Assembly (NCBI GenBank): GCA_001508005.1
Contig: LGEZ01000001.1
Location: 52,392-116,391, forward strand
Reading direction: 5' to 3'
From: Clostridia bacterium 41_269
Lineage (GTDB): Bacteria > Bacillota > DTU086
DNA: 64,000 nucleotides
Part shown: piece by piece, positions 1 through 64,000 of the stretch
Numbering within the stretch: position 1 is the first letter of the stretch
Layout of the letters: the number at the start of each line of letters is the position of its first letter
Made by a program: the position numbers and the translations under genes
Notes under the pieces: generated by a model
What the model saw: the letters and a program-made list of their open reading frames with translations, nothing else
Database searches by the model: none
Told to the model about the DNA's origin: nothing

Positions 1-300
1 GTAATGCCGAATAGGTTTAAATGCTCTTTTTCAACTACCATTTCCACTTCTGCCCTTCCATCCTCCAGCTTAAGAAGCTTTATTCCGAGAAACTGGGGAT
101 AACGGTCTTCTAAGAACTTTTCCTTCAGTTCAGCAATTATTTTATTTTCCATCCTACCATTCCTCCTATTAGCTTAAATCTTTCAAAATTATAGCAGATA
201 AATTGGAGATGTAGAAGGCTTTAGTTTTATCAAGAAGAATAAATTAAATTGAAAATCTTTAACAATGAACATTTATAATTAATTGTAAAATGCCGAAATA

Positions 301-1674
301 ATGTTAGAGAAAATTAAAGCGGGCGGCTTTAAAATGAAGAAATTCCTGTTTTTTTTAACTGCTTTTTTAATAACTTCTTTTATACTCCTGTGGATTTTAC
401 CTGTAATGGGCGATTTTGAAAGGGATCCAGGGATAGAAAGCCCTATGGCTTTTATGGCTTTGGAAAGCGAAAACTTTCCCCATTACAGTATTGAAGCTAT
501 CTATTCTCAAGGGAAAATTTACGGGGAAGAAGAAATTGTTTACACGAATATAACAGGGCAAACATTGAAGCATCTGTTTTTTATGCTTCCGGCATCCGCT
601 GCAGCTCCTGGGGGAGAGATAAAAGTTTACAGCGTTTTTGTTAATGATTATCCCGTAGAATGGGAAGCCAAGAATACATATTTGGTGGTTTATCTGCCCT
701 TAGAACTAAATCCCTATGAAAAGTGCAGGGTCAGCATTTCTTTTGACACCATGGTTCCCCAAGGCCCCTACAGATTGGGCAGGTGGAACGGTACTTCAAT
801 GCTTACCTGCTGGTATCCTGCCGTCCCCATTAATTGGGATGTGGTGGTTCCCAGCAGTTTTGGTGAGCCGTATTCTTTTTTATCAGCCACTTATGAGCTT
901 AAAATTTCCGTTGATCCTTCTTTAATGGTTTTAAGCGGTCTCAACAAATTGAACTGCTCCTTTGACGGCAGCAGGAAAGTGTACACCTTTTCATCTGATA
1001 AACCCATCCGTGATGCTTCCTTGGTGGTGGGAAACTTTAATATCAAAAACCACAAAGTGGGCAGTAAAAATATTATCTATGCATATAAAACCTATGATTA
1101 TAATATTATTAAGTATACCATAGATTCTTTTAAAACCTTTCAAAAATGGTTCGGGGAATACCCATACCAGAAACTGGTTCTCGTTGATGTCCCTTTGAAG
1201 GGTTTTAGGGGAATGGAGTATGGAGGCATTCTGTTTTTTAGTACCATAAAACGTCCCGATCCTTTTACGGTGGTTCATGAAGTGGCTCATCAGTGGTGGT
1301 ATGGGCTGGTGGGAAATGATCAGGACAAAGAGTCCTGGATAGACGAAGGGCTGGCTAACTACAGCGCTCTTCTCTATATAGAAGAAAGAATGGGGAAAAA
1401 GGAGTATTTATCCCGCATAAAATCCCTTGAGAGCAGAGCAATGGGGGTTAATGAACCCAAAGAACTTGATCTTTCCCATTATACCTCAAGCAGTCACTAT
1501 CATTTGAATGCTTATGTAAGGGGAGCGTTATTTTGGCATGATGTGCGGGTTAAACTGGGAGAAAGGAAAAAACTGATACATATACTTGGAGGGATACAGC
1601 ACAGCTTCATACACGGACACATCACATGGGGTGAGATAAAGAACATTTTGGAAAAAGAAAATATTTTCATTTGA
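301..1674 (+). CDS. Membrane-anchored M1-family (gluzincin) zinc metallopeptidase. At 457 aa it is short for this family. The true start may be ATG 334 (MKKFLFF...).
   Basis: The exact HEXXH-X18-E motif is present (HEVAHQWWYGLVGNDQDKESWIDEG). An N-terminal hydrophobic segment follows Met334. Confidence 0.6.
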   Translation: MLEKIKAGGFKMKKFLFFLTAFLITSFILLWILPVMGDFERDPGIESPMAFMALESENFPHYSIEAIYSQGKIYGEEEIVYTNITGQTLKHLFFMLPASAAAPGGEIKVYSVFVNDYPVEWEAKNTYLVVYLPLELNPYEKCRVSISFDTMVPQGPYRLGRWNGTSMLTCWYPAVPINWDVVVPSSFGEPYSFLSATYELKISVDPSLMVLSGLNKLNCSFDGSRKVYTFSSDKPIRDASLVVGNFNIKNHKVGSKNIIYAYKTYDYNIIKYTIDSFKTFQKWFGEYPYQKLVLVDVPLKGFRGMEYGGILFFSTIKRPDPFTVVHEVAHQWWYGLVGNDQDKESWIDEGLANYSALLYIEERMGKKEYLSRIKSLESRAMGVNEPKELDLSHYTSSSHYHLNAYVRGALFWHDVRVKLGERKKLIHILGGIQHSFIHGHITWGEIKNILEKENIFI

Positions 1675-1754
1675 GTCCTTTGAAGTTATGGAGGATTTAC
1701 TATTTCTTTTATGGAATTAAAAAACATAGACAACAGTAAGAAGGGGGTATTATA

Positions 1755-1880
1755 GTGTCCCAATACGTATGTATGGTTTGTAATTATATATATTATGAAA
1801 GAGAGGGAAAAGCTTTCGAAGATCTGCCTGAGGATTGGGTTTGTCCCCAGTGCGGTGCTCCAAAAACTCATTTTCAGTAA
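1755..1880 (+). CDS. Rubredoxin-like protein, compact 41-aa form
   Basis: The manual translation is [41 protein letters not shown], with two CxxC knuckles (CMVC and CPQCG). An AAGGGGG Shine-Dalgarno lies 5 nt upstream of GTG. The gene is absent from the ORF track because it is under 60 aa. Confidence 0.65.
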
Positions 1881-2002
1881 AGTTTTAGGGAGACCCGGCT
1901 TTTGGTCGGGTCTTTTTGTTCAGCAGGTTTATAATCAGTTAGTTATATTTGATATAATACTTGACAAAGGAAATAATATTAAAATTTTGGAAAGGGGAAA
2001 AT

Positions 2003-3298
2003 ATGTCGGGTTTTTTGGATGCTGTTGGAAAGGAAGAGGGAAAGCGAGCTCTACTTGTAACCCTTCAGCTTCCTGGGGATTCTAAGGAGAAAATAGAAAT
2101 TTCTTTGGAAGAACTTAAAGGTCTTGTGGAAACTGCAGGGTGCACCGCTGTTGGATATGAAGTTCAGAAAAGAGATTCACCCTGTGCTTCACTTTTTTTG
2201 GGAAAGGGAAAGGCATTAGAGCTGGAAGAACGGAGAAAAGCTGGGGAATTTGATATGCTGGTTTTTAACCATGATCTTTCTCCTACACAGCAGAGAAATC
2301 TTGAGGATATAATTCAGTGCCCCATAATTGACAGGACGACTCTTATTTTGGATATATTTGCTCAGCGGGCTAAAACTAAAGAGGCAAAACTTCAAGTTGA
2401 GCTGGCTCAGCTGCAGTACAGGCTTCCCCGTCTTACAGGTAGGGGAACTGCTTTAAACAGACTTGGAGGTGGAATTGGTACCAGAGGGCCAGGTTTGACT
2501 AAACTGGAAGTTGATAGGAGAAAAATTAGAGACAGAATAGCCTATATAACAAGGGAACTTAAAAAAATAGAAAAACATAGACGCCTAATAAGAAAGCGCA
2601 GATTGTCCCGGGATGTCCCTGTGGTTGCGCTGACTGGATATACCAATGTGGGTAAAAGTACCCTACATGATGTGCTTTCGGGTTCAGGAACCTATGCCGA
2701 TGACCGTTTATTTGCAACCCTTGATTCTACTGCCAGAAAAGTTGTTCCAAAATGCGGAGAGCCTTATGTTTTAATTGATACCGTTGGGTTTATTCGTGAT
2801 CTTCCTCCAAAATTGGTAGCTGCTTTCAGATCTACCCTGGAAGAGCTCCAGTATAGCGACCTTCTGCTGCATGTGGTGGACAGCACCAGTAAAGATATTG
2901 ATCAGGAAATTGAGCTGGTAGAAAAGGTACTGGGCGAACTGGAAGTTTTAGAAAAGCCCAGGATACTTGTATTTAATAAAATTGATAAGATAAAGGGAAC
3001 ATTACCAAAGGTTTCCCATGGAGCGCAAAAAGAAGTTTACATTTCAGCCCTAAAGGGAATTGGTATTGAGGAATTAAACAAGGTCATTCAGGAAGAAATA
3101 AGCAGGGATAGGGAAGAAATGGAAGTATTTATTTCCTATGAGAAGTTTGAGATCCTTGATTTAGTCTATAAAGAAGGAGTTGTGCTGGAACAGAAACCAC
3201 AGGAGAATGGTATCTTTTTAAAAGTTGTTTTGAAAAAAGCAGCTGCCGGCAAAATAAAAAAAGAATTGGGTGAAAAAACTTCAACTTCTTCTGTATAG
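2003..3298 (+). CDS. hflX: GTPase HflX
   Basis: The HflX N-domain signature (DRTTLILDIFAQRAKTKEAKLQVELAQLQY) and G-domain motifs (GYTNVGKST, DTVGF, NKID) are present. A GGAAAGGGG RBS precedes ATG 2003, although the ORF opens at 1961. Confidence 0.85.
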   Translation: MSGFLDAVGKEEGKRALLVTLQLPGDSKEKIEISLEELKGLVETAGCTAVGYEVQKRDSPCASLFLGKGKALELEERRKAGEFDMLVFNHDLSPTQQRNLEDIIQCPIIDRTTLILDIFAQRAKTKEAKLQVELAQLQYRLPRLTGRGTALNRLGGGIGTRGPGLTKLEVDRRKIRDRIAYITRELKKIEKHRRLIRKRRLSRDVPVVALTGYTNVGKSTLHDVLSGSGTYADDRLFATLDSTARKVVPKCGEPYVLIDTVGFIRDLPPKLVAAFRSTLEELQYSDLLLHVVDSTSKDIDQEIELVEKVLGELEVLEKPRILVFNKIDKIKGTLPKVSHGAQKEVYISALKGIGIEELNKVIQEEISRDREEMEVFISYEKFEILDLVYKEGVVLEQKPQENGIFLKVVLKKAAAGKIKKELGEKTSTSSV

Positions 3299-3345
3299 GA
3301 GTGGGATCATATTGGAAATAAAGGAAACTGGGCTTATAAGGCTGT

Positions 3346-4148
3346 ACATGGCAAATCTTGAACAGCATTTTGTTCTAAAAAGAGCTTTTGCTCTTGCTCT
3401 TATTCTCATTTTAACTTTAAATTTTCTTTTAATTTTTTTATCAGGAAATGTAAAATTAAACCTTCTGCTTTTTACGGTACTTATATATGCAGGCATATAT
3501 TTTGTCCTTGGGGAGTTTATTACAGGTTTTATTGCTTTTAGGTCTCCAGAGGTAATTGCCGGAAGAGTTTCCAGGCAGAGGCTTAATTTAAAGGATGATA
3601 CTGATGCGGGAGAGTTAATATATTACGCTTTTAAAAAATTTCGAAATGGAAACATTGAAGAGTGCCGTGAGGCTCTCAGCAAATTTTTTGCGCTGAAATA
3701 TCTACCCATGGAAATGATAAGGTTTGCCTATCTTATACTGGCAGATTCTTATCTAGAAGAAGACAAATCAGGAAGAGCTCTGAAAATTTTAAAGGATCAC
3801 ATAGTAAAAAAGGATTCTTCAGATAGTATAAGTCAGTTTATTTACGGCAGGGCTTTTTTTGAACAGGGAATATATGACAAAGCTTTACAGGCTCTTGAAC
3901 AGTCATGGGAACACTTTTTATCAAGGAATTTTGGGGTTCCTAATATTTTTCCTTCCAGATTAAAAAACAGCGAACTTAAAACTGTTTACCGCGGCACATT
4001 GGAAGTTTTTATTCCTTATTACCTGGCAAAAGCTTATTTAATGCTGGGGAATAGAAAAAAGGCTGCAGACTTTTTTAGAACTGCTGTTGTTTTATGCAGA
4101 AATAAACACCTAAGACCCCTGCTGAAAAAAAGTTTTAACTCTATGTAG
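3346..4148 (+). CDS. Hypothetical membrane-anchored protein with TPR-like helical repeats. The start is uncertain because the ORF opens at 3270, overlapping the hflX 3' end.
   Basis: Long ORF. Two N-terminal hydrophobic helices are followed by an alpha-helical repeat region. No recognisable catalytic motif. Confidence 0.4.
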
Positions 4149-4223
4149 TTTTAAAAAAGGATATTTTATATCCTTGTAGAACAAAAGTAGGTATCCACAG
4201 ATTATTTTGGGGAGGTGTAGAGA

Positions 4224-4343
4224 ATGAAAATGAAAAAGGGCGACAGGCTGGTATGCACCATCTGCGGCAATAAAATTGAGTTTCTTGAGGACGGCGAAGG
4301 ACCCATTGTATGCTGCGGCCAGGATATGGAACCAGCATCCTAA
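4224..4343 (+). CDS. Desulforedoxin (Dx) mini-protein, 39 aa
   Basis: The translation is MKMKKGDRLVCTICGNKIEFLEDGEGPIVCCGQDMEPAS, with the diagnostic CxxCG...CCG desulforedoxin ligand pattern. A GGGGAGGTG RBS is present. Not in the ORF track because it is under 60 aa. Confidence 0.7.
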   Translation: MKMKKGDRLVCTICGNKIEFLEDGEGPIVCCGQDMEPAS

Positions 4344-4376
4344 GGTTTCACAGCAGTGATAATAATTGACTTCTTT

Positions 4377-4405
4377 AAAAAGCCCACAGCAAGTGGGCTT
4401 TTTAT
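4377..4405. terminator. Bidirectional rho-independent terminator between convergent genes
   Basis: The hairpin AAAAGCCCAC-agcaa-GTGGGCTTTT is flanked by T/A runs on both strands. Confidence 0.7.
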
Positions 4406-4413
4406 GAATAGAG

Positions 4414-4734
4414 TTATTTCTCTTTTTGTTTTTTTGGGCTGAAATAATCTTTTAATTTCCTGAACATAACTGAATTGGCAGCGTAGTATACTTTTCCATC
4501 AATGTACACTTTTTCGTGCCAATCGCTGTACATAACGGGAACCTCACCGTCTCCCACGGGCTCGTTCCCTTCAAGAAGTTCTGACTCAAAAAGAAAATAA
4601 TTTTCAGGATCAGCATCAAAAATATTTTCCCTTTGAGGGAGAAGAGCGATGCTGTTTTTGTGGGAAAAGTTTATTCCATCTTTGGAGAGATAAAGCCTTT
4701 CGTGCTGTTCTAAATTTGAAATGGAATACCTCAT
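4414..4734 (-). CDS. Hypothetical protein, 106 aa
   Basis: A clean ORF convergent with the desulforedoxin gene and sharing its terminator. No motif recognised. Confidence 0.4.
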   Translation of the reverse strand: MRYSISNLEQHERLYLSKDGINFSHKNSIALLPQRENIFDADPENYFLFESELLEGNEPVGDGEVPVMYSDWHEKVYIDGKVYYAANSVMFRKLKDYFSPKKQKEK

Positions 4735-4904
4735 ATTGTGTTTTCCTCCAGAAGTTCTGCAGCTGAAAATCTTCTTGTATTTTTTCTTGGTATGAATGTA
4801 TTTTTTCTAATATAAAATATGCAATATACCCTTTATTTTTGAAAGAATATTTAAATTTTTTGGCGGGTTTTCAAGGGTTTTTGCCGACCGCAGGAGGTAA
4901 TAAA

Positions 4905-5348
4905 ATGTTCCGCATTTCCACAAAGGGATCCTACGGCCTCCGTGCTGTTCTTGACATTGCTAAAAACAGCAGGGGAAAGCCTGTTCCTCTAAAGGATATA
5001 GCTGAACGCCAGGAAATTTCGGAGGGGTATCTTGAACAGCTTTTGACTGTTCTTCGCAGAGCAGGAATTGTGAAAAGCATAAGGGGACAGAGCGGAGGTT
5101 TTATATTGGCAAAAAAACCTCAAGACATTTCCGTGGGAGAAATTATCCGTGTTTTGGAGGGTCCCATTGCACCTATGGACTGCGTTGAGGATGGCACTTA
5201 TCCTTCCTGTGATAACATAAACCAATGTGTTTTAAGGCTGGTCTGGTTGAGATTAAAGGAAAGGATAGAAGAAGCAGTGGATACTATTACCATTGAAGAT
5301 CTTTGTTCGGAGGCTGGGCAGAAACAGCAGGGTAAAAAGGATCAGTGA
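4905..5348 (+). CDS. Rrf2-family transcriptional regulator (IscR/RsrR-like) carrying a C-terminal Cys cluster
   Basis: The N-terminal wHTH matches Rrf2 (MFRISTKGSYGLRAVLDIAKNS...LKDIAERQEISEGYLEQLL). The protein also has CVEDGTYPSCDNINQC cysteines. An AGGAGG RBS sits 7 nt before ATG 4905. Confidence 0.8.
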   Translation: MFRISTKGSYGLRAVLDIAKNSRGKPVPLKDIAERQEISEGYLEQLLTVLRRAGIVKSIRGQSGGFILAKKPQDISVGEIIRVLEGPIAPMDCVEDGTYPSCDNINQCVLRLVWLRLKERIEEAVDTITIEDLCSEAGQKQQGKKDQ

Positions 5349-5505
5349 AAATCTTAGTATAAATCTTAACATAATCGGCTTTTTATTTGGTTTTTTTTAA
5401 AACTACTATAAAGGTTGACTATGTATAATTTATTGGATTATAATTAGTACGGGTATTTAAAAGACATGAAAGGCGCTGCTGGCTTAAAAAGGGGGGGGTG
5501 AAACC

Positions 5506-5694
5506 GTGGCAACTGAAAAGGATCAAAAATATGAATGCCAAGAATGCGGCAATGTAGTTAAAGTGGTTGAAGCTGGAGATGGTATGCTGTACTGCTGTGA
5601 CGTTCCAATGAAGCTCATCCGTGAAAAGCAGGCAACTTCTGCAGATTTCATGAATGCATTTGGTCCTGATTTCAAAAAGAGAACTCTGCAGTAA
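5506..5694 (+). CDS. Dx-domain (desulforedoxin-like) protein with a 27-aa C-terminal tail. It has no SOR centre II.
   Basis: YECQECGNVVKVVEAGDGMLYCCDVPM carries the CxxCG...CC Dx motif. The tail KLIREKQATSADFMNAFGPDFKKRTLQ has no His ligands. A G-rich RBS precedes the GTG start. Confidence 0.6.
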   Translation: MATEKDQKYECQECGNVVKVVEAGDGMLYCCDVPMKLIREKQATSADFMNAFGPDFKKRTLQ

Positions 5695-5786
5695 TTGTGT
5701 TCTTTGATGAAGCATAAGATAAGAGATGTAATTATCTGTGCGGCATTTAATTGATTTTTGTTTTTTGTTTAATTTTTGTGCTGATA

Positions 5787-5820
5787 GGTGCTGGTGATTT
5801 CACCAGCACTTTTATTTTTT
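5787..5820 (+). terminator. Rho-independent terminator
   Basis: GGTGCTGGTGA-ttt-CACCAGCAC is followed by TTTTATTTTTT. Confidence 0.75.
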
Positions 5821-5927
5821 GATAATTTTTTAATTTTATGTAAAGTATTGTGTTTTTTCTTTTTGGAGGAAAAAAGCACCAGGTAACAAAAGAATATAAG
5901 TAATCAAGGTTTAGGTGGGATGCTGCT

Positions 5928-8900
5928 GTGAGCCTGCGCTTAATTGTTGGGAGAGCGGGAACGGGAAAGACAAGGTACTGTGTAGAAAGCTTTGTTAAAG
6001 AGCTTATTGAAAGGCCTATGGGACCATCTCTGATACTGTTGGTTCCAGAACAGGCTACATTTCAGATGGAGCACCAGCTTATAAAAAGGGGGATCAAAGG
6101 ATTTATTCGGGGTCAGGTTCTCAGTTTCCGAAGACTGGCATATCGGGTGTTTCAGGAGGTTGGAGGCGCAAACAAAAAGCCCATTGATGAGGTTGGCAAA
6201 AGCATGCTGCTTCGCCGTATAATTCAGCAGAAAAAAAATGCTTTAGAACTTTTTCAGAATTCCAGCTTTGAACCCGGTTTTATTGATTCCCTATTGGCTT
6301 TATTTTCCGAACTTCATTCTTATAACCTCAGTCCTAAAATGCTTGATCTATGCCAGAAGATGCTGGAGGAGAAAAAGGGACAGAAAATACTCAGGAGCAA
6401 AATTCATGATTTGTGCCTGATATACCAGGAATTAATTAAAGAATTAGAAGGGCTGTATACTGATCCCGATGATTATCTCACTCAGCTGAGCAGTAAGTTG
6501 GATAAATCAGCATTTATCAGAGATGCACGAATTTGGGTAGATGGTTTTGCGGGCTTTACTCCTCAGGAATACGATGTTTTGAAAAAACTGATGATTTATG
6601 GGGATAAGGTAGAGATAACTTTATGCTTGGACGGCAGAGAACTGGACAGAGAATATACGGAAGAATATCTTTTTCACCGTACAAGGGAAACTTATGACAG
6701 GCTGATGGAGCTGGCACAGCGGGAAGGAATTGAAGTAGAGGATCCCTTGATTCTAGATTCATCCCAAACACCTGAAAGGTTTAAAAATGCCCCATCGTTG
6801 GCCCACTTAGAACGGGAATTTTCCCGCAGTATTCCGCAAAAATACAGCGGCGTTCCCGAAAACATAAAGCTGGTATCTGCCGTTAATCTGCGGGCAGAGG
6901 TGGAAGCCTGTGCTGGAGAAATTATAAGCCTCTGCAGGGATAAGGGGTATAGGTGGAGGGATATAAGTATAATTTTAAGGAATGTGGAGCCTTACGAAGA
7001 CCTAATTAAGGAAATTTTTGAGCAGTACGGTATTCCCTTTTTTATAGACAGGAAAAAGAAGCTGGGTTACCACCCTGCTGCGGAACTTATAAGATCAGCT
7101 TTGGATATAGTAATAAATGACTGGCCTTATGAAGCTGTCTTCAGATTTTTGAAGACGGATTTGGCCCGAGTTGAAAGGGATGCCGTTGATATTCTTGAAA
7201 ATTATGTCTTATCCAAGGGTATTAGGGGCAGGGAAAATTGGCTTAAAAAAGGGTGGCTTCATGATATTTTAAACAGATCTTCTACGGATGTGGAAAATAA
7301 AGCTCTTTATGAACTTGATGGAGTTATAGATATTTTGGCTGATTTTGACCACAGCTTTAAGGAAGCCTCAAATGCCGTAGATATGACGATATCGATTTTT
7401 AACCTTCTTATAAATCTTAATGTTTCAGAAACTCTTGAAAAATGGAGACAGGAAGCTGTAGATAGAGGAGATCTTCTTACAGCACAAGAGCATTCCCAGG
7501 TCTGGAACAGAATAATAAGCCTTCTGGACCAAATTGTGGAGATAGTGGGTTCACGAAAATTGAAAGCTGTGGAATATTATGAAATTATAAATTCCGGGCT
7601 GGAAGCATTGAGGTTTAAACTGATACCCCCAAGCCTTGATCAGGTTTTTGTGGCTTCTATTGAGCGTTCCCGCCATCCCGAAGTAAAAGCTTCCTTTGTT
7701 TTGGGGGCTAATGAGGGAGTTTTTCCGGCAAAAATTGATGAGGATGTGCTGCTCACCGATGCTGAGAGGAAATATTTAAAAAATGCTGTAGAAATTGAAC
7801 TTGCTCCTCCCAGTTCCCTAAGAATTGTTCAAGAGCAGTATTTAGCATATATAGCCCTGACTAGGCCCAGTGAGTTCTTATGGGTCAGCTATTCTTTGTC
7901 AGGAAAAGACGGAAGGACTGGGCTGCCTTCAGTGATAGTATCAACCTTAAAGGATATCTTTCCTGCTTTGGAAGAAGAGACTGCAGCGGGGGAACCTTTT
8001 GAATGGGAGCAGCTGAAGAAGAGCCTAAGTTCCAAGAATGCTGTTTTAAGGGTTCTGCTTAAAAAATTAAGGAACCGCTGCCGGATCAGTGAATGGGAAA
8101 GTTATTGGATTGAAGCTTTAAGGTGGTTTTTAGAGGACTCTGAAAGACGCAGCAGGTATCGTAAGCTTTTTGAAAGCCTGTTTTTTGTTAACAATGAGGC
8201 AGATCTTTCCCCTTCCTTGATACATCGACTTTACGGTTCTGAACTTCATGGGGGCATATCCAGTATGGAAGATTTTGCAGCCTGCCCCTTTGCCTATTTT
8301 TTAAAGAGAACCCTGAATCTTAAACCAAGGGAGGAATACATGTTTTCACCTGCTCACAGGGGTACCCTTTTCCATGAAGCCTTAAGGTTATTTGTGGAGC
8401 ATCTGCTGGAAAAGGAAATTGATTGGGAAACTTTGGATGAAAGAGAGGCTGAAGAAATCATAGATAACATCTGCGACGGTTTGATACCCAGTGTCAACAG
8501 CCGGATACTGCTGAGTTCACACAGCATGTCTCAGGCGGCAGAGGATATGCGCAAGACTTTAAAGAAGGCTGCCTGCATATTATGCCATCAGTTGAAGATG
8601 GGATCTTTTAAACCTGTGGGAGTAGAAATTTCCTTTGGAGAGGGAGAAAAGCTTGAGCCTTTGGTGATTGAGCTTAATAACGGGCGCAGGTTTTTCCTAA
8701 GGGGAAGAATAGATAGAATTGATCTAGCGGAACACAATGGAAAATTGTTTGTAAGAGTTTTGGACTATAAAAGCAGTTCCAGAAACTTTAAGCTTTACAA
8801 TTTGTATCATGGGCTGGAGCTCCAGCTGATGGCCTATCTGTCTTTAGTTGTTGAAAAGGGAGAAGAGTTATTTGGGCGAACTGTTTTTCCTGCAGGCATT

Positions 8901-9386
8901 CTTTACTTTACCGTAGAAAGTTCCATGAGGCGGGGAATAAAACCCCTGGATGAAGGGGAGCTTGAGAGAAACTTTAGAAAAGAGTTTAGAATGACAGGCC
9001 TTTTGCTAGAAGATAGGGAAGTTTTACGGCTTATGGATAGGGACTCCCAGGGGAACTCTGATATTATTCCCGTAGTTTTTACCAAAGAAGGAATCGGCAA
9101 AAATTCAAGTGTTGCTTCATATGAGCAGTTTAGCACTTTAATGTCCTTTACTAAAAGAAAACTGGCTCAGCTAGCTCAAAGAATTTTAGATGGAGAGGTG
9201 TCCATTTATCCCTACCGCTGTCGTGAAGAAACTGCATGCAATAGCATGAACTGCGAATACAGTTCCGTCTGTTTGTTTGATCCCCTTTTGGGCAATTTTT
9301 ACCGGAATATTTTACCCGAAAAAAATGAGAGAATTTTAAGGCGAATTTATGAAGAAATGGGTGAGGGAAATGGGAGAAGTGGGTAA
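5928..9386 (+). CDS. addB: ATP-dependent helicase/nuclease subunit B (AddB/RexB) with a C-terminal Fe-S nuclease domain
   Basis: N-terminal Walker A (GRAGTGKT). Length 1152 aa. C-terminal Cys cluster CREETACNSMNCEYSSVC. The gene is followed immediately by addA. Confidence 0.85.
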   Translation: MSLRLIVGRAGTGKTRYCVESFVKELIERPMGPSLILLVPEQATFQMEHQLIKRGIKGFIRGQVLSFRRLAYRVFQEVGGANKKPIDEVGKSMLLRRIIQQKKNALELFQNSSFEPGFIDSLLALFSELHSYNLSPKMLDLCQKMLEEKKGQKILRSKIHDLCLIYQELIKELEGLYTDPDDYLTQLSSKLDKSAFIRDARIWVDGFAGFTPQEYDVLKKLMIYGDKVEITLCLDGRELDREYTEEYLFHRTRETYDRLMELAQREGIEVEDPLILDSSQTPERFKNAPSLAHLEREFSRSIPQKYSGVPENIKLVSAVNLRAEVEACAGEIISLCRDKGYRWRDISIILRNVEPYEDLIKEIFEQYGIPFFIDRKKKLGYHPAAELIRSALDIVINDWPYEAVFRFLKTDLARVERDAVDILENYVLSKGIRGRENWLKKGWLHDILNRSSTDVENKALYELDGVIDILADFDHSFKEASNAVDMTISIFNLLINLNVSETLEKWRQEAVDRGDLLTAQEHSQVWNRIISLLDQIVEIVGSRKLKAVEYYEIINSGLEALRFKLIPPSLDQVFVASIERSRHPEVKASFVLGANEGVFPAKIDEDVLLTDAERKYLKNAVEIELAPPSSLRIVQEQYLAYIALTRPSEFLWVSYSLSGKDGRTGLPSVIVSTLKDIFPALEEETAAGEPFEWEQLKKSLSSKNAVLRVLLKKLRNRCRISEWESYWIEALRWFLEDSERRSRYRKLFESLFFVNNEADLSPSLIHRLYGSELHGGISSMEDFAACPFAYFLKRTLNLKPREEYMFSPAHRGTLFHEALRLFVEHLLEKEIDWETLDEREAEEIIDNICDGLIPSVNSRILLSSHSMSQAAEDMRKTLKKAACILCHQLKMGSFKPVGVEISFGEGEKLEPLVIELNNGRRFFLRGRIDRIDLAEHNGKLFVRVLDYKSSSRNFKLYNLYHGLELQLMAYLSLVVEKGEELFGRTVFPAGILYFTVESSMRRGIKPLDEGELERNFRKEFRMTGLLLEDREVLRLMDRDSQGNSDIIPVVFTKEGIGKNSSVASYEQFSTLMSFTKRKLAQLAQRILDGEVSIYPYRCREETACNSMNCEYSSVCLFDPLLGNFYRNILPEKNERILRRIYEEMGEGNGRSG

Positions 9387-12300
9387 TACAGCTATTCCAG
9401 AACCTTGGGACTATAATCAGTGGGAAGCAATTACTCAAAAAGGTACAAATATTTTAGTTTCTGCAGGTGCTGGGGCAGGAAAAACTGCAGTGCTGGTTGA
9501 GCGCATCATCAGGAGGATTGTTGATCCCGAAGATCCCCTGCGGGTTGATAATTTACTAGTGGTTACCTTTACCGAGGCTGCTGCAGCGGAAATGCGGGAG
9601 CGTATAGCTGGGGCATTAAAGGAAAGATTGCGAGATGATCCAGGAAATCATTACCTTTACAGGCAGTTTTTAACCCTGGAGAGTGCTGATATTTCAACTA
9701 TCCACTCCTTCTGCGCTAAAGTTGTAAGAAAATACTTTTATCTTTTGGGTATTGATCCTCAGTTTGATGTTTTGGATGAAATTCAGACACAGATGCTGAA
9801 AGAGGAAGTGGTGGATAGCCTTTTTGAACGCTGGTATGGGGATGATATAAAAGGAAAAAAGCTCGCTTCTTTAAGGGAGCATTATGGGGGAAGGGATGAT
9901 TCCAATTTAAAAGAAGCAGTTCTGCGCATATATGATCTTTCCAGGAGTCAGCCTTTTCCTGAAAAGTGGCTTAACGGTATAAAGAAGTTTTATGAGTCTC
10001 CGGATCCGGAGTTTTTCACCCAGGAGGAAATAGCGGAAATTGTACTTCAGCAGGTGATCATTGAACTGGCCCATGGGCTTGAGCTTATTATCAGAGCAGT
10101 TAAAACAGCATCTTTGCCAAGCGGTCCTGCTGGATACCTGGATACCCTAAATGATGATATGGAAAGGCTGAAAAGACTTTTAACTCTGGCTCAAGAAGGT
10201 GATTTTGACGGCCTTTTTGAAGGCTTTTTGTCCATTGATTTTCCCCAGTTGAAGCCCCAAAAAAGAGGCGAGGCAGACGAAAAGCTTAAGAAAAGAGTAC
10301 AGGAGCTGAGGCAGGAAGCTAAGAATATTGTTTTTTCTATTAGAGATAGATATTTTTCTCGTACTCCAGAGGAATATGCTGATGAAATGAAAGAACTGGG
10401 TTGCTTTGCAGAAACCCTGGTGGAATTGGTAATGGAATTCGGCAGGGATTTTGACAGCGCAAAAAGGGAAATGGGCTGCCTTGATTTCAGCGATTTGGAA
10501 CATTACTGTCTTAAAGTGCTCATAAAAGACGAAGAGGGGGAAAACCCAACTCCTTCTGAGGCTGCCGAGGAGATTAGAAACCACTATGAAGAAGTTTTGG
10601 TTGATGAATATCAGGATACCAATTCCATTCAGGACTTTCTCTTGAGTTTGGTATCAAAGCCCAAGAACAACAACCTTTTTATGGTGGGAGATGTAAAACA
10701 GAGCATATATCGTTTTAGGCTGGCTGAACCGGAGCTTTTTCTGGAGAAGTACAGCAGGTATTCAGATGGTCAGGAAGAAGGAAGAAAAATTGACCTTAAC
10801 TTCAACTACCGTAGCCGAAAGGAGATCATAGACTGTGTAAATTTCATATTTAAACAGATTATGACCCCTGCAGTGGGCGAAATTAAATATGACAGCAGTG
10901 CAGAGCTTAAATGCGGAATGGAATACCCGGCTTTTGAACTAGTGGAATCCGAAAACTCCATAGAAAAAAGGAAAACAGGGGAAAAGAAAAAGGCCAGAGT
11001 TTTAAATGAACCCGTGGAGCTCCATATTATTGAGCGCAGAAGAGATGGCGATTTTTCCGATGATGAGGAGATGCAGTTATGGAAAAATATAGAAAAAGAA
11101 GCTCTGGTGATAGGTAGAAGAATTAAGGATCTAGTGGAAGGGGAAGCCTATTTTGTCTACGATAGAGGTAAAAAGGAATACCGAAGGCTTTCCTACAAAG
11201 ATATTGCTGTTTTAATTAGGGCTGCAAAGGGTAAAGTACCCTATATGGTGGACATTTTGAGGCGCATGGGAATACCGGTGTATGCAGATCTGGACACAGG
11301 ATTTTTTGAGGCTCCAGAGGTTAAAGTTATTCTTTCTTTGCTGGAGATAATTGATAATCCCAGGCAGGATATTCCCCTTGCAGCAGTGCTTCGTTCTCCA
11401 ATAGTTGGTTTAAAAGCAGAAGATATGGCTGAAATTAGGCTTTTTAAAACCCAGGGAGATTATATAGATGCTGTTAGAAAAGCTGCTCTGCATGGGGAAA
11501 AGGAACTTTCCAGCCGTTTGAGGGATTTTTTAAATCATCTTGAAGAATGGAGAACCCTTGCCCGCAGGGGGTGCCTCTATGATCTAATACTGGACATATA
11601 CAGAACTACGGGATATTACGAATATGTGGGGGGCCTCCCTTTTGGCTCTCAGCGCCAGGCTAACTTGAGCTTTTTATTGGATCAGGCTCGCAGCTTTGAA
11701 AACCGTTTTGGACAGGGGCTTACGGGTTTTCTGAAGCACATAAGACAGATAATGTTGGGAACCGTAGACCTGGGCAGAGCTCGAGAACTGGGATCAGAAG
11801 AGGATGCTGTGCAGGTGATGAGCATCCATAAAAGCAAGGGACTTGAATTTCCTGTGGTATTTATTGCTGATTTAGGGAGCCGTTTAAATCAGGGAAATAG
11901 GATACTTAACGATATTATATTCCACAGAAAATATGGGCTGGGTTTGATGATTGTTGATCCTAAAAGGGACTATAAATATCCTTCTCTTATTTACAGCTGT
12001 ATTGATTTCATTAGTAAAAGGGAAGAACTGGCTGAGGAGCTTAGAATTTTGTATGTAGCTATGACCCGGGCCAGAGAAAAACTTATTTTGGTAGGTTCAG
12101 CCTGGGATTTAGAGGCAAAAAGTCGGCTGTGGTGTGATCAGATCTTCTGCGAAGATTGGGAGCTTCCTGATTATTTTCTAGCTGGTGCAGGAAGCAGGCT
12201 GGACTGGATTTGTGCAGCCCTTGCCAGACACAAACTAGGTGAACCCTTAAGAAGGTGTGCTGGCATAGAGGACTTTACATCATTTGCCCCGGTATATAAT

Positions 12301-13170
12301 GACTCTTCTAAGTGGCAGATTACTTTATGGGATGCTGAAGAAGGCGAGGAACTGCCGGATCTAGGAGAAGAAACTGACGGGAGTTTCCTGAAAGACTTTG
12401 AAAATTTGGTTCAAAGAGTTAGTGAAACGGACATAAATGAAAATTTGTATGAAGAAATAAATAAGATAATGGACTGGAAATATCCCTACAAAAAGCTTTC
12501 AGAGAAAGCCGCAAAAGCTGCAATAAGGGATCTTAAGCATCGCTTTAATGTTTGGGAAGAGTTGGATGTTGAGGAGGTAAACCTTTCCCCATTAGTGGAA
12601 AGACCTGCTTTTTTGGGTGAAAGAAAGGAGGCTTCGGCAGCGGAAAGGGGAATCGCTGTCCATGCAGTTTTTCAACATCTTGACCTTACGAAAAAGCTAG
12701 ACAGCAGCGGCATAGCCTTACAGATAAAGGAAATGGTGGAGGAGGAAATTCTTTCTCCAAAAGAGGCAGCTCTTGTGAACCCAGATGAAATTGCCGCGTT
12801 TTTCCGCACCCCTTTGGGGAAAAGACTCCTTACAAAGGCTCCCTTTGGAGTTTTTCGAGAGGTTCCTTTTACTTTAGGACTGCCTGCTGAAGAAGTATAT
12901 TCCGATCTTTCTAAAAAGGAATCCCAAGGGGAAAAAGTGGTGGTTCAAGGGGTTATTGACTGTGTAATTGAAGAAGAGGACGGCTTTATACTTATTGATT
13001 TTAAAAGCGATGATGTTGCAGATCCTGAAAAGCTGAAAAAAAAGATAGATGAATATAGTGTGCAGCTTGCTTTTTATGCTGAAGCTCTGAGAAGTATATG
13101 GAATAAACCGGTTAAAGAGGCTTATCTGTACTTTTTATCGGTGGAAAAAGCAGTAGAGATAAAAGTTTAA
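9349..13170 (+). CDS. addA: ATP-dependent helicase/nuclease subunit A (AddA; UvrD-like helicase plus RecB nuclease domain)
   Basis: Walker A (GAGAGKT), UvrD/PcrA helicase motifs, 1273 aa, and a C-terminal PD-(D/E)xK nuclease region (GVIDCVIEE...DFKSD). Its start overlaps the addB end. Confidence 0.85.
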   Translation: MKKWVREMGEVGNTAIPEPWDYNQWEAITQKGTNILVSAGAGAGKTAVLVERIIRRIVDPEDPLRVDNLLVVTFTEAAAAEMRERIAGALKERLRDDPGNHYLYRQFLTLESADISTIHSFCAKVVRKYFYLLGIDPQFDVLDEIQTQMLKEEVVDSLFERWYGDDIKGKKLASLREHYGGRDDSNLKEAVLRIYDLSRSQPFPEKWLNGIKKFYESPDPEFFTQEEIAEIVLQQVIIELAHGLELIIRAVKTASLPSGPAGYLDTLNDDMERLKRLLTLAQEGDFDGLFEGFLSIDFPQLKPQKRGEADEKLKKRVQELRQEAKNIVFSIRDRYFSRTPEEYADEMKELGCFAETLVELVMEFGRDFDSAKREMGCLDFSDLEHYCLKVLIKDEEGENPTPSEAAEEIRNHYEEVLVDEYQDTNSIQDFLLSLVSKPKNNNLFMVGDVKQSIYRFRLAEPELFLEKYSRYSDGQEEGRKIDLNFNYRSRKEIIDCVNFIFKQIMTPAVGEIKYDSSAELKCGMEYPAFELVESENSIEKRKTGEKKKARVLNEPVELHIIERRRDGDFSDDEEMQLWKNIEKEALVIGRRIKDLVEGEAYFVYDRGKKEYRRLSYKDIAVLIRAAKGKVPYMVDILRRMGIPVYADLDTGFFEAPEVKVILSLLEIIDNPRQDIPLAAVLRSPIVGLKAEDMAEIRLFKTQGDYIDAVRKAALHGEKELSSRLRDFLNHLEEWRTLARRGCLYDLILDIYRTTGYYEYVGGLPFGSQRQANLSFLLDQARSFENRFGQGLTGFLKHIRQIMLGTVDLGRARELGSEEDAVQVMSIHKSKGLEFPVVFIADLGSRLNQGNRILNDIIFHRKYGLGLMIVDPKRDYKYPSLIYSCIDFISKREELAEELRILYVAMTRAREKLILVGSAWDLEAKSRLWCDQIFCEDWELPDYFLAGAGSRLDWICAALARHKLGEPLRRCAGIEDFTSFAPVYNDSSKWQITLWDAEEGEELPDLGEETDGSFLKDFENLVQRVSETDINENLYEEINKIMDWKYPYKKLSEKAAKAAIRDLKHRFNVWEELDVEEVNLSPLVERPAFLGERKEASAAERGIAVHAVFQHLDLTKKLDSSGIALQIKEMVEEEILSPKEAALVNPDEIAAFFRTPLGKRLLTKAPFGVFREVPFTLGLPAEEVYSDLSKKESQGEKVVVQGVIDCVIEEEDGFILIDFKSDDVADPEKLKKKIDEYSVQLAFYAEALRSIWNKPVKEAYLYFLSVEKAVEIKV

Positions 13171-13326
13171 GTTATTAGAAATTTACATAATATTACAATT
13201 ATTTTTTTAAAAAAAATTTATTTCAAATACAAACTTCGACATGTTTTTTATTTCAATAAAGTTATTATTATATACACACAGTAAATTTTCAGAATTTGTT
13301 AGATATTGGAGAGGGGGCTGGGGGAA

Positions 13327-14531
13327 ATGTTAGAAAATACAACAATTATTTTAATAATTGGCGCAGCTTGGGTATTTTTTTTACTAAATATCATCATTTT
13401 TCACTTTTTTGGGAAGAGACGGAGTTTATTATCATTAGTTAATGGACAAAATTCTGAAAACTGGATTTTGATGAAAATACTTCGTGCTGTTTTAAAGAGT
13501 GAAAACCTAAGCTGTATAGCTGTTGATGCTGAGGGAAAGATATCTTTAGTAAATCCTGCAGCAAAAAAAATATTTAATAATGCTTTAAAGGGAAGGCATT
13601 ATGAAGAAGTATTTCCAGAAACTACAGGTTTAAATGATTTAATTGGAAGGGTTCTTATTGGTGGAGAAAGTTTTTACGAGGAAATTAAGATAAATTTAGA
13701 AGAAAAAGATTATTTTCTGCATATAATCTTTGAAGCCGTAAAGGACAGGCATGGAAAAACTTCAGGGGCTGTATTGTTTTTCAAAGATATAACAGAAGAA
13801 AAGGCAAGGGAATTGGCAGATAGAGAGGAAGAGAAGCTTACTGCAGTGAAACAGCTTGCAGCTGGGGTAGCCCATGAAATGAGGCAGCCCTTAACCGTGA
13901 TTAAAGGTTTTGCTCAGCTTTTACAGAAGGAAGTTGGTGACAGCGTTAAGTTAAACAGCTTCTGCCGGGTGATTGTTAATGAAATGGACAGGATGAACGA
14001 AATCATTGCGGATTTTATTGAATTGGCAACCCCCCCTGTTTGTCTACATCGAAAATTTCATTGAACAAAATTGTCCAGGATTGTGCTTTGATCATAAAAG
14101 ATAGGTGTCAGGAAAAAGATATCAAAGTTAAGCTTAAACTGGCAAAATTTCTTCCGGAAATTGAGGCTGATGAAGCAAAGATAAAGCAGGCAATGATGAG
14201 TATTATTGATAATGCGCTGGATGCGATGGAAGGAAAAAGAGGAGGTATTTTAACCTTTGCCACTGGGCGGGAAAAGAATGGAGTTTTTCTATCCATTACC
14301 GATACAGGAACAGGAATTCCAGAAAAACGCATTTCTAAGGTACTGGAACCCTTTTATTCTACCAAAAATAACGGGTCAGGTCTTGGGCTGAGTGTTGCCA
14401 AAAGTATAATGGAACAGCACAGTGGAGAATTGGAAATAAAATCTCAGGTGGGGAAGGGCACCACAGTAAAGCTTAAATTTCCCCGTTTTTTCTGCTGGGC
14501 TCAAAATTATTTGTTAGTTGAAGACCTTTAA
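13327..14531 (+). CDS. Orphan sensor histidine kinase (TM, PAS, HisKA, HATPase_c). It is interrupted by a frameshift in a C7 homopolymer at 14030-14036, so the ORF track shows two pieces (13306..14064 and 14040..14531).
   Basis: The H-box VAHEMRQPLTVIKGFAQLL sits upstream of the C-run. The N/G1/G2 boxes (IIDNALDAM, DTGTGIP, GSGLGLSV) sit downstream in the adjacent frame. Inserting one C restores a continuous kinase through ...ELATPPCLSTSKISLNKIVQD... Confidence 0.75.
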
Positions 14532-14659
14532 TCAAGAGGGATCATTACTTAGCTTACTTAACTACAGATGTTGCCGGGAAGAATTGTATTGTTGGAATCA
14601 AGTCTTTGTGATAAATTAGATCATAGACAGAGAAAAAAAGAATCAAGGGGGTAGGGAAA

Positions 14660-14920
14660 GTGAGTGAAAAAGTTCCTGACAAGATTGTTGAGGAACTAAG
14701 GAAAGCTGCCCGTTCAGGGGATTTAAAAGCCTTTGGTAAGGCAATAAACAGAAACAAGCGTGATCTTCCAGAGGATATACTTGAAGCAGCGGAAGATCAT
14801 AGGGTTTTAAAGGAAACCATGAGGCTTATTAATAAAAACATGGCTGAAATATACAGTGAAGGTGTTAGGCTTAACATGAAGTGCTGTGGTGAAGAAGAGG
14901 AAGAAAGGACCAAACATTAA
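14660..14920 (+). CDS. Hypothetical small acidic protein, 86 aa
   Basis: The ORF has a GTG start behind an AAGGGGGTAGGG RBS and is followed by a terminator. No motif recognised. Confidence 0.4.
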   Translation: MSEKVPDKIVEELRKAARSGDLKAFGKAINRNKRDLPEDILEAAEDHRVLKETMRLINKNMAEIYSEGVRLNMKCCGEEEEERTKH

Positions 14921-14924
14921 AAGA

Positions 14925-14958
14925 GAAGCCCGGTTTTATATTGAACCGGGCTTTATTA
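14925..14958 (+). terminator. Rho-independent terminator
   Basis: GAAGCCCGGTT-ttatattg-AACCGGGCTTT hairpin. Confidence 0.6.
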
Positions 14959-15016
14959 TGGAAAAAGGCAGTAATTTCCTGATATAAAATATTCAAAAAT
15001 TCCACAAACTGAGTTT

Positions 15017-15421
15017 GTGATTGCAAGAGCAGCAGTATATGGAATATTAGGCTTGACAGCGGAAATACTGTGGACGGGTTTGGGCTCCCTTATGGCGGGA
15101 GACCCCAGCCTTAGAAGCCACACATATCTGTGGATGTTTCCCATTTACAGCTTGGCCGTTTTTTTGGAGCCCATTCATGACCGCATAAGAAATCATTTTT
15201 GGTTTTTTAGGGGATTAACATATATGTCTTTGTTCTTTGCCGGGGAGTATATAACGGGACTGCTGTTAAAGCTTTTGATCGGCCTGTGCCCCTGGCATTA
15301 CAGCTCACCCCTTGCGGTTAACGGCTTAATACGTTTGGATTACGGCCCAGCGTGGTTTGCGGCAGGCTTAATTTTTGAGAAGGTGCATGATTTTCTTATT
15401 TTAAGGATTTTTTCTAAATAA
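15017..15421 (+). CDS. Small integral membrane protein with 4 predicted TM helices, possibly of the ABC-transporter type IV / DUF family
   Basis: Hydrophobic helices with conserved-looking W/P residues. No catalytic motif. Confidence 0.4.
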   Translation: MIARAAVYGILGLTAEILWTGLGSLMAGDPSLRSHTYLWMFPIYSLAVFLEPIHDRIRNHFWFFRGLTYMSLFFAGEYITGLLLKLLIGLCPWHYSSPLAVNGLIRLDYGPAWFAAGLIFEKVHDFLILRIFSK

Positions 15422-15637
15422 AATTTTAAAAAATTGGAATAAAGCACGCCCAATATAACCAGAATATTCTTGGGGGTAGTTAGGCGGGAAAAACTCATCT
15501 TGCGAACCATATGGCCGCCCTGCAGCTGCCCCCTTTTGTTTTTTTAAATAAAAATTTAATCTCTATTAAAAAAGCTCATTGCCTTAGAATGAGTGATATG
15601 GTAGATTAATAAGAAATATTCTGGGGGAGGGAGCGGT

Positions 15638-17286
15638 ATGGAACACGAACACAATATGACTGACTATACCCAATGTTATAAAAATTTCCGGCTTGATGTT
15701 CCGGAGTACTATAATTTTGCTGTGGATGTAGTAGATAAATGGGCAGAAAAAGGGAACAAGCCGGCTCTTTTTTGCGTTGATGATAATGGGAATGAAATTC
15801 GTTATACATTTGGAGACCTAAAAGAAAAGTCCGATAGAGTCGGGGCAATGCTGCAGAGAATTGGGGTAGAAAAAAGAGATGGGATATTTATTATGCTGCC
15901 CAGAATACCCCAGTGGTGGGAAATTATTCTGGGGATATTAAAAGTGGGAGCTGTGGCCATGCCTGGTACGGTGCAGCTGATGCCCAGAGACATTGCTTAT
16001 AGAATTAAGATAAGCGAAGCAAAGGTGGCAGTAACGGATCTGGAAAATGCTCCGAAAATAGATGAAATTAAAGATCAATGCCCTCAACTGAAGACACTGA
16101 TTCTTGTAGGGGGCAGAAGACCCGGCTGGATAAGTTATTCAGACGAAATTAAAAAATACGAAAGCTTTACTCCTGTAAAGACAAAATCTTCAGACAATGC
16201 CATTCTATACTTTACATCAGGAACCACCGGGTATCCAAAAATGGTTCTGCATACCCATGCCAGCTATCCCCTTGCTCACATGATTACAGGAAAATATTGA
16301 CTTGATCTAAAGCCTGAGGACCGCCACTGGAATGTATCTGACAATGGTTGGGCAAAGGCTGCATGGAGCAGTCTTTTCGGGCCATGGCATATGGGTTCCG
16401 AGGTATTTGTACATAATACCAAAGGTCGTTTTAACCCAAAACGCACCTTGGAGCTAGTAGAGAAGTACAAAATTACTACCCTGTGTGCTCCTCCCACAGC
16501 ATATAGGCTCTTTGTCTTTGAGAACCTGTCATCCTATGATTTTAGCTCCCTTAGGCACTGCGTCAGCGCAGGAGAACCTTTGAACCCTGAAGTTATATCC
16601 ATATGGGAAAAACATACGGGATTAAAAATTTATGACGGCTACGGGCAGACAGAAACCGTTGTTTTGGTGGCCAATTTTCCATGTATGGAAATTAAACCGG
16701 GATCCATGGGAAAACCTGTTCCGGGATTTAAGGTAGACATTATAGATGATGATGGTGTTCCCCTTCCCAGAGGAGAAGAGGGTAATATTGCCGTGGATGT
16801 TTCTGAAAGCAGGCCTGTGGGCATGTTTAAAGAGTACTGGAAAGATCCCGAGGGCACAGAGAAGTGCTTTAAAAACGGCTGGTATCTGACCGGAGACAGG
16901 GCATACAAGGATGAAGATGGATATTTCTGGTTTGTGGGTCGTGCTGACGATGTTATTATCAGTGCTGGATACAGGATAGGGCCCTTTGAGGTGGAAAGTG
17001 CTTTAGTGGAGCATCCTGCGGTTGTGGAGGCGGCAGTGGTAGGTTCGCCGGATCCGGTGAGGGGGAAATTGTGAAGGCTTTTATAATCCTTGCAGATGAA
17101 TATGAGCCCACTGAGGAATTAGCAAAAGAGATACAGGAGTTTGTGAAATCAAACACTGCTCCATATAAATATCCCCGGGAGATTGAATTTGTAAAAAGTC
17201 TTCCCAAAACCATAAGTGGAAAAATACAGCGGGCAAAATTAAGGGAGGAAGAAAGGAGAAGGAAGCTATACTCAGATAAAGATTAG
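15638..17286 (+). pseudogene. Medium-chain acyl-CoA synthetase (AMP-forming, ACSM/MACS-like). The reading frame is broken by an in-frame TGA at 16298-16300, at a conserved Trp position, and by a one-base deletion in a G-run at 17061-17065.
   Basis: The AMP-binding motif YFTSGTTGYPKMVLHTHASYP is followed by KY-TGA-LDLKPEDRHWNVSDNGWAKAAW, where homologs have YWLDL. The C-terminal piece, ...PDPVRG / EIVKAFIIL...[13 protein letters not shown], is restored by adding one G. Confidence 0.75.
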
Positions 17287-17293
17287 TATAATT

Positions 17294-17322
17294 AAGGCCC
17301 GGCTTTTATACCGGGCTTTTTG
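17294..17322. terminator. Bidirectional rho-independent terminator
   Basis: AAGGCCCGG-cttttata-CCGGGCTTTTT sits between convergent genes. Confidence 0.7.
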
Positions 17323-17325
17323 CTT

Positions 17326-17676
17326 CTACTGTTGTGACTGGTTTGGAACATCCAGCCCTGTAACATTTATATCCACTGCCAGCACCTTTAAACCTGTGAC
17401 CTTTTCAACCTCTTCAATTACCTTTTCCTGTATCCTGCTGCAGACCTCGGGAATATTAACACCGTACTTAACCACAACTTTAATTTCAATGACAACCCCT
17501 TCATCTGTCTGTTCAACCTTTATTCCCTTAGTCCACTGCTTCTTTCCGAACCTTTCTGCTATTCCATTGGTTATTCTTGTGGGAAAAGTAATTTCCTCAA
17601 TTTCCTGGGCGGCATTTAAAGCAATGGCTGCGATTACCTCATCTGAGATAATGTGGCTTCCCTTTATTTCACTCAA
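17326..17676 (-). CDS. Asp23/Gls24-family alkaline-shock (envelope stress) protein
   Basis: Typical Asp23 sequence (ISDEVIAAIALNAAQEIEE...GVVIEIKVVVKYGVNIPEVCSRIQEKV). 116 aa. Confidence 0.8.
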   Translation of the reverse strand: MSEIKGSHIISDEVIAAIALNAAQEIEEITFPTRITNGIAERFGKKQWTKGIKVEQTDEGVVIEIKVVVKYGVNIPEVCSRIQEKVIEEVEKVTGLKVLAVDINVTGLDVPNQSQQ

Positions 17677-17753
17677 CTAAAGAGCCCTCCTTAAAAGCAT
17701 TTTTTAACCCTACATTTATCTAATTTAATTTTAGCATATGATGGAATTTTTAT

Positions 17754-18644
17754 TTATCCTGCTTTTAACTGTTTTTTGAGTAAAAGCAGGGAAGCCTCTA
17801 ACTGTTCCAGATCAGTATATTTTGTATTGAGCTGGAGAAATTCGTCTGCATACTTTTCCAAACCCAGCTTCTTTAACATTTTTTTAAGCTTTGTCTTGGC
17901 TCCCTGATCGCTTGGTACAGACTGGAGGGCGGCAAGAAAGTGCAGTATTGCATGCCAATTTTGGTTTTTAAGCGTCAGAAGATCTGCGATCTTCTTATGG
18001 AGGCGGCACTGTCTCTGGTAAGTATTGGAAAACGGCTTTGCCATTTCATAATATTTCCAAGCTCTGTTGAGGTTTCCGCATCTTAGACAACTGTCTCCAG
18101 CCCGAATGAGGCTGTCGTAGTCGAGGCATCCATATTTTTCTGCAACGGGGATAATGAAGCTGTATGCTTCGGCAGCTTTTTTAAAATCTTTTAGTTTATA
18201 GTAAGAGAAAGCCCGGAATATGTAAGCCAATAATATCTGCTTGAACAGTTTAGGGGGGCATTTATCCTCAACGGTTTTAAGTATTTTATAGGCTTTTTCG
18301 TTGGAAGAGTTTTGAATAATCTCCTTTTCCAAAGCAGGAATGGCCGTTTCTTCAAGGACTTCTTTACAGGGATTATTACTTTCAGATACAATATTTAATC
18401 CTTTCTGAAGCACTTCAAAAGCTCTATTGAACTGACCTGTGTGAATAAGGCATTCACCGTAATATTTATATAATTTTAATAATTCATGGGATGAGCTACC
18501 CATTTCTTTTTCTGCTGAAGGAATAAGCTTCTCCAGCAGATCCAGGGCTTTATGGTATCTATTAAGCTGCATCAATTGGAAGATTTTTTCCTTTGAGGGG
18601 GCTTCATTTTTATTTCCTCCTTTTTTGCTCTTTGACAAAAACAT
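17754..18644 (-). CDS. Hypothetical TPR-repeat protein
   Basis: A 296-aa ORF with repeated helical hairpins. It has its own upstream region after a terminator. No other motif. Confidence 0.4.
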   Translation of the reverse strand: MFLSKSKKGGNKNEAPSKEKIFQLMQLNRYHKALDLLEKLIPSAEKEMGSSSHELLKLYKYYGECLIHTGQFNRAFEVLQKGLNIVSESNNPCKEVLEETAIPALEKEIIQNSSNEKAYKILKTVEDKCPPKLFKQILLAYIFRAFSYYKLKDFKKAAEAYSFIIPVAEKYGCLDYDSLIRAGDSCLRCGNLNRAWKYYEMAKPFSNTYQRQCRLHKKIADLLTLKNQNWHAILHFLAALQSVPSDQGAKTKLKKMLKKLGLEKYADEFLQLNTKYTDLEQLEASLLLLKKQLKAG

Positions 18645-18788
18645 TTTTTACCCTCCCATATTTTCAAAGGTGGATTTCTTTATTTCTTTTCAACCTCTCC
18701 ATTAAAATTTCCTTTAAAATTCCAAAACTAGACAAAAATACCAAAAAACCAGAAAAAAAATTAGCAGATAAACATTTTTCTGCTTTTT

Positions 18789-19253
18789 TCAGGAAGTTAT
18801 TTCTTTTAAAACGGCTTCGATTATTTGTGGTACAGCTTTTTTTACGGGTTCCGATAGCTTCATTTTAAATGGAGTTAGGTCTTTTGCTTCAACTCCGATA
18901 ATTATGATTTCTTCAGGTGTTCTGTCTGGAAAAAGTTTTTTTGCCATTTCTAATATTTGCTTAATTTCCAATCTGTGCAGGCTTATGCTTTTTTCACATT
19001 TTTCCAGTTCCCTGGGCTTTAGGCGATAAACCTTTCCTGGAGGTCCATGGCCCTTTACTGCGTCTACTATTATGACCTTTTTGGTATTTTGTATTAAATC
19101 AAGAAGGCTTAAGGGGTTATTCCCTGCTTCCACAGCCTCTACATTTCGGGGCAGTTTCAGCTTTTTTAGTTCTCCAATAATATAAGCCCCCACGCCGTCA
19201 TCGGAGGCGAGGGGGTTGCCGCAGCCGATAATTTTTATTTTTTCGGTTTTCAT
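18789..19253 (-). CDS. [NiFe] hydrogenase maturation endopeptidase (HyaD/HycI/FrhD family)
   Basis: The IGCGNPLASDDGVGAYI motif is present. The gene is 2 nt downstream of the large-subunit gene, whose C-terminus ends DPCFSCSAH + FLKINIRER (the cleaved extension). Confidence 0.8.
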   Translation of the reverse strand: MKTEKIKIIGCGNPLASDDGVGAYIIGELKKLKLPRNVEAVEAGNNPLSLLDLIQNTKKVIIVDAVKGHGPPGKVYRLKPRELEKCEKSISLHRLEIKQILEMAKKLFPDRTPEEIIIIGVEAKDLTPFKMKLSEPVKKAVPQIIEAVLKEITS

Positions 19254-19255
19254 AA

Positions 19256-20545
19256 TTATCTTTCCCTTATATTTATTTTCAAAAAATGGGCTGAGCAGGA
19301 AAAGCAGGGATCATATGCTCTCACCAGCATTTCGCATTTGAGCTGTATTTCCTCTTTTGGGAGGGAAATAAATTTGGGTACGAACTCTTTTAGATCGTTT
19401 TCTATATTGAAGGCGTTGTGAGCAGTGGGGGAGACAATATCAGCTTCTACGATTTCTCCTTTTTTATTTATTTTATACGAATGGTACAGAAGACCTCGGG
19501 GTGCTTCTCCAATTCCGAAACCCGTTCCATCTTTGGGAACAGCTGGGATCTGTTCAGCTTTCAGCTTAAGATCTTCCAGGAGATCAATGCATGTTTCTAT
19601 GCTGTGAACCACTTCCACTGCCCTGGCCGGAATGCTGTAAAATGGATTCATTGAAGGAAACTTAAGTCCGTTTCGTTCAGCAGCCCTGCGGGCTTCCCCA
19701 GCTAAAAGGTCGTAGTTCAAGTTTACCCTTGCCAGGGGACCCACCATAAAGGACGATCTACCTTTAACGAAGGAATGCAGAGCATTGGAGTGGGACACAT
19801 GGACTTCATGGATGTTTTTGCGATATTCATTTTTTTTGAATTTAAGCCCTTTGTTTGAAGCTATAAATCCGCTTATAATGGGATATTCCTGAGGAGGAGA
19901 AGTAAGGGCAACATATTCAAAATCCCTTGTGAAATCAGGCAGTTCAATTTGGGCGGCTATCTCAACCATGTTTTGGGCGTCCTTTCTTGCCTCTTTAAAC
20001 CTTTTGATAAGGTCCTTTATCACGTCCCTGGGAGGGACATGGGTAAAACCTCCTACCACTGGAGTCACTGGGTGCACTTCTCTTCCCCCGATAGCTACTG
20101 TTAAGTCATTTCCCAGCCTTTTAAGTCGGAGAGCCTGCTCCACCAGTTCCCTATGTTCAGGAATCATGTCCAGTACGCTTTGGTATCCGAAATAGTCAGG
20201 AAGTGCCAGCATATAGGTGTGTAAAGTGTGGCTTTGTATCCACTGGCTCAATGCAAGAAGCTTCCTAAGGCGCATGGTTTCTCCGCTGGGGACGATTTCC
20301 AGAGCGTCTTCTATGGCCTGAATTGATGTGAGTATGTGGGAAACGGGGCATATTCCGCAGATCCTTGCGGCAATTTCAGGCACTTCATCAAATTTTCTTC
20401 CTATTAAAAAACTTTCAAAAAATCTTGCAGGCTCAAAAACATTAAGCTTAAGGTCTACAATTTCTCCATTGGAAACTGTTATATCCAGTGCTGCTTCTCC
20501 TTCGACCCGTGCCATATAATCCACTTTTATTTTTTTCTCATTCAC
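19256..20545 (-). CDS. [NiFe] hydrogenase large (alpha) subunit, group 3b (sulfhydrogenase-like)
   Basis: The N-terminal RICGICPVSH and C-terminal DPCFSCSAH Ni-Fe ligand motifs are present. 429 aa. It sits in a beta-gamma-delta-alpha gene order. Confidence 0.85.
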   Translation of the reverse strand: MNEKKIKVDYMARVEGEAALDITVSNGEIVDLKLNVFEPARFFESFLIGRKFDEVPEIAARICGICPVSHILTSIQAIEDALEIVPSGETMRLRKLLALSQWIQSHTLHTYMLALPDYFGYQSVLDMIPEHRELVEQALRLKRLGNDLTVAIGGREVHPVTPVVGGFTHVPPRDVIKDLIKRFKEARKDAQNMVEIAAQIELPDFTRDFEYVALTSPPQEYPIISGFIASNKGLKFKKNEYRKNIHEVHVSHSNALHSFVKGRSSFMVGPLARVNLNYDLLAGEARRAAERNGLKFPSMNPFYSIPARAVEVVHSIETCIDLLEDLKLKAEQIPAVPKDGTGFGIGEAPRGLLYHSYKINKKGEIVEADIVSPTAHNAFNIENDLKEFVPKFISLPKEEIQLKCEMLVRAYDPCFSCSAHFLKINIRER

Positions 20546-21303
20546 CTTACTCCAGCTCCTTCTTTAAAAGCCTGAGTTTCTCCGGCGTATTTAATAAATT
20601 TTAATCTAACTTCTTCGGGAGTAAGCCCGTATTCCATCATGGTTCTGGCAAGGGAAGAGGTATTGGGGTCGCTGGCAGGTCCTCTGCATCCTTCGCAGGC
20701 TCTGTGCTTTGAAGGACAGAGAGCGCCGCATCCAGCGCTTGTAACGGGTCCCATGCATACTTTCCCTTCAGTCAAAAAGATGCAGGGATATTCTCGAAGT
20801 TTGCATTCCACACATACGCTGTGGGGCCGTAAATTGGGCTTAATTTCCATAAGAGTGCTTTTAACCACTTCCACAAACTCATTTTTATCTATGGGGCAGC
20901 CCTTAACGTAAGCGTCCACCTTTACATATTGGTCAATCCCATAGGCTTTTGTGGAGTGAACAGCTGTTAAATCGGTATAAACCCTTTCTTCCAGCTCCCG
21001 TTGGGGCTTGTGGTTTTTTATTGATGCTATTCCTCCGTAACATGCGCAGGAGCCCAAAGCCACGAGGATTCTGCATTGTTCTCTGATTTCTTTGATTTTT
21101 ATAATTTCCTCAGTGCTGGTAACTGCTCCTTCCACAAAGCCTATGTCAAAGGGACCTTTTCCATAATTCCTGCTGGCCATAGGGAAATAGGCTATGTCAA
21201 TAAGTTTTAAAAGCTCCAGGAGCTCTTTTTCCAGATTGAGGATCTGAAGCTGGCATCCTGCATCTGAAGTAAACTTAAAAATTCCTACCGTAGGTTTTTT
21301 CAT
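20542..21303 (-). CDS. [NiFe] hydrogenase small (delta) subunit
   Basis: MKKPTVGIFKFTSDAGCQ...ALGSCACYGG plus C-terminal Fe-S Cys clusters. The ATG at 21303 is preceded by an AGGGGGAA RBS, although the ORF opens at 21342. Confidence 0.8.
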   Translation of the reverse strand: MKKPTVGIFKFTSDAGCQLQILNLEKELLELLKLIDIAYFPMASRNYGKGPFDIGFVEGAVTSTEEIIKIKEIREQCRILVALGSCACYGGIASIKNHKPQRELEERVYTDLTAVHSTKAYGIDQYVKVDAYVKGCPIDKNEFVEVVKSTLMEIKPNLRPHSVCVECKLREYPCIFLTEGKVCMGPVTSAGCGALCPSKHRACEGCRGPASDPNTSSLARTMMEYGLTPEEVRLKFIKYAGETQAFKEGAGVR

Positions 21304-21314
21304 CAAAATTCCCC

Positions 21315-22157
21315 CTAAAATATCTTTTCGGTAAGGTTGCACAGCTCAAAATAGCTGAAGACAGGGCCGTCTTGGCAGACAAACTTAGGCCCAATTTGGC
21401 ACAGCCCGCATTTTGATATTCCGCAGTTCATTCTTCTTTCCATGGAAAGATAAATATCTTTATCTTTAAACCCCATTTCAAGGAGCTTTTGCACCGAAAA
21501 TTTCATCATTATTTCAGGACCGCAAATTAAAACTGCGGTTTCAGTGGGATTGAGGCTTATTTTATCAAACAGTAAAGTGACCACTCCTACGTCGTGTTCC
21601 CATTCCATTCCTTCAGGAACTGAGTCCACCGTCAAAAGAAGCCGGGTATGGGGTATTTTTTTCCACTCATCATATTCCCTTCTATACAGGCAGTCCCCGG
21701 GAGTGCGGGCACCATAAAGAATTTCCATTTTGCCGTAGTTTTCTCTTTCATTTTTTATTGAATAAATAACGGGGCGTAAGGGAGCTAGACCGATGCCTCC
21801 AGCAATAATGAGTATATTTTTATCCTGAATTTTATCCATGGGCCAACCATTACCATAAGGCCCCCTGGCTCCGAAGGTATCGCCTACGCAGAGCTTAGTG
21901 ATTGCACCGGTAACGTTTCCCACCCTGCGTATGGTATGGCTGAAATACTCCTTTTCGCCTGGATCTGAACTTATGGATAAAGGGGCTTCTCCAACCCCCA
22001 GCACTGTAAGCATGTTGAACTGACCTGGCTTAAAGGAAAATTTATTTCGGACTTCATCATCCACAAAGGTAAGCTTTATGGTTTTGGTATCCTTGGTTTC
22101 TTCAGTGACATCAATGATCTTTACCATGGAAGGCATATATGGATTACTACTGCTCAA
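21315..22157 (-). CDS. Hydrogenase gamma subunit (FAD/NAD(P)-binding oxidoreductase with a C-terminal [2Fe-2S] cluster, sulfhydrogenase HydG-like)
   Basis: Ferredoxin-NADP reductase-like fold signatures (LIIAGGIGLAPL) plus CGISKCGLCQIG...C. The probable TTG start overlaps the stop of the beta gene. Confidence 0.7.
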   Translation of the reverse strand: MSSSNPYMPSMVKIIDVTEETKDTKTIKLTFVDDEVRNKFSFKPGQFNMLTVLGVGEAPLSISSDPGEKEYFSHTIRRVGNVTGAITKLCVGDTFGARGPYGNGWPMDKIQDKNILIIAGGIGLAPLRPVIYSIKNERENYGKMEILYGARTPGDCLYRREYDEWKKIPHTRLLLTVDSVPEGMEWEHDVGVVTLLFDKISLNPTETAVLICGPEIMMKFSVQKLLEMGFKDKDIYLSMERRMNCGISKCGLCQIGPKFVCQDGPVFSYFELCNLTEKIF

Positions 22158-23229
22158 TGGGCTCCCCCCTTAACTCTGCTATAATTTTGCGAGGGTCTAT
22201 TTTTTTGAGGCAGAATCTAATACATCTTCCGCATCCTACACAGCCTCTGATATAGTACTGATGTTCAAAGGAGTAGAGCTTATGATAGACCCTCTGTTTT
22301 ATCCGAGCAGCCCGCTCGCTTCGGAAATTGACGCCCAAAGCAACCTCTGCAAACTCCAACAGCATGCACGAATCCCATACCCGCTGCCGTTCGCCGCTTT
22401 TTAAAGTCAGATCCACTTTGTCGATAATGGTGAAGCAGTAGCAGGTGGGACAGACAATGGTGCAGGAACCGCAGGCAAGGCACTCTTCCTTTAGATTTTC
22501 CCAAAGGGGATGGTTTATATTTTGCTCCAGGAGCTCGGCTATATCTTCTGTATCCATTTTACTACTGATTTTATTTTCGATTATTTCCAGCTTGGCATTT
22601 TTGAGTCTATGGTATTCCATTAAAATGGAACTGTCGGTGCTTAAAGCATCAGCATATCGGCTGAGAATTTCCCTTCCCCGGGCACTGCCGATTTCAACTA
22701 GGTAATTGCCTCCTAGGGTGGTTATCAGAAGGTCAAATCCGCTGTCTATTCTAGGTCCTGTACCAAAGCTGGTGCAGTAGCACGCTTCATGGGCATCGCT
22801 GCAGGTTAGGGCTATAATGATGGAATTTTTTCTTCTCTTCATGTAATAGGGATCTTCATATCTTTTTGTAAAAACCTTATCCAGTATTTCTATTGCTCTA
22901 ACATCACAGGGATGGAGGCCTAGAAGAATCTGGCTCTTTTCTACAACATCTTTATTTTCATTGATAATTTTCCCTCCATCTTCAAAGGAAAAAAGAATTT
23001 CAAAAGGCTTGTGGAGAAATTTTTTGGGTGATATTTGGGTTGTTTCGTAGTCCCAGGCAATGTCTTGGGGATTTTCTACTTTTTCAAATACGACCAGTTT
23101 TTCTCCTTTAATGGGGGCATATACTTCGTAGTAAGCTGAAAGTTTCCTGATAAATTCATTCATGCCGTTCGGGGATAAAAGACGAGAGTTTTCTATCAAA
23201 ACCGAAATTTCATTTTCTTTCTGCAGCAT
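22147..23229 (-). CDS. Hydrogenase beta subunit (4Fe-4S ferredoxin-domain electron-transfer subunit, HydB-like)
   Basis: Two ferredoxin-type clusters (CLACGSCTIVCPTCYC and CVGCGRCIRFC). 360 aa. First gene of the operon. Confidence 0.7.
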   Translation of the reverse strand: MLQKENEISVLIENSRLLSPNGMNEFIRKLSAYYEVYAPIKGEKLVVFEKVENPQDIAWDYETTQISPKKFLHKPFEILFSFEDGGKIINENKDVVEKSQILLGLHPCDVRAIEILDKVFTKRYEDPYYMKRRKNSIIIALTCSDAHEACYCTSFGTGPRIDSGFDLLITTLGGNYLVEIGSARGREILSRYADALSTDSSILMEYHRLKNAKLEIIENKISSKMDTEDIAELLEQNINHPLWENLKEECLACGSCTIVCPTCYCFTIIDKVDLTLKSGERQRVWDSCMLLEFAEVALGVNFRSERAARIKQRVYHKLYSFEHQYYIRGCVGCGRCIRFCLKKIDPRKIIAELRGEPIEQ

Positions 23230-23384
23230 TTAATTGATAACCTCCTAAACAAAAAATAAAAATAATAATTATTGAATAATTTATAGAAGGACCTTCCCCA
23301 AGGGTCCCATTACATCATAATAAAAATGGGACATTTTTTCTGCGTTTTTTTCTGGAGGGAGAAGAAAAATATGTTCATTCTAAT

Positions 23385-24029
23385 TTATTTTATTTTTTTT
23401 CTGATGTAATGACTGCACCAATTTTTTAGAGTGCAGAGGGAGCATTTAGGATTTCTTGCGGTGCAGATGTTTCTTCCGTGGTAGATAAGCCAGTGGTGCA
23501 GTTTAGACCACAGATCTTTTTTAACAGCCTTCATAAGATCCTTTTCTGTACCCAGGGGTGTGCTGCTTTGAGCCAATCCCAGTCGGTTTGCCACTCTAAA
23601 AACGTGGGTATCCACAGCAATGGCGTCCTTTCCAAAACCGCTGCTTAAAACCACATTAGCTGTTTTTCTTCCCACACCGGGAAGTTTTATAAGGCTTTCA
23701 AAATCCGAAGGAACTTCTCCGTTGTACTTTTTGGCTAAAATTCTACATGCTGCGATAATATTTCTGCTTTTGTTTCTGTAAAGTCCGCATCCTTTGATTT
23801 CTTTTTCCAGTTCCTCAGGCTTTAGGGCTGCAAAATCTGCTGCGGTGGAATATTTTTTAAAAAGGTTTTTTGTAATTTTGTTGACCTGTTTATCCGTTGT
23901 CTGTGCAGATAGAATTGCGGCAATAAGAAGCTCAAAGGGATTGGAGTATTCCAGGGCTGTTCCTGCATTGGGATACAGCTTTTCCAGCTCTTTTATAATG
24001 TTTTCAACTTTTTCCTTGTCCAGTGTCAA
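23385..24029 (-). CDS. nth: Endonuclease III (DNA glycosylase/AP lyase, Nth)
   Basis: HhH-GPD motif (LPGVGRKTANVVL) and the C-terminal [4Fe-4S] loop CTARNPKCSLCTLKNWC. Confidence 0.85.
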   Translation of the reverse strand: MTLDKEKVENIIKELEKLYPNAGTALEYSNPFELLIAAILSAQTTDKQVNKITKNLFKKYSTAADFAALKPEELEKEIKGCGLYRNKSRNIIAACRILAKKYNGEVPSDFESLIKLPGVGRKTANVVLSSGFGKDAIAVDTHVFRVANRLGLAQSSTPLGTEKDLMKAVKKDLWSKLHHWLIYHGRNICTARNPKCSLCTLKNWCSHYIRKKIK

Positions 24030-24288
24030 AGATAATCACCGTGTACCCTTTACTATCTTCAATATTTTATAATTAAATTTTTAATTTGTATATACAATTT
24101 ACCTTAATTTTGATGCACATTTGGTTAAAAAAGTATAACATTTTTATTTAATTATAAGTTTTTAGAAAAAAGAAAGCTGCTTTATTGACATCAGCTCCTA
24201 TGTAAATTTAAATTTAATTAAAAGAATGAATCTCTTTGGAATAAATGGAAAAATCTACAAGAAAGAGCTTTTTGATTGGGGGATAATT

Positions 24289-26097
24289 ATGTCAAAAGAA
24301 AATTTTGAGAATTTAGAAAATGCTCCAATAAAGAACGGGACCGTTAGAATTGAAAAAGGTAAAGTTGTGGTCAAAGATCCCGAAGGAAAAGGAAAACCAG
24401 CGGCCATCGCGCCTGGTTTAAATGTTGATGTATATGTGGATGGAAAGAAGATAACCCAAAAAACGGAAGTTACAACAAAAAACAGAATCGAAGTGGTCCC
24501 GGCTGTTATTCCTCCTCAGCAGGAGATAAAAATTAGAGTTGATAAGGATAAAATGAAAGCATATCTTTCCATAACATACATACCCGGCAGAACATATGAA
24601 ATAGAAGACAGCTGGGAAACAAGGGAGCTGATTATAGAAGCCGTAAAATATAAGGAGCAGCTGTTGGACCCTCCCACTTTGGATGAGATTATGAAAGCTT
24701 TATCAGAGAAGGGGATAGTGTATGGTATAAGCCGAGAAGCCATTGCCGAGGCTGTATCCACCAGGGATGGTCGGGAGGTTGTGGTTGCTTCGGGCGTCCC
24801 TCCTGTCAAAGGAAGAGACGCTTTTATAGAGCTTTGTTATGAAAAGATGTTTAAAAGAAAAAATGAGGATTCCCTTTGGGTTGATACCCTTGATTATGGA
24901 AAAATAATTTCCGTTGAAGCCGGCACGGTAATAGCCAGAAAAATTCCTCCTGAGCCGGGAACCCCGGGGATAAATGTGTTTGGAGAGAAAATAGATCCTC
25001 CTCCACCAAAGGATTTGGAACTCAAAGCTGGAAATGGAGTGGAGATAAGAAACAATGGGCTTGAAGCAGTGGCTCTGATAAATGGTCGCCCGGAAGTCAG
25101 AGGCAGTAATGTATTTATATCGCCTGTACATACGGTTTACAAAGATGTGGGGAAAGAAACGGGTAATATTTATTTTAAAGGGGATGTTGTAATAGAAGGA
25201 AATGTTTCGGACGGTATGACGGTAAAAGCTTCGGGAAATGTTACTGTCAAAGGTTCCGCTGCCCACTGTCATATTTCTGCGGGCGGGAATGTTGTAGTGA
25301 ACAGAAGTGTGATTGGGGGTACCATTAAGGCAGGGGATAAAGGTGTTAAGCTTTACTCCATTAGAGAAAAGCTGCTTTCTTTAAGCAGTGAAGTGGAAAA
25401 AGTGGTGGATGTGGCATGCAGGCTTGCTGAGAATCCAAAATTTATCAGAAGACCTGAGGTGGAAAAATACGGTATTGGAGTTGGGCTGAAGCTTTTATTT
25501 GACACTAAATTTTTTGATATCCAGGAGAAATTTAGGAAATTCTATAAAGAAATAATGGGCATGGAAGAAAATGCAGCGGAAAGATATTTAGGTAAGGGAT
25601 TTGTATTGTTTTTAAATAGGGCTAAGGAAGTAATAACAGGGCGAGGAGCCCTGGAACTCAAATCTGTGGAAAGAATCAAAGGATTTGCTTCTGACTTCAG
25701 AGAAACTGTTGCTGAGGCAGTTGCAGAAATAGAGCGTTCCCTTAAAAACAGGTCCAGCATAACCGTAGGATATGCTCAGCATTCTATTCTGGAGGCTGCA
25801 GGGGATGTGATAATTACAGGCAGGGGTGCCTACAATACAAAAATTTATGCCGGAGGCAATGTGGTGGTTAAAAACGAAAGGGGCTTTTTTAGAGGTGGGG
25901 AAATTGTATCCGAAGGAAGCGTGGAAATATATGAGCTGGGATCTGCAGGGGGTGCAGTGACTTTTGTTTCCGTACCAGCAGGGCAGAAAATAAAATATAC
26001 GGTGGTTCATTCAGGGGTTAGGCTTAAAGTTGGTTCTACTATTAAAAAGTTTGAAATGAAGATAGGGGATTTGGAAGACCAGGAAAGAAGAAAATAA
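24289..26097 (+). CDS. DUF342/FapA-like (flagellar-assembly-protein-A family) protein. The ORF opens at 24226.
   Basis: Repetitive beta-helix-like G-N-V-x-V segments (ISAGGNVVVNRSVIGGTIKAGD; IYAGGNVVVKNERGFFRGGEIVSEGSVEIYELGSAGG) typical of DUF342. A GGGGGA RBS precedes ATG 24289. Confidence 0.55.
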   Translation: MSKENFENLENAPIKNGTVRIEKGKVVVKDPEGKGKPAAIAPGLNVDVYVDGKKITQKTEVTTKNRIEVVPAVIPPQQEIKIRVDKDKMKAYLSITYIPGRTYEIEDSWETRELIIEAVKYKEQLLDPPTLDEIMKALSEKGIVYGISREAIAEAVSTRDGREVVVASGVPPVKGRDAFIELCYEKMFKRKNEDSLWVDTLDYGKIISVEAGTVIARKIPPEPGTPGINVFGEKIDPPPPKDLELKAGNGVEIRNNGLEAVALINGRPEVRGSNVFISPVHTVYKDVGKETGNIYFKGDVVIEGNVSDGMTVKASGNVTVKGSAAHCHISAGGNVVVNRSVIGGTIKAGDKGVKLYSIREKLLSLSSEVEKVVDVACRLAENPKFIRRPEVEKYGIGVGLKLLFDTKFFDIQEKFRKFYKEIMGMEENAAERYLGKGFVLFLNRAKEVITGRGALELKSVERIKGFASDFRETVAEAVAEIERSLKNRSSITVGYAQHSILEAAGDVIITGRGAYNTKIYAGGNVVVKNERGFFRGGEIVSEGSVEIYELGSAGGAVTFVSVPAGQKIKYTVVHSGVRLKVGSTIKKFEMKIGDLEDQERRK

Positions 26098-26127
26098 CTC
26101 CGGAGAAGTCCGGAGTTATTTCTTTTT
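26095..26127. terminator. Bidirectional rho-independent terminator
   Basis: TAACTCCGGA-gaagt-CCGGAGTTA followed by TTTCTTTTT, between convergent genes. Confidence 0.7.
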
Positions 26128-27189
26128 CAATTCTTCTACCCTTTTTATAATAACCTGGGTTATTTCATTTAATACGTCCTGCCCCTGACCTCCTCTAAGG
26201 GTCACAGGATTACCGTCATCGCTTTTCTCACGGATTTCAGGCACCAGGGGTATTCGCCCCAGTATGGGGGCATTAAGGCTTTTAGCCATTCCTTCAGTTT
26301 CCCCTTTGCCGAAAATCCTGTATTCTTTACCGCAGTTGGGGCAGGTAAAAAAGGACATGTTTTCCACTATACCCAGAATTTTAACGTTTACCTCTTTGGC
26401 CATAAATCCTATCCTTCCTGCAATATGAGAAGCCGATGCCTGAGGCGTGGTAATTACCAGAAGAAATGAGTTGGGAAGCATATTCATTACGCTTAAAGGT
26501 GCATCTCCTGTTCCCGGCGGGAGGTCTACAAAGAGATAGTCCAGATTTCCCCAATCCACTTCCAGGATAAACTGCTTCAGCACCCCACCTATAACAGGAC
26601 CTCTCCATATAATGGGCCTGTCCCCATTATCTATAAAACTGCCCACAGATATGACTTTTACTCCGTTTCTTTCCAATGGTATCATTTTATTGTTTCTTCC
26701 CTGAACCCTTAAACCCTCCAGTCCCACTAGGCGGGGAATGCTGAAACCATAAAAATCAGCATCCAGTATTCCCACATTAAAGCCCAGCTTTCCTGCGGCA
26801 AAGGCAAAATTTGCGGTTAAGGTTGATTTTCCAACTCCTCCCTTACCGCTGCCCACCAGAACCACATTTGTATTTTTGAAAACCTGGGCTATCTTTTCCA
26901 TATCCAGATTGAAGAATATTCTCTTTTTCATCTCAGGGGACATTTCACCAAAAATAACTTCTACCTCTTTTATCCCTTCAATTTCTAAAACTGCCTGCTC
27001 CACATCAGATTTAATTTTGTTTTTTAAAGGGCATCCCTTTGTGGTAAGGACAATTTTTATCTTAGCTGAACCTCCCTCTGCCTCCACTTCTTCCACCATA
27101 CCCAACTCAACTAAACTTTTTTTAAGCTCAGGATCCTGAACCTTTTCCAAAGCTTTATAAATTTTTTCTTTTAAATCCATAGAAGTCAC
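26116..27189 (-). CDS. apbC: Mrp/NBP35-family Fe-S cluster carrier ATPase (ApbC) with an N-terminal DUF59/MIP18 domain
   Basis: Deviant Walker A GKGGVGKST, the CPNC Fe-S motif, and an N-terminal DUF59 (KVQDPELKKSLVELGMV). Confidence 0.85.
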   Translation of the reverse strand: MTSMDLKEKIYKALEKVQDPELKKSLVELGMVEEVEAEGGSAKIKIVLTTKGCPLKNKIKSDVEQAVLEIEGIKEVEVIFGEMSPEMKKRIFFNLDMEKIAQVFKNTNVVLVGSGKGGVGKSTLTANFAFAAGKLGFNVGILDADFYGFSIPRLVGLEGLRVQGRNNKMIPLERNGVKVISVGSFIDNGDRPIIWRGPVIGGVLKQFILEVDWGNLDYLFVDLPPGTGDAPLSVMNMLPNSFLLVITTPQASASHIAGRIGFMAKEVNVKILGIVENMSFFTCPNCGKEYRIFGKGETEGMAKSLNAPILGRIPLVPEIREKSDDGNPVTLRGGQGQDVLNEITQVIIKRVEELKKK

Positions 27190-27410
27190 CCCACCCGTTT
27201 GTTAATATGTATCCTGCCCCTGCTCAGCAGCTTTGCCGGCTATTTTAATAGATACCCTTATTAGGCTCTCATTATTTCTGCTTTTTTTCAAAGGGGAAAA
27301 ATAACAGCAATTAAAGGTAGGGATGGGTTTTACGATGAATATCGCTCTAAAAACGGGGAAAATACTTTTTTGAATATTTTGATGGCTTTTCCTTTATAAA
27401 TCTACAATAA

Positions 27411-27439
27411 TTGTTATTGACTGGCATCTGTGCTATAAT
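27411..27439 (+). promoter_or_regulatory. Sigma-A-type promoter for degS
   Basis: TTGTTA-N17-tgcTATAAT (extended -10) sits 30 nt upstream of the degS start. Confidence 0.5.
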
Positions 27440-27468
27440 CAGGGTATGGAATAGAGGTGGCTAAAATA

Positions 27469-28614
27469 ATGTTGGATATAAATGTTCTTGACAAGATATT
27501 GAGGGAAACTGTAGAAAATATAAGAAAAAGCCAGGAACAGATTTTCAGCATTGCGGAAAATGCTCGGGAGGAATGTGAGCGCGTAAGGCTTGAACTGGAA
27601 GATGTCAAACAGAAAACATCTTTGGTTATTGAACAAGTAGACAGCTTGGAAAAAAGGGAAAAACTGGCTCGAATCAGATTGGCCCAGGTAAGCAAAAATT
27701 TTAACAAATACGGAGAAGAGGACATTAAAAATACTTATGAGAATGCCAAAAATCTTCAGATAGAGCTGGCACTTTTGAGAGAAAAAGAAAAGCAGCTAAA
27801 GGAAAAGCGATACGAGCTTGAAGTGCGCTATAGAAGACTTAAAAAAACCGTTGAAAAGGCTGAAAATCTTATTTCCCAGATAGGGATTGCCCTTGATTTC
27901 TTGGAAAACAATTTAGAAAATGTATGGGAAGAGATAGAGAAGCTTCAGGAAAGGGAAAAAACGGTTTATGCAATAATAAGGGCCCAGGAGGAAGAAAGGC
28001 TTCGCATAGCCAGGGAAATTCATGATGGTCCCGCTCAATCCCTAGCTAATATGGTAATGCAAGCTGAATATTGTCAGAAACTTCTGGAAATACGACCGGA
28101 AGATGCTGTAAAAGAGCTTGCTCTTCTTAAAGAAACCGCAAGGGCAAATCTTGAAAGCATTAGGAAAATAATTTTTGCTTTGAGGCCCATGGATCTTGAC
28201 GACCTTGGCCTTGTACCTGCGGTCAAAAGATTTTTAAATGAATTAGGCTGCAGCAGTGGTTTAGTTGTGGAGTTCAAATTTGTGGGACGAGACTGCAGAT
28301 ATTCATCCGCGATTGAGGTTGCGGTTTTTAGAATTATTCAAGAGGCTGTTAATAACGCGGTTAAGCACTCAAAAGCCTCGACCTTGAGGGTGGTTTTGGA
28401 AACCCAGCCTTCTATGATTGCGGCGATTATAAGAGATGATGGTATTGGATTTGATGAGAGCAATATCAAAGAAGACAGCTACGGCATAAAAGGAATGCGT
28501 GAGCGCACAGCTCTTTTGAACGGAGATATAAAAATCAGCAGCTGGCCCGGGAGGGGGACAGAAATAATGGTTAAAATTCCCGTACAGGAGGAGGAGCTTT
28601 GTGGAGCCAATTAG
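27469..28614 (+). CDS. degS: Cytoplasmic sensor histidine kinase DegS (HisKA_3 class)
   Basis: No TM segment. N-terminal coiled coil. H-box REIHDGPAQSLANMVMQAEY. HATPase_c motifs. Paired with a NarL-type response regulator. Confidence 0.8.
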   Translation: MLDINVLDKILRETVENIRKSQEQIFSIAENAREECERVRLELEDVKQKTSLVIEQVDSLEKREKLARIRLAQVSKNFNKYGEEDIKNTYENAKNLQIELALLREKEKQLKEKRYELEVRYRRLKKTVEKAENLISQIGIALDFLENNLENVWEEIEKLQEREKTVYAIIRAQEEERLRIAREIHDGPAQSLANMVMQAEYCQKLLEIRPEDAVKELALLKETARANLESIRKIIFALRPMDLDDLGLVPAVKRFLNELGCSSGLVVEFKFVGRDCRYSSAIEVAVFRIIQEAVNNAVKHSKASTLRVVLETQPSMIAAIIRDDGIGFDESNIKEDSYGIKGMRERTALLNGDIKISSWPGRGTEIMVKIPVQEEELCGAN

Positions 28615-29251
28615 GGTTTTTGTTGTTGATGATCACCCCCTGGTCAGAAAAGGGATATTAAAGATTTTGAGCTTGGAAAAGGAATTTGAAATAGTAGGAG
28701 AAGCCGGTACTGGAGAGGAAGCGTTAAGGCTGATAAAGGAGGCTAAACCGGATGTAATTCTTCTTGATCTCAATCTTCCCGATATAACAGGGATTGAAGT
28801 ATGTAGGCAGATAAAAAAGGTGTACCCTGAGGGAAGGGTTATTGCCCTTACTATTTACGATGACGAGACGCACGTTATTGAAAGCGTAAAAGCTGGGGTT
28901 ATTGGTTATTTGCCCAAAGATGTGGAACCGGATACATTTATAGAAGCTGTAAAATTTGCTGCTAATGGCAGATCCTACTTTCACCCAAGCATAGCGGGTA
29001 AAGTCATTAATGACTACGAGAGGCTCTGTACAAGTCTTGAGGCAGGCCGAAAGAGCAGAAGTCTTCTTACTGCCAGGGAAATTGAAGTGTTGTCCTTGGC
29101 CGCGAAGGGTTATACGAACAAAAATATAGCAAAGGAGCTTTTTATTAGCGAAAAAACCGTTAAAAACCATATGACAAATATTTTTAGAAAATTGGAGGTT
29201 AAGGATAGGACGGAAGCGGTGGTTTATGCCATACGGGAAAGGTTGATTTAA
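28601..29251 (+). CDS. degU: Response regulator DegU (REC plus LuxR/NarL HTH)
   Basis: REC domain (VFVVDDHPL...DLNLPD) and C-terminal LuxR HTH (LTAREIEVLSLAAKGYTNKNIAKELFISEKTVKNH). Confidence 0.8.
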   Translation: MEPIRVFVVDDHPLVRKGILKILSLEKEFEIVGEAGTGEEALRLIKEAKPDVILLDLNLPDITGIEVCRQIKKVYPEGRVIALTIYDDETHVIESVKAGVIGYLPKDVEPDTFIEAVKFAANGRSYFHPSIAGKVINDYERLCTSLEAGRKSRSLLTAREIEVLSLAAKGYTNKNIAKELFISEKTVKNHMTNIFRKLEVKDRTEAVVYAIRERLI

Positions 29252-29285
29252 AAGTATTTTAAAGATATAAATTTGACACATAAAT

Positions 29286-29329
29286 GGGACTTTGTTCTTC
29301 AAATGGGAACAAAGTCCCATTTTGTTTTT
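29286..29329 (+). terminator. Strong rho-independent terminator after degU
   Basis: GGGACTTTGTTC-ttcaaatg-GGAACAAAGTCCC followed by ATTTTGTTTTT. Confidence 0.85.
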
Positions 29330-29428
29330 AGGATATTTGCTGCTTAAAAACGGTAAAACTGTCGGATTTTCGGTTTTTTTATAAGATGCTAAATTTAAAT
29401 CAACAAGACTGCCGGGGGGTGGATTTTA

Positions 29429-29602
29429 ATGCTGAACATTTTAAAGAGATTGTGGGTTGAAGAGGAAGGGCAGGGTTTAAGTGAGTACGGTTTAATTTTA
29501 GCCCTAGTTGCCATAGCGGTTGTAGCTGTTCTGGGACTTTTGGGAGGCAACCTTAGTAATATATTTGATCAAATTGCAAGTAAACTTAATATTGGCGGCT
29601 GA
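29429..29602 (+). CDS. flp: Flp-family type IVb pilin (Tad pilus major subunit), 57 aa
   Basis: The translation is MLNILKRLWVEEEGQGLSEYGLILALVAIAVVAVLGLLGGNL..., containing the Flp motif (G/XXXXEY prepilin-peptidase site followed by a hydrophobic helix). A GGGGGGTGG RBS is present. Absent from the ORF track because it is under 60 aa. Confidence 0.8.
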   Translation: MLNILKRLWVEEEGQGLSEYGLILALVAIAVVAVLGLLGGNLSNIFDQIASKLNIGG

Positions 29603-29640
29603 TGTTGAATATAAGTATCACTTTTTCATACTATCCTGCC

Positions 29641-29696
29641 TTATTATGGCCAGCAGCTGCTTAGAAAAAATACATAACCGCTGCTGGCCATAATAA
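29641..29696 (+). promoter_or_regulatory. Perfect 17-bp inverted repeat (hairpin) between the flp pilin gene and tadV; a candidate attenuator or processing site
   Basis: TTATTATGGCCAGCAGC, a 22-nt loop, then GCTGCTGGCCATAATAA. No T-tract follows. Confidence 0.6.
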
Positions 29697-29702
29697 GCGA
29701 AA

Positions 29703-30254
29703 GTGGTGATTGATGTGTTGTTTCTTAATACAGTTTTAATATTTATGCTTTTAATTTCGCTCTACACAGACATTGTAGAGCGAAAAATTTATAACTGGAC
29801 CACCATTCCTGCTGCTGTTTTGGGAGTGATCCTAAATTTTCTTGCCGACGGTGCTCCAGGGCTTAAAACAAGCCTCATGGGGCTTTTAACGGGGCTGGCA
29901 GTTTTTCTTCTGCCGTTTTTGTTGGGAGGAATGGGAGCGGGAGATGTTAAGCTGATGGGAGCAATTGGGGCTTTAAAAGGTCCCTTTTTCGTTTTTCAGG
30001 TAGCCCTTTATTCCGCCGTTGCTGGGGGCATAATTGCCTTGGCAGTCCTTGTTTATCAAAGGGAACTCGGTGCAGCGTTAAAGAGGATAAGAACTGCGTT
30101 TATACTGCTGTTTTCTGGAAGTTTTTGCTGTAGGGGATTACAAAATCAATTGGAAGTTACCGATGCTGGTCGCAGTTCATTTCCTTATGCTTTGGCAATT
30201 GCCAGCGGAATATTAACAGCTTTTGCAGTGGGGGGAGGTCCATGGCTGCCTTAA
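29703..30254 (+). CDS. Prepilin peptidase TadV/CpaA (A24 family)
   Basis: Polytopic membrane protein with the catalytic-Asp context LISLYTDIVERKIYNW and a G-rich second motif. It immediately follows flp. Confidence 0.75.
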   Translation: MVIDVLFLNTVLIFMLLISLYTDIVERKIYNWTTIPAAVLGVILNFLADGAPGLKTSLMGLLTGLAVFLLPFLLGGMGAGDVKLMGAIGALKGPFFVFQVALYSAVAGGIIALAVLVYQRELGAALKRIRTAFILLFSGSFCCRGLQNQLEVTDAGRSSFPYALAIASGILTAFAVGGGPWLP

Positions 30255-30640
30255 GATTTTTTGCCAGAGATTGCAGAGGTCAAGCCCTTGTTGAGCTGGC
30301 AATGGTAATTCCCATACTCTTAATGCTTCTGTTTGGAGTAATCGAATTTGGTCGCATATTCAATGCTTACCTGATGGTAAATCAAGCATCCAGAGAGGGT
30401 GCCCGAATAGCTGCTGTGGGAGGCAGTGATGAAGAAATAACCATGACGGTTGAAAACTTCTTAGCGCCCCTTGAAACTCAAAAAGTAAAAATTCTGATAG
30501 AACCCCAGGAAGAAAGAATAAGCGGGGAGGGAGTTAGTGTTACTGTTGAATATCAAGTTGATATTATAGCGCCTATTATTTCCAGCATAGTTCCCGACCC
30601 CTTTAATGTTTCTGCAACTACAGTTATGAGGGTGGAATAA
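30242..30640 (+). CDS. TadE-like minor pilin / pseudopilin
   Basis: The N-terminus QALVELAMVIPILLMLLFGVIEFGRIF is the TadE motif. Confidence 0.7.
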   Translation: MAALRFFARDCRGQALVELAMVIPILLMLLFGVIEFGRIFNAYLMVNQASREGARIAAVGGSDEEITMTVENFLAPLETQKVKILIEPQEERISGEGVSVTVEYQVDIIAPIISSIVPDPFNVSATTVMRVE

Positions 30641-30653
30641 AGGATAGGGGCTG

Positions 30654-31595
30654 GTGGTTAAAGTGCCTAAGGCAGTTAGGAAGCTTATAAGTGAAGAAAA
30701 GGGCAGTGCTGTTGTGGTTTTGGCTTTGGCTATGGTTGCCCTTATAGGATTTGCTGCCTTGGTAATAGATGTAGGATTGCTGTTTGCCGAACGTACAAAG
30801 ATGCTTGCCGCAGCGGATGCAAGTGCCATGGCAGGGGTACAGGATATTTTTTCCTCGGAGCAAAAAGCGGAGGTGTCTGCCGAAGAGTACATTGAAAAAA
30901 ATGGTTTTGCTTCGTCTTATTTTGAAATAAATGCTGATGCTGAAGAAAGGACAGTTGCAGTGAAGGGGAAAAAACTTGTCTCACTGTTTTTTGCACGGAT
31001 TTTTGATGAAGAAGCAGCTTTTGTATCTGCAGAAGCAAAAGCTCGTGCGGAGGGGCTTGTCAAGGCATCAGGGGTTGTCCCTTTGGGCATAGAGGAACAG
31101 CCCCTTGTAAAGGGGCAGCTATATACGTTAAAAATTGCTGCTCCTCCCACAGTTAGAGGGGGAACCTTTGGCGCTCTCTCCCTTGGGGGTACAGGGGCAG
31201 ACAGATACAGGGAGAATTTGAAATATGGGTATGACAAGCCAATTTCGGTAGGAGATATCATTGACACGGAAACAGGAAACATGGCTAACCCCACAAGAAC
31301 GGCAGTGGAATATCGAATGCAAAGCTGCAACCATGTTCCCCAGTGCACCCATGAACATTACGAAAGAGGCTGTCCGCGTATAGTAATAGTTCCAGTTTAT
31401 GAGCCCTATTTGATTGAGGGGCAGCAGTTAAAAAAAGTGGTCGTAAAAGGGTTTGCTGCTTTTCTTCTGGATGGACAGACTAAGGTTGGAACGGATTGCT
31501 ATATAAGGGGATATTTTATTGATTATGTCTTTAAGGGAGAAACTGATGATACCCAAGGAGATTATGGAGCTTATGGAGTTAAGCTTATCCAATAG
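30654..31595 (+). CDS. TadG/TadE-like pilus assembly protein
   Basis: N-terminal EKGSAVVVLALAMVALIGFAALVIDVGLLF, of the TadE/G family, followed by a larger extracellular domain. Confidence 0.6.
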   Translation: MVKVPKAVRKLISEEKGSAVVVLALAMVALIGFAALVIDVGLLFAERTKMLAAADASAMAGVQDIFSSEQKAEVSAEEYIEKNGFASSYFEINADAEERTVAVKGKKLVSLFFARIFDEEAAFVSAEAKARAEGLVKASGVVPLGIEEQPLVKGQLYTLKIAAPPTVRGGTFGALSLGGTGADRYRENLKYGYDKPISVGDIIDTETGNMANPTRTAVEYRMQSCNHVPQCTHEHYERGCPRIVIVPVYEPYLIEGQQLKKVVVKGFAAFLLDGQTKVGTDCYIRGYFIDYVFKGETDDTQGDYGAYGVKLIQ

Positions 31596-31630
31596 GGGAG
31601 CCCAAAAGTAGAAATGGAGGCATATCTGCC

Positions 31631-32359
31631 ATGGGTGGGAGAAAAATTTTAATTTTTGCAGTTTTTTTAAGTCTCGTCACAGCAGGAAGTATTTATTATT
31701 ATTTAATACAGTTAAAAACGGGAGCAGGTGATAGTGATTATAAGACCGTGATAGTGGCAGCGGAAGATGTCCCAAAAAATACCTTAATAAAAAGGGAAAT
31801 GCTAAAAAAAATCAGGATTCCAGGTGAGTACGTCGATCCCAATGCTGTAACAAATATTGGAGAAGTGGTGGGGAAAATATCTTCTGTGCCCATTTTCAGG
31901 GGGCAGCAGATAAACAGAAAAGTTCTTGTTGCCATGGGAGATTACAGCAAAGGGCTCTCTTATAGAGTGCCTCAAGGTAAGAGGGCTGTATCGGTGGCGG
32001 TTAACGAGGTTTCCGGGGTGTCAGGACTGATTATTCCAGGTGATCGAGTAGATGTTGTTGCTACATTAGATATTGGCAGCGGTCAGTATGATATATCTCA
32101 GACGGGGTTTGTTTTGCAAAATGTTGAAGTGCTTGCTGTGGGGAAAAAGCTTGATGTTGAACAGGAGAATTTAGGGGAAAAAGCGGAAGGCAGCAGTGTT
32201 GAAAAAACAGTAACTTTAGCGGTTATTCCGAAGGAAGCTCAGTCGCTGGTGCTTGCTTCCGAAAAGGGAGTTATAAGGCTTCTCTTAAGATCACCAGTGG
32301 ATAAGGGAAGGGTAAACATAAATGAATTGCGCTTACAGGACTTTATTACCAGGAGGTGA
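31631..32359 (+). CDS. cpaB: Flp pilus assembly protein CpaB/RcpC (SAF domain)
   Basis: Signal anchor plus a SAF-like domain (KTVIVAAEDVPKNTLIKREML). Position within the tad operon. Confidence 0.7.
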   Translation: MGGRKILIFAVFLSLVTAGSIYYYLIQLKTGAGDSDYKTVIVAAEDVPKNTLIKREMLKKIRIPGEYVDPNAVTNIGEVVGKISSVPIFRGQQINRKVLVAMGDYSKGLSYRVPQGKRAVSVAVNEVSGVSGLIIPGDRVDVVATLDIGSGQYDISQTGFVLQNVEVLAVGKKLDVEQENLGEKAEGSSVEKTVTLAVIPKEAQSLVLASEKGVIRLLLRSPVDKGRVNINELRLQDFITRR

Positions 32360-32364
32360 GAGGG

Positions 32365-33552
32365 ATGCCCGTAAAGGTACTTATAGTAGATGACGTTGCG
32401 GAAACCAGGGATAACGTAAAAAGGCTGCTCAGCTTGGAACCTGATATTCAGGTTGTAGGTGAAGCTTCTAACGGCAGGGAGGCTGTTAGTGAGGTTGCAA
32501 GGCTTCAGCCAGATATAGTTCTCATGGATATAAACATGCCCATTATGGACGGTATATCCGCTACTGAGCAGATATGCCTTCAGAAATCCGGCGCTTCTGT
32601 CATAATTATGTCAGTTCAGGGGGAAGTTGAATATTTAAAAAAAGCAATGCTTGCCGGAGCAAGGGATTATGTTGTAAAGCCCTTTTCCAATGATGAGCTT
32701 GTGGATGCTATCAAACGTGTTTACAACCTTGAGATGAAAAAACGTAACGGCATTATTCGCAGAGCTGTTGATAGTGAACCCCGAATAATATCTGTATTTG
32801 GAACTAAAGGCGGTGTTGGAAAAACAACAGTTGCAGTAAATTTGGCTATTGCTTTGAAGGAAATTACCAACACCGAAGTTGCCCTTGTGGATTTTGACCT
32901 TCAGTTTGGTGATGTGGCTGCTGCTTTGAATATCCTTCCTCGCCGGACAATTGCAGAATTGGTTCAGGAAACGGTAGAGTTTGATTTGGGGCTTTTGGAA
33001 AGCTACATGCTCACTCACAAACAAAGTGGGGTAAGGGTTTTGTGTTCACCTATTAAACCTGAACATTCTGAATTGGTTACACAAAACCATGCGGAGCAGA
33101 TTTTAAAACTACTTAAAAAATCATATAAGTTCGTTATTGTTGATACTCCTTCTTATTTTTCAGATCCGTGTCTTGCTTCGCTGGAAATAAGCAGTCAAAT
33201 TCTAATGGTTGTCACTCCCGATTTGTTGGCGCTGAAAAATGCGAAGTTGGCTCTTAATATAATGGAATCTTTAAAAATGAAAGACAAGGTTGAATTTATT
33301 CTCAATAAAGCTTCCGATGCAACGGGCATTAAGCTTGAAGATATAGAACATGCTCTGGACAAAAGGATATGGGCAAGCATATCTACTAACGTCAAAACCG
33401 CTACAGGGGCGATAAATAAAGGTATTCCCTTTGTAATAAGTCAGGCTGGTTCAAATCTTTCAGAGGATGTTTTTAATATGGCAAGGTTGTTAGTTCAAGG
33501 AAAACCTGCACAAAAGACTCCAAAAGTGCGACTGCTTACGGGAATTTTTTAA
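32365..33552 (+). CDS. cpaE: CpaE/TadZ-type pilus assembly ATPase with an N-terminal response-regulator receiver (REC) domain
   Basis: REC (VLIVDDVAETRD...DINMPIMDG) fused to a ParA/MinD-like deviant Walker A (GTKGGVGKTT). A GGAGGTGAGAGGG RBS precedes ATG 32365. Confidence 0.75.
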   Translation: MPVKVLIVDDVAETRDNVKRLLSLEPDIQVVGEASNGREAVSEVARLQPDIVLMDINMPIMDGISATEQICLQKSGASVIIMSVQGEVEYLKKAMLAGARDYVVKPFSNDELVDAIKRVYNLEMKKRNGIIRRAVDSEPRIISVFGTKGGVGKTTVAVNLAIALKEITNTEVALVDFDLQFGDVAAALNILPRRTIAELVQETVEFDLGLLESYMLTHKQSGVRVLCSPIKPEHSELVTQNHAEQILKLLKKSYKFVIVDTPSYFSDPCLASLEISSQILMVVTPDLLALKNAKLALNIMESLKMKDKVEFILNKASDATGIKLEDIEHALDKRIWASISTNVKTATGAINKGIPFVISQAGSNLSEDVFNMARLLVQGKPAQKTPKVRLLTGIF

Positions 33553-33570
33553 AGAACGGGGGTGGCTTTT

Positions 33571-34938
33571 ATGTCCCTGCTTCAGAGACTTGAAAAGGAA
33601 AAGGGATCAACGGTCATTGCGGCAGAAAGCAAAGTACAGGAAATATCTCCTGATCCATACCGTCAGTTAAAAACTAAGGTTCATTATAGGTTGATCGAAG
33701 AGCTGGAAAGCAGTTCCGAACAAATGGAAGAAAACAAAGAAGAGATTGAGGATCGGGTCAGGAAGTTAGCACTGGAAATTTTGGAACAGGAGGCCGATTT
33801 TGTCCCCCGCAGTGATAAGTATAGAATAGTTGAGGAGATGATTGATGAGGTTTTGGGATATGGGCCCATAACTCCCTTAATAAACGACGACACCATAACG
33901 GAAATCATGGTTAATGGTCCTTATGACATTTATGTGGAAAGAAAAGGAAAAATTGAGAAAGTTAAGGCTAGCTTCAGGGACAATGAACATGTCTTGACTA
34001 TTATAGAGAAAATTGTCGCTCCCCTTGGGCGCCGCATTGATGAGAGTATGCCCATGGTTGATGCCAGGCTTCCGGACGGCTCGAGAGTCAATGCAATAAT
34101 TCCTCCTTTGTCCTTAATAGGTCCTTGCATAACCGTAAGAAAGTTCTCAAAGGATCCCTATACTATGAAAGATCTTATAAAATTTGGGACGCTGACATCA
34201 GAAATGGCAAAGCTTCTTGAGGGGTGCGTAAAATCTAGGCTCAATATAATTGTGTCTGGGGGTACTGGAGCGGGGAAAACCACCCTTTTGAACTGCCTAT
34301 CTGCTTATATTCCCGCTGATGAAAGAATTATTACCATTGAGGATGCTGCAGAACTTCAGCTAAATCAGCCTCATGTAGTGCCTTTGGAGACCAGGCCTCC
34401 TAACATTGAAGGCAAAGGAGCGGTTACAATAAGGGATCTTGTTCGCAATGCCCTGCGTATGCGCCCCAATAGGATCGTTGTGGGAGAAGTAAGGGGAGGA
34501 GAAGCTTTGGACATGCTGCAAGCAATGAATACGGGGCATGATGGTTCAATTACTACGGGTCACGCCAATTCTCCCAGAGATATGCTGTCAAGGTTGGAAA
34601 CTATGGTTCTTATGGCGGGCATGGATCTTCCTGTGAGGGCTATGAGGGAGCAGATTGCTGGTGCCATAGATATTATTGTTCAGGTAAGCCGCTTCCGTGA
34701 CGGCTCCAGAAAGGTTACCCATATTACCGAGGTTTTGGGTCTGGAAGGAGATACCATAGTTACTCAGGATATTTTCCGCTTTGTGCAGGAAGGGATTGAT
34801 CGCGAAGGCAGGATAGTTGGTAAATTTACTGCCACGGGAATCGTTCCGAAATTCAAAGAAAAACTTATAAATAACGGATTTGTTATTCCCGACGATTTGT
34901 TTGTTCCCCTTAACGGTATTAGGGGTGAGTATTCATGA
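33571..34938 (+). CDS. cpaF: Tad secretion ATPase CpaF/TadA (VirB11/GspE superfamily)
   Basis: Walker [10 protein letters not shown], with Asp and His boxes. The RBS GGGGGTGG is 5 nt before ATG 33571. Confidence 0.85.
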
Positions 34939-35891
34939 ATCTTTGGGTGCCCGTTGCCTTAACCTTTGTTACCACTGCATTATGGGTGCTTTTTGTCCAT
35001 GACCTTACAACAAAAAGACGCAGAGAAATTATAAAAAGAATAAATGAGCAGATAGATTATTACGGAAAACAGCAAACCAAGAAAAAAACCTCAGCTACCT
35101 TTAAAGAAGTTCTTCGGCAAATAAGCCGAATATTTGCGGCTCGCAGAATTGCCGTCAAAGTTGAGAGCAGGCTGGTAAAAGCTGGTATTCCTCTTAAAGG
35201 AGAAGAAGGTTTGACGTTGTGGCTTCTTTCAGCAGTGGGTTTTGGTTTTGCCGGCTTTATGATGACGGGAGATTTTGCCTATGCTGTTCTTTTAGGAATT
35301 TTGGGTTCGATCCTGCCTTGGCTTTTTGTAAACAGCTCTATCAATAAGCGCCTTAAAAAACTGGATGCCCAATTAGGGAGTGCCCTTACAATTATGTCCA
35401 ATTCTCTCCGTGCGGGCTTCAGCTTTCTGCAGACTGTAGAATTGGTGAGCAAAGAGATGCCCGATCCCATTGCTTCTGAATTTCGCCGCATGCTTAGGGA
35501 AATGCATTTGGGAACTTCTACCGAACAGGCTTTGATTAATTTAAGTAAAAGGATCGGAAGCAAGGATATTGACCTTGTAGTGACTGCGGTACTTATTCAA
35601 AGGCAGGTGGGGGGCAATTTAGCTGAAGTGCTGGATAATATATCAAATACTATAAGAGAAAGGATCCGTGTGGCAGGAGAAGTAAAAACTCTAACTGCCC
35701 AGGGAAGAATTTCAGGAATAATAATCGGACTTCTTCCGGTTTTTATTGCTTTGGTGCTTTTTATAATCAATAGGGAATATATTATTTCACTGTTTACTGA
35801 TAGAAGGGGAGTAATAATGCTGTCTGTGGGTTTGATTCTGCAGGTTTTAGGGTTGCTGGTAATAAGAAGGATAGTAGATATAAAGCTTTGA
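34935..35891 (+). CDS. tadB: Tad pilus inner-membrane platform protein TadB (GspF-like)
   Basis: T2SSF-like domain with TM helices, translationally coupled to cpaF. Confidence 0.75.
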   Translation: MNLWVPVALTFVTTALWVLFVHDLTTKRRREIIKRINEQIDYYGKQQTKKKTSATFKEVLRQISRIFAARRIAVKVESRLVKAGIPLKGEEGLTLWLLSAVGFGFAGFMMTGDFAYAVLLGILGSILPWLFVNSSINKRLKKLDAQLGSALTIMSNSLRAGFSFLQTVELVSKEMPDPIASEFRRMLREMHLGTSTEQALINLSKRIGSKDIDLVVTAVLIQRQVGGNLAEVLDNISNTIRERIRVAGEVKTLTAQGRISGIIIGLLPVFIALVLFIINREYIISLFTDRRGVIMLSVGLILQVLGLLVIRRIVDIKL

Positions 35892-35961
35892 GAAAAGGAT
35901 TGTAACCCCTTGTAAAAGGAGTTGTTTGCGATGGAATTTAATTTACTAGTAATTTTTTTTC

Positions 35962-36867
35962 TTGCTTTTCTCAGTACTTTTTTTTTTAACGATGGCTCTT
36001 TATGAGATTTTTGTTCAAGATAGAATGGTTGTAAAACACAGAATCATGGAATATGTAAGCAAAGAAGTGGTAGAAGATGCAGTTAAGGAAGAATTGAGCA
36101 AACCTTTAAAGGAAAGGATTTTTAAACCGTTCATTAAAAAACTGTCAGAGGTATTTGAAAGGTTTTTGCCTAGGGGATCTCAGGAGAATTTAAGAGAAAA
36201 GCTAATTATGGCTGGCAATCCCGGCAATTTGAGCCCCAATGAATTTTATACAATAAGATATACGATTACTTTCCTTTTTGGAATTGGAGCGGCTTTGGCA
36301 GGGAGGTATTTCCACTTCAATATTTTTAGAACCGGTGCACTATTTGTGCTTTTTGCTGCAGTGGGCTATATGCTTCCTGAATTGTATTTAATTAGAAGGA
36401 AACAAAGAAGGGCTCTTGAGATTGCTAAGACTTTACCTGACGTGCTTGATCTCCTTACTGTCAGTGTGGAAGCTGGCCTTGGCTTTGACGCTGCGTTGGC
36501 AAAGGTAGTGGAAAAAATGGACGGTATAATTTCCATTGAATTTTCCCGGGTGCTTCAGGAAATCAGAATGGGAAAGCCGCGGAGAGAAGCTTTGAGAGAT
36601 CTCAGCAGAAGGACGGGGGCAGAGGATCTGAATAATTTTATAAGTTCCTTGATTCAAGCAGATCAGCTGGGGGTCAGCATCGCAAATGTTTTAAGGATTC
36701 AGTCAAGGGAAATAAGGCAGAAGAGGCGGCAAATGGCTGAAGAAAAAGCAATGAAAGCTCCCGTCAAAATGGTTATCCCCCTTGTTTTGTTTATTTTCCC
36801 TACAGTATTTATAGTTGTTCTTGGTCCCGCCCTTTTGAGGATTTTCGATGTATTCCTTGCTAGATAA
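35962..36867 (+). CDS. tadC: Tad pilus inner-membrane platform protein TadC (GspF-like). Its true start may be ATG 35931 if the T10 run at 35978-35987 is really T11.
   Basis: T2SSF-like domain. The TTG start at 35962 lacks an RBS, whereas ATG 35931 has AAAGGAG 9 nt upstream but terminates after a T10 run. Confidence 0.7.
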   Translation: MLFSVLFFLTMALYEIFVQDRMVVKHRIMEYVSKEVVEDAVKEELSKPLKERIFKPFIKKLSEVFERFLPRGSQENLREKLIMAGNPGNLSPNEFYTIRYTITFLFGIGAALAGRYFHFNIFRTGALFVLFAAVGYMLPELYLIRRKQRRALEIAKTLPDVLDLLTVSVEAGLGFDAALAKVVEKMDGIISIEFSRVLQEIRMGKPRREALRDLSRRTGAEDLNNFISSLIQADQLGVSIANVLRIQSREIRQKRRQMAEEKAMKAPVKMVIPLVLFIFPTVFIVVLGPALLRIFDVFLAR

Positions 36868-37064
36868 AGTTTTTTTCCTTTGTTTTAACTTCTGTCTTAG
36901 CCAAGACTAATTTTTTATCATTAAAGGATTTTTTTGCAAAAAATAGAAATATGTAAAATGTTTTAAGCCTTCCAAAGACAGCAGCCCTTATTAATTTTTT
37001 CACGGCAGACTTTGGCTGTCTTAAATACCTTCTTTTTTGTTTTCTGAGGAGGGGGTAGGGTATT

Positions 37065-37324
37065 TGAAATCCAGCTCTGGCAGGTTTAAAAGCTGCTATC
37101 AGTGTGTAGCTCTGCTCAGCTGTTTTCCTTATACGAAACTGGATAGGGAGGAGGCGAAAGAAATAGCAGCTTCCTGCACAAAGCCCTACAAGGGCATTAC
37201 AACGGATGTTGTTGAAGTTAAGGGACAGAGTAGAGGCATGAGCCGTAAAAAGGCGTTCAAATATTCCCAGCAGGGTAAAGCCAAATGGATAGGCAGGGAC
37301 CGCATTGAACTCTACTTGGATTAA
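37065..37324 (+). CDS. Hypothetical small basic protein with a CxxC motif. TTG start.
   Basis: A GAGGAGGGGG RBS precedes TTG 37065. 86 aa, CYQC...C. No family recognised. Confidence 0.35.
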
Positions 37325-37344
37325 CCAGGGGAGGGGGAATAAAT

Positions 37345-39564
37345 TTGGAAGAGGGTAAAATTTTATCCTTTTCGGGTCTTAGGGGAAAACTGACGGCTGT
37401 TTTTTTGCTGACTGCCATTGTTCCCCTAGTTGTATTAGCAGTCATAGGATTAAGGGAATATTCCAAAAACTTGACTTCGGAAATAATGAAGGGATACGAA
37501 GAAAGGGCTGAAGGGATATTCAACTGCATAGAAATGACCATCAATGAAGGCAGGAAAACCGTGGAGGTAATTGCAGCTTCGCCCCAAATAAGGGACTGCC
37601 TTACGGCTGCGGCAGGTGCTGCAGAGGAGGCGGGGCTGACCAGCATGGGCGTTGAAGAGATTGAGAGTGCCATGAAGGGGAAAAGCCTGGATGTTCCCGG
37701 AAGGAGCAGCGTAAATCTTTATCTTAAAGAAATAGTCGACACGTCAAAAGGAAAGTTTTCAGAACTCTTCATCACTGGTAAATACGGCAATACCGTTGCT
37801 TTTTCAGGCAGGACTTCCGACTTTGTTCAAAAGGATGAAGAATGGTGGCAGGAGGCTTTTTCAAAAGGCGAATATGTGGGCAATGTGGAGTATGACGATT
37901 CTGCTGGTACTTATGCAGTGCGCATTGCCCTTGCCATAAAGGATGCAGGGGGATCAACCATCGGGGTTATCAGCAGTGCTTTCAACTATTCCGTAATATT
38001 GGCTGTGCTGGATGAAGCTGTGGCGGACATTACCCAGGGGGAAGCTTTTTTGGTGGATCATCAGGGAATGCTCCTGGGGGATACATCTTCCGGACATAAA
38101 GATATTTTAACCAGAAATCTTTTAGAAGAAAAAGGCTCCCTAGGGGAGCAGGTTCTCAAAAATTCAAAGGAAAAAGGTTCCCTTATTTTAAAGGGTAAAG
38201 GCGGAGAAGAATACATCACAGGTTTTGTTAAGAAAAAAGCTGTCAGTGGGTTTGAAGATTTAAACTGGGCAGCGGTGGTTTCCGTTCCCACAAAAGTTGT
38301 TCTTGCACCTGTGGCAGCTATGCGCAATATGGTAATAATTTTAGCATTGGTTTTTGCTGTATTGATCTTTATTGCTGGAAACCTGCTCATCCGCAGAATA
38401 ACCGATCCCATAGTTAAACTGGCAGAAGAAGCCGAAAGGATCAGCAGGGGAGATTTTACAGCTGCCCTTTCAGTGGAAGACCTGGGCAGTGATGAACTGG
38501 GTATTCTTGCCCGATCTTTTGGCGCAATGCTGGAAAATATAAAAGATATAATAATGCGGACCAGGGAAATGGCAGAAAAAACTGCCGGTTCAGCCCGGGA
38601 CCTAAGCGCAGCTGCGGAAGAAAATACCAGAGGGGCTGAGGAGATTGCTGTCACTGTTCAGGAAATTTCCCAGTCTGCTTCTAAGCAGAACGAGATGGCT
38701 GAAAACGTTTTGAATTCCATCAACCAGAGGGCTGAATTTATAAATCAGCTTGCTTTAAGTGCTAAGTCCGTTTCAGATTCTGCAGAGGAAGCAGCAGGTA
38801 AAGCGGAAACGGGTAACAAATCCATAGCCACCGCTGTAAGGCAGATGAATTCCATAAACAGAGTGGTAAAGCAGTCTGCTGATGAAGTTTTTCAGCTGGG
38901 AGAAAGGGCTAAACATATCGGAAAAATTGTTGATACCATTACCGACATAGCTGAGCAGACCAATCTTCTTGCTTTGAATGCTGCCATTGAAGCGGCTAGG
39001 GCTGGAGAGCAGGGCAGGGGATTTGCTGTGGTAGCGGACGAAGTGCGTAAGCTTGCAGAGGAATCCTCTCAGGCTGCTGAAGAGATAGGCAGGCTTATCA
39101 ATGAGATCCAGAAGGATATTCTGGAAGCTGTGGAAGCTATTGAATCAGGAATTGGAGAAGTGGAAACGGGCATGAAGGCTATGGGAGAGGCTGGAAAAGC
39201 CTTCCAGGAAATTCGCAGATCCATTAAAAATATATCAGAGCAGGCGCGGATGTCTGCCGAGGCAGCTCAGGAGCTGGATCAGGGAAGTGCGCTGTTCCAG
39301 GAAGCTGTGGAGGGTGTGGTTAAATTTACTCGGGAGACTGCTGCAGGCACTCAGAATGTGGCAGCGGTTACAGAGGAACAGACTGCTTCTATGGAGGAAG
39401 TTGCTTCTGCTGCCAATACCCTTTCTGAAATGGCAGAAAACCTCATAAAATTTCTTGAGGAGTTTAAGCTTCAGGTCCATGAAATTGAAGAAAGTGAGTC
39501 AGAAAGCGTGGAGAATAAAGAAACATCTCAAGATTCAAATGGTATAAACGAAAATCATAATTAG
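37345..39564 (+). CDS. Methyl-accepting chemotaxis protein (Cache-type periplasmic sensor, HAMP, MA domain)
   Basis: Two TM segments flank a roughly 280-aa sensor. A HAMP domain is followed by a conserved signalling domain ([32 protein letters not shown]). Confidence 0.85.
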
Positions 39565-39698
39565 GCTTGATATAGAAGATTATGAGGTAAAAATAAAATC
39601 TGTGTAAAAACGACAGTATGGGCAGGAAATAAAAAATATCAGTGGAAAAGGTTAACTGCCCTCTATTTTTTAAACTAATTGAAAGAGGTGTATGGGGA

Positions 39699-40214
39699 AT
39701 GGAGGAAAAAAAGAAAGATACAGCGGGAGAAGAGCAGCTGGTTGTTTTTACTCTGGCAAATGAAACCTACGCCATAGATATTTCCGCGGTTAACGAAATA
39801 ATAAGAATGCAGGATATAACTGAAGTTCCAAGAACCCCGGATTTTGTAGAGGGGGTAATCAACTTAAGGGGAAGAATTGTTCCTGTTATAGACTTAAGAA
39901 AGCGCTTTGGACTTGAAGCAGCAGAGAAAACCCAGGCTTCCAGAATCATTGTGGTGGAAATGGATGATGTCACTGTGGGCATGATAGTGGATTCCGTTTC
40001 CGAAGTGCTGAGGCTTCCCAAAGAAAACATTGAGCCCACTCCCCCAATGGTTTCAGGGGTAGACTCCGCATATCTTAGGGGTGTTGGAAAGTGGAACGAC
40101 CGCCTTATAATACTCCTTGATGTCAATAAAGTTCTGTATAAAGATGAAAAAGAAGAGATGAATCAGGCTTTAGAAGAAGCGTCTGCTGCTGTGGATGACG
40201 GTGGTGGCAGGTAA
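39699..40214 (+). CDS. cheW: Chemotaxis coupling protein CheW
   Basis: CheW domain (QLVVFTLANETYAIDISAVNEII...VINLRGRIVPVIDLRKRFG). An AAGAGGTG RBS sits 8 nt before ATG 39699. Confidence 0.85.
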   Translation: MEEKKKDTAGEEQLVVFTLANETYAIDISAVNEIIRMQDITEVPRTPDFVEGVINLRGRIVPVIDLRKRFGLEAAEKTQASRIIVVEMDDVTVGMIVDSVSEVLRLPKENIEPTPPMVSGVDSAYLRGVGKWNDRLIILLDVNKVLYKDEKEEMNQALEEASAAVDDGGGR

Positions 40215-42388
40215 TGAGCGACTTTGATATGTCTCAATATCTCAACCTTTTTTTGGAAGAAGCTGAAGAGCAGCTGCAGCTTTTAGATGAAGGGCTTATC
40301 CTTTTGGAACAGGATAGGCAGAATCGGGATCTTTTAAACCAGATTTTCAGGGCTGCCCACACTATTAAAGGTTCTGCAGCTTCCATGGGGTTTGATAAAA
40401 TAGCCGTTCTTACCCACAGCATGGAAAACGTACTTGACAGATTCAGGAACGGGGAGCTGGAGGTAACTCAGGAAGTTGTGGATGTTCTTCTGGAATGTTT
40501 GGATGCTCTCCAGGCATTAAAGGAAGAAATCATTGAACAAAAGGATAAAATCGACATATCCGGGCTTTTGAAAAAGCTTCAGACTCTGCAGGAAATGGAA
40601 GCACCAGAAAAAAATGAGGATAGGGTTGCCCTTTCAAGCCCACAGGAAAGCGGAGAAAAGGAAGAAAATGCTGCATCAGCTTCTGAAACTGAGCTTATCT
40701 TAAACGAAACGGAAAAAATAGTGCTTAAAAGCGCTTTGGAAAAAGGCTACAAAAGCTACCACATAATTGTTGATTTAGAACCGAACTGCGTTATGAAGTC
40801 CGTTCGAGCTTATCTTGTCTTCAATAGTTTGGAAAAAATTGGTGAGATAATAAAAACTGTTCCAACCACTGAAGAAATAGAAGAAGAGAAATTTGACTAC
40901 TGCTTCGAGCTCATACTGGTGACCCAGGAATCCCTGGAAAAAGTAAAGAACACTGTGCTGTCCATAAGTGAAATCCGAAACGTGTCAGTAAGGGAATTTC
41001 CAAAGCTTGAAGACTTAAATGGCGAACAGGCAGCGAATCAATCGGAGGAAAAGACGGTTAAAGAAAAAACCGAAGCCGTTGGTTTTGAAAAAATAAAAGA
41101 AAAAACAGAAGGGTTAACTACTGATGACTCATCAAGGGCACAGAAGATCAGCAGCGGCAGTGGCGGAGCAGATAATAAGAGGATAAGCCAGACTGTAAGG
41201 GTTGATGTGAACAGGCTGGATAAGCTCCTTAACCTTGTGGGGGAGCTGGTGATCGAAAAGTCCAGGCTGGAATCCGTGGGGGAAAGCATCAGGGACACCC
41301 TGGGAGGAGGGGATCTTACCGATTCCCTGGAGGAGATTTCCCTGCACATAGGCCGCCTAAGCGGCGAGCTTCAGGAAGAGATAATGCGCGCCCGCATGTT
41401 CCCCATTGAGCAGGTCTTCAACCGCTTTCCCAGGATGGTAAGGGACCTGGCAAGGAAGTTCAGAAAAGAGATAAACTTCATCGTTGAGGGTAAAGAAACG
41501 GAGCTGGACCGCACCGTGATTGAGGAGATTGGCGATCCCCTGATTCACCTTTTGAGAAACGCCATAGATCACGGCATTGAGCCTCCGGAGGAAAGGAAAA
41601 AGCTGGGAAAACCCCCGGCGGGAACGGTGCGTTTGAGAGCTTTTCATCAGGAAAATCAGATCGTTATTACCGTGGAAGATGACGGTAGGGGAATGGATCT
41701 CGAAAAAATTAAAGAAAAGGCCGTAAAGAAAGGCCTAATCACCCCTGAGGCGGCAGAAAAGCTGACGGATCAGGAGGCGCTTAACCTAATCTTCATTCCC
41801 GGTTTTTCCACAGCGGAAAAGGTGAGCGATGTTTCCGGCCGCGGCGTGGGGATGGATATTGTTAAAAGCCACATCGAGAAAATAAACGGCATCATGGATA
41901 TAAGCACCAAAAAGGGTACGGGAACGAAATTTACCATTAAGCTGCCCTTAACCCTGGTGATCAACAGGTCCCTTCTTATCAGGCATCGTGGAAGGATGTT
42001 TGCCTTCCCTTTGGCAAATGTGGTGGAAATTGTTGAGGTTAAGGAAGAAGAAATCCAGTACATGCAGCAGCAGAGGGTTGTCTTTATCAGGGACAGCTTC
42101 CTGCCCCTCTTTGATCTGGAATTTCTTTTGGGAGAAAGGGCAGAAAAAGACCACAGCTCTCAGGGGCAGGATGGACTGCTCTCTGTGGTTGTTGTGGGAG
42201 TTTCTGAGAGAAGAGTGGGTATAGTGGTGGAAGAGCTGATAGGGGAACAAGAGATTGTGATCAAGTCCCTTGGGAATTATATAGGGGATGTTCCCGGTCT
42301 TGCGGGAGCTACCATCCTGGGTGACGGAAGCGTTGCTTTAATTCTTGATGTTAGAGGTTTAATTGAAGGATCGGGAGTGGAAAAATGA
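40214..42388 (+). CDS. cheA: Chemotaxis histidine kinase CheA
   Basis: Hpt domain with the phospho-His (HTIKGSAASMGF), dimerisation domain, HATPase, and C-terminal CheW-like domain. 724 aa. Confidence 0.9.
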   Translation: MSDFDMSQYLNLFLEEAEEQLQLLDEGLILLEQDRQNRDLLNQIFRAAHTIKGSAASMGFDKIAVLTHSMENVLDRFRNGELEVTQEVVDVLLECLDALQALKEEIIEQKDKIDISGLLKKLQTLQEMEAPEKNEDRVALSSPQESGEKEENAASASETELILNETEKIVLKSALEKGYKSYHIIVDLEPNCVMKSVRAYLVFNSLEKIGEIIKTVPTTEEIEEEKFDYCFELILVTQESLEKVKNTVLSISEIRNVSVREFPKLEDLNGEQAANQSEEKTVKEKTEAVGFEKIKEKTEGLTTDDSSRAQKISSGSGGADNKRISQTVRVDVNRLDKLLNLVGELVIEKSRLESVGESIRDTLGGGDLTDSLEEISLHIGRLSGELQEEIMRARMFPIEQVFNRFPRMVRDLARKFRKEINFIVEGKETELDRTVIEEIGDPLIHLLRNAIDHGIEPPEERKKLGKPPAGTVRLRAFHQENQIVITVEDDGRGMDLEKIKEKAVKKGLITPEAAEKLTDQEALNLIFIPGFSTAEKVSDVSGRGVGMDIVKSHIEKINGIMDISTKKGTGTKFTIKLPLTLVINRSLLIRHRGRMFAFPLANVVEIVEVKEEEIQYMQQQRVVFIRDSFLPLFDLEFLLGERAEKDHSSQGQDGLLSVVVVGVSERRVGIVVEELIGEQEIVIKSLGNYIGDVPGLAGATILGDGSVALILDVRGLIEGSGVEK

Positions 42389-43434
42389 CCACAGGTCCCA
42401 TTAAAGTTTTCATCGTTGATGATTCTGCCTTTATGAGACAGATGATAGCGCTGATGCTGGAAAAGGATCCCCACATTAAAGTGGTGGGGAGGGCGAGAAA
42501 CGGAAAGGAAGCCCTTGAAAAAATTCCTTCGGCAAAGCCCGATGTAGTAACTATGGACGTAGAAATGCCCGTTATGGACGGGCTTCAGACTCTCACCCGC
42601 CTGATGGAAGTTTATCCTGTTCCGGTAGTGATGGTGAGCTCCCTCACCCATGAGGGGGCCCTTACCACCATTAGGGCGCTGGAGTTGGGTGCCGTAGATT
42701 TTATTCCCAAGCCGTCCAAGGGAAGTGAAATCGGCGAAATTGCCCAGTCCCTTGTGGGAAAAATAAAGCTTGCGTCCACTGTGGATGTCAGAGCTGGGAT
42801 AAAGGGCATAAGGCGGGTACCGCTTTCTGGGGATAAGGAAAGGGATAAAATTGTTCCCGGCAGTATAGAAGCAGTGGTCATAGGCACCTCCACAGGCGGC
42901 CCCGCGGCTCTGCAGCAGGTGGTTCCCAAACTGCCCCAAGACTCTCCGCCGGTGATCATAGTCCAGCACATGCCCAAAGGGTTCACCAAAGCCCTTGCCG
43001 AGCGCCTGGACCGCAGCAGCGTGCTTGCAGTGAAGGAAGCGGAGGATGGCGATGTTCTAAAGAGGGGCACTGCCCTTGTAGCTCCCGCAGGAAAGCAGAT
43101 GGTATTTCAAAGAAGGGCAGGAGGAGTATCTGTCCATTTAACGGAAGAATCCCCTGTCCCTACGCTTTTCAAACCATCAGTGGATGTGGTGATGCTTTCT
43201 GCAGCGGAAATTTTTAAAGATAAGGTGCTGGGAGTCGTCATGACTGGCATGGGAAGCGACGGCGTGCGGGGGCTGAAAAAAATTAAAGAATATGGAGGAA
43301 AAGCTTTGGCTGAATCTGAAGAAACCTGCATCGTTTACGGCATGCCCAAATCTGCCGTTGAAGCGGGAGTGGTGGATGAAATTCAGCCCCTTTACCGCCT
43401 GGCTGAAAGGATTTCAGAAATTGCTGCCGGCTGA
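42385..43434 (+). CDS. cheB: Chemotaxis response regulator protein-glutamate methylesterase CheB
   Basis: REC domain plus methylesterase domain (VIGTSTGGPAAL...HMPKGFT). Confidence 0.9.
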   Translation: MTTGPIKVFIVDDSAFMRQMIALMLEKDPHIKVVGRARNGKEALEKIPSAKPDVVTMDVEMPVMDGLQTLTRLMEVYPVPVVMVSSLTHEGALTTIRALELGAVDFIPKPSKGSEIGEIAQSLVGKIKLASTVDVRAGIKGIRRVPLSGDKERDKIVPGSIEAVVIGTSTGGPAALQQVVPKLPQDSPPVIIVQHMPKGFTKALAERLDRSSVLAVKEAEDGDVLKRGTALVAPAGKQMVFQRRAGGVSVHLTEESPVPTLFKPSVDVVMLSAAEIFKDKVLGVVMTGMGSDGVRGLKKIKEYGGKALAESEETCIVYGMPKSAVEAGVVDEIQPLYRLAERISEIAAG

Positions 43435-43482
43435 GCCCAAGCTTAAAAAGCGCATACCGTTTGGCTGTAGGCAGAGTGCAAT

Positions 43483-43510
43483 CCCCTTTTTGGGGGCTGA
43501 TTTTTTTATT
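43483..43510 (+). terminator. Weak candidate terminator after cheB
   Basis: CCCC-ttttt-GGGG hairpin followed by a T-rich tract. Weak. Confidence 0.3.
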
Positions 43511-43524
43511 TTTTCTTATTTTGA

Positions 43525-43551
43525 TAAAGTTTTTCTTATGTGTGCCGATAA
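43525..43551 (+). promoter_or_regulatory. Sigma-28 (SigD/FliA) promoter for the flgM late flagellar operon
   Basis: TAAAGTTT-N11-GCCGATAA is an exact match to the sigma-28 consensus and sits about 50 nt upstream of flgM. Confidence 0.8.
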
Positions 43552-43599
43552 CCTTTATAGAGACTGAAGATGTAAGAAATCTTAAGTTGGGTGATAGCG

Positions 43600-43899
43600 G
43601 TGAAAATAGGTGGAATAAATGGGCGGCAGGTTACAGGAATATACAGGCAGAGCCATGTCCAGGGGAAAAATACAACTGACAGAACTGTCGCTGCAGATAA
43701 GGATGTAGCTGATATTTCTGTTGAGGCTCTTGAAATACAGCGGCTTGCGAAAAAGGCGCTGGAAATGGAAGATATAAGGGCAGAAAAGGTTGAAGATTTA
43801 AAGAAGAAGATCGCTTCTGGGGAATACAAGATTGATTCAGCTCGCTTAGCGGAGAGACTTGTTGAATTCCTAAAAAACAAAGTGGAGGACCTCCTATGA
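43600..43899 (+). CDS. flgM: Anti-sigma-28 factor FlgM
   Basis: Translation MKIGGINGRQ...DVADISVEAL...GEYKIDSARLAERLVEFL from a GTG start behind a GGGTGA RBS. It sits downstream of the sigma-28 promoter and upstream of flgN-flgK-flgL. Confidence 0.75.
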   Translation: MKIGGINGRQVTGIYRQSHVQGKNTTDRTVAADKDVADISVEALEIQRLAKKALEMEDIRAEKVEDLKKKIASGEYKIDSARLAERLVEFLKNKVEDLL

Positions 43900-44405
43900 A
43901 GGGTATTGTAGAGGACCTTATTGGAATAACTTTGAAGCAGATTAGGTGTGTAAATGAGCTTATAAAGCTTGCAGAAGAAGAAACTGAAGCCCTTAAAAAG
44001 AATGATGTGCCGTTTCTTTCTAAGCTCTGCGTCAAAATGAATGAAGCGGCTCAAAAACTCTTGGAGCTTGAAGGGGAAAGGATGCAGGCTTGTGAAAAGC
44101 TTGCATCTTTTTTAGGTATTCCTGGGGACGCTCCATTCAGCGAGCTTAAAAAGGCTTTGTCCCAAAATGGCCAGGGTTCATTTGAAGAAATCGAGGAGCT
44201 GGTTGAAAAAACGGAGAGTTTGAAGCGGGCGTACGGCAGACTTCAGGATCAGAACAGACTTAACAGGCAGCTCCTTAAGCAGTCTTTGAGCTATATAAGA
44301 GGCCTTGAGGAAACCCTGGGTTTGCGAAAAGGGTCCATTTATGGAAAGGATGGGGAATACGAACGGATTTCAGAAGAGGGCACCCTCTTAAATAGGGAAG
44401 TTTGA
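43896..44405 (+). CDS. flgN: Flagellar export chaperone FlgN-like protein
   Basis: Position between flgM and flgK. Helical 169-aa protein, translationally coupled. Confidence 0.6.
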   Translation: MKGIVEDLIGITLKQIRCVNELIKLAEEETEALKKNDVPFLSKLCVKMNEAAQKLLELEGERMQACEKLASFLGIPGDAPFSELKKALSQNGQGSFEEIEELVEKTESLKRAYGRLQDQNRLNRQLLKQSLSYIRGLEETLGLRKGSIYGKDGEYERISEEGTLLNREV

Positions 44406-44421
44406 GAAAGGCGGTGGCTGT

Positions 44422-45951
44422 ATGACTTCGACTTTCAGCGGATTCAGCATATCTTTAAGGGCCCTTATGTCCCAAAAGCTCATGCTTGACATAGCGGCTC
44501 ACAACGTTGCCAACGCAAGCACCCCTGGCTTTACCCGCCAGAGAGGTGTATTGGAAACGACACCACCCCTTCCATATCCTTCCATTAGTAGTTCAAATCT
44601 GGTGGGGCAGATTGGCACAGGTGTAGATGTGGTAAGGGTGGAAAGGCTCAGAAATGAATTTCTCGATGTCCAGAGGAGAAAGGAGATCCACACGCGGGGA
44701 CAGTGGGCCATAAAAAGGGATACTTTAGAACAGATTGAAGTTATATTTTTGGAACCTACGGACACGGGTCTTAGTTCTCTTTTGAACGAGTTCTGGAGCA
44801 GCTGGCAGGAACTTAGCAAGAATCCCGAAAGCTTGGCGGTCAGGACCACTGTTAAAGAAACAGCTGCTGCCCTTGCAGACGCCATACGCCATACTTACCA
44901 GCAGCTTAAAGACTTGTCAGACGATATAGACAATATGATTAAAATAAACGTGCGGAATATAAATTCCTTGGCAACCCAAATTGACCGTCTTAACAAGCAG
45001 ATAAAGGCTGCAAAGGGTGCGGGTTTTGAACCCAATGATCTTTATGACCAAAGGGACAAACTGGTGGATGAGCTAGCTGAGCTCATTGATTTTAAATATA
45101 AAGTAAATGATGACGGCACGATGGACATTTATTTATATAACGAAAAGGATGAATCCTATTCAGCAAGGCTTGTGGATGGGATAGAAGGCCACACCAATAC
45201 CCTTAAAACTGCGGACTATACTTCGGGGAAAACAGTAATACTTTGGGATTCCTACATATCTGCAGAGCCGTCAGGAAGCACCCCAGCAGCGGGGGATGTT
45301 CTTGGCGTGAGTGACGATACTGATAAGAGGGCAATTTCCGACGGCAAACTTAAGGGTCTTTTTGATGCAAGGGATGTGCTTTTAAAAGGATACATGGAAA
45401 CTTTAAATTCTTTTGCCTTAGGGCTTATAAATGTTATCAATGAGTACCACAAAAACGGCTATGACCTAAACGGTAATGCCGGTGGAGAGTTTTTTTCCGG
45501 AACGGGAGCCACTGACATTACAATTTCAGATAACATAGAAAGTGACGTTTCAAGAATTGCTGCTGCGCTTTACAGTGAAACCATACCAGGCGACGGCTCA
45601 AATGCTCTTAGGATTGCAGAGCTTCAAAGCACAAGGCTTTTTTACGACAGCAGTGCGGGAGAGCTTCGTCTGCCGGGAGGAGGTGAAATGGGCAACACAT
45701 CCTTTGAGGATTTCTACAACAACCTTATTTCCAGCTTAGGCGTTGCCACAAACGAAAGCCAGCGCATGTTGGAAAACCAAGAAGCCCTTGTAGACCAGCT
45801 TAATAATTTGAAAGAAAACATCTCAGGGGTATCCATCGATGAAGAAGTGGCCTACATGCTTCAGTACCTAAGGGCTTATCAGGCTGCTGCCAGGTTTATG
45901 ACCGCCATGGACGAAATCCTCGATACTCTTATCAATAGAACCGCCGTTTAA
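44422..45951 (+). CDS. flgK: Flagellar hook-associated protein 1 FlgK
   Basis: N-terminal flagellar rod/hook domain (LMLDIAAHNVANASTPGFTRQ) and conserved C-terminus. 509 aa. Confidence 0.9.
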   Translation: MTSTFSGFSISLRALMSQKLMLDIAAHNVANASTPGFTRQRGVLETTPPLPYPSISSSNLVGQIGTGVDVVRVERLRNEFLDVQRRKEIHTRGQWAIKRDTLEQIEVIFLEPTDTGLSSLLNEFWSSWQELSKNPESLAVRTTVKETAAALADAIRHTYQQLKDLSDDIDNMIKINVRNINSLATQIDRLNKQIKAAKGAGFEPNDLYDQRDKLVDELAELIDFKYKVNDDGTMDIYLYNEKDESYSARLVDGIEGHTNTLKTADYTSGKTVILWDSYISAEPSGSTPAAGDVLGVSDDTDKRAISDGKLKGLFDARDVLLKGYMETLNSFALGLINVINEYHKNGYDLNGNAGGEFFSGTGATDITISDNIESDVSRIAAALYSETIPGDGSNALRIAELQSTRLFYDSSAGELRLPGGGEMGNTSFEDFYNNLISSLGVATNESQRMLENQEALVDQLNNLKENISGVSIDEEVAYMLQYLRAYQAAARFMTAMDEILDTLINRTAV

Positions 45952-45969
45952 AAATAGGGGGGATTCAAA

Positions 45970-47100
45970 ATGCGGGTAACCAACAACATGCTCACCACAA
46001 CGGTGCTTAGGAATTTGAACCGAAATCTAAAAAGGCTTAACACCTATATGGAGCAGCTTTCTTCGGGAAAAACCGTAAACAGGCCATCGGACAATCCCGT
46101 TTACGTATCCCGAATAATGCGCCTCCAGAGCATGATAAAGAATCAGGAAAAGTACCAGCAGAACATGGAAGATGCCCAGGGCTTTGTGGACATGTCTGAG
46201 ACGGCTTTGGGAAACCTAAGCGATATTTTGAACAGGACGAGGGAACTTACCGTATACGGAGCCAACGGCACCCTTTCAGAAGAGGATCGGGAAACCCTAG
46301 CGGCGGAAGTGGATGAGCTGATAAATGAGGTTGTGGAGGTGGCCAACAGCAGCTATGAGGGAAGATACGTCTTCGGCGGGCACAAAACCACAAAAGCGCC
46401 TTTTGTGCGGATTGGTGCAATTACCAGTGCAACGGTGAGCGGGAGCATTTCTGGTGTATATACTCTTACTTTTAGAGTTGATGGAACGGCGGTTTTAAGG
46501 GATTCTCAGAATAATGTCGTTGCCACGGCAGTTTACAATAATAATACAGCTGAAACTTTGGTTTTTAATGTGGCTGGAAGCCAGCTTTCTGTCGAAAAGG
46601 ATGCTTTGGACATAGCAGGATACATGTTTAGCCTTGAAATTGAAAATTCTAATGCTTTGGCTAGCGAAGTTGCCTATAGGGGAGATTCCGGCTACCTTGA
46701 ATGGGAGGTTGCCCAGGGGGTGACTATGTCCGTTAATCTCCCGGGGGACCAGGTTTTTTTAAGGGGTGGAGTATTTCTTGCTTTAGAGAAAGTTTTAAAA
46801 GCCCTTAGGGATAATAATGCACAGGAACTTTCGGGAAGCGCATTGCAAAAGTTGGACCAGGCCTCCGAAGGGATACTTTCTTCAAGGGCCGTTTTGGGCG
46901 CCAAAAGCAACAGGCTTGCCGTATCCATTGAAAGGGCTTCCCAGTTCAGCTTGAGCCTGACGGAAATTTTGTCAAAGATTGAGGATGTGGATCTTGCCGC
47001 TGCCAGCATGGAGTTTTCGACGGCGGAAAACGTATACAGGGCTGCTCTTTTCACGGGCACCCAGGTGCTTCTGCCCACACTTTTGGATTATCTGGGGTGA
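45970..47100 (+). CDS. flgL: Flagellar hook-associated protein 3 FlgL
   Basis: Flagellin-like N-domain (RVTNNMLTTTVLRNLNRNLKRLNTYMEQLSSGK...NRPSDNP) and C-domain. 376 aa. Confidence 0.85.
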   Translation: MRVTNNMLTTTVLRNLNRNLKRLNTYMEQLSSGKTVNRPSDNPVYVSRIMRLQSMIKNQEKYQQNMEDAQGFVDMSETALGNLSDILNRTRELTVYGANGTLSEEDRETLAAEVDELINEVVEVANSSYEGRYVFGGHKTTKAPFVRIGAITSATVSGSISGVYTLTFRVDGTAVLRDSQNNVVATAVYNNNTAETLVFNVAGSQLSVEKDALDIAGYMFSLEIENSNALASEVAYRGDSGYLEWEVAQGVTMSVNLPGDQVFLRGGVFLALEKVLKALRDNNAQELSGSALQKLDQASEGILSSRAVLGAKSNRLAVSIERASQFSLSLTEILSKIEDVDLAAASMEFSTAENVYRAALFTGTQVLLPTLLDYLG

Positions 47101-47106
47101 TTTAAG

Positions 47107-47568
47107 ATGAAAGTGGAAACCTCTCGCTTTGGCTGTATAGAAGTGGATGAAGATAAGATAATATATTTTCCGTGGGGCATCCCGGGTTTTGAAGATTTAA
47201 AAAAATATTTTCTTGTTCCTGTTAATGAAAATCCATTTTTTACATGGCTTCAGTCCTTTGATGATCCCAACGTTGCCTTTTTACTGGTTGATCCTTTTTT
47301 GTTTTTTGAAGGGTATGAAGTGGAACTTACGGAGGATGTTAAGAAGGAACTTGAGATTGAGGATCGAAAAGATATAATAATCCAGGCTGTCACCAATATC
47401 CCTAAAACAGGAGTGGAAAATGCCACAGCGAATTTAGTGGGGCCTATTGTTATAAATGTTAGGAAACGCCTCGGCAGGCAGGTTATCCTTCAGGATGTGC
47501 CCTACGGCATAAAACACCTTCTTTTTCCCAAGAAAAAGGAAGGGGACCGCAGAATTGCTGCCGGATAA
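47107..47568 (+). CDS. fliW: Flagellar assembly factor FliW
   Basis: DUF180/FliW sequence (IYFPWGIPGFEDLKKYFLVP...FLLVDPF), directly upstream of csrA. Confidence 0.85.
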   Translation: MKVETSRFGCIEVDEDKIIYFPWGIPGFEDLKKYFLVPVNENPFFTWLQSFDDPNVAFLLVDPFLFFEGYEVELTEDVKKELEIEDRKDIIIQAVTNIPKTGVENATANLVGPIVINVRKRLGRQVILQDVPYGIKHLLFPKKKEGDRRIAAG

Positions 47569-47599
47569 ATTACTGAGTGAAATGGGGCGGGTGCAAAAG

Positions 47600-47840
47600 A
47601 ATGCTCGTGCTGACGAGAAAAAAAAACGAAACCGTAGTTATCGGCAGCGATATTTTTGTTACTGTGGTGGATGTTGACGGCGATAAGGTTAAACTCGGTA
47701 TTAATGCGCCTAGAGATATCTCCATATACCGTAAAGAAATTTATGATGCCATTGTTAGGGAAAATGTTTCCGCTTCAATGGCACAGCCTGAAGATGTAGA
47801 ACATATTATAAAACTTTCCAGGATTCAGCAAAAAGAGTAA
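47600..47840 (+). CDS. csrA: Carbon storage regulator CsrA
   Basis: [15 protein letters not shown]...[17 protein letters not shown], with an RBS before ATG 47600. Canonical position after fliW. Confidence 0.9.
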
Positions 47841-47882
47841 AAATTCCGGTTTAATGCTACGGAAAGGGGCACTTGTATTCCT

Positions 47883-50800
47883 ATGAGAAGAAAGAGAAGC
47901 CGGCTGGAATCACTGGGTTTTTTTATTTTTTTAACTGTAGTTTCCTTGTTTTGTCTATTAAATTTTGGTCCTTTTTGCGCCTATGGGGAGGAAACCCTCA
48001 GCATCGTTTCTGTTACTCCAGATAAAGTCAGCAACGATGGGGGACAGATTATAACCATTAAGGGAACGGGCTTTATGACCGGAATGAAGATCTACTTCAA
48101 CGATGTGCAGGTGGGCCCCGGCAGTATCAGCATTAAACTCAGCAGTATAGGATATGATACGGCAGAAGTGGTGGCTCCTCCCGGTAATACGGGTTATGTG
48201 AAAATAAAAGTGGAAGATCCCTCCAACCCAGATAATTATGCCGTTCTGTTAAACGCTTTTTGGTATCAAAGCACCCCCACCATAACCGGCATAAGTCCAA
48301 ATTCCGGCTCCACTGTGGGAGGAACGGTCATAACCATAACGGGAAGCGAGTTTGGTGAAGCCGGTTCCATGGGAAACAGCATAGAACTGTACATCGGTTC
48401 TACGCGGGTTCAGAATGTTACACTTGTCAATTCCACAACCATAACGGCGGTTACTCCTCCTTCAACCTTAGGGCCAAAGTCCATAACCCTGATAAATGCT
48501 GACGGCGGTACCTGCACGGTTCCTTCGACTTCTGCCAATGCATTTACATATGTTCCCAGCAGCCCAAGCATTACATCGGTATCCCCTTCGTACGGACCCA
48601 CCCTTGGGGGCACTGAGCTTACAATAACCGGGCAGGAATTCAGCGAAAACGCCAAGGTTAAAATAGGTGAGCACTGGGCGCAGACGGTAACCTATGTAAG
48701 CAGTACAAAGCTCATTGCCACAGCTCCTGCTTCTGAAAATGTGGGATTTGCGGACGTTTTGGTGGAAAACCCTGACGGTCAGACGGCCGTATTGGACGAT
48801 GCCTTTGAATATATAGCGGTTCCGGTTGTACAAAATATCACTCCCAACTATGGTCTTCCCGGTGAAGACAGGACAAGCAATCCCGTCGTCATCACCGGAG
48901 CAAACTTTGACCCTAGTGGGGTTAATGTGTACTTTGGCGGAAAAGAAGCTCAGGTTAATCTCAGCACTCTTACCAGCACGAGGATAGAAATAACGAAGCT
49001 TCCGGACGTTACGCCCGGAACGGTGGATGTAAAGGTTGTTAATTTCAGGAATTCGAGAGAAGAATACACCTTAAAAAGAGGATTTACTTTTAAAACTCAA
49101 ACGAGTCAGCCCGAGATTTACAGCATTGATCCCAATTCTGGAAGCACCGAGGAATATACGAGGGTAACCATTAAGGGTAAGGAGCTTCTTACCGGGGCAA
49201 CACTGTACGTAGGCGGTGAGCCGGTTCCCCTTGACGATGCGGAGTTCATAAGCACAAGCGAAGTGAAGGTGACCATTCCCCCATCGTCCAAAACTGGTGC
49301 CAAGGATGTAAAATGGGTTAACTACGACGGCGGAGAAGATACTTTAGAAAGCGGATTTATCCACATAAGACCAGAGGAACAGGTAAAAATAACGAGCGTT
49401 ACGCCCAACAGGGGGCCCGAGGACGAGCATACGCCCATAACCATAAGCGGTGTGAACTTCATGGATCCAAATGATCCCGATTTTGTCAGCTGTACCGTTA
49501 CCATAGGCGACGTGCTCGTTTTGGATTTGGAGTGGGTTGACAGCAGGACTTTAAGAGCAAAAACGCCCCTTGGCTATGTCAGGGAAGGGGAAACGGAAAC
49601 TTCCTGGGACGTTGTCATCGTGCAGGTTTACAAAGACAGCGAAGGGAATGAGATAGTCCAGAAATACGTTTTTGCAAACGGCTTTACTTATGTGCTTCCG
49701 GGAAGCAACCCCACAATAGCTGAGGTTTATGATTACGAAACCTTTAGGAAGAGTCATATAACCGTTAATTCCGGTCCCCTCTCGGGAGGAAACAGGGCAG
49801 TCATTGTTGGTACCGATTTCCGCACCCAAGGGTCAACCCTTCCGAAAGTTGAATTCGGCACGGGTTACAGCTGGCGCGAAGCTCAGGTACTTCAGGTGAT
49901 AACCATTTCTTCGTCCCAGAGCGAGCCGGATTACGAAAGGGGAATTCCTGCATACGAGAGCGGTGTGAAGGAAATGGCGCTTGTTGTGGAAGTGCCTGAA
50001 GGTTTTTCCACGGGAAGCGTTGATGTTAGGGTAACCAACCCGGATTTGGGAACGGCAGTTCTTAAAAACGGCTGGATTTATAAGGTGTGCAGCCTCAACG
50101 TGACCGCCATCACACCGAACAGAGGTCCCGTGACGGGCGGTATCGTGGTGGTGATAAGCGGTGCCAACTTTACCGAAGATTACTCCCTCTGGGTCAAATT
50201 TGTTCACAACTATGGAGACGGTTCAACTGATACCACCGTTGTGGAGAACATTATCGAGATCAGGGACAGCGCTGTAAGGTTTTACCTTCCCAGAAGCATT
50301 GAGGGTTTAAAAGACGTAGTTGTTTACAACCGCTTTGGAGAGAGAACATTAAAGAACGCTTTTACCTACTATGCTCCTTTAAGCACCCCTTCCATTTCTT
50401 CTGTTACTCCCAGTTCGGGCTCTTCTCTGGGCGGGGACACGGTTGTTATAACTGGTGAGGACTTCAGGGAAGGGGCTGTGGTTACCATAGGCGGAAGGGA
50501 AGCCACGGTTGTCAATGTGACATGGGATACCATTGAAATAATAACTCCTTCCGGCACCCCGGGCTTAAAAGATGTGGCAGTGAGAAATCCCGACGGCGGA
50601 TATGTGGTGCTGAAGGAGGGATTTAAATATATAAGCAGTCCCGAAGTGATCTCCGTACAGCCTTCCGTGGTTAGCGCATCGGGAGGCACCATCGTGACCA
50701 TAAAAGGAAAGCAGTTTTACAGCGGGGCTTCCGTGTATTTCAAAAGAGGGGAAGCTTTACTTCAAGCTCCTGACGTAAAGGTTGCTGACGAGAATACTAT

Positions 50801-53800
50801 TATAGCAAGGGTTCCTGCCGGAGATACAGGGACCTACGATGTAATTGTGAGAAACGTAGACTATGATGTGGGCACTGGCTTTGGGGAAGGAGTTTTAGAA
50901 GACGGTATTACTTTTTATGAACCGCCGTCCCTTCTGCCTGAAGTTGAAGGGGTTTACCCCAATTCTGCCTCTGAGGGAGGAGGAATTCCTGCTGTTGTAA
51001 CGGGGCAGAATTTTCAGCCGGGAGCAGTGGTATATTTCGGTCTTGAAGAAGCAAGGGTTCTGGAATATTTAGGCAGTGAAAGCATCAAAGTGCTTGTTCC
51101 TTCTAATTCTGAAGGAGAGTATTACATTACGGTAACGAACCCTGATGGCGGAACGGGAGTATCTGAAAGTGCCCTTTTCACATACAAAAAGGCTGTGACC
51201 TATCCTGAAATTATAAGCATTTCGCCTTCCGCGGGAAGCGTTGAGGGAAGCACATTTGTGGTGATAAGGGGCAAAAACTTTCGCACTGGAGCTGTGGTTT
51301 ACTTTGGAAGCCGGGAGGCATCTTCTGTGGTCGTTTCCCTTGAGGATACATCTGCTGGAATATATAAGATTACCTGTTTTACGCCTCCGGGATCCGTGGG
51401 CTTCGTTGATGTTATTGTTATGAATCCTCCAAGTTCTTACGGTGTGGCAGTTTTTGAGGACGGCTTTGAGTACAGGAGGCCTGCCAGCAGTCCCAAAATA
51501 AACTCCGTTATGCCTCCCAGCGGTCCCACTACAGGAGGCACTAAGGTTACCATTAAGGGAAGCGATTTTAGGACAGGAGTTAAAATATATTTTGACGGAA
51601 TATTGGCCCAAAGCGTAACCCTTGTGGATTCGGAAACCATAACTGCAGTTTCTCCGGCTCACGGTGCGGGAAAGGTTGCCGTGACTGTGGTTAATTACGA
51701 TGGGGGTTCCGATACTTACGGCGACAGCGCCGATGAGCTGGGATTTACCTATGCGCTACCCGCAAGCAGTCCCGAAGTGCACTCTGTGGATCCCAAATAC
51801 GGGCCTTCCTGGAAGGAAACCTGGGTAACCATATACGGCTTGGATTTCAGACCAGGGGCTAAGGTTTACTTCGGCTTTTTGGAATCTTCCCAAGTGGAAT
51901 ACATTGACTATCAAACTTTGCGTGCCCTTGCCCCTGCCCAGCCGAAAAGCACTGTTGACGTTACTGTGGTGAACGAAGATTATGGGACGGGCACTTTAAA
52001 GAACGCTTTTACATACAGGAGCTCGGCTCCCGAGATTGAATCAATTGCTCCGGAATTGGGAGACAAAAACGGCGGATACGAAGCTGTTATATACGGCAGT
52101 GAGTTTATCGTTGAATATGATGGAAGCGGAGAAACTATAGTCCTGTGCCCAAGAGTTTACTTTGAGCAGGGGACATTGAGGGCTGAAGCTGAAGTTCTTG
52201 TGGGTTCGGATTCGCAGTCGCTTTTAATTGTGGTTCCTGCTGCCCCAGGTGGTATTATTGGCTATTACGATGTGAGGGTGGTAAATCCCGATGGATCAGA
52301 AGCTGTCCTAAGCAAAGGATTTAAATACACGGTTTCCGCAAGCAGTCCCACAATAACTGGAGTTGAACCTCAAAAGGGTATTGTTTTGGGCGGCACCCCC
52401 ATAAAAATTTACGGTTCCGATTTCAGGGGTGAGGCTTTGGTTTTCATTGGAGGAAAGAAAGCTTTAAACGTTGTTGTGGTAAGTGAAGGATTAATAAGAG
52501 CGGTTACTCCGCCGCACAGTGCAGGCAAAAAAGACATTACCGTTGTCAATTACGACGGTGGCCGCTATACATTGGAAGATGCCTTTGAGTACGGCATGCC
52601 TTTAAGCGAGCCCATAATAACAAAAATTGAGCCTTCCAAGGGGCCCAGCACAGGAGGAACAAAAATTACCGTCACAGGAAGGGATTTTAGAGCCAATGCA
52701 TCCCTGTACATTGGCGGAGAGCCCTGTACTGATGTAGTGGTTGTGGATTACAAAACCATTACGGCAGTGACTCCTCCAGGAGAAGTGGGTAAGGCAGACG
52801 TTATAGTAATAAACGAAGACCTGGGCACAGCGGTTCTTCCAGGAGGATTTACCTACATTTATGTAGAGCCTCCAGTAGTTGAATCCGTGATTCCAAACCG
52901 AGGGCCCACTACGGGAGGTACCGAAATCATCATATCAGGAAGTAACTTTAAAAAAGGTGCCGTGGTCTATATAGGGGAAGCAAAAGCCGAAGTGAGAGAG
53001 GTTTCTTCTGATAAGATAACTGCGGTTACTCCTGCAGGAGGTCCAGGCTGGCATGATGTGATTGTGATTAATACGGACGGGGGAAAAGGAGTTCTTGAGG
53101 ATGCCTTTTACTACTACGAGCCAAGGACGGAACCTAGCACACCGAGCTGGCTTAAAGCGGAAGCCTTCGACGAGCGGACGGTGAAACTTTCTTGGGGAGA
53201 GGCAAAATTTGCTAACTACTTTGAAGTTTACGTCAGGGAAAAGGGAGACAACATCTTTAGATTTGTCGATCAAACGAAGAATGACGTTCACGAGTACTAT
53301 GTTACGGGACTGAAGCCTGGTACCCTGTATGTTTTTAAGGTGAGGGCTGTCAATGAGCTGGGTATTTCCCAGTTTACAGATACCGCTGAAGCAAGAACAA
53401 AATCTGGTGATGCTGATGAAGAAGCTGAAGAGGATAAAGAGAAGGCTCAGGAAAGGGTAAGGATAGAACACGGCCAGAATTCGGTTTTTGTCATCATACC
53501 CGGTGATAAGGCTCTTAAAAGAGAGGACTATATCTTTGATTTCAGCGGTGCTTCATATTACGGTGTAAAAACTTTTGTGCTGCAGGTCAGCGCGGATGCT
53601 GCAGGGGATATTGCAAAGGAAGTGACTGTGAGACTCAGCGGTGCGGAAATTACATTGCCCCCTGTGCTTTGGAACCTTTCTGAAGTGAAGTCTTTAAAGA
53701 GTTCGGATAGAAAAAATGCTCTTATCCGATTTAGGGTGTCCGATGCGGGGTACAGGGATGTAGAAAGCGCCCTTTCGGTTTTGCCCAAAGGGGCAAAGAT

Positions 53801-54053
53801 TGCAGGTAGAGCCCTTGCCGTAAGCGTAGACGTATGGAACAGAGGAGTGGTTCTGAAGCCTGCTGTTTACCCTGCTTCCATAAAAGTATTGTTTAAGATG
53901 GCTTCAACTTCATATTCATATGGCAGCTCCCTTTCTATATTAAGGTACGATACGTCGGGGAGCTGGCGTTATGATACTCAAGCGGTTGCTTCAACCTCGG
54001 GCGTTTATACCTATACGAAAGTCCCGGCAACACTTCTTCCTGTTTACCGGTAG
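47883..54053 (+). CDS. Giant secreted cell-surface protein, 2056 aa. Signal peptide, about 18 tandem IPT/TIG (Ig-like) domains, one fibronectin type III domain and an acidic Glu/Asp-rich segment. No SLH or LPXTG anchor.
   Basis: The N-terminal signal peptide is MRRKRSRLESLGFFIFLTVVSLFCLL. A roughly 100-aa repeat unit of the form I-T/S-x-[IV]-x-P-x-x-G-P/S-x-x-GGT-x-[IV]-T-I-x-G-x-x-F recurs about 18 times. The FN3 domain is LSWGEAKFANYFEVYV...YVFKVRAVN. The gene is co-directional with csrA and only 42 nt downstream, with no terminator between. Confidence 0.8.
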   Translation: MRRKRSRLESLGFFIFLTVVSLFCLLNFGPFCAYGEETLSIVSVTPDKVSNDGGQIITIKGTGFMTGMKIYFNDVQVGPGSISIKLSSIGYDTAEVVAPPGNTGYVKIKVEDPSNPDNYAVLLNAFWYQSTPTITGISPNSGSTVGGTVITITGSEFGEAGSMGNSIELYIGSTRVQNVTLVNSTTITAVTPPSTLGPKSITLINADGGTCTVPSTSANAFTYVPSSPSITSVSPSYGPTLGGTELTITGQEFSENAKVKIGEHWAQTVTYVSSTKLIATAPASENVGFADVLVENPDGQTAVLDDAFEYIAVPVVQNITPNYGLPGEDRTSNPVVITGANFDPSGVNVYFGGKEAQVNLSTLTSTRIEITKLPDVTPGTVDVKVVNFRNSREEYTLKRGFTFKTQTSQPEIYSIDPNSGSTEEYTRVTIKGKELLTGATLYVGGEPVPLDDAEFISTSEVKVTIPPSSKTGAKDVKWVNYDGGEDTLESGFIHIRPEEQVKITSVTPNRGPEDEHTPITISGVNFMDPNDPDFVSCTVTIGDVLVLDLEWVDSRTLRAKTPLGYVREGETETSWDVVIVQVYKDSEGNEIVQKYVFANGFTYVLPGSNPTIAEVYDYETFRKSHITVNSGPLSGGNRAVIVGTDFRTQGSTLPKVEFGTGYSWREAQVLQVITISSSQSEPDYERGIPAYESGVKEMALVVEVPEGFSTGSVDVRVTNPDLGTAVLKNGWIYKVCSLNVTAITPNRGPVTGGIVVVISGANFTEDYSLWVKFVHNYGDGSTDTTVVENIIEIRDSAVRFYLPRSIEGLKDVVVYNRFGERTLKNAFTYYAPLSTPSISSVTPSSGSSLGGDTVVITGEDFREGAVVTIGGREATVVNVTWDTIEIITPSGTPGLKDVAVRNPDGGYVVLKEGFKYISSPEVISVQPSVVSASGGTIVTIKGKQFYSGASVYFKRGEALLQAPDVKVADENTIIARVPAGDTGTYDVIVRNVDYDVGTGFGEGVLEDGITFYEPPSLLPEVEGVYPNSASEGGGIPAVVTGQNFQPGAVVYFGLEEARVLEYLGSESIKVLVPSNSEGEYYITVTNPDGGTGVSESALFTYKKAVTYPEIISISPSAGSVEGSTFVVIRGKNFRTGAVVYFGSREASSVVVSLEDTSAGIYKITCFTPPGSVGFVDVIVMNPPSSYGVAVFEDGFEYRRPASSPKINSVMPPSGPTTGGTKVTIKGSDFRTGVKIYFDGILAQSVTLVDSETITAVSPAHGAGKVAVTVVNYDGGSDTYGDSADELGFTYALPASSPEVHSVDPKYGPSWKETWVTIYGLDFRPGAKVYFGFLESSQVEYIDYQTLRALAPAQPKSTVDVTVVNEDYGTGTLKNAFTYRSSAPEIESIAPELGDKNGGYEAVIYGSEFIVEYDGSGETIVLCPRVYFEQGTLRAEAEVLVGSDSQSLLIVVPAAPGGIIGYYDVRVVNPDGSEAVLSKGFKYTVSASSPTITGVEPQKGIVLGGTPIKIYGSDFRGEALVFIGGKKALNVVVVSEGLIRAVTPPHSAGKKDITVVNYDGGRYTLEDAFEYGMPLSEPIITKIEPSKGPSTGGTKITVTGRDFRANASLYIGGEPCTDVVVVDYKTITAVTPPGEVGKADVIVINEDLGTAVLPGGFTYIYVEPPVVESVIPNRGPTTGGTEIIISGSNFKKGAVVYIGEAKAEVREVSSDKITAVTPAGGPGWHDVIVINTDGGKGVLEDAFYYYEPRTEPSTPSWLKAEAFDERTVKLSWGEAKFANYFEVYVREKGDNIFRFVDQTKNDVHEYYVTGLKPGTLYVFKVRAVNELGISQFTDTAEARTKSGDADEEAEEDKEKAQERVRIEHGQNSVFVIIPGDKALKREDYIFDFSGASYYGVKTFVLQVSADAAGDIAKEVTVRLSGAEITLPPVLWNLSEVKSLKSSDRKNALIRFRVSDAGYRDVESALSVLPKGAKIAGRALAVSVDVWNRGVVLKPAVYPASIKVLFKMASTSYSYGSSLSILRYDTSGSWRYDTQAVASTSGVYTYTKVPATLLPVYR

Positions 54054-54076
54054 CGGCAAAATTATCTTCAAGGGAG

Positions 54077-56590
54077 ATGGGCAGGGTGAAAGCAAAGAAT
54101 TTTAAAGTCTTTTTCACGGCTTTTGTTTTACTTGCGATATTCTGGTGCGGGGAGTTTTTCCTTGAGGCAGAGGTTGCAGAAGGCACTTCATATACCCAGT
54201 ATAGAGGTGTAAGCTACGGAGAAAAGTACCTCTCTGCCATAAAGTTTAGGGACGTGGGAAGTCACTGGGCCAAGGTGCCTATATATCGCTCTGCTGCACA
54301 GGGCCTGATATTCGGATACGGCAGCGGGTATTTCCGCCCGAATTCTCCCGTTACTAGAGAAGAAGCTGCTGCCATGCTTGTGCGCTTAAAGGGAGTAGGC
54401 GGAGATGACCTCCAAAATAATGGGGGTACAGGGGGTTCATGGGCATCTCCCCATCTTCAGGTTGCCTTGGATGAGGGCATCATAACAGAGCAGGAAAAAA
54501 GTGCAATGGAAAAAAATCCGGGAAGATATGCCCAAAGACAGCAGGTGGCAGCTTGGGCGGCAAAAGTTCTTGAATTGGAGCCCGACTACAGCATAGGATA
54601 TCAGCTTCTCCGTTCCTTTAAGGACTGGCAGAAAATAACTTCGGAATACACTCCCTTTGTAGCCGCTTCTGTAAGGGAAGGGGTTTTTGCCGGCAGTGCA
54701 TCTGGCTACTTTAAGCCCAATGCTTCTATATCTAGGGGAGAGATGGCTGCGGTTTTGGACAGGCTGAGCCAACGACTGGCTGAAGATAGGGGGTTGGTTT
54801 TTGCTGAGGGCAAGGTAACGGGAAGCGAGGCGTATTGGGAGGAAACTCCATCGGGACGGAAAAAGAAGGTTGAAGTTATGGTGCAGAAGAGCTCCGGAGA
54901 AACGGTGCTCATAAAAAGCGGCGGAACTGACGGGGATTACCCCGTATACAGAGGAGGAAAGCTGGGACTCAGTGATCTGCTGAAGAGCGGGGATTACGTA
55001 AAAATGGTCCTCACGGAAAACGGAGAGGTGCTTTTCGTCGAGGTTTCCGCATCAGCCTCTCGGGCGCTTACGGGCACTTTTGTGGGGCTTGACCTTGACG
55101 GAAAGAAAATCTACATAAGGGATTTCCAAGGTAAAGATCTTGTTCTTCCCATTCAGTTGCCCCTGGGGGTTACCATAAACGGAATGGGGGTTGAGCCGCA
55201 GGACCTGATTCCCGGGCAGGAGGTTTCCCTAACCGTTAAAGGAGGGGCTGTCACGGCAGTTGCGGGAATCCTTGACAAGATTCCCGATATTTATGGTGAG
55301 AGCCGCAGGGAAGTGGTTGAGGGAGTTGTCAAAAATGTGAGCTCCTCCGGGGATGAGATAACCGTTGCCTCCGGAAACAGACAGCTGACTTTTAGAATTG
55401 ATTCCCGAACTGCCGTAATTAAGAGGGGAACTCCCTACTCTCCCAAGTGGATAAAAGCAGGGGACAGCGTCAAGGTACAAACGGTGGGCGGCGGATATGC
55501 TTCAAGGGTTGAAGTGTTTTCGGGTGAAAAAACGGCTGCAGGCATTATTAGGGGAAGAATTGAGGGTGTCAGCTCATCTTCGGGAAGGATTGTTTTAAGC
55601 GGCGTGGAAAGATATTTTTACGGCGGATGGTACGCTGACACGGGCTCCCTCGTTCTTAAAGTTTCACCCAATGCAGAGATTTACGATATAAGCGGGCGCG
55701 TAGATGTCAACTGGCTCGAGAAGTCTGCAGCGGGAAGGGAGATTTACGCTGTTATTGCTGAAAGCTTTGGATCGCCGGAAGCCCAGAGCATTTATGTAAA
55801 GAGCGGATACTCGGAAAGCAGAAGCGGACTTGTGGACGAAATTGACTTTTCTACTGCCCGTATGTACCTTGAAGACGGATTCGGCGGCATAATCATCGGT
55901 CCGCAGACTTCGGTGGTGCGAAACGGCAGGCTTATAAGCGTGGAAGATGTGGAGGAAGGGGCTTCCGTTTTTGTGGAAACCGACAGGGTTTCTGGAGAGG
56001 AGTACGGTGCCTTCATCCTTTGGGATGATTTCATACCGACAGGGTGGAGCTTAATAAGGGGTGAAATAGATGAAGTGGACGACGGAGAAATAACGTTGAG
56101 CTCCTACAGCTTATTTGACGACAATGATTGGGACGAGCCCAGTTCCTCTTCAAAAGATAGAGATCTTGAAGTTTCAACAGAGGCTGTGATCATCGACGCT
56201 GTAGATCCTCAAAACCCCAAAACACTGGAACCCGAAGACTTCTTCTACACCAGGTTTACAAGTGATTATGAAAACAAATTTGCCGTTGCTCTTGTGTACG
56301 ATGATCTCGTAAAGGGATTGGTCATTTTGGATGGTGAGCCTAGCGGTGATAGAACCAGCATCGGCGTGGTCAGTTCCGCTTCGGGCGGTAAAATAAATAT
56401 CGATAGGGTTAGGGACTGGAGCTCGCCCGTTGGGGAGTGGAAGGTAAACCGTTATTCCGTAAGCCTCAGTATAAAGGGGGCAGCCGTAGTGAGAAAGGGA
56501 GAGGTTTATGCAGGCACGGGTGTGCGCTCCGGAGACACCGTTTTCGTGCTTCATGATATGAACAGCGTTCATGTGGTATTCGTTCAGTGA
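54077..56590 (+). CDS. SLH-domain cell-wall-anchored protein (three N-terminal SLH modules plus repeated small beta-domains). The start may be GTG 54086.
   Basis: SLH motifs (FRDVGSHWAKVPIYRSAAQGLIFGYGSGYFRPNSPVTREEAAAMLVRL; ...ISRGEMAAVLDRL) follow a signal-anchor N-terminus. 837 aa. Confidence 0.75.
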   Translation: MGRVKAKNFKVFFTAFVLLAIFWCGEFFLEAEVAEGTSYTQYRGVSYGEKYLSAIKFRDVGSHWAKVPIYRSAAQGLIFGYGSGYFRPNSPVTREEAAAMLVRLKGVGGDDLQNNGGTGGSWASPHLQVALDEGIITEQEKSAMEKNPGRYAQRQQVAAWAAKVLELEPDYSIGYQLLRSFKDWQKITSEYTPFVAASVREGVFAGSASGYFKPNASISRGEMAAVLDRLSQRLAEDRGLVFAEGKVTGSEAYWEETPSGRKKKVEVMVQKSSGETVLIKSGGTDGDYPVYRGGKLGLSDLLKSGDYVKMVLTENGEVLFVEVSASASRALTGTFVGLDLDGKKIYIRDFQGKDLVLPIQLPLGVTINGMGVEPQDLIPGQEVSLTVKGGAVTAVAGILDKIPDIYGESRREVVEGVVKNVSSSGDEITVASGNRQLTFRIDSRTAVIKRGTPYSPKWIKAGDSVKVQTVGGGYASRVEVFSGEKTAAGIIRGRIEGVSSSSGRIVLSGVERYFYGGWYADTGSLVLKVSPNAEIYDISGRVDVNWLEKSAAGREIYAVIAESFGSPEAQSIYVKSGYSESRSGLVDEIDFSTARMYLEDGFGGIIIGPQTSVVRNGRLISVEDVEEGASVFVETDRVSGEEYGAFILWDDFIPTGWSLIRGEIDEVDDGEITLSSYSLFDDNDWDEPSSSSKDRDLEVSTEAVIIDAVDPQNPKTLEPEDFFYTRFTSDYENKFAVALVYDDLVKGLVILDGEPSGDRTSIGVVSSASGGKINIDRVRDWSSPVGEWKVNRYSVSLSIKGAAVVRKGEVYAGTGVRSGDTVFVLHDMNSVHVVFVQ

Positions 56591-56602
56591 TTGGGGTGGT
56601 AA

Positions 56603-58183
56603 ATGTTGATTTGTGCGCTGTCAAAGGTGAAAAAATTGGCGTCTTATGCTCTGATTTTCTTTATCGGAATTTATGCGGTTTTTCTCGGTACACCTGGAGC
56701 TTTTGCCGCGGAGGACCCCAGAAACACCGAAGGGGGAGTGTACAACGACAGCGAGTATCAGGAAATTCTTTTCATCACGGGTAAGCCAGTAATTCTTAAA
56801 GGCACCGTAAAGTCCAGCGGAGGAGCGGGACGCAGCGGCAGGGGCACTTATACGTCTTCGGTCAACTTTACTTTGGAAAATGCCGATGAGGGTATAAAAC
56901 TTACCCGCAGGATATCCTTCACAACCACGGAGGAGAAAAGGGACAGGCAAACTGTGACCGTGACGAAGGTTAATTCCTTTTCCGAGTCCATAAAGGTTGG
57001 GGAGCGAACCTACACCCTTAAAGATTTTACCTTCAGCAAATCCGTCATCACCGATGACAGACCTGCGGTGGACTACTTTTCTGGAAACTGGAGCGCCAGA
57101 AAGGTTTACGAAACCGACAAAGGTGCTGGGCAGCTTGTGGTGGATATAATCGGCGAGACCGTAGGCTACGACAGCTTCTGGGGAAGCACCGAAACCCAAA
57201 GGGTATCGGGGAGCCTGAACTTTGAGGGGAAGGTTACTGTTGGTGAAGCCGTGTATGAAGACGAGTGGGGTGGTACCTTTGCCTTTGACGCAACCTACAA
57301 CAGAATCAAGGAAGTTACCTATGAAGAAAACGATCCTCAGTACATAAGCTTTCCCGGCGGATTCGTTCTCACGGAAAACACCGACCACTACGTGAGGTAT
57401 ACTGCAAGGCTTCCCGAGTTTGACGAAAGCGGTATTTCTACGAGCGGATGGGAGCAGTATTCGGGCAGTTTGAGCCTGTCAGGTGCTCCCTCATACAAGA
57501 GGCTTCCTACTCACTACTTCAGGGATATGGGAAGCCACTGGGCAAGAAGCGATGCGGAACTGCTCTACGGTCTCGGAGTGCTGGACAGGGGAGAATATTT
57601 CGGTCCCACTGTGCCCATGACCCGTGGAGAATTTGCTCGCATGCTGGCAAGGGCGCTGGGGCTGGTTTCTTCGGATGAGGGAAGTGCACAGAACGGCAGG
57701 ACCGTTAAAAGAACCATAGGTGTGAGTCTTCCTTGGGGCGGATTCGGCGGAACGGCAGGCCGTGAGGAAGAGAAGCTTTTCCACGATGTCCCCAGCGACC
57801 ACCCCTATTACAGTGAAATTAAAGCCGTGTACGAAAGCGGCATCATAAAGGGTACGGGAAACGGTTATTTCTCTCCGGGAGAGAAGCTTACCAGGGCACA
57901 GGCTTTGACCATATTCATAAGGGCTCTAGGGTTTGACCACATTCCCCTTGCTTCGTACCTTCTGGATGCTTACAGGGATGCTTCCCAGATTCCCAAATGG
58001 GCTGTAAATTCCGTTTTTCTGGCAGCGGAAATAGGGCTGGTGGAAGGAAACAGTTACGGGTACCTCCTTCCCAACAGCGTCCTCACCAGAGCGGAAGCTG
58101 CTTCCCTTCTTACCAGGTTTATAACATACATGCAGAAGGATTTGAGGACAGAGTACAGGGACAGGCTGCTGGGCTACCGCTGA
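56603..58183 (+). CDS. Secreted protein with three C-terminal SLH modules
   Basis: Signal peptide (ASYALIFFIGIYAVFLGTPGAFAAE). C-terminal SLH motifs (FRDMGSHWARSDAELLYGLGVLDRG...TRGEFARMLARAL; FHDVPSDHPYY...TRAQALTIFIRAL; ...TRAEAASLLTRF). Confidence 0.75.
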   Translation: MLICALSKVKKLASYALIFFIGIYAVFLGTPGAFAAEDPRNTEGGVYNDSEYQEILFITGKPVILKGTVKSSGGAGRSGRGTYTSSVNFTLENADEGIKLTRRISFTTTEEKRDRQTVTVTKVNSFSESIKVGERTYTLKDFTFSKSVITDDRPAVDYFSGNWSARKVYETDKGAGQLVVDIIGETVGYDSFWGSTETQRVSGSLNFEGKVTVGEAVYEDEWGGTFAFDATYNRIKEVTYEENDPQYISFPGGFVLTENTDHYVRYTARLPEFDESGISTSGWEQYSGSLSLSGAPSYKRLPTHYFRDMGSHWARSDAELLYGLGVLDRGEYFGPTVPMTRGEFARMLARALGLVSSDEGSAQNGRTVKRTIGVSLPWGGFGGTAGREEEKLFHDVPSDHPYYSEIKAVYESGIIKGTGNGYFSPGEKLTRAQALTIFIRALGFDHIPLASYLLDAYRDASQIPKWAVNSVFLAAEIGLVEGNSYGYLLPNSVLTRAEAASLLTRFITYMQKDLRTEYRDRLLGYR

Positions 58184-58195
58184 TACCGAAAAGTC

Positions 58196-58236
58196 AAAGA
58201 GCCCCGAAGTATTTTTTTCGTCGGGGCTCTTTTTTA
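58196..58236 (+). terminator. Rho-independent terminator ending the flgM...SLH transcription unit
   Basis: AAAGAGCCCCGA-agtattttttt-CGTCGGGGCTCTTT followed by TTTT. Confidence 0.8.
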
Positions 58237-58251
58237 GGAAGAAGCCCCTTC

Positions 58252-58281
58252 TTGACATCGAACATATGTTCCCTGTATAAT
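58252..58281 (+). promoter_or_regulatory. Sigma-A promoter with an embedded LexA (Cheo/SOS) box
   Basis: TTGACA-N18-TATAAT. The spacer contains CGAACATATGTTCC (58259-58272), matching the Gram-positive LexA box consensus CGAAC-N4-GTTCG. Confidence 0.75.
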
Positions 58282-58320
58282 TGCTTTGGGAAGTCATATT
58301 AAGGGAGGGGGAGAAGAGGG

Positions 58321-58628
58321 TGAGGGGCAATACCCTTTGGGAGGGGCACAGGGTCGTAGTTTCCGAGCTCAGGCAGGGCATAGCCCGAACCAAAAGGGAG
58401 GCGGAGGCTGAAGACCCGCCCTTTCTGCCCGATGAAAGAATTGCGGAGATTGAGACGGTCTTAAGGGAAGCCGCCTCTGCCCAAAGGCCTGTGGAGGTAA
58501 CCTATTTCAACGGAGAGAAAAGGGTGAAAGTTTTGGCGAAAAAAGTTTCCTTTCCCGGAAACGGCGTGGTGCAGCTGGATGCCGTAAGGGTTCACTACAC
58601 CATGATAACCGATGCCCGCTTTTGTTAA
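58321..58628 (+). CDS. YolD-like protein (SOS-mutagenesis accessory family), orphan with no adjacent Y-family polymerase
   Basis: VRGNTLWEG...LPDERIAEIETVLREA...VEVTYFNGEK...VQLDAVRVHYTMI parallels the B. subtilis YolD layout (RGNIKW ... EE..L.E ... V.VKLYNG ... F.DIVSI). An AGGGAGGGGGAG RBS precedes GTG 58321. A LexA box lies in its promoter. Confidence 0.5.
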
Positions 58629-58698
58629 TGCCGTCGGGCAGGAATTTTGTGCACGGCATAGAAAAGGTAATCGTAATTAGATTTTGGGAGGGGATTTT

Positions 58699-59463
58699 TT
58701 GAATCTTCTTGAAGTAAGAAATCTGACCCTTAAAAAGGGAGAAAACGAAATACTCAAAAAGGTCAATCTGATCCTTGAACCTGGTGAAGTCCATGCGGTT
58801 ATCGGTCCCAACGGTGCCGGCAAAAGCAGCCTTGCCTATACCATTATGGGCCTTGAGGGTTACAGTCCAAAAGAAGGCAAGATTTTCTTTGAAGGAGAAG
58901 ATATCACAAACCTTCCCATAAACGAAAGGGCCAAAAGGGGCCTTACCCTTGCATGGCAGGAGCCCGCACGCTTTGAAGGTATTACCGTGGAGCAGTATTT
59001 AAAAATAAGCACCAACGGGTCCAAGCAGTACAGTTCCAGTGGTATTGAGCTTCCCCGGCTGACGCCCGAGGAAGCTCTTCTGAAGGTCGCCCTTAATCCC
59101 GAAAAGTACCTTAAGAGAAAGGTGGACAAAGGTTTAAGCGGCGGCGAAAGAAAGCGCGTGGAACTTGCATCCATCCTGCTCATGCGCCCCAAAGCCGTGA
59201 TTTTGGACGAGCCTGATTCGGGAATTGACACGGTGGCCATTGAGAAAATTTTTGAGATAATAGAGGAGTTTAAGAGACTCGGGATCGGGGTGCTTCTCAT
59301 TACCCACTCCCACAAAATGCTGGAAGCGGCTGACTGCGCTACCCTCCTTTGTTCCGGTTTTGTGGTCAAAACGGGGTCCCCTGAGGAAGCGGCGGAATAC
59401 TACAACGTCCGGTGCCTTCCCTGCCCCAGTGAAGTGTATCCCCAGGAGGAGGAAAAGATATGA
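58699..59463 (+). CDS. sufC: Fe-S cluster assembly ATPase SufC
   Basis: ABC ATPase with Walker A GPNGAGKSS, signature LSGGERKR and Walker B ILDEPDSGID. The SufC-typical N-terminus LLEVRNLTL follows TTG 58699 behind a GGGAGGGG RBS. Confidence 0.8.
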   Translation: MNLLEVRNLTLKKGENEILKKVNLILEPGEVHAVIGPNGAGKSSLAYTIMGLEGYSPKEGKIFFEGEDITNLPINERAKRGLTLAWQEPARFEGITVEQYLKISTNGSKQYSSSGIELPRLTPEEALLKVALNPEKYLKRKVDKGLSGGERKRVELASILLMRPKAVILDEPDSGIDTVAIEKIFEIIEEFKRLGIGVLLITHSHKMLEAADCATLLCSGFVVKTGSPEEAAEYYNVRCLPCPSEVYPQEEEKI

Positions 59464-60398
59464 ACGATTTTGAAAAAATGGTGGAAGCGTACGAAAGCTC
59501 AGGGGGACAGCCTGAAGCATTCAAGGACAGCGATGTTGCCCACCTGGTGGTTGCCGAAAACAGAGTCCTTGGGGCTCACCTTGTCCCGGGGCTGAACATG
59601 GACGTGGAAGAAACCGAAAAGGGGATAAGGGCGCTTTTGGTTGTTGAAGAGGGGGCGAAAATAAAGAAACCTGTTCACCTGTGCTTTGGGGTCCTCCCTG
59701 AAGAAGGAATCCAGCGGATAGAAATGCGGGTTGAAGTAAAGGACGGCGGGAGCGTATCCGTAACTGCCCACTGCGTTTTTCCCAATGCGGTTAAGGTAAA
59801 GCATCTGATGGATGCGGAAATAGTGGTTGGAAATAATGCCAGGTACGAATACCGAGAAACCCACTTTCATGGAAACTTCGGCGGCGTTGAGGTTATCCCC
59901 AGGGCGAAAATAGTCCTTGGGGAGAACAGCGCATTGAAGTCTTTCTTCGGTTTGCCGAAGGGAAGGGCAGGTGTGGTGGATATTGACTACGATGCCGAGG
60001 TCGGCGCCAATTCTGTTATGGAGCTTTTGGCAAGGGTGAACGGTTACGGAAACGACAGGATTAAGATCAGGGAAGCGGGCTGCCTGAAGGGCGACGGCTC
60101 CAGGGGGCTCCTTGAGAGCAAAATCGCCCTGAAGGACGAAGCCCGGGCTGAGGTTTTCAATGAGATTGTTGCCCTTGGCGCAAAGGCGTGGGGACACGTA
60201 GACTGCACGGAGATCATAAGGGACAGGGCCTTTGCCAAAGCCGTTCCCGTAGTGGACGTGCGCCACCCAGAAGCAAGGGTCACCCACGAAGCTGCCATAG
60301 GCGGCGTGAACAAGACCCAGCTGGAGACCCTCATGGCAAGGGGGCTTTCTGAGGAGGAAGCTACGGAGATGATCGTTCAGGGGCTTCTTCAGGGCTGA
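59460..60398 (+). CDS. SufB/SufD-family Fe-S cluster assembly scaffold protein (short form)
   Basis: The SufBD beta-helix C-terminal region is present. The gene is translationally coupled to sufC. 312 aa. Confidence 0.65.
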   Translation: MNDFEKMVEAYESSGGQPEAFKDSDVAHLVVAENRVLGAHLVPGLNMDVEETEKGIRALLVVEEGAKIKKPVHLCFGVLPEEGIQRIEMRVEVKDGGSVSVTAHCVFPNAVKVKHLMDAEIVVGNNARYEYRETHFHGNFGGVEVIPRAKIVLGENSALKSFFGLPKGRAGVVDIDYDAEVGANSVMELLARVNGYGNDRIKIREAGCLKGDGSRGLLESKIALKDEARAEVFNEIVALGAKAWGHVDCTEIIRDRAFAKAVPVVDVRHPEARVTHEAAIGGVNKTQLETLMARGLSEEEATEMIVQGLLQG

Positions 60399-60487
60399 TT
60401 GTTTTATCTCTCTAAGAATCAAAGGAAAGCTTCTAAACGTGCCGGCTCAAAAAAAAAGGCTTTGGGTTTTTTGTTCCCAAAGCCCCT

Positions 60488-60766
60488 TTACCTTTCTATC
60501 CTGAAGCCGCAAAAATCACCTGTGGGTTCTTTCCACTCTGTCTCTATTCCCGTGATGTGCCCCACTCCGCTGTTTTCTATTACTTCCAGCAGTTTATTTA
60601 AAGCCTCAGGCTCTCCTTCTGCTGTTATTTCTACCCTTCCGTCGTCGAGATTCTTAACGAATCCCGTAAGCCCGAGGCTTTCGGCGGCACTGCGCACGAA
60701 GTACCTCATCCCAACACCCTGTACTCTGCCTTGCAGGTACGCACAAAGCCTCTTTTTTTCTTCCAC
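60488..60766 (-). CDS. acyP: Acylphosphatase
   Basis: Acylphosphatase signature (VQGVGMRYF...GFVKNLDDGRVEI). 92 aa. Confidence 0.8.
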   Translation of the reverse strand: MEEKKRLCAYLQGRVQGVGMRYFVRSAAESLGLTGFVKNLDDGRVEITAEGEPEALNKLLEVIENSGVGHITGIETEWKEPTGDFCGFRIER

Positions 60767-60833
60767 TGCCTATACCCCCTCTTTACAATTATATTTTTCC
60801 TAAAAAAATTCGTCAAAATTTTCCCCTTTCCCC

Positions 60834-60861
60834 TAAAGAATGGTTTTCCCCTTTCCGATAT
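60834..60861 (+). promoter_or_regulatory. Sigma-D/sigma-28 promoter for flagellin
   Basis: TAAA-N17-CCGATAT lies about 95 nt upstream of the flagellin ATG. Confidence 0.65.
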
Positions 60862-60914
60862 GAGAAATAGAGAAGCTTCTCTATGCCTTTCCCAGCGGCC
60901 GCGAGGAAAGGAAT

Positions 60915-60954
60915 CGGCATGGATGCCGAAATAAAAAATTCAGGGAGGAATGGG
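60915..60954 (+). promoter_or_regulatory. Candidate CsrA binding sites in the flagellin leader (GGA-loop hairpin plus a GGA-containing Shine-Dalgarno)
   Basis: CGGCA-TGGA-TGCCG hairpin with GGA in the loop (60915-60928), and AGGGAGGAATG at the RBS (60941-60951). The arrangement resembles the BS1/BS2 sites of the B. subtilis hag leader. Confidence 0.5.
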
Positions 60955-60955
60955 A

Positions 60956-62221
60956 ATGAGAATTAACCACAATATCTCAGCGTTAAACACCTATCGTCAG
61001 TTGTCGATTAACAACTCGATGGCGGCTAAGTCGCTGGAGAAATTGTCCTCGGGCCTCAGGATCAACCGTGCTGGCGATGACGCGGCGGGCCTGGCCATCA
61101 GCGAGAAGATGCGGGCGCAGATTCGCGGGCTGGAGATGGCTTCCAAGAATGCCCAAGATGCTATCTCGCTCATCCAAACAGCAGAGGGCGCACTGAACGA
61201 AACCCACTCCATCCTGCAGCGGATGCGGGAACTGGCCGTCCAATCAGCCAGCGATACGAATACCGCCGTTGACCGGTCGGAAATACAGAAAGAAATAGAT
61301 CAGCTTGCACAAGAACTTGCCCGGATTGGCAATACTACCGAATTCAACACCCAGAAACTCTTGAATGGCACTTTCAAGGGAACCTTCCACATAGGAGCCA
61401 ATGAAAATCAGAACCTTTCACTGCAGATTAAAGATATGAGAGGTTATGCCCTGGGTGTAGTGGGTGATGTGACCTATACTGCTACTGGAACGGTTACTAA
61501 TACAAACAATAGCTTCAGCGCTGGCACCTACGCGGTAAAGTACGACTCCGCTAACAACAAATACCAGCTCGTTGACAGCAACGGTCTAGTGATTGCCGAA
61601 AGTAGTGATGGTGAGACATACACTGCCAAAGCTAACACTAGCGACACGATTCAGTTCGCAGATAAAGTTATCAGCGGTACGGTGACAATTTCCACCGATG
61701 GTACCAATTGGACGGCCACCGGAACCGCGACAGTAACCAACCAAGGATTGGAAGCTGGGACATACACTTATATTAAATCAACGGGCGAGCTTAAGGACTC
61801 CAGCGGCCAAGTCGTCGCCAAATCCTCGGATGGTCAAACCTTTAAAGATGCAGCCGGAAACACGCTCTTTACTTTAGGTGCAGCTGTTACTGCCGATACC
61901 ACATTTGAAGTGAAGGGAGTCGACGTATCGAGTCAGCAAACGGCCAATAATGCCATTACCACCATCAATAACGCCATCGAGAAAGTATCTGCCGAGCGCT
62001 CCAAGCTGGGCGCCTACCAGAACCGCCTGGAGCACACTATCAACAACCTGGGCACTGCTTCCGAAAACCTAACCGCTGCCGAGTCCCGCATCCGCGACGT
62101 GGATATGGCCAAGGAAATGATGGAGTTCACCAAGCTCAATATCCTCCAGCAGGCAGCAACGGCCATGCTCGCCCAGGCCAACATGCAGCCGCAGATGGTC
62201 CTCCAACTCCTCGGTCGGTAA
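60956..62221 (+). CDS. hag: Flagellin (FliC/Hag)
   Basis: MRINHNISALNTYRQL...GLRINRAGDDAAGLAISEKMRAQIRGL N-domain and conserved C-domain (QNRLEHTINNL...ILQQAATAMLAQANMQPQMVLQLL). The ATG at 60956 sits behind a GGAGG RBS. The coding sequence is markedly GC-rich relative to the genome. Confidence 0.9.
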   Translation: MRINHNISALNTYRQLSINNSMAAKSLEKLSSGLRINRAGDDAAGLAISEKMRAQIRGLEMASKNAQDAISLIQTAEGALNETHSILQRMRELAVQSASDTNTAVDRSEIQKEIDQLAQELARIGNTTEFNTQKLLNGTFKGTFHIGANENQNLSLQIKDMRGYALGVVGDVTYTATGTVTNTNNSFSAGTYAVKYDSANNKYQLVDSNGLVIAESSDGETYTAKANTSDTIQFADKVISGTVTISTDGTNWTATGTATVTNQGLEAGTYTYIKSTGELKDSSGQVVAKSSDGQTFKDAAGNTLFTLGAAVTADTTFEVKGVDVSSQQTANNAITTINNAIEKVSAERSKLGAYQNRLEHTINNLGTASENLTAAESRIRDVDMAKEMMEFTKLNILQQAATAMLAQANMQPQMVLQLLGR

Positions 62222-62232
62222 GCGAACTAGGC

Positions 62233-62280
62233 GACAGGGGCAGGGTGGTATTGCCATCCTGCCCCTGCTCTTCTTTTTTT
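62233..62280 (+). terminator. Rho-independent terminator after flagellin
   Basis: AGGGGCAGG-gtggtattgccatc-CTGCCCCTG followed by CTCTTCTTTTTTT. Confidence 0.8.
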
Positions 62281-63006
62281 AGCTTCAAATTGTATGGTAT
62301 AAGTCAGGTTAACCAGCAAAGGGTAAGGCTGGGGGGGAGCTCGTAAAGTCTTGAGATAGTGGGGGGTGTGCAAATGGAATATCGTTATATGAACCTTTTG
62401 ACTACGTCGGTGTTCAAAAACCTTTTAAGTGGATAATGAGAAACCTTGATAAGGGTGTTGTTGAGCTTTTTCATAAGGAAAAAATTGTCCGCATTGTGGG
62501 AGTTGTATCTAAATATTACTGCTGCTGTATTCAAGAAGAATGGGATGGGTTGCTACAATATCTTGAGGAAAATAGGAAATAAAATAGACGGAACAAGTGT
62601 TGCGTACTTGGGACATAATGGCGGGTTAATATAGATGTAAGTGTAAAAAATGTAATTCAGAATACTTTATAATAGTTAATGCTGAAAACTTGTAAGATCC
62701 AAAATATGAAATAGTGAGGGTTGAAATGAGACAATGTTGTAGTTGTTATCGCAGATATAAAGGTAGCAATTTCAGGAGAAATTGAGTTTTACTATTGATT
62801 TTAAAAAGCGTTCTTTGTTGTGTGATAAAAATAAAAGAAGCAGGTATTAAATGAAAGGGAAGATAGAGAGTAAAAATTTAGTGAAGATAAAACGGGAATG
62901 TTTATGGAGTTTATTATCGAGCTTTTTGATAATTTTCATGATACGGGACATGGTTCTTCTGCAGTGGATGCAATGATGGATGCGTTATCATGACGGGGAC
63001 AACTAA

Positions 63007-63050
63007 TAAAAAGGGGCGGTTTATCTGCGTGCGGAAGAAAGCCGCCCCTT
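63007..63050 (-). terminator. Rho-independent terminator of the adhE-like gene (minus strand)
   Basis: On the minus strand: GGGGCGG-ctttcttccgcacgcagataaac-CCGCCCC followed by TTTTTATT. Confidence 0.65.
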
Positions 63051-63081
63051 GATGATTCTTTGGTTTTTTTAAAGCGCGCTT

Positions 63082-64000
63082 TTATTTTTTTATAAGCTCC
63101 GGTCCGTAGGCTCTGCGGAGGAGGTCTTCAAGTTCGTGTATCAGGGGCATCCTGGGGTTGGTTACCGTTGTCTGGTCTTCAAGGGCTTTTTCGGCCATCA
63201 TGGGTATTTTGCTTTCGTACTCCCGGGCATCAACGCCGCATTGGGCTATGGTATCTGGGACGTCCAGTTCACGGATGAGCTTTTGCACGGCTTCAATGAG
63301 GTTTGAAACCCCTTCTTTTGGGCTTGCAGCCGGAAGTCCCAGGTACCGGGCGATTTCCTGGTAGCGTTCCGGGGCTTTGTAATGCTCGTACTTGGGCCAT
63401 GCCGTTACCTTAGAAGGCACGGAAGCGTTGTACTCTATGACGTGGGGAAGGAGGATGGCGTTTGCCCTTCCATGGGGTATGTCGAACTCCCCACCGATTT
63501 TATGGGCAAGGGCGTGGTTTATACCCAAGAAAGCGTTGGTGAAGGCCATCCCCGCTATTGTCGAGGCGTTGTGCATTTTTTCCCGCGCTTCCGCGTCATC
63601 GGGGTTGTGGTACACCCTTGGCAGGTAGCGGAACACTATTTCAATTGCTTTCAATGCCAGCCCGTCCGTAAAGTCGGAAGCCATTACCGAGACGTAGGCT
63701 TCTATCGCATGGGTGAGGACGTCAAGCCCAGTATCTGCCGTAAGGTTTTTTGGCATGCTCATTACCAGTTCAGGATCGATTATAGCCACGTCAGGGGTAA
63801 GCTCGTAGTCTGCTATGGGATACTTTATGTCCCTTCCTTTATCAGTTATGACGGCGAAGGCGGACACTTCGGAACCGCTTCCGCTTGTGGTGGGTATTGC
63901 CACAAGCCTTGTTTTCCTAGCCACCCGGGGGTATTTGTACGTTCTTTTGCGTATATCGAGGAACTTTAGCTTCATGAAATCAAATTTAACTTCCGGGTGC
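63082..64000 (-). CDS. adhE: Iron-containing alcohol dehydrogenase domain of an AdhE-type (bifunctional aldehyde-alcohol dehydrogenase) gene. Only the 3' part is in this window; the gene continues beyond the window end.
   Basis: LKFLDIRKRTYKYPRVARKTRLVAIPTTSGSGSEV...GINHALAHKIGGEFDIPHGRANAILLPHVIEYNA...TNPRMPLIHEL parallels the E. coli AdhE ADH-domain and linker (LRFMDIRKRIYKFPKMGVKAKMIAVTTTSGTGSEV...). The minus-strand frame stays open to the window edge. Confidence 0.75.
   Translation of the reverse strand, partial: HPEVKFDFMKLKFLDIRKRTYKYPRVARKTRLVAIPTTSGSGSEVSAFAVITDKGRDIKYPIADYELTPDVAIIDPELVMSMPKNLTADTGLDVLTHAIEAYVSVMASDFTDGLALKAIEIVFRYLPRVYHNPDDAEAREKMHNASTIAGMAFTNAFLGINHALAHKIGGEFDIPHGRANAILLPHVIEYNASVPSKVTAWPKYEHYKAPERYQEIARYLGLPAASPKEGVSNLIEAVQKLIRELDVPDTIAQCGVDAREYESKIPMMAEKALEDQTTVTNPRMPLIHELEDLLRRAYGPELIKK

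Follow-up and report, generated by a model that had tools for sequence, protein, structure and literature searches.

A DegS-DegU pair beside a secretin-less Tad pilus locus with a canonical CpaE receiver: a proposed conserved module of monoderm bacteria

Results

Gene content of the locus

In the window (the whole 64,000-nucleotide stretch of DNA from Clostridia bacterium 41_269, a Gram-positive anaerobe, that was analysed), the region 27411-36867 holds degS, degU, a terminator hairpin and then a secretin-less Tad locus (Table 1). Position 27411 falls at the -35 element of the promoter-like site 5' of degS. An earlier sequence-only reading had placed degSU directly 5' of the tad genes, and we recovered every gene that it named at its position, with flp-tadC spanning 29429-36867. 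That reading called the tad locus complete, which holds for a monoderm (flp-tadV-tadE-tadG-cpaB-cpaE-cpaF-tadB-tadC), but the secretin and TadD outer-membrane parts were not found. Its further claim of a strong terminator 100 nt before flp agrees with the hairpin described below.

Table 1. Features of the DegSU-Tad region, in window coordinates.
Feature	Position	Strand	Basis
Sigma-70-like promoter-like site, 5' of degS	27411..27439	+	TTGTTA-17-TATAAT, TG-extended; consensus match only
degS, DegS-family cytoplasmic histidine kinase	27457..28614	+	DegS N-domain, HisKA_3, HATPase_c; His189; DGPAQ box; no TM
degU, DegU-family response regulator	28601..29251	+	REC with D56, GerE/LuxR HTH
Intrinsic terminator of degSU	29282..29332	+	18-bp stem (hairpin 29282-29322), T-run; z = -5.3
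Degenerate palindrome copy TGGGAACAAAGTCCCA, candidate DegU operator	29304..29319	.	125 nt 5' of flp ATG; family-wide enrichment
flp, Flp-type prepilin, 57 aa	29429..29602	+	Flp_Fap; cleavage motif G/QGLSEY
18-bp stem-loop between flp and tadV	29638..29697	+	No T-run; z = -5.6
tadV/cpaA, prepilin peptidase	29703..30254	+	Peptidase_A24
tadE, minor pilin	30242..30640	+	Profile match
tadG-like gene	30654..31595	+	Tad domain PF13400
cpaB/rcpC	31631..32359	+	SAF, RcpC
REC-cpaE/tadZ	32356..33552	+	REC aa 6-120, long alpha5 linker, MinD/ParA ATPase aa 143-381, basic-amphipathic C-terminal tail
cpaF/tadA, motor ATPase	33562..34938	+	T2SSE
tadB, platform protein	34935..35891	+	T2SSF
tadC, platform protein	35962..36867	+	T2SSF

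The DegS-DegU pair

DegS matched the Pfam DegS profile (PF05384, 9.5e-54) over model positions 1-157 of 159, together with HisKA_3 (5e-19) and HATPase_c (1.3e-13). Its highest 19-aa Kyte-Doolittle mean is 1.17, where membrane proteins encoded in the locus reach 2.5-3.1, and it has no transmembrane segment. The H189 DGPAQ box is invariant across the homologues aligned. DegU, whose gene overlaps degS by 14 nt, matched Response_reg (5.5e-30) and GerE (1.9e-24) and has D10, D11, D56 and the conserved lysine.

DegSU is a global regulator of motility, biofilm formation and competence in Bacilli. The B. subtilis pair is built like that of the window, with a cytoplasmic kinase of 385 aa that combines the DegS N-domain, HisKA_3 and HATPase_c, and a D56-carrying NarL/GerE regulator. 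Relative to the late flagellar genes flgM-flgN-flgK-flgL-fliW, it appears to stand on the same side. The difference is that a Tad operon and a che cluster stand between degU and flgM in the window, whereas B. subtilis is not known to have a tad locus. Two further loci (L108 and L084) connect the window-type arrangement, with flgM-flgN-flgK-flgL-fliW on its 3' side, to an arrangement of comF followed by flgM. Orthology of DegS and DegU was viewed on an NJ tree that was unrooted by outgroup and carried neither support values nor a B. subtilis sequence.

The Tad machinery

Flp matched Flp_Fap (3e-8) and carries the processing site ...EEEG/QGLSEYG..., and TadV is a short peptidase of 183 aa (Peptidase_A24, 3.3e-18). 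CpaB matched TIGR03177 (6.4e-48). CpaF matched T2SSE (3.7e-67), and the score of the TadA-family model TIGR03819 was 350.6, slightly below the cut-off of 373. Thus CpaF/TadA, TadB, TadC, the TadE/TadG pseudopilins and CpaB/RcpC are all present. No secretin (RcpA/CpaC) or TadD match was found in a Pfam search of every annotated gene of the locus, nor in an NCBIfam search of the first ten. Such a lack is expected for a monoderm, and related loci show it too.

Separate transcription units and a candidate DegU box

The stem of the terminator hairpin is followed by TTTTGTTTTT. The hairpin folds at -26.4 kcal/mol, and the terminator ends about 100 nt 5' of the flp ATG (29429). This strong terminator indicates that degSU and flp-tad are separate transcription units, and any coupling between them would therefore act in trans, through DegU~P. 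The second stem-loop, between flp and tadV, is likely to stabilise the mRNA or to attenuate transcription, which would set the ratio of pilin to machinery.

We found the palindrome TAGGAC-N4-GTCCTA, with at most one mismatch, 12 times in 2.4 Mb of loci, compared to 0-2 times in shuffled sequence. Nine of the 12 copies are located between degU and flp, 103-330 nt 5' of the flp ATG, and they come from both phyla, Bacillota and Chloroflexota. Copies with two mismatches were found 5' of flp and 5' of degS. The window copy is degenerate, differing at three positions, and does not reach significance by itself (11 matches found vs 17.6 expected). The DegU sites described in B. subtilis differ from this palindrome, which we propose as a candidate DegU box.

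A canonical receiver on CpaE

CpaE begins with a full-length receiver (Response_reg, 4.6e-29, model positions 1-111 of 111). Behind it lies a MinD/ParA ATPase with the Walker A motif KGGVGKT; the profile search found no DNA-binding domain. The receiver has the canonical residues D12, D13, D58, S86 and K108 and the switch aromatic Y105. D12, D13, D58, S/T86, K108 and Y/F105 are invariant in 80/80 full-length genome homologues listed, which come from two phyla and share 34-72% overall identity, and the residues are also intact in all 11 CpaE proteins from the DegS-found loci listed. The sequence-only reading had described a receiver domain without a DNA-binding output and had named loss of the Asp/Lys/Thr set on alignment as grounds for rejection; the description was accurate and the set is intact, with Ser at position 86 in the window. 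Since the Asp/Asp/Asp/Ser-Thr/Lys set is kept in the window and its homologues, CpaE is very probably a real phospho-acceptor. Databases hold many proteins of the REC-CpaE architecture (4358 hits), yet it is uncharacterised.

The best sequence matches of the receiver are CheY proteins. It is 42-43% identical to T. maritima CheY, on which its model superposes at 1.1-1.4 A, and 36% identical to the CheB receiver of the window, compared to 31% for that of DegU. In the AF2 model of CpaE (pLDDT 86.9), a long alpha5 linker joins the receiver to a MinD fold. Among PDB entries, E. rectale TadZ alone matched over both domains (3FKQ; Foldseek E = 1.1e-12, 396 columns); the CpaE sequence search did not retrieve it at E < 1e-3. 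Against MinD, FleN and FlhG structures, the ATPase gave target-normalised TM-scores of about 0.71-0.85. Its deviant Walker A signature lysine is K151; the ATPase of many Chloroflexota homologues has no canonical Walker A lysine. The tail KVRLLTGIF has a hydrophobic moment (muH) of 0.43, compared to 0.45 for the MinD membrane-targeting helix, with a pLDDT below 50 in the model, and relatives share KKGLLxxLFG.

Recurrence of the DegSU-tad linkage

Both scans of the genome collection were seeded with patterns, and the counts below refer to the loci listed, so that percentages are rough. A DegS/DegU-like pair lies beside the REC-CpaE tad cluster in 10/10 informative Bacillota genome loci listed, and in 35 of 53 informative genome loci listed when Chloroflexota are included. 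The pair also adjoins tad in all six informative loci fetched via close homologues (L081, L083-L087). Reciprocally, each of the 11 tad clusters with a complete cpaE in the DegS-found loci listed encodes a canonical REC-CpaE. The remaining 18/53 informative loci listed have no such pair within about 10 kb but keep all the phospho-residues, so the CpaE donor can be encoded elsewhere or be a different kinase.

The module occurs in at least three chromosomal contexts. In the window lineage it sits with FapA-Mrp, Thermincola and Phosphitispora have it at tagO-like/PGM, ahead of GGDEF and comF, and in Zhaonella and Desulfitibacter the context is dnaG-sigA-trmK-RNaseH. The pair is 5' of the tad genes in most loci, 3' in two (L006/L007) and on the strand opposite to them in two others (L090/L091), and in Anaerolineae the order is degU-degS. 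Proximity is thus kept despite a shuffled arrangement, which argues against an accidental neighbourhood. Taken together, the loci compared suggest that the DegSU-tad pairing is a conserved regulatory module across Bacillota and Chloroflexota. DegS-DegU is not exclusively a pilus regulator, since roughly 60% of the classifiable DegS-anchored loci listed have no tad nearby (12 flgN/flgK-linked, 11 neither) and a near relative (L149) has no tad beside degSU.

Discussion

A proposed mechanism

We read the region as a conserved module in which a cytoplasmic DegS kinase and a DegU regulator accompany a secretin-less Tad (type IVc) operon that is transcribed on its own and encodes a CpaE with a phosphorylatable receiver, and give this reading a probability of about 0.6. 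The domains of DegS are observed; by analogy with its family, it would autophosphorylate on His189 upon a cytoplasmic or surface-related cue and pass the phosphate to D56 of DegU. DegU~P may then bind TAGGAC-N4-GTCCTA just 5' of the flp promoter and drive flp-tad transcription, as the conserved position of the box suggests. Phosphorylation of CpaE at D58 would control ATP-dependent dimerisation and membrane association of the MinD-like domain, and thereby set when and where the CpaF-TadB-TadC platform assembles. Both the invariance of the catalytic residues and the way in which MinD, FlhG and TadZ proteins work point to such a switch.

One DegS-like kinase might serve both receivers, as their co-occurrence suggests, and pilus transcription and assembly would therefore be switched on together. 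By co-occurrence only, DegS is the best candidate donor for CpaE. A shared kinase is not favoured by the alpha1 specificity positions, which read L,V,G,K,I in DegU but E,T,N,R,L in CpaE. The DHp helix and the two alpha1 helices vary too little for covariation to be read from them.

Alternative explanations

The neighbourhood could reflect synteny only, with degSU, a global regulator, standing, as in B. subtilis, at its old site by the late flagellar/competence block, and a mobile tad cassette inserted there with no special tie to it. The window order (degSU-tad-che-flgM-flgN-flgK-flgL-fliW) and the strong terminator between degU and flp would fit, as would L108 and 11 other loci listed, which run degS-degU-comFA-comFC-Zn ribbon-flgM-flgN-flgK and have no tad. 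The 7.6-kb tad block behaves like an indel, since in L149 the small ORF and then MCP-cheWAB come directly after degU. However, the pair accompanies tad in unrelated contexts such as those of Zhaonella and Desulfitibacter, after dnaG-sigA, and in Chloroflexota tad loci with no comF or flagellar match in their flanks of about 10 kb, and the palindrome between degU and flp is conserved in both phyla. We therefore consider synteny alone unlikely. A different donor for CpaE would be the che system, which the sequence-only reading had put forward beside DegS when it proposed the pilus machinery as a target of a phospho-relay. CheA~P would phosphorylate the CheY-like receiver and place the pilus under chemoreceptor control, comparable to Pil-Chp control of type IVa pili. 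The MCP-CheW-CheA-CheB cluster (37345-43434) starts 478 nt 3' of tadC and has no cheY, its CheA has a P2 domain, and the CpaE receiver is closest to CheY and slightly closer to CheB than to DegU. Against this, the window and its nearest relatives (L081/L082) are the only cases of che beside tad, no MCP, CheW or CheA match adjoins tad in any other tad locus examined, and L149 keeps che without tad. The cluster also fits flagellar chemotaxis, because flgM-flgN-flgK-flgL-fliW comes after it. We thus hold CheA to be an improbable donor. The acceptor half of the proposal stands on the intact residues of CpaE, while the che half lacks comparative support.

The CpaE receiver might also serve as an interaction or localisation domain that is not phosphorylated in vivo, like the atypical, non-phosphorylatable receiver (ARD) that characterised TadZ proteins use for polar localisation, or as a mere phosphate sink. 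The loss of the Walker A lysine in many Chloroflexota homologues indicates that parts of CpaE can degenerate. But no full-length homologue listed departs from the five catalytic residues or the switch aromatic, a degree of conservation to be expected only where the phosphorylation chemistry is in use; this explanation has, in our view, only a slim chance of being right.

Comparison with known systems

A. actinomycetemcomitans TadZ, C. crescentus CpaE and E. rectale TadZ (3FKQ) occupy the same slot between cpaB/rcpC and cpaF/tadA as the window CpaE and share its plan of a receiver fold and a MinD/ParA ATPase. A receiver-like N-terminal domain was already known in this family, in the atypical form; the window CpaE differs in its canonical receiver, its full KGGVGKT Walker A motif and its MinD-like basic-amphipathic tail. 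MinD, FlhG (YlxH) and FleN resemble it in ATPase fold, signature lysine and hydrophobic moment of the tail. Unlike CpaE, they have no fused receiver and are regulated by MinE, FliY/FliM and FleQ, whereas we propose regulation by phosphorylation for CpaE.

The flp-rcp-tad locus of P. aeruginosa contains pprA and pprB, which activate flp and the machinery genes (PMC3510237). There, as in the window, a two-component system is encoded with tad genes; we claim no homology between the two. As a diderm system, that of P. aeruginosa includes the secretin RcpA and TadD, whereas the window locus has neither. The window CpaE is in addition a potential second phospho-acceptor, in contrast to TadZ proteins as characterised, which carry the ARD. 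A two-component system encoded beside tad genes is of a known kind, represented by PprAB.

Possible origin and significance

The tad cassette lies exactly between degSU and the late flagellar block, which begins with comF-flgM in Thermincola and B. subtilis. DegS-like kinases are still linked to tad as far off as Chloroflexota. In B. subtilis, flgM-flgN-flgK-flgL-fliW is a DegU-regulated operon (PMC8849057), and DegS-DegU responds when flagellar rotation is arrested, which is a surface cue (PMC3963450). We raise, as a tentative and rather doubtful scenario, that DegS-DegU began as a dedicated controller of the Tad pilus in monoderms, with one kinase and two receivers, of which DegU would transcribe flp-tad via TAGGAC-N4-GTCCTA and CpaE would license assembly. 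Bacilli such as B. subtilis would then have lost tad from between degSU and comF-flgM, and the orphaned pair would have been rewired into a global regulator. If so, an old switch by which surface contact called up an adhesive pilus would survive in its response to stalled flagella.

Tad pili drive adhesion and biofilm formation, but there has been essentially no study of how monoderm bacteria, Gram-positive ones included, control them. The locus predicts a specific kinase/regulator pair for the pilus, a defined operator 5' of flp and a positioning ATPase that would be switched by phosphorylation, unlike characterised TadZ with its non-phosphorylatable receiver. For DegS-DegU of B. subtilis, whose input signal and original role are long-standing questions, it may also point to an evolutionary origin.

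Organization of the degSU-tad locus

The sequence-only reading had placed a DegS-DegU pair upstream of a full Flp/Tad pilus operon at 27411-36867, and the ORF list and Pfam/NCBIfam scans recovered all of the named genes. Hydropathy analysis revealed no hydrophobic segment in the window DegS, indicating that it is cytoplasmic, as is the Bacillus kinase of that name. The energy of the hairpin following degU was 5.3 sd below that of shuffled sequence. The second stem-loop (z = -5.6) may confer stability on the flp transcript or cause partial termination. No match to the secretin, RcpB or TadD families was found among the window tad genes in the Pfam/NCBIfam scans, as expected for a monoderm.

Features of the window and riboswitches of comparison loci (L-numbers, own coordinates)
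Feature	Position	Strand	Description
AddB/AddA genes; NiFe-hydrogenase cluster	5928-13170 and 17754-23229	- (hydrogenase cluster)	upstream flank
FapA/DUF342	24226-26097	+	family name 'flagellar assembly protein A'
Mrp/ApbC	26116-27189	-	Fe-S ATPase
DegS	27457-28614	+	385 aa; Pfam DegS N-terminal domain nearly end to end (9.5e-54), then HisKA_3, HATPase_c
DegU	28601-29251	+	REC + GerE regulator; start overlaps degS
Terminator hairpin	29282-29332	+	after degU; 18-bp stem, T-run
Candidate DegU operator (degenerate copy)	29304-29319		TGGGAACAAAGTCCCA
tad run	29429 (flp) to 36867	+	nine genes; flp start about 100 nt past the terminator hairpin
Second hairpin	29638-29697	+	flp/tadV intergenic; perfect 18-bp stem-loop, no T-run
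REC-CpaE	32356-33552	+	full-length Response_reg (4.6e-29), long alpha5 linker, MinD/ParA ATPase with intact KGGVGKT Walker A
Small ORF	37037-37324	+	95 aa, TTG start, no Pfam match
IPT/TIG protein	47883-54053	+	2056 aa; 16 IPT/TIG repeats + fn3
Two SLH-domain proteins	54077-58183	+	after the IPT/TIG protein
Flagellin gene	60950-62221
c-di-GMP-I riboswitch	L001 6740-6826		Rfam; aptamers 69-88 bits
c-di-GMP-I riboswitch	L084 6819-6902		as above
c-di-GMP-I riboswitches	L085 5314-5398 and 5817-5903		as above

The helicase-nuclease genes and hydrogenase cluster of the upstream flank are unrelated to degSU-tad. FapA genes precede degS in the window as well as in L081 and L083, and the Mrp gene separates the two in the window and L081 only. 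Downstream, the IPT/TIG and SLH genes sit between fliW and the flagellin gene, and may represent a giant surface adhesin and S-layer genes within the late flagellar region.

DegS/DegU-like pairs adjoin tad clusters in two phyla

We fetched 80 genome loci via REC-CpaE, the MinD/ParA ATPase in the TadZ/CpaE slot with an N-terminal receiver, and mapped the window proteins onto them by tblastn and purpose-built HMMs. Of the 80 listed loci, 41 have a DegS/DegU-like pair next to the tad cluster; for loci in which the sequence upstream of cpaE spans 6 kb or more, the figure is 35/53 (proportions are rough, the listing being pattern-seeded). All ten informative Bacillota loci, that is, those with this upstream sequence, carry the pair. 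Exact-protein look-ups gave six further informative loci, all six with the order DegS(PF05384)-DegU-flp-tad. The Bacillota kinases align to the window DegS over its full length, DegS N-domain included; the Anaerolineae kinases align from about residue 25-60 on, and their gene order is degU-degS-flp.

The surroundings of the module differ between lineages. It sits after FapA-Mrp in the window lineage, between a tagO-like gene/PGM and DUF192-GGDEF-GGDEF-comFA-comFC in Thermincola and Phosphitispora, and behind dnaG-sigA-trmK-NIF3-RNaseH in Zhaonella and Desulfitibacter. The pair is found downstream of tad in L006 and L007, and L090 and L091 have their tad genes on the other strand. That proximity is kept despite rearrangement, in two phyla, argues for functional coupling. 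The neighbourhood singled out by the sequence-only reading is unlikely to be accidental; it recurs in varied contexts and gene orders.

We also observed a DUF192 gene after tadC in the four genera just named (L084-L087, about 14460-15020). There was no DUF192 match among the window genes between tadC and the MCP gene, where the sole sizeable ORF is the small ORF just upstream of MCP. This ORF is conserved in L149, a metagenome locus, at the DNA and protein level, and a short gene occupies the equivalent place in L081/L082. In a Chloroflexia subgroup (L014, L017, L018, L020, L025, L027, L032, L034, L036, L068), degS-degU is followed by a second DegS-like gene that precedes multiple flp genes. 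It matches only HMM positions ~20-300, so most of the HATPase domain is apparently absent.

Loci reached via DegS

For the reverse view, 80 metagenome loci were fetched via DegS. Among the listed relatives, the closest (44-51% identity) were mostly tad-linked (14 full-length loci and L125). In twelve more distant listed loci, degS-degU is separated by about 4.5 kb from flgN-flgK-fliW and tad is absent, and 11 listed loci had neither a tad nor a flg neighbour. In L108, the genes between degSU and flgN encode a ComFA-like helicase, a ComFC-like protein, a zinc-ribbon protein and FlgM. This is the order of B. subtilis, where degSU lies shortly upstream of the comF-flgM region.

L149 is closely related to the window (DegU 77% and CheW 91% identical). 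Comparison of its positions 1-7722 with window 29252-37345 showed that the small conserved ORF and MCP-cheW-cheA-cheB come immediately after degU. The terminator-to-tadC block of about 7.6 kb is absent, so tad behaves as a presence/absence cassette at the degU-proximal junction. Taken together, the flg-linked loci, the tad-less loci and L149 indicate that DegS-DegU is not solely a pilus regulator.

In a crude NJ tree of the DegS kinases (built without support values or a Bacillus reference, L001-L087 having been picked via CpaE), every Chloroflexota kinase is tad-linked, the Bacillota kinases linked to tad are spread over several clades, and all flgK-linked loci form part of one clade. A tad-linked ancestral state fits this tree but is not proven by it.

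CpaE carries a canonical receiver domain

On alignment, the window CpaE receiver has D12, D13, D58, S86 and K108, so the sequence-only reading survives one of its own refuting conditions, loss of the conserved receiver triad; the switch aromatic Y105 is also present. D12/D13/D58/K108 and the switch aromatic are invariant in 33 aligned relatives, with S or T at position 86. The receiver residues likewise showed no change among the full-length genome homologues (80/80) or among the complete homologues of loci reached independently via DegS (11/11). A fold search with the predicted structure superposed the receiver on T. maritima CheY at 1.1-1.4 A (42-43% identity), and the only two-domain match was E. 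rectale TadZ (3FKQ). A PDB sequence search for TadZ returned only CheY, MinD and FleN; 3FKQ surfaced in the fold search alone. Characterised TadZ proteins have an atypical, non-phosphorylatable receiver domain (ARD). The window receiver is canonical, and the protein therefore has the TadZ architecture without the ARD.

This architecture is itself common in databases. There were 4358 matches at E <= 1e-10, the best 120 of which all carry PF00072, and the matched taxa include Thermincola, Zhaonella, Phosphitispora, Desulfitibacter and Syntrophaceticus. No paper characterising a canonical-REC CpaE was found in open-access text. The relatives share a C-terminal tail, KKGLLxxLFG, in the alignment. 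The window tail, KVRLLTGIF, has a hydrophobic moment similar to the MinD membrane-targeting helix, in a region where the predicted structure is unreliable. In many Chloroflexota homologues (L008-L080), the canonical Walker A lysine (GK[ST]) is replaced by C, R, V, A, T or S, while the signature lysine and every receiver residue are retained; Bacillota homologues, the window's included, retain KGGVGKT.

Candidate phospho-donors of CpaE

Kinase-receiver covariation gave no usable signal, because there is almost no variation across phyla in the DHp helix (R-x-IHDGPAQSLAN) or in either alpha1 helix. DegU-REC and CpaE-REC have different residues at the alpha1 specificity positions, a difference that neither supports nor excludes a shared kinase. 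Receiver identity was also considered as a clue to the donor, and its values (31% to DegU-REC, 36% to CheB-REC) are too near to discriminate.

The sequence-only reading had named DegS or the adjacent che system as possible donors. Among the loci examined, the che cluster, which is followed by flgM-flgN-flgK-flgL-fliW, adjoins tad only in the window and L081/L082, and is kept in L149, which has no tad. This disfavours che. DegS is the favoured candidate, given its co-occurrence with REC-CpaE in both search directions. Since 18 REC-CpaE loci have no DegS-like kinase nearby, the donor could also be unlinked.

A candidate DegU operator upstream of flp

Inspection of degU-flp spacers first revealed a recurring palindrome, TAGGAC-N4-GTCCTA. 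An inverted repeat of this 6-4-6 form could plausibly be bound by a NarL/GerE dimer. Allowing up to one mismatch, we found 12 copies in 2.4 Mb of fetched loci, compared with 0-2 in shuffles. Of these, nine occupy the degU-flp spacer at 103-330 nt upstream of the flp ATG, including one in a Chloroflexota locus (L027); a tenth follows degS closely and precedes the tad genes (L059). All 12 are in loci containing the two-component pair, and the loci lacking it number only 18, too few for comparison. Two-mismatch copies precede flp in L009, L014, L025 and L087, and degS in, e.g., L002, L035 and L084.

The window copy, TGGGAACAAAGTCCCA, has three mismatches, each of which occurs in other loci. It is located at -125, a typical distance, and makes up the 3' arm of the terminator hairpin. 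In a palindrome scan of the window it was by itself not significant against expectation; its credibility comes solely from where it lies and from the enrichment across the family.

In L001, L084 and L085 (Carboxydocellales, Thermincola and Phosphitispora), an Rfam scan placed a c-di-GMP-I riboswitch between the box and flp, indicating that the box is in the promoter region. The window gave no Rfam match at all, so the riboswitch of these relatives is absent before its flp. Two GGDEF genes follow tadC in L084 and L085.

Relation to known systems

Functionally, the nearest precedent is PprAB of P. aeruginosa: this two-component system lies within the flp-rcp-tad locus and activates it (PMC3510237). 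Among protein families, the closest are B. subtilis DegS-DegU, which the window pair resembles in architecture, and, for CpaE, MinD/FlhG in ATPase fold and TadZ/CpaE in slot and fold but not in the ARD. In B. subtilis, arrested flagellar rotation triggers DegS-DegU (PMC3963450), which makes a link from surface contact to an adhesive pilus via DegS-DegU attractive, though speculative. Searches combining DegU with Tad/Flp and REC with CpaE returned no paper on a degSU-tad module in open-access text. In the open-access literature searched, the module appears to be undescribed, as do its predicted operator and its placement with respect to B. subtilis degSU-comF-flgM; all three are experimentally tractable.

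Follow-up and report, generated by a model that had tools for sequence, protein, structure and literature searches.

The interval between csrA and the flagellin gene of a Clostridia bacterium is probably an inherited gene order made up of independent units rather than a foreign island

In the 64,000-nt stretch of the Clostridia bacterium 41_269 genome analysed here (contig LGEZ01000001.1; hereafter, the window), csrA and the flagellin gene hag are separated by 13,115 nt (csrA ends at 47840 and flagellin starts at 60956). This interval most probably represents an inherited, clade-specific order of independent units and not a foreign island. Rather than one block, it comprises two or more independent modules, each with its own transcription signals and its own pattern of presence and absence. 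The first module, TIG-SLH-SLH, begins 42 nt past csrA with no terminator between and closes in a hairpin and U-run. The second comprises a LexA-box promoter followed by yolD-like, sufC-like and sufBD-like genes, and then an acylphosphatase gene on the opposite strand. The separation of about 13 kb reported in the first-pass annotation is real (13.1 kb), and the gene identities and coordinates that it gave for the gap all agree with the ORF list, Pfam and NCBIfam. An assembly artefact is excluded at the csrA-TIG junction, which is spanned by independent assemblies (L001, L002 and L003); the sufBD-acyP-hag junction is likewise spanned by independent assemblies (L088-L091).

The late flagellar genes up to csrA, with the spacer that follows, are arranged as follows:

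43525-43550, forward strand: sigma-D-type promoter TAAA-N16-GCCGATA ahead of flgM, where the late flagellar operon is predicted to begin
43591-43899, forward strand: flgM (ORF list; Pfam families of the identical gene in L001, as for the next three genes)
43896-44405, forward strand: flgN
44422-45951, forward strand: flgK
45970-47100, forward strand: flgL
47107-47568, forward strand: fliW (Pfam FliW, 136 bits)
47601-47840, forward strand: csrA, 79 aa from ATG 47601, as in public annotations (Pfam CsrA, 87.5 bits)
47841-47882, forward strand: csrA-TIG spacer of 42 nt, free of terminator-like sites

The pattern TAAA-N14-17-CCGATA has exactly two matches in the window (0.48 expected), located before flgM and before hag. 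The fliW and csrA genes are both present and paired, with a gap of 9-33 nt that is set by the choice of the csrA start, the longest csrA ORF beginning at GTG 47577. The Pfam CsrA core ends at residue 59 of the 87 encoded by this ORF and is followed by a C-terminal extension. In the relatives L004, L094, L093 and L013 the csrA-TIG spacers range from 18 to about 90 nt. Separate transcription could arise from a consensus sigma-70-like site within fliW (47351-47378).

The surface-protein genes of the first module are followed by a terminator-like site:

47883-54053, forward strand: giant secreted IPT/TIG-repeat protein, 2056 aa (Pfam TIG, 609.6 bits in 16 stretches; fn3, 39 bits)
54077-56590, forward strand: SLH1, 837 aa, signal-like N-terminus and SLH triplet, followed by small OB-like beta-barrels arranged in a chain
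56603-58183, forward strand: SLH2, 526 aa, conserved N-terminal domain of about 300 aa and C-terminal SLH triplet (Pfam SLH, 3 stretches)
58197-58236, forward strand: intrinsic-terminator-like hairpin and U-run at the end of the csrA-TIG-SLH-SLH unit (fold -22.6 kcal/mol, z -2.64)

The TIG protein consists of a signal-like N-terminal segment, at least 16 TIG domains, one fn3 domain and a 207-aa C-terminal region that matched no Pfam family; the NCBIfam CoaZ repeat is found in 11 stretches. Pfam SLH was detected in SLH1 and SLH2 alike, and TRAE-type motifs (TREE, SRGE, TRGE, TRAQ and TRAE) and hydrophobic N-termini are seen in the SLH protein sequences. The structure model of SLH1 matches the SCWP-binding SLH domains 6bt4 and 6cwc, and its fold points to no function other than wall anchoring. 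The hallmarks of SLH-anchored surface proteins, an SCWP-binding SLH triplet and a secretion signal, are therefore present. SLH2 is the best-conserved member of the trio, with full-length orthologs that are 34-53% identical; its N-terminal domain appears all-beta in a low-confidence structure model.

The second module is delimited by its own promoter:

58252-58281, forward strand: perfect sigma-70-type promoter TTGACA-N18-TATAAT, with a LexA/Cheo box in the spacer (58259-58271)
58320-58628, forward strand: YolD-like gene, 102 aa from GTG 58320, as in the public call (Pfam YolD, 26.8 bits against a gathering score of 27.5)
58684-59463, forward strand: sufC-like ABC ATPase (Pfam; NCBIfam sufC, 192.5 bits, cut-off 212.8)
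59460-60398, forward strand: short SufBD-core protein, 312 aa (Pfam SUFBD_core, 61 bits)
60488-60766, reverse strand: acylphosphatase (acyP), convergent with sufBD (Pfam, 78 bits)

The LexA/Cheo box, CGAACATATGTTC, is the sole match in the window (0.19 expected), and the promoter is identical base for base in the closest relative, L006, where the YolD-like protein is 84% identical. This promoter would drive the yolD-like, sufC-like and sufBD-like genes. A TTG at 58281 was rejected as the yolD-like start, as it falls within the -10 box. No Y-family polymerase gene adjoins the YolD-like gene. The sufC-like and sufBD-like genes overlap by 4 nt, and the SufBD-like protein scores below the NCBIfam cut-offs (SmsB, the best, 77 vs 650 bits; sufD, 51.8 vs 222; sufB, 51.1 vs 346). 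The kinship of the pair to SUF/SMS Fe-S cluster assembly is thus at the putative family level, short of the equivalog cut-offs. The pair lies immediately 5' of hag in L006, L092 and L094; acylphosphatase is present in L006 and missing, like yolD, from L092 and L094.

The flagellin gene probably forms a separate monocistronic unit, with the following elements:

60834-60860, forward strand: sigma-D-type promoter TAAA-N17-CCGATA, conserved in L006, L092 and L094
60914-60929, forward strand: leader hairpin UCGGCA-uGGA-UGCCGA from RNA folding, with GGA in the loop, CsrA site-1-like
60942-60949, forward strand: Shine-Dalgarno sequence AGGGAGGA, holding GGA, CsrA site-2-like, 6 nt before ATG 60956
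60956-62221, forward strand: flagellin (hag), 421 aa (Pfam Flagellin_N 161.7 and Flagellin_C 110 bits; NCBIfam flagellin Hag 370 bits, cut-off 352)
62235-62277, forward strand: strong intrinsic terminator, 15-bp stem with 10 GC pairs

The leader hairpin shows compensatory stem changes in relatives, and the GGA-loop design was detected in 12 of the 13 loci compared and is visible by eye in L094, irrespective of the distance to csrA. The B. subtilis hag leader contains two CsrA sites (PMC7652899), and the leader examined here likewise carries, at the sequence level, two GGA sites of which one overlaps the Shine-Dalgarno sequence. Since hag keeps the sigma-D-type promoter, GGA-loop hairpin and GGA Shine-Dalgarno of csrA-adjacent species, the FliW-CsrA-Hag circuit should act in trans with no need for adjacency; CsrA, presumably bound to this leader, would repress hag and FliW would relieve the repression. 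For the same reason the regulatory hotspot into which the first-pass annotation placed the insertion or expansion appears undisturbed.

That annotation also described the block as GC-elevated and as looking like an insertion. Its GC content (0.492) does exceed that of the first 37 kb of the window (0.407), but there is no step at its borders. The single best change point lies at 41,120, inside cheA (0.410 vs 0.479) and 6.7 kb upstream of the block. GC is already 0.46 over 40.2-47.8 kb (cheA to csrA) and is 0.471 over 60.9-70.4 kb; it stays high across hag, adhE and fliD/fliS/flgBC, at least 9 kb beyond hag. At LLR>=20 no further GC split was found in the window, including at 47.8 and 60.9 kb. 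At synonymous sites GC3 is 0.368 on the left, 0.448 in the che and late flagellar genes, 0.480 in the trio, 0.538 in hag and the downstream flagellar genes, 0.546 in adhE and 0.576 in yolD-suf-acyP. The codon usage of the trio is intermediate between, and closest to, the flanking flagellar gene sets, and much of the raw GC excess of the TIG gene resides at codon position 2 (GC2 0.449), reflecting amino-acid composition. The GC and codon profile suggested earlier as a check therefore shows no shift at the block borders. The GC-rich domain as a whole spans 29 kb or more.

A recent horizontal insertion, in which a GC-rich surface-protein island of about 13 kb landed between csrA and hag, would accord with the block GC and with the lack of TIG-SLH-SLH in L006. 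It is contradicted by the position of the change point, the continuing high GC, the codon usage of the trio and the division of the interval into units with separate histories. No tRNA gene was found in the window; integrase and transposase genes are lacking, every ORF of the block being accounted for, and border repeats are absent, the only repeats being internal to the TIG gene. Three marks of a genomic island were sought, namely a composition break at the borders, mobility genes, tRNA or repeats, and, judged by shared position and by divergence parallel to FlgK and CheA, absence or discordance in relatives, and none was found. Recent insertion is already largely refuted and must be considered extremely improbable.

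The inherited gene order is further supported by comparison with relatives. The order csrA-TIG-SLH-SLH recurs in L004, L013 and L093, and L094 has the full cheB...csrA-TIG-SLH-SLH-sufC-sufBD-hag order, at FliW identities of only 46-56%. Divergence of the trio proteins parallels that of the flanking flagellar proteins, with identities of 63% for TIG, 69% for FlgK and 66% for CheA in L004, and of 35% for TIG and 43% for FlgK in L013. This co-divergence and shared order in relatives down to 46% FliW identity, found by the synteny comparison that the first-pass annotation had named as a check, again speak against insertion. The arrangement is ancient and clade-wide, not special to the source genome. 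What the annotation offered as its alternative, a lineage-specific expansion, gains support once corrected to at least two modules, an ancient, clade-wide origin and an undisturbed hotspot. The csrA-hag adjacency that it took as canonical exists but is not universal, with the two genes lying within 500 nt in 37 of the 72 informative species loci and not in the other 35.

In a sister clade, represented by L097/L098 (junctions of 13 nt and 20 nt), L096 and Neomoorella glycerini (L007), the trio is located between flgL and fliW, and in the SLH1 and SLH2 trees the two positional variants form separate clades. L006 has kept the flagellar genes and the yolD-suf-acyP module, with no trio at that position, which is most simply explained by loss. 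SLH1-based searches, which reached loci without bias toward flagellar genes, returned flagellar-embedded trios (L092/L094, L093, L096 and L097) and two that lie away from the late flagellar genes (L095 and L100). Since L006 is flagellar without a trio at its late flagellar locus, and since L095 and L100 carry the trio in non-flagellar contexts, flagella do not require the trio, and the trio does not depend on flagella.

The point of greater interest is the conserved link of the trio to the late flagellar operon. The short gaps and missing terminators suggest co-transcription from the sigma-D-type promoter through flgM-flgN-flgK-flgL-fliW-csrA-TIG-SLH-SLH to the terminator at about 58.2 kb. As the distal end of this operon, the trio would probably be produced alongside the proteins of the hook-filament junction and the regulators of the filament; wall and surface proteins under sigma-D control have been described (PMC3865298). 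The products are predicted to be Sec-exported, with two SLH proteins anchoring to cell-wall polymer alongside the giant TIG/Ig-repeat protein. By analogy with its nearest precedents, CmoA and SlhA of Paenibacillus, the trio would most likely make up a fibre or scaffold of the motile phase, anchored to the wall and serving in surface motility or adhesion. Synteny that related lineages have inherited does not count as independent evidence for a function.

It is unlikely, though imaginable, that the trio is instead a structural flagellar part of these wall- and S-layer-bearing Clostridia, such as a collar, bushing or stator scaffold that encircles the rod and hook and is anchored to the wall. Such a role would explain its place among hook-associated protein genes and is consistent with its occurrence, in either of two positions, within the late flagellar operon of deeply divergent lineages, with the anchoring to wall polymer supported by the SLH1 model, and with a different SLH protein filling the flgL-fliW slot in M. 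thermoacetica (L010). There is a slightly better, still small, chance of neutral hitch-hiking, in which an ordinary S-layer-associated surface module without a motility tie occupies an inherited, accidental position that has not been selected against. The non-flagellar family members, the loss in L006 and the presence of other unrelated genes in the flagellar supercluster (the suf-like pair, acyP, adhE and toxin-antitoxin pairs) would suit hitch-hiking, and the flagellar-embedded cases may all trace to one or two ancestral events. However, the linkage outlasted a rearrangement that shifted the trio relative to fliW-csrA while retaining it in the same operon, the gaps between the genes are still operon-like (13-42 nt), and proteins of this kind can be important for flagellar surface motility, as CmoA and SlhA show (PMC5072692, PMC3776848).

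The fibre or scaffold reading can be set against the systems on which it draws. CmoA of Paenibacillus sp. NAIST15-1 is a large Sec-exported tandem IPT/TIG protein encoded in a flagellar gene region; it is induced along with the flagellar genes and, although flagella form without it, is required for flagellum-driven movement across hard surfaces (PMC5072692). The TIG protein resembles it in its signal peptide, tandem IPT/TIG domains and flagellar gene region, a likeness known at the level of domain type. CmoA, at 1,064 aa, combines a vWFA domain with 8 TIG domains, and its gene follows flaG-fliD-fliS without dedicated SLH partners (PMC5072692). In contrast, the protein described here has 2,056 aa with at least 16 TIG domains and fn3, no vWFA match appears among its Pfam results at E<=1e-3, and its gene follows csrA (flgL in the sister clade) and always precedes two conserved SLH proteins. 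SlhA of Paenibacillus alvei, compared alongside SLH-anchored surface proteins generally (Sap, SpaA), has 1,335 aa and C-terminal SLH motifs and is not reported in a flagellar operon (PMC3776848); unlike it, SLH1 combines N-terminal SLH motifs with an OB-like barrel chain, and SLH2 carries a conserved N-terminal domain of its own, 300 aa long.

The late-operon order up to csrA (flgM-flgN-flgK-flgL-fliW-csrA), the sigma-D-type promoters before flgM and hag and, as far as the nucleotide sequence goes, the GGA-loop hairpin and GGA Shine-Dalgarno of two-site CsrA repression (PMC7652899) are as in B. subtilis, and the C-terminal extension of CsrA is of the FliW-regulated type found in the Hag-FliW-CsrA circuit. 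The genome differs from B. subtilis in the 13.1 kb between csrA and hag, in the addition of nine kilobases of surface-protein genes to the predicted csrA transcript, and in the separate SOS-type unit between the two genes. In other Clostridia variable cargo also commonly sits between csrA and flagellin, such as a Phd/ParE pair and NeuB-type sugar genes in N. glycerini and a Polbeta/HepT pair with sugar genes in L093. These sugar and toxin-antitoxin genes have GC3 below that of their neighbours and look like true variable islands, whereas the trio and suf-like pair agree with the flagellar genes around them and occupy a conserved position.

The 13.1-kb interval between csrA and the flagellin gene hag was compared with Pfam, and the gene calls of the first-pass annotation proved correct.

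Genes bordering and within the csrA-hag interval (families from Pfam unless stated)
47107-47568: fliW, FliW family
end at 47840: csrA, CsrA family
47883-54053: TIG gene, 2,056 aa, 16 TIG stretches and one fn3 domain
54077-56590: SLH1 gene, SLH family
56603-58183: SLH2 gene, SLH family
start at GTG 58320: YolD-like ORF, Pfam score slightly below the gathering score
before the SufBD-core gene: SufC-like ABC ATPase gene, nearest NCBIfam family SufC
before the acylphosphatase gene: SufBD-core gene, 312 aa, nearest NCBIfam family SmsB
acyP: acylphosphatase gene, on the strand opposite to the other interval genes
start at ATG 60956: hag, flagellin family

GTG 58320 has to be the start of the YolD-like gene, as TTG 58281 sits within the -10 box. 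The Shine-Dalgarno sequence AGGGAGGA ends 6 nt before the flagellin ATG. The ATPase scores 192.5 bits against NCBIfam SufC (cut-off 212.8) and the SufBD protein 77 bits against SmsB, far under 650; since both scores fall below the cut-offs, the pair is best described as SUF-like rather than as a certified member of a SUF or SMS system. The window is matched by the MAGs GCA_003510095.1 (labelled "Peptococcaceae bacterium") and GCA_001507705.1 ("Clostridia bacterium 41_269"). Both interval junctions are spanned by independent assemblies, and an assembly artefact as the source of the gene order was therefore rejected.

The first-pass annotation regarded the interval as a GC-elevated island of surface-protein genes that looked like an insertion or a lineage-specific expansion. 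Its GC content is 0.492 vs 0.407 for window positions 1-37 kb. The best single change point lies at 41,120, within cheA (0.410 to the left, 0.479 to the right), and not at the interval borders; no second split reached the log-likelihood ratio threshold of 20. The scan covered the window and the adjoining 6.4 kb of contig downstream, this extension being taken from an independent-assembly locus (L088). What does stand out in composition is a GC-rich domain over the whole chemotaxis-flagellar region. It starts near 41,120 and reaches at least 70,400 (at least 29 kb), from cheA through the flagellar genes, adhE and flgBC, with GC3s of 0.45-0.58 vs 0.37 in the left-hand genes. Similar GC values were found in the same genes of two related loci, L004 and L006.

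GC3 at synonymous sites
left-hand genes (0.3-37 kb): 0.368
che and late flagellar genes: 0.448
TIG-SLH-SLH trio: 0.480
yolD-suf-acyP: 0.576
hag and downstream flaG/fliD/fliS/flgB/flgC: 0.538
adhE: 0.546

In synonymous-codon choice the trio is nearest to the flagellar genes on either side (0.085 and 0.087 being the distances to the two sets), and much of the raw GC excess of the TIG gene is located at codon position 2, i.e. in its amino-acid composition. A search for mobile-element hallmarks revealed no tRNA, border repeats or mobility genes, the repeats detected being all internal TIG-domain repeats, and an Rfam search of the whole window returned no family. With GC values that have no border, flank-like codons, no mobility marks and the same order in relatives, the insertion reading is unsupported: the gene order is real, but the bordered GC island is absent.

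Among FliW homologs the lineage of the window is isolated, its nearest named relatives being Moorella and Neomoorella (about 50-54% identity).

Gene order in related loci
L006, closest relative (FlgK 92%): csrA-yolD-sufC-sufBD-acyP(-)-hag, trio absent
L004 (FlgK 69%): csrA-TIG-SLH-SLH
L094 (FlgK 54%): cheB-flgM-flgN-flgK-flgL-fliW-csrA-TIG-SLH-SLH-sufC-sufBD-hag
L092, species same as or similar to L094: TIG-SLH-SLH-sufC-sufBD-hag, then Maf and sugar genes
L093 (SLH1 32%): csrA-TIG-SLH-SLH, then a toxin-antitoxin pair and sugar genes
L013, Moorellales MAG (FliW 46%): csrA-TIG-SLH-SLH
L007 (N. glycerini), L096 and L097/L098, sister clade: flgL-trio-fliW, with junctions of 13 and 20 nt in L097
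L095 and L100 (SLH1 about 23-26% identical): trio among housekeeping genes, or next to an AraC regulator and an MCP

The order of the window thus recurs in several relatives, and trio proteins and flagellar neighbours diverge in step (TIG 63% vs FlgK 69% and CheA 66% in L004; TIG 35% vs FlgK 43% in L013). Because of this shared order and joint divergence, the position of the trio in the late flagellar operon appears to be ancestral to a deep clade. In both the SLH1 and SLH2 trees the "after csrA" and "before fliW" variants form two separate clades, so that one rearrangement suffices. The missing trio in L006 is best read as a loss; no informative deletion scar was found there, the csrA-yolD spacer matching the window only at the csrA 3' end and the yolD promoter. 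The yolD-suf-acyP part has a history separate from that of the trio: sufC-sufBD directly before hag is common to the window, L092 and L094, while yolD and acyP are common to the window and L006 only. It is the lineage-specific alternative that gains support from this clade-wide order, in the form of an old, modular arrangement.

Searches with SLH1 yielded three true orthologs among 12 matches, the rest being generic SLH proteins; the SLH2 N-terminal domain found one protein, a metagenome scan with a four-sequence alignment two loci only, and locus L099 was too short to inform on context. Moorella thermoacetica DSM 21394 (L010, 8106-9629) carries a different, 507-aa SLH protein between flgL and fliW, the place taken by the trio in the sister clade; it resembles SLH2 in the SLH domains only. 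In the non-flagellar locus L095 the next gene after the trio (13242-14702) encodes an M1-family peptidase. The window has a homolog (29% identity, E 5e-40) at its left end (301-1674), 46 kb from the trio; this co-occurrence is probably a coincidence.

The sigma-D-type promoter pattern TAAA-N14-17-CCGATA occurs exactly twice in the window, before flgM (43525) and before hag (60834). The gap between csrA and the TIG gene is 42 nt, with no terminator-like site, while a strong hairpin with a U-run lies directly 3' of SLH2. Right behind it is a perfect TTGACA-N18-TATAAT promoter with the box CGAACNNNNGTTC in its spacer, the sole occurrence in the window. Four transcription units are predicted from these signals: flgM to csrA and on through TIG, SLH1 and SLH2; the YolD-like, SufC-like and SufBD-like genes from the LexA-box promoter; the acylphosphatase gene on the other strand; and hag, under a promoter of its own and closed by a strong terminator. 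A near-consensus sigma-70-type match inside fliW (TTGAGA-N16-TATAAT, 47351-47378, 11/12), which is a consensus match only, could provide sigma-D-independent transcription of csrA and the trio. Control of the TIG gene by CsrA was considered and dropped: the GGA near its Shine-Dalgarno sequence is ordinary Shine-Dalgarno sequence, and the hag-type hairpin is absent.

The perfect sigma-70-type promoter with the LexA/Cheo box CGAACATATGTTC in its spacer heads a solitary YolD-like gene, near which no Y-family polymerase gene was found; the SufC-like/SufBD-like pair follows after only 55 nt, promoter and genes together spanning 58252-60398. In the matching stretch of L006 (5950-8085), promoter and box are identical base for base. 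Such a layout tentatively suggests that a minimal SUF-like Fe-S pair is expressed in connection with the SOS response.

In Bacillus subtilis CsrA represses hag via two leader sites, one of which overlaps the Shine-Dalgarno sequence, and FliW antagonises CsrA through the CsrA C-terminal extension (PMC7652899). The CsrA of the window likewise has a C-terminal extension. The hag leader contains a hairpin, UCGGCA-uGGA-UGCCGA, with GGA in the loop; next come an A-rich spacer and a Shine-Dalgarno sequence that includes GGA. This design recurs with compensatory stem changes in L006, L092 and L094. In a comparison of 13 loci, in which csrA ranges from adjacent to as much as 13 kb distant, the design was picked up in 12 and can be seen by eye in the remaining one (L094). 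We infer that the partner switch is probably intact and acts in trans, since diffusible proteins and a conserved mRNA leader carry it. The arrangement, placed by the first-pass annotation in a regulatory hotspot, is probably regulatory-neutral: hag keeps its leader design and its own predicted promoter.

The adjacency of csrA and hag, taken as canonical in the first-pass annotation, was surveyed in 80 species-representative fliW loci, 72 of them informative; as the sample was ordered by how similar each FliW is to that of the query, and includes several congeners, the proportions are rough. Flagellin lies within 500 nt of csrA in 37/72, at 0.5-3 kb in six and at 3-10 kb in five; it is absent within the available 3-9.8 kb in 23 and on the opposite strand in one. 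Adjacency therefore exists but is not universal, about half of the sampled FliW-bearing species having no csrA beside flagellin, and separation is typical of Selenomonadales, Atribacterota and Moorella. In L080 (10001-11195) flagellin directly follows fliW and a csrA match is absent, L067 (13327-14453) has a second csrA-flagellin pair 3 kb past the first, and a LAGLIDADG endonuclease ORF lies between flagellin and flaG in L096 (18396-19439). The broken synteny is by itself ordinary. The original claim is mainly corrected, as a striking break in textbook order turns out to be ancestral and compositionally unremarkable relative to its neighbours, which cautions against by-eye readings of raw GC and against treating Bacillus synteny as universal.

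Other genes also interrupt or adjoin the flagellar supercluster. An 871-aa AdhE-type bifunctional aldehyde/alcohol dehydrogenase gene (L088 13623-16238, about window 63082-65697, minus strand) is another non-flagellar interruption, between hag and flaG-fliD-flaG-fliS-flgB-flgC-fliE. Around flagellin in L007 (10905-18719), L093 (10489-18765) and L092 (13278-17826) there are toxin-antitoxin pairs (Phd/ParE, Polbeta/HepT), pseudaminic/legionaminic-type sugar genes and Maf, with GC3 clearly under that of their neighbours; they resemble genuine variable islands more closely than any part of the window does. The left flank (17326-36867) contains NiFe-hydrogenase and Fe-S subunit genes on the minus strand, a FapA-family gene (24226-26097), an Mrp/ApbC-like ATPase, degS-degU (27457-29251) and a complete Tad/Flp pilus cluster (29703-36867). 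The pilus cluster lies directly ahead of MCP-cheW-cheA-cheB, and motility, pilus and surface genes are thus concentrated in one region. Two genes are apparently split into adjacent ORFs (13306-14531 and 15638-17074): in one a PAS/HisKA portion precedes a HATPase_c portion in its own ORF, and in the other an AMP-binding enzyme is broken in two. These may represent frameshifts, pseudogenes or MAG consensus errors.

All three trio proteins have signal-like N-termini. Out of 1.84 billion cluster representatives, 213 belong to the SLH1 family at E<=1e-3 and 45 at E<=1e-30, and most of them share one architecture of 820-900 aa. SLH2 is the best-conserved member of the trio (34-53% identity over full length). 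The C-terminal 207 residues of the TIG protein matched no Pfam family, and an AF2 model of SLH2 built from two sequences (pLDDT 44) was unusable. On the simplest reading of these domains, the trio would form a wall-anchored fibre or scaffold with two SLH anchors and a long Ig-repeat stalk. It is conceivable, although we consider it rather unlikely, that the trio is an undescribed flagellar accessory module of Moorellales-like Clostridia, a wall-anchored fibre or scaffold under late-flagellar (sigma-D) control and needed for flagellum-dependent behaviour. Just as tentatively, that behaviour might be moving across, or adhering to, surfaces or partner cells, or the trio might be an envelope-level part of the motor. 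If this were true, Gram-positive thermophilic anaerobes would possess a flagellar accessory peculiar to their lineage, much as other phyla have additional disks and collars, and a tie of the trio to motility would extend such accessories to thermophilic anaerobic Bacillota. The embedding of TIG-SLH-SLH in late flagellar operons across a deep clade that includes the cultivable Neomoorella offers a testable, modestly novel lead.

A literature search found no description of the trio or of the MAG. Wall and surface proteins are among the members of the sigma-D regulons in both B. subtilis and C. difficile (PMC3865298), and functional precedents are single proteins of aerobic Paenibacillus only. 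CmoA is a secreted protein with vWFA and eight TIG domains whose gene is a neighbour of flaG-fliD-fliS. It is induced together with flagellar genes, and cells need it to move over hard agar by means of their flagella but not to form flagella (PMC5072692). SlhA is SLH-anchored and required for swarming, with flagellation unaffected in its absence (PMC3776848). The trio is unlike either in domain make-up and in being a three-gene set, and it differs from both by its place inside the flgM-csrA operon of anaerobic Moorellales-like Clostridia.

Follow-up and report, generated by a model that had tools for sequence, protein, structure and literature searches.

The window analysed here, a stretch of 64,000 nucleotides from Clostridia bacterium 41_269, carries a run of late flagellar genes followed on the same strand by three large genes. 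These encode a TIG-repeat protein of 2056 residues (the giant) and two proteins with SLH repeats (P2 and P3), together referred to as the cassette. The features of the locus, with positions counted from the first letter of the window, are as follows.

43525–43551, + strand: sigma-28 (FliA/SigD-type) promoter TAAA-N15-GCCGATAA 5′ of flgM (motif scan)
43591–47840, + strand: late flagellar genes flgM-flgN-flgK-flgL-fliW-csrA (Pfam FlgM, FlgN, FlgK_D1, Flagellin_N/C, FliW, CsrA)
43591–43899, + strand: flgM (gene call)
43896–44405, + strand: flgN (gene call)
44422–45951, + strand: flgK (gene call)
45970–47100, + strand: flgL (gene call)
47107–47568, + strand: fliW (gene call)
47351–47378, + strand: sigma-70-like promoter TTGAGA-16-TATAAT, 11/12, within fliW (consensus scan only)
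47577 or 47601 to 47840, + strand: csrA (gene call)
47883–54053, + strand: giant (2056 aa)
47883–47987, + strand: Sec-type signal peptide of the giant, residues 1–35, MRRKRSR..., cleavage near AYG/EE (translation)
48003–53120, + strand: 18 tandem IPT/TIG Ig-like modules, residues 41–1746 (Pfam TIG and purpose-built HMM)
53136–53390, + strand: fibronectin type III domain, residues 1752–1836 (Pfam fn3, E = 7.8e-10)
53400–53468, + strand: short acidic D/E/K-rich linker, residues about 1840–1862 (composition)
53469–54050, + strand: conserved, non-acidic C-terminal domain (CTD) of about 195 aa (alignment across 19 giants)
54077–56590, + strand: P2 (837 aa as first called)
56603–58183, + strand: P3 (526 aa)
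58197–58236, + strand: intrinsic terminator, 11-bp GC-rich stem and U-run (fold z = −2.4)
58252–58281, downstream of the terminator: sigma-70 promoter, 12/12, for the next gene
60834–60861, + strand: sigma-28-type promoter of the flagellin gene, TAAA-N16-TCCGATAT, with CCGATA at 60855
60950–62221, + strand: flagellin gene (Pfam Flagellin_N/C)

The promoter 5′ of flgM is the sole match to TAAA-N15-GCCGATAA in the whole window, where 0.05 would be expected by chance, in agreement with the perfect sigma-28 promoter that an initial annotation of this DNA had placed at 43525 at the head of the flgM unit. The cassette follows csrA closely, with gaps of 42 nt between csrA and the giant, 23 nt between the giant and P2, and 12 nt between P2 and P3. 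The real start of P2 is probably GTG 54086, since this codon has the better Shine–Dalgarno spacing and is also the start in the NCBI call; the protein would then have 834 aa and the giant/P2 gap would be 32 nt. Scans of the 42-nt csrA/giant gap found neither a terminator nor an independent promoter, and none of the three intergenic gaps folds better than shuffled controls. Terminator-like weak matches within the ORFs are not enriched (24 versus 21.5 in shuffles). The first convincing terminator is the hairpin that follows the SLH genes. ORFs, scans and folding thus agree with the initial annotation on the uninterrupted csrA/giant junction, and its gap lengths and first terminator also stand.

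Co-transcription of the cassette and its dependence on sigma-28 are predictions from sequence: read-through from the flgM promoter would enter a promoterless cassette and end at 58197–58236, with the sigma-A-like promoter inside fliW perhaps adding to it. The latter could drive a second, sigma-A-dependent transcript of csrA-giant-P2-P3. This internal promoter parallels the dual sigma-A and sigma-28 design found at loci where the cassette stands alone. The flagellin gene, which has a GGA-rich leader, bounds on the far side the late-flagellar slot in which the cassette lies. The slot also contains the non-flagellar yolD, sufCD-like and acylphosphatase genes, and the base composition of the cassette is that of its flanks.

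The signal peptide of the giant is the protein's sole hydrophobic 19-residue window. Pfam TIG matches in 16 stretches (E = 7e-188) and a purpose-built HMM counts 18 modules, which together with the Pfam fn3 match confirms the earlier description of about 18 TIG modules and an FN3 domain. At about 4 nm per Ig-like module, the extended fibre is estimated to be roughly 65–75 nm long. The acidic tail of that description proved to be a short linker, found in all cassette giants, behind which the protein continues into the non-acidic CTD. In every locus, matches to an HMM of the CTD are confined to the C-terminal end of cassette giants, and the domain has no match in Pfam or among PDB sequences. The giant was right to be regarded as lacking a wall anchor of its own: it has no SLH repeat, no transmembrane segment and no C-terminal hydrophobic window, and no LPXTG-like motif occurs after residue 1292. 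A sortase-anchored (LPXTG) adhesin is thereby ruled out. Pfam gave no vWFA match in the giant at E<=0.01.

P2 consists of a signal peptide, an N-terminal SLH region (residues about 55–235; Pfam E = 4e-25) and, over residues 240–837, about 6–7 tandem small beta-barrel repeats that are weakly DUF5666/TOBE-like (Pfam DUF5666 weak). It is collinear in every aligned full-length (>=750 aa) homologue. In P3 the signal peptide is followed by an N-terminal barrel domain and a C-terminal SLH triplet (residues 306–526), which matches in three stretches (E = 1e-27) with the motifs TRGE, TRAQ and TRAE; the model gives the SLH helices a pLDDT above 90. SLH triplets had been claimed at opposite termini of the two proteins. 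The termini and the P3 triplet are as claimed, whereas in P2 two repeats score alone and a degenerate middle copy is recognisable by eye.

The N-terminal domain of P3 (residues about 36–305, nt 56708–57517), which the initial annotation had passed over, is confidently predicted to be a 12-stranded meander beta-barrel (pLDDT 90). Nearly all strands have 10–40% charged residues on both faces, and mean hydropathy lies below +1 for all strands except one, leaving no lipid-facing belt; judged from the model, the barrel is probably water-exposed. E19, R67, Q81, E93 and D116 (N-domain numbering) are invariant charged or polar residues of the barrel. The fold is otherwise known from outer-membrane proteins, and here it is fused to SLH repeats in a family of about 180 sequence clusters, all joining a confidently predicted porin-like, polar-faced barrel to SLH. 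P3 could be a porin or tether embedded in an outer membrane that has gone unrecognised, with an inverted OmpM-like layout, and the cassette an outer-membrane-linked surface system. Charged residues on both strand faces make this highly improbable, as do the lack of a significant Foldseek match in the PDB and of a predicted coiled-coil stalk, the inverted domain order, and the identity of the carriers, Neomoorella, Alkaliphilus and Geosporobacter, which we take to be classical monoderms without an outer membrane. OmpM and SlpA, SLH–beta-barrel tethers of diderm Firmicutes, Deinococcus and Thermus (PMC10628300, PMC9388160), resemble P3 in uniting an SLH wall-binding region and a meander beta-barrel on one polypeptide. 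They differ in that P3 has its barrel at the N-terminus and its three SLH repeats at the C-terminus, with 12 polar-faced strands. Inverted order, missing coiled coil and polar or charged strand faces rule P3 out as a tether of the OmpM/SlpA type proper, in which N-terminal SLH is followed by a coiled-coil stalk and a C-terminal barrel with a hydrophobic belt towards the lipid. Nor does the cassette have the 12-stranded outer-membrane barrel and passenger on one polypeptide that define autotransporters and inverse autotransporters.

P2 and P3 neighbour each other at every locus found, 29 of 29 in genomes and 10 of 10 in metagenomes, and at most of these loci the two reading frames overlap or are separated by no more than about 20 nt. 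Cultured members of Neomoorella, Alkaliphilus, Geosporobacter, Natronincola and Anoxynatronum are among the carriers, together with many digester and oil-reservoir MAGs. The giant, marked by its CTD, lies upstream of P2–P3 in 19 genome loci, wherever sequence extent allows, barring four (L013, L023, L025, L026) that have P2–P3 without an adjacent giant. The core function therefore needs no fibre in cis. P2 and P3 form a conserved core from which the giant is at times absent, a point missed by the initial annotation.

Such a core would also suit a sigma-D regulon module that remodels the wall or S-layer, in which the P3 barrel binds or processes a wall component and the giant is secondary cargo. 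Its role would resemble that of the Bacillus subtilis autolysins LytC, LytD and LytF, wall-bound proteins made from sigma-D promoters (TAAA-N15-GCCGATAT) alongside late flagellar genes, and would be to enable filament emergence or cell separation. Wall-bound autolysins as members of sigma-D regulons are also recorded in PMC3865298. Like the cassette, these are non-flagellar, wall-bound secreted proteins of a sigma-D/sigma-28 regulon; a wall-binding S41 peptidase directly 3′ of the cassette in 12 loci and invariant barrel residues compatible with a binding or catalytic site point the same way. However, the autolysins are peptidoglycan hydrolases with other wall-binding repeats, whereas the cassette has no detectable hydrolase domain: Pfam, NCBIfam and the PDB yielded no hydrolase, amidase or transglycosylase signature, and no enzyme resembles the barrel fold at a significant score. 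A string of small beta-barrels as in P2 is moreover typical of structural proteins, and we consider a remodelling role quite improbable.

The late-flagellar position of the cassette recurs in relatives, in several gene orders. It lies in flgL-fliW-csrA-[cassette]-flagellin in the window, L004, L035 and L036; in sigma28P-flgL-[cassette]-fliW-csrA in L005 (Neomoorella), L033 and L034; and in flgK-flgL-[cassette]-flagellin in L006. Junctions between flagellar genes and the cassette are just as tight in L004, L005, L006, L033 and L035. In Thermoanaerobacterales MAGs the cassette adjoins mbl-flhO-flhP and a rod-binding protein gene. This embedding is restricted to the clade closest to the window and may stem from a single ancestral placement followed by rearrangement.

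The sigma-28 signal is more widespread. Perfect TAAA-N15/16-GCCGATAA sites lie 5′ of stand-alone cassettes in L010 and L013, where the neighbours are housekeeping or sporulation genes, and sigma-28-type sites lie directly 5′ of stand-alone cassettes in L021, L024, L011 and L022. Of 19 upstream regions, 8 contain the medium motif, whose background frequency is 1 per 18 kb (p about 1e-12, the lineages being non-independent). TGnCGATA stands out as an invariant island when the otherwise diverged upstream DNA of eight genera is aligned. At stand-alone loci this island adjoins a conserved sigma-A promoter, so the cassette is probably expressed outside flagellar control as well. The −35 spacing is unusual in several Alkaliphilus-type sites, and the site of L025/L026 overlaps a terminator hairpin; both observations count against sigma-28 control as part of the main explanation. 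The initial annotation had not noticed this difference between a lineage-specific flagellar location and a wider sigma-28 signal.

Because the cassette is embedded in operons at three positions and has its own sigma-28-type promoters elsewhere, its co-regulation with late flagellar genes is well supported at the level of sequence. The coupling to the sigma-28 late flagellar regulon proposed in the initial annotation is strongly supported by both lines; that annotation had named homologues never found near flagellar genes as an outcome that would speak against it, and the cassette lies inside the late flagellar operons of relatives. The three genes could instead be a general S-layer-associated adhesin or wall cluster without a flagellar tie, inserted neutrally in the csrA–flagellin slot and transcribed by incidental read-through. 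The slot is variable, being shared with yolD, sufCD-like and acylphosphatase genes; most loci, those of the Alkaliphilus, Geosporobacter and Natronincola groups, are flanked by housekeeping genes (S41 peptidase, pyrG, argS); a probable S-layer gene (SLH and Big_5) is close by in six loci; and the sigma-A promoter is conserved. Such a reading is nevertheless rather unlikely given the strong enrichment of sigma-28-type promoters before stand-alone cassettes with their invariant −10 island, the retention of the cassette within late flagellar operons through at least three gene orders, and the absence in the window of a terminator or promoter separating it from csrA.

A closer tie to the organelle would exist if P2 and P3 formed a collar or bushing round the rod or hook at the level of the wall or S-layer, with the giant as a basal corona or sheath-like array, a monoderm counterpart of accessory rings. 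The cassette sits between flgL and fliW inside the operons of Neomoorella-type loci, and in L015, L018 and L032 it borders genes for the rod (flhO/flhP) and for a rod-binding protein. Sigma-28 promoters in several lineages, the tight P2–P3 coupling, as for subunits of one complex, and a barrel whose invariant polar network could be an assembly module are also in keeping with it. In the established flagellar hierarchy, however, basal-body accessory structures belong to the early expression class and not to the sigma-28 late class, and a conserved sigma-A promoter also drives stand-alone cassettes. A lone 12-stranded barrel is much narrower than rod or hook and gives no sign of oligomers, a collar has no obvious need for a fibre of about 2000 aa, and giant, P2 and P3 have no likeness to known flagellar protein families in Pfam or NCBIfam. 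A flagellar accessory of this kind seems unlikely.

We favour, at about an even chance, the explanation that giant, P2 and P3 are a wall-anchored fibre cassette of the sigma-28 regulon in S-layer/SLH-using Clostridia, serving flagellum-dependent surface behaviour. The nearest precedent for it is CmoA of Paenibacillus sp. NAIST15-1, a secreted IPT/TIG-repeat protein required for surface motility, whose gene lies directly 3′ of yvyC-fliD-fliS, is apparently co-transcribed with these genes and is induced along with flagellin (PMC5072692). CmoA is associated with the cell surface and acts outside the cell in movement powered by flagella (PMC5072692). It shares with the giant a Sec signal peptide, tandem IPT/TIG modules and a late-flagellar gene context. 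It differs in its length of 1064 aa, in having 8 TIG domains and a vWFA domain at the N-terminus, in lacking the FN3 domain and CTD of the giant, and in lying behind fliS rather than csrA or flgL, with no SLH partner genes described; it is confined to Paenibacillus and close relatives, and the comparison is one of descriptions. The initial annotation had put the arrangement forward as one it had not seen described, a claim that, in view of CmoA, is right only in part. SlhA of Paenibacillus alvei, which has a C-terminal SLH triplet and whose loss abolishes swarming with flagellation intact (PMC3776848), is a precedent for SLH proteins in flagellum-dependent surface behaviour, but it is a single 1335-aa protein, with no report of a barrel, a giant TIG partner or a place in a flagellar operon.

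In the wall-anchored fibre explanation, Sec would export all three proteins and the SLH triplets of P2 and P3 would bind the secondary cell-wall polymer, forming the core; no csaB is found among the annotated ORFs of the window. P2, P3 or both would bind the anchorless giant non-covalently by its CTD, the proposed docking module, with the polar barrel of P3 as candidate socket. Tethering of the giant by P2 and P3, as the initial annotation had suggested, fits their strict synteny and the cassette-specific CTD. In Clostridium thermocellum the cellulosomal SLH scaffoldins SdbA, OlpB and Orf2p hold CipA. The logic proposed for the cassette is the same: SLH proteins attached to the wall polymer keep hold, without a covalent bond, of a very large modular protein that is secreted and has no anchor. 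The means would differ: the CTD, the repeats of P2 and the barrel of P3 have unrelated folds, regulation is flagellar, and the absence of any Cohesin or Dockerin match in the three proteins rules out cohesin–dockerin anchoring.

Since the cassette would be made together with hook-associated proteins and filament, flagellum-dependent surface behaviour is the most likely purpose of the fibre layer, by analogy with CmoA in Paenibacillus. Candidate roles are surface contact or lubrication, cell–cell cohesion during surface movement, and attachment to partners. The cassette is probably an undescribed motility-linked surface structure. A more specific and doubtful proposal is an unseen flagellum-associated envelope structure of S-layer-bearing monoderm Clostridia, SLH-anchored and assembled with the filament, in which the water-soluble, outer-membrane-like P3 barrel sockets the CTD of the giant. 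Such a socket would be the counterpart, at the wall, of barrel-plus-passenger systems, possibly a relic of the SLH–barrel tethers of a diderm ancestor. A porin-like barrel joined to SLH repeats in genera presumed to be monoderm is a combination of fold and context that merits a solved structure.

If sigma-28 control is real, the late flagellar regulon of many anaerobic Clostridia would include a dedicated, uncharacterised surface apparatus, and the single CmoA precedent from Paenibacillus would be extended to a broad, conserved three-component system. This would open a way to study how flagellated Gram-positives with an S-layer coat link swimming to contact with surfaces or partners, a link of relevance to biofilms and syntrophic consortia.

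In the window, the forward-strand genes cheW, cheA and cheB are followed by a 150-nt gap upstream of flgM. Within this gap lies a promoter for sigma-28, the FliA/SigD-type late flagellar sigma factor; a motif scan of the 64 kb for TAAA-N14-16-GCCGATAW finds this single site, against 0.05 expected. Downstream stand the genes from flgM to csrA and then the cassette, which comprises a giant TIG-repeat protein and two SLH proteins, P2 and P3:

43525-43551, +, sigma-28 promoter TAAAGTTTTTCTTATGTGTGCCGATAA, inside the 150-nt gap after cheB
downstream of this promoter, +, flgM, flgN, flgK, flgL, fliW and csrA (Pfam)
47351-47378, +, sigma-70-like site within fliW, 11/12 in a consensus scan
47883-54053, +, giant ORF, 2056 aa, 42 nt past csrA
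54077-56590, +, P2, 23 nt past the giant
56603-58183, +, P3, 12 nt past P2
58197-58236, +, terminator hairpin, 11-bp GC-rich stem and U-run, fold z = -2.4
from 58252, +, 12/12 sigma-70 promoter and YolD-like gene, directly past the terminator
60834-60861, +, the flagellin gene's own sigma-28-type promoter, TAAA-N16-TCCGATAT

The initial annotation had spaced the cassette genes at 42, 23 and 12 nt, as the ORF coordinates confirm, and had placed the first convincing terminator after P3. That hairpin does fold better than shuffled sequence, and none of the three gaps (csrA/giant, giant/P2 and P2/P3) does so; terminator-like matches within ORFs number 24, against 21.5 by chance. We infer that in this genome the cassette is co-transcribed from the flgM promoter, on a single read-through transcript. 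A CsrA site in the csrA-giant gap was considered and dropped, because its GGA motifs are not conserved in L004—one of the related loci, given L numbers here, that carry the cassette elsewhere—and the gap has no significant structure.

Between cassette and flagellin, the YolD-like gene is followed by a sufC/sufD-like ABC pair (58252-60398 in all, +); in the related locus L003 a Y-family polymerase, encoded on the opposite strand, accompanies the YolD-like gene. An acylphosphatase gene lies downstream of the cassette terminator on the other strand, and adhE, flaG and fliD follow flagellin past the window end. Several GGA motifs lie in the flagellin leader (to 60949), and one of them overlaps the Shine-Dalgarno sequence, the pattern expected if CsrA/FliW controls flagellin translation. 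The cassette thus sits in a late flagellar region that also holds unrelated genes, and for that reason position alone is weak evidence of a flagellar link. Recent horizontal acquisition was considered and rejected, the GC content being equal to that of the flanks. Further upstream, a FapA-like flagellar assembly protein (24226-26097, +), a DegS/DegU two-component pair (27457-29251, +) and a complete Tad/Flp-type pilus locus (29703-36867, +) form, with the chemotaxis and flagellar genes that the last of these directly precedes, an extended block of genes for motility and the cell surface. The Tad locus encodes an A24 prepilin peptidase, TadE, a TadG-like protein, RcpC/CpaB, a response-regulator-ParA-like ATPase, a T2SSE ATPase and two T2SSF proteins. 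Ahead of this block are unrelated housekeeping genes, namely an AddB/AddA helicase-nuclease pair (5928-13170, +) preceded by HflX and a TPR protein.

A scan of a genome collection, with an alignment of eight sequences as query, returned 29 related loci in Clostridia, and a metagenome scan added 10. Cultured carriers include Neomoorella sulfitireducens, Geosporobacter ferrireducens, G. subterraneus, three Alkaliphilus species, Natronincola peptidivorans, Anaerovirgula multivorans and two Anoxynatronum species. A P2 homologue lies directly upstream of P3 in all 29 genome loci, in most of them with P2 stop and P3 start overlapping or at most ~20 nt apart, and full-length P2 homologues (at least 750 aa) are collinear in alignment. 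The giant (1468-2122 aa) is found upstream in 19 genome loci and is missing from L013, L023, L025 and L026, four loci with enough upstream sequence. Every cassette giant ends in an acidic linker and a C-terminal domain of ~195 aa (CTD), and an HMM of the CTD has no match outside cassette giants in any locus. P2 and P3 are therefore read as the core and the giant, marked by its cassette-specific CTD, as the usual third member.

Several neighbours recur. An S41 C-terminal processing peptidase (PDZ and PG_binding_1), usually with pyrG next, directly follows P3 in 12 loci (L011, L012, L014, L016, L017, L019, L020, L022, L025, L026, L029 and L030) and could process cassette proteins. In L014, L017, L019, L020, L025 and L026, a ~970-aa protein with N-terminal SLH and Big_5 domains, ~4-8 kb downstream of P3, may be the S-layer protein; it has a weak match to SWM_repeat ('putative flagellar system-associated repeat'). 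In L010, whose cassette stands alone, the gene immediately ahead of it (758-1786) codes for a small protein that combines cohesin, Big_5 and dockerin domains; surface modules of the cellulosome type thus lie beside the cassette in this host.

In the relatives nearest the window, the cassette lies within late flagellar operons, in three gene orders:

the window, L004, L035 and L036: flgK-flgL-fliW-csrA-[cassette]-(sufCD)-flagellin
Neomoorella L005 and L033/L034: sigma-28 promoter-flgL-[cassette]-fliW-csrA-flgN-flgK
L006: flgK-flgL-[cassette]-flagellin

In Thermoanaerobacterales MAGs it adjoins mbl-flhO-flhP and a rod-binding protein gene. The Alkaliphilus/Geosporobacter/Natronincola group and several MAGs have housekeeping neighbours (S41 peptidase, pyrG, argS, spoIIE, tilS, pta-ack), and here sigma-28-type promoters stand directly in front of the cassette's first gene: perfect TAAA-N15/16-GCCGATAA in L010 and L013, TAAA-N16-GCCGATAT in L021, and TGAA-N16-G(C/A/T)CGATA in L024, L011 and L022. 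The similar site in L025 and L026 is doubtful because it lies inside the argS terminator hairpin. Of 19 upstream regions, 5 have the strict motif (all-loci background one per 52 kb, binomial p 2e-9) and 8 the relaxed motif (background one per 18 kb, binomial p 1.5e-12). Since the lineages share ancestry and two matches (L025/L026) overlap the terminator, these p values make the enrichment look more significant than it is.

When eight upstream regions from different genera are aligned, three invariant islands stand out in otherwise diverged DNA: a sigma-A promoter (TTnACA...TGnTATAAT), TGnCGATA ~40 nt before the start codon, and the ribosome-binding site. On the strength of these islands, stand-alone cassettes appear to be under dual sigma-A and sigma-28 control; the site within fliW may play the same role in the window as their sigma-A promoter. 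Membership of the cassette in the sigma-28 regulon has good sequence support, though it is unproven. An S-layer-associated adhesin cluster unrelated to flagella and transcribed by incidental read-through would suit the mixed gene content around the window's cassette, and is distinctly unlikely given sigma-28-type promoters at housekeeping-flanked loci.

The giant begins with a Sec signal peptide and continues through 18 TIG modules and FN3 to the acidic linker and the CTD. The ~18 IPT/TIG modules and FN3 first described are borne out by Pfam (TIG, E=7e-188; fn3) and by our own HMM, which places 18 modules at residues 41-1746. What had been called an acidic tail is in part a short acidic linker; the tail proper is the non-acidic CTD. 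As first proposed, the giant has no wall anchor of its own, showing no LPXTG motif, C-terminal hydrophobic segment or SLH; sortase anchoring was rejected on the first two counts, and cohesin-dockerin anchoring on a Pfam search of the cassette proteins. At ~4 nm per Ig-like module, the extended fibre is estimated at ~65-75 nm, and a length near 2000 aa kept across genera suggests that length matters.

SLH regions do lie at opposite termini, N-terminal in P2 and C-terminal (three repeats) in P3 (Pfam). P2 carries a signal peptide, its SLH region and ~6-7 small beta-barrel repeats that resemble one another and, weakly, DUF5666/TOBE; its start should probably be moved from that first given to GTG 54086. 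A public record names P2 (54077-56590) 'Mg chelatase, cobalamin biosynthesis protein CobN', which looks like a misannotation because it lacks Pfam or NCBIfam support. A profile search found no CTD homologues, and sequence searches of Pfam, NCBIfam and PDB with the CTD, the P3 N-domain and the C-terminal part of P2 gave nothing above threshold except the weak DUF5666/TOBE matches.

In P3, a 270-aa N-domain follows the signal peptide and precedes three SLH repeats. Word-indexed searches with the N-domain and the P2 C-terminal part returned one relative besides the queries; a subsequent exhaustive HMMER search with the N-domain gave a family of 181 representative clusters (47 below 1e-30), and 109 of 110 full-length members have a C-terminal SLH region. 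The L003 homologue (650-900), on a MAG contig, has an in-frame TGA just past a plausible ATG and a gene call ~85 residues short, probably an assembly error or frameshift. AlphaFold2 confidently models the N-domain (pLDDT 90.8, pTM 0.85; 24 sequences) as 12 long strands in an up-down meander, and full-length P3 with similar scores (pLDDT 90.3, pTM 0.86; 109 sequences); barrel closure and the inward-pointing face are predicted from the model, to which Foldseek found no significant PDB fold match. In the family alignment, charged residues make up 10-40% of either face of almost every strand, and all strands but one have a mean hydropathy under +1, so there is no lipid-facing belt. Invariant polar residues are E19, R67, Q81, E93 and D116 (N-domain numbering). 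We read the domain as a water-exposed barrel; a true outer-membrane protein was rejected on the polar strand faces and is barely credible.

The sequence itself shows the cassette to be conserved, with Sec export signals, wall-binding SLH modules on P2 and P3, a giant without an anchor, and sigma-28 promoters or operon embedding. In the model we favour, at roughly even confidence, a sigma-28-controlled cassette would supply P2 and P3 as a wall-bound complex, the giant would be kept at the wall through its CTD, and the whole would serve flagellum-dependent surface behaviour. This last step is drawn by analogy. The Paenibacillus sp. NAIST15-1 protein CmoA is secreted and combines a vWFA domain with eight IPT/TIG domains; it is encoded downstream of yvyC-fliD-fliS, apparently co-transcribed and co-induced with flagellin. 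CmoA surrounds the cells, and their movement on hard agar depends on it (PMC5072692). Like the giant, it is a secreted TIG-repeat protein tied to late flagellar genes. SlhA of P. alvei is an SLH protein acting in flagellum-dependent surface movement: swarming needs it, and flagella are present regardless (PMC3776848). Operon embedding would also suit a structural part of the flagellum, a collar or bushing at the level of the wall or S-layer, which we consider unlikely. Literature searches turned up no account of SLH-linked flagellar structures in Firmicutes or Clostridia, nor of the cassette, the P3 family or DUF5666. Sigma-28 control and SLH regions would likewise fit wall remodelling, as by sigma-D autolysins, a role that we hold improbable.

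Two of the principles have precedents, namely a late flagellar regulon that includes a secreted TIG-repeat protein, and anchoring through SLH. What is new here is a conserved three-gene design with a wide distribution and a portable sigma-28 promoter, a cassette-specific CTD, and a polar porin-like barrel, as predicted, fused to SLH.

Follow-up and report, generated by a model that had tools for sequence, protein, structure and literature searches.

A yolD-family gene with a LexA box in its promoter, probably half of an SOS translesion-synthesis module that has been split in a clostridial genome

Results

Architecture of the yolD locus

The window, by which we mean the whole 64-kb stretch of DNA that was analysed, carries a short yolD-family gene with its own promoter between the terminator of a gene for a surface (SLH) protein and the genes sufC and sufB, with the following features:

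58196..58235, + strand: intrinsic terminator of the upstream SLH-protein gene, a 12-bp stem (AAAGAGCCCCGA/UCGGGGCUCUUU) and then a U run (RNA fold)
58252-58257, + strand: -35 hexamer TTGACA (promoter scan; invariant in orthologs)
58259-58272, + strand: putative LexA operator (Cheo/SOS box) CGAACATATGTTCC, 14 nt, filling the promoter spacer
58276-58281, + strand: -10 hexamer TATAAT (promoter scan; invariant in orthologs)
58303-58313, + strand: ribosome-binding site GGGAGGGGGAG, 6 nt before the GTG start
58320..58628, + strand: yolD-family gene, GTG start, 102 aa, TAA stop at 58626-58628 (sequence, ORF)
58638-58663, + strand: conserved element GCAGGAAT...CATAGAA, with 11 nt between its halves (invariant in the window, L001, L005, L007 and L006)
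58699-59463, + strand: sufC, TTG start, 254 aa (Pfam ABC_tran)
59460-60398, + strand: sufB/D-type gene, 312 aa (Pfam SUFBD_core)

The promoter region (58248-58284) reads cttcTTGACAtCGAACATATGTTCCctgTATAATtgc. Its two hexamers match the consensus at 12 of 12 positions in the promoter scan and are separated by an 18-nt spacer, of which the putative LexA box takes up 14 positions, leaving 1 nt between the -35 hexamer and the box and 3 nt between the box and the -10 hexamer (1+14+3). The box thereby overlaps the core promoter, and the preliminary description of this DNA, which had placed it exactly between TTGACA and TATAAT, agrees with our coordinates and promoter scan. Transcription of yolD is predicted to start near 58288-58290. 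In the 64-kb window the pattern TTGACA-N16-18-TATAAT occurs once (0.04 expected from shuffles), as does CGAACNNNNGTTCS, a perfect CGAAC-N4-GTTCS (0.07 expected); since both are rare and are superimposed here, a chance origin of promoter and box is unlikely. The yolD box matches the Firmicutes LexA (Cheo) consensus, CGAACRNRYGTTYC, at 14 of 14 positions. These observations support its assignment, as a putative member site, to the Firmicutes LexA (SOS) regulon. Neither lexA nor recA gave a tblastn match in the 64-kb window, which is weak evidence since the search covered the window alone.

The terminator upstream of the promoter is strong (-22 kcal/mol, z -2.54, with 0 of 200 shuffles folding equally well), and an equivalent hairpin is found in L005. 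Because it ends the SLH-protein gene, the yolD promoter stands alone, insulated from upstream transcription. Further upstream, fliW (47113-47565) and csrA (47601-47837) precede three surface-protein genes (47883-58183), which encode one TIG/fn3 protein (2056 aa) and two SLH proteins (837 and 526 aa). The surface-protein genes are absent from L001, where the yolD promoter directly follows csrA, and were deleted in L005 and L007, since three short scars matching window positions 47842-47995, 55397-55482 and 58127-58301 remain there. The preliminary description had placed yolD inside a surface-protein island and directly before sufCB: sufCB does lie directly downstream, and this is conserved, but the island is incidental, being absent or scarred in close relatives. 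We also considered a foreign island and rejected it, as GC content is flat (0.41-0.53 over 46-64 kb) and gives no signal.

Elsewhere in the window, addB-addA (5928-13170) and an endonuclease III (HhH-GPD) gene (23385-24029) are without a Cheo box, and near-matches to the box fall only inside coding regions, at 8877 and 50049-50129. Two genes look broken, through frameshifts, as pseudogenes or by MAG assembly errors: a histidine kinase at 13306-14531 is split into overlapping ORFs (PAS and HisKA, then HATPase_c), and an AMP-binding enzyme at 15638-17074 appears as two ORFs about 90 nt apart, of which one covers positions 5-187 of the profile and the other 232-384.

Family assignment and predicted structure of the 102-aa protein

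The GTG start is preceded by the block AAGGGAGGGGGAGA (58301-58314), which spans the ribosome-binding site. A longer frame of 115 aa from a TTG at 58281, proposed by one gene caller, was rejected because that start lies across the -10 hexamer and lacks conservation. Searched against Pfam, the 102-aa protein aligns with PF08863 (YolD) with an E of 4.2e-6 and a score of 27.2 bits, which falls 0.3 bits short of the gathering score of 27.5, and with residues 15-67 on profile positions 3-55 of 94; no other Pfam family was found at E up to 1, and an NCBIfam search gave no match. Twenty-two of 24 aligned family members match PF08863, the best at 2.8e-18, and the family alignment (A4, with the window protein as its first row) matches SPbeta YolD over its full length of 102 columns with an hhalign probability of 97.0% (E 8.9e-11). 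The N-terminal motif reads RGNTLWEGHRVVVSEL in the window protein, where the family pattern is R-G-N-x-L-W-E-G-H-R ... L-P-E. Among the 24 aligned sequences W7, G9, H10 and R11 never vary, conservation is at least 90% at N4, L6 and E8, and the Pro that the family conserves at position 15 is replaced by Ser in the window protein. The preliminary description had called the ORF YolD-like and had pointed to RGNxxW, LxDE...E and VxVTYFNG; all three motifs are present, as RGNTLW, LPDERIAEIE and VEVTYFNG, on conserved family columns, and the family call is upheld by the full-length hhalign match and by the PF08863 matches of the relatives. Taken together, the profile and alignment evidence supports membership of the 102-aa ORF in the YolD family.

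An AlphaFold2 model built on a shallow alignment shows residues 1-29 as disordered, followed by a helix (38-54) and a confident six-strand barrel (58-101, pLDDT about 90). The predicted layout, a flexible N-terminal peptide bearing RGNxLWEGHR, then a helix and an SH3/WYL-like barrel, is the one expected of a YolD protein. Likeness to a small-barrel fold is unspecific, given that Hfq and designed SH3 barrels score similarly. A PDB sequence search with the family profile returned nothing significant, and no WYL Pfam profile, HTH or WCX domain was found in the 102-aa protein.

The subfamily is tiny. A k-mer protein search recovered only four close homologs, and an exhaustive representative search found two clusters below E 1e-10, the remainder being distant YolD proteins. 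Scanning GTDB genomes yielded 32 related loci; the sole result of a metagenome scan was a duplicate of L001.

Conservation of the promoter and selection on the gene

Orthologs of the locus are present in L001-L005 and L007, at 82-85% identity. In all of these the sequence TTGACATCGAACATATGTTCCC..TATAAT is unchanged while the flanking intergenic DNA is unalignable, and 28 of the 30 positions of the promoter-operator block are invariant across the six orthologous loci. The LexA box itself is identical throughout L001-L005 and L007, which answers a test proposed in the preliminary description, namely whether the palindrome would be present in orthologous promoters. In all 12 of the 12 clostridial loci with polymerase and yolD, a Cheo-type box occupies this position in the promoter; such boxes also lie upstream of most yolD genes of Bacilli, and equivalent boxes were found at homologous polymerase-yolD or yolD promoters of more than 25 loci.

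Synonymous divergence between the orthologous lineages is 0.4-1.0. Over this distance dN/dS is 0.12-0.18 for yolD and 0.10-0.14 for sufC, which indicates that yolD is functional and under purifying selection rather than a relic. The reading frame, the GTG start and the ribosome-binding site are kept in three diverged lineages.

A candidate partner polymerase on another contig

No Y-family polymerase was detected within the 64-kb window (tblastn, best E 0.088) or in the ~4.6 kb past its 3' end (locus L039). The window YolD is HBT20189.1 (DEA47_02290), with an identical protein in 'Clostridia bacterium 41_269', and a cluster look-up revealed that the same Peptococcaceae MAG encodes the polymerase HBT19897.1 (P0155, in the P0035 cluster). 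P0155 lies on contig DOLA01000002.1 and the window on DOLA01000003.1, both of assembly GCA_003510095.1. A search for a polymerase elsewhere in the genome, as suggested in the preliminary description, has therefore been successful, and the term 'orphan' used there for yolD needs qualifying: no polymerase is adjacent, but a partner is encoded elsewhere, with a sister LexA-box promoter. A simple deletion of the polymerase, which the tblastn of the window might suggest, is contradicted by HBT19897.1 in the same MAG. Polymerase cluster P0100, by contrast, traced to a different MAG.

P0155 shares 70% identity with the polymerase linked to yolD in L006 and has intact DMNSFFAS and SIDEAF motifs. Among NCBIfam models it scores best with NF002848 (486 bits; cut-off 381), which is likewise the best model for SPbeta UvrX, and its C-terminal tail reads ...LARTCDFLKDRYGENSVQRAVLLEKKSIFA. 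The promoter of its gene (locus L053), TTGACA-t-CGAACATATATTCC-cac-TAAAAT, has the geometry of the window yolD promoter; the region upstream of the gene reads tgccTTGACAtCGAACATATATTCCcacTAAAAT...AAGGGAGGGGGAGagtgGTG. Within it TTGACAtCGAACATATATTCCcacTAAAAT is followed by AAGGGAGGGGGAGA, and the promoter-operator block is identical to that of the window at 22 of 23 positions. The ribosome-binding-site blocks agree at 14 of 14 positions between window 58301-58314 and L053:4984-4997 (blastn-short, E 0.021), although this identity could be partly chance as both are purine-rich. Each of the two promoters has a single box. The polymerase box contains one core mismatch (ATTC for GTTC) and its -10 hexamer is weaker, so yolD and the polymerase may differ in regulation. 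A search for yolD remnants past the polymerase gene of L053, L050 and L052 found none, and every frame there contains stop codons.

Gene order in related loci

The yolD gene adjoins a polymerase gene in L006, L008, L018, L024, L025 and others. In L006 the order is polymerase, yolD, sufC, sufB; in L008 it is cggcTTGACTcCGAACAAATGTTCCcacTATAAT, polymerase, yolD, with the same 1+14+3 geometry as in the window. In eleven further clostridial loci the polymerase gene precedes a small gene whose product has the YolD motif at its N-terminus, if not more of YolD; these loci carry a Cheo-type box between or beside the hexamers, often with a second box downstream. The small protein is unrelated to YolD beyond the N-terminal motif in five of these eleven. 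These loci show the ancestral gene order of this clostridial lineage, in which the polymerase and then yolD would have formed a single LexA-repressed operon. P0034 and P0035, which are closest to the L006 polymerase (72% and 70% identical), lie behind TTGACATCGAACATAT(G/A)TTCC and have no yolD downstream.

Several features of these loci deserve separate mention. Polymerases 72% identical to that of L006 are encoded at L050:3100-4436 and L051:3880-5209, behind an identical TTGACATCGAACATATGTTCC block and without yolD, among neighbours that comprise PIN-domain fragments and a TnpB-like (Cas12f1-like_TNB) remnant; the two loci are a second lineage with the polymerase-yolD pair uncoupled. In several Bacillota MAGs, the small proteins encoded after the polymerase (L027:6001-6315, L033:5995-6306, L035:5995-6168, L037:5995-6294, L038:5995-6312 and L041:4202-4516) have only an RGNKLWEGHR..LPELREK peptide in common with YolD, the remainder being Cys-rich (CxxC), unrelated and without a Pfam match. 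This pattern suggests that the N-terminal YolD motif may be a portable module for partner binding that has been joined to two different domains. Many clostridial polymerase-yolD promoters have another Cheo-like box just past the -10 hexamer, for example CAAACACTTGTTC; these include L025, L027, L033, L034, L035, L037 and L038, at 100 nt upstream of the polymerase gene.

A proposed split of an SOS translesion-synthesis module

We propose, with a probability of roughly four in five, that the window yolD and the polymerase gene on the other contig are the two halves of an SOS translesion-synthesis module that has been split. It is the near-identity of the two promoters, in the -35 hexamer, the box position and the ribosome-binding site, that points to the split of a single operon. 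The ancestral operon would have consisted of a sigma-A promoter with a LexA box in its spacer, a gene for a YqjW/UvrX-type Y-family polymerase, and yolD. On splitting, yolD would have stayed beside sufCB and the polymerase gene would have come to occupy a separate locus, each with a copy of the promoter and operator, presumably either by duplication then complementary loss or by relocation.

In the undamaged cell, a LexA dimer would occupy CGAACATATGTTCC between the -35 and -10 hexamers and block RNA polymerase. Upon DNA damage, RecA-ssDNA filaments would bring about self-cleavage of LexA, and both promoters would fire together. We postulate that the 102-aa YolD would then join the polymerase as its small subunit, as a proposed Gram-positive counterpart of UmuD', probably by contacting the polymerase's conserved C-terminal tail. 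We base this mechanism on established SOS biology and on PMC6511836 and PMC11442139, and predict LexA binding and induction by damage from sequence.

Possible coupling to sufCB

An unlikely alternative, albeit one compatible with a split module, is that the LexA-controlled promoter drives a yolD-sufC-sufB operon, with yolD in effect as its leader gene, and so boosts Fe-S assembly during the SOS response. The genes yolD and sufCB adjoin each other in the window, L001, L002 and L007 and also in the more distant L006, whose YolD shares 45% identity with that of the window clade (79% for SufC and for SufB). The 70-nt yolD-sufC spacer contains no terminator on the + strand: its folding is not significant (z -1.1, +0.4 and -0.7), and there is no conserved hairpin and no T run. 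The promoter scan found no further sigma-70-like promoter upstream of sufC. The lack of a terminator and the adjacency in both the window clade and L006 make SOS read-through into sufCB possible; that the derepressed promoter would indeed read through into sufC-sufB, and render the SUF genes SOS-inducible, we consider quite unlikely. If true, such read-through would plausibly supply Fe-S repair enzymes. To our knowledge, no SOS-SUF link of this sort has been described for Firmicutes.

Speaking against an operon of this kind, the spacer element GCAGGAAT...CATAGAA may be a promoter or regulator site of sufCB's own. The spacer diverges outside this element, and the two conserved halves resemble a sigma-H-type -35/-10 pair. 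In addition, sufCB does not follow yolD in L008 and other polymerase-yolD loci, which makes the linkage a lineage-specific and perhaps accidental one. Lastly, a probably essential housekeeping SUF system is unlikely to rely on a repressed promoter.

The SUF system here consists only of sufC and the SufB/D-type gene, which is short (312 aa); sufS, sufU, sufD and sufE are all missing from their side. The pair resembles the minimal two-gene SUF-like systems of anaerobes. A Mrp/ApbC-type Fe-S carrier is encoded at 26116-27189.

Other explanations for the locus

It is also conceivable, though in our estimate improbable, that YolD, once separated from its polymerase, gained an SOS role independent of it, for example as a small ssDNA-binding protein acting through its WYL-like barrel. 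The WYL domains of DriD and PafBC bind ssDNA. LexA-box yolD genes without a polymerase within about 6 kb were found at 15 of 17 evaluable loci, in Thermoactinomycetaceae and Tumebacillus, and the low identity of the window-clade YolD to that of L006, compared with SufC and SufB, would also fit a changed role. However, the genome has retained, behind a sister operator, a polymerase of the kind linked to YolD, and the residues W7, G9, H10 and R11 of the N-terminal motif are intact in the window YolD. The barrel, moreover, has no WYL Pfam match, and its likeness extends equally to Hfq and designed SH3 barrels.

We give very little credence to the palindrome being a chance occurrence or the site of another regulator, with yolD expressed constitutively from a strong promoter. 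The failure to find lexA in the window would be in keeping with it, but the box agrees fully with the consensus and does not vary among orthologs. Homologous promoters in Clostridia, in Bacilli and in phage SPbeta have boxes of the same type, as does the gene for the partner polymerase in this genome. Least credible of all is a view of the ORF as a relic in decay since the locus lost its polymerase, for which one might cite the missing neighbour and the borderline Pfam score, but which is at odds with the intact frame with GTG and ribosome-binding site in three diverged lineages, with sufC-like dN/dS at dS 0.4-1.0, and with a confidently folded model.

Discussion

The reading we favour, a LexA-controlled yolD and polymerase pair divided between two loci, is an arrangement already documented in S. 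aureus, and is otherwise ordinary SOS biology. Our analysis adds to it the polymerase-then-yolD order in Clostridia and a pair of near-duplicate promoters that document a split. It thus offers a clear clostridial example for the proposed Gram-positive counterpart of Pol V, made up of a YqjW/UvrX-type polymerase, YolD and RecA, and implies that one LexA-controlled polymerase-yolD operon can divide into two units, each of which keeps a copy of the promoter and operator. Purifying selection on yolD after the split argues that YolD is still needed, and this continued need bears on whether YolD proteins matter in translesion synthesis. The possible transcriptional coupling to sufCB is the only potentially new angle.

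Comparison with known systems

Among known systems, E. coli umuDC (Pol V) provides the parallel of a LexA-repressed pair of small accessory subunit and Y-family polymerase, and YolD has been proposed as the UmuD' counterpart (PMC6511836). YolD has no S24 peptidase domain, Ser-Lys dyad or cleavage site (PMC11442139), and a Pfam search of the window YolD gave no match to Peptidase_S24; any kinship of YolD with UmuD' is therefore at most one of function, as an analogue from outside its family. In comparison with the WYL ssDNA sensors PafBC, DriD, CapW and BrxR, the window YolD is only 102 aa long, without HTH or WCX domains and without a WYL match.

The B. subtilis operons, yolD-uvrX of SPbeta and the chromosomal yqjX-yqjW (polY2), encode the same protein family and the same polymerase subfamily (NF002848) behind Cheo boxes, of which SPbeta yolD-uvrX has two. 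YqjX and YolD are predicted to comprise a flexible N-terminus, a helix and an SH3/Sm/WYL-like beta-barrel, and deletion of yqjX lowers UV mutagenesis only about 1.5-fold in B. subtilis (PMC6511836). The gene order differs between the systems: yolD precedes the polymerase in the B. subtilis operons, the polymerase precedes yolD in the clostridial relatives, and the two genes are unlinked in the window genome.

S. aureus follows the logic seen here, in that yolD and polymerase are unlinked with a LexA box at each. There the yolD homolog (SACOL1986 / SAOUHSC_02144) and the umuC/uvrX homolog (SACOL1400 / SAOUHSC_01363) lie at separate loci, with LexA boxes of their own, CGAACATGTGTTCT and CGAACACGTGTTCT, and both are SOS-induced (PMC6511836, PMC11442139). 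In contrast to S. aureus, the genome described here is that of an uncultured clostridial or Peptococcaceae MAG in which the two promoters are near copies of each other and yolD abuts sufCB with no terminator in between.
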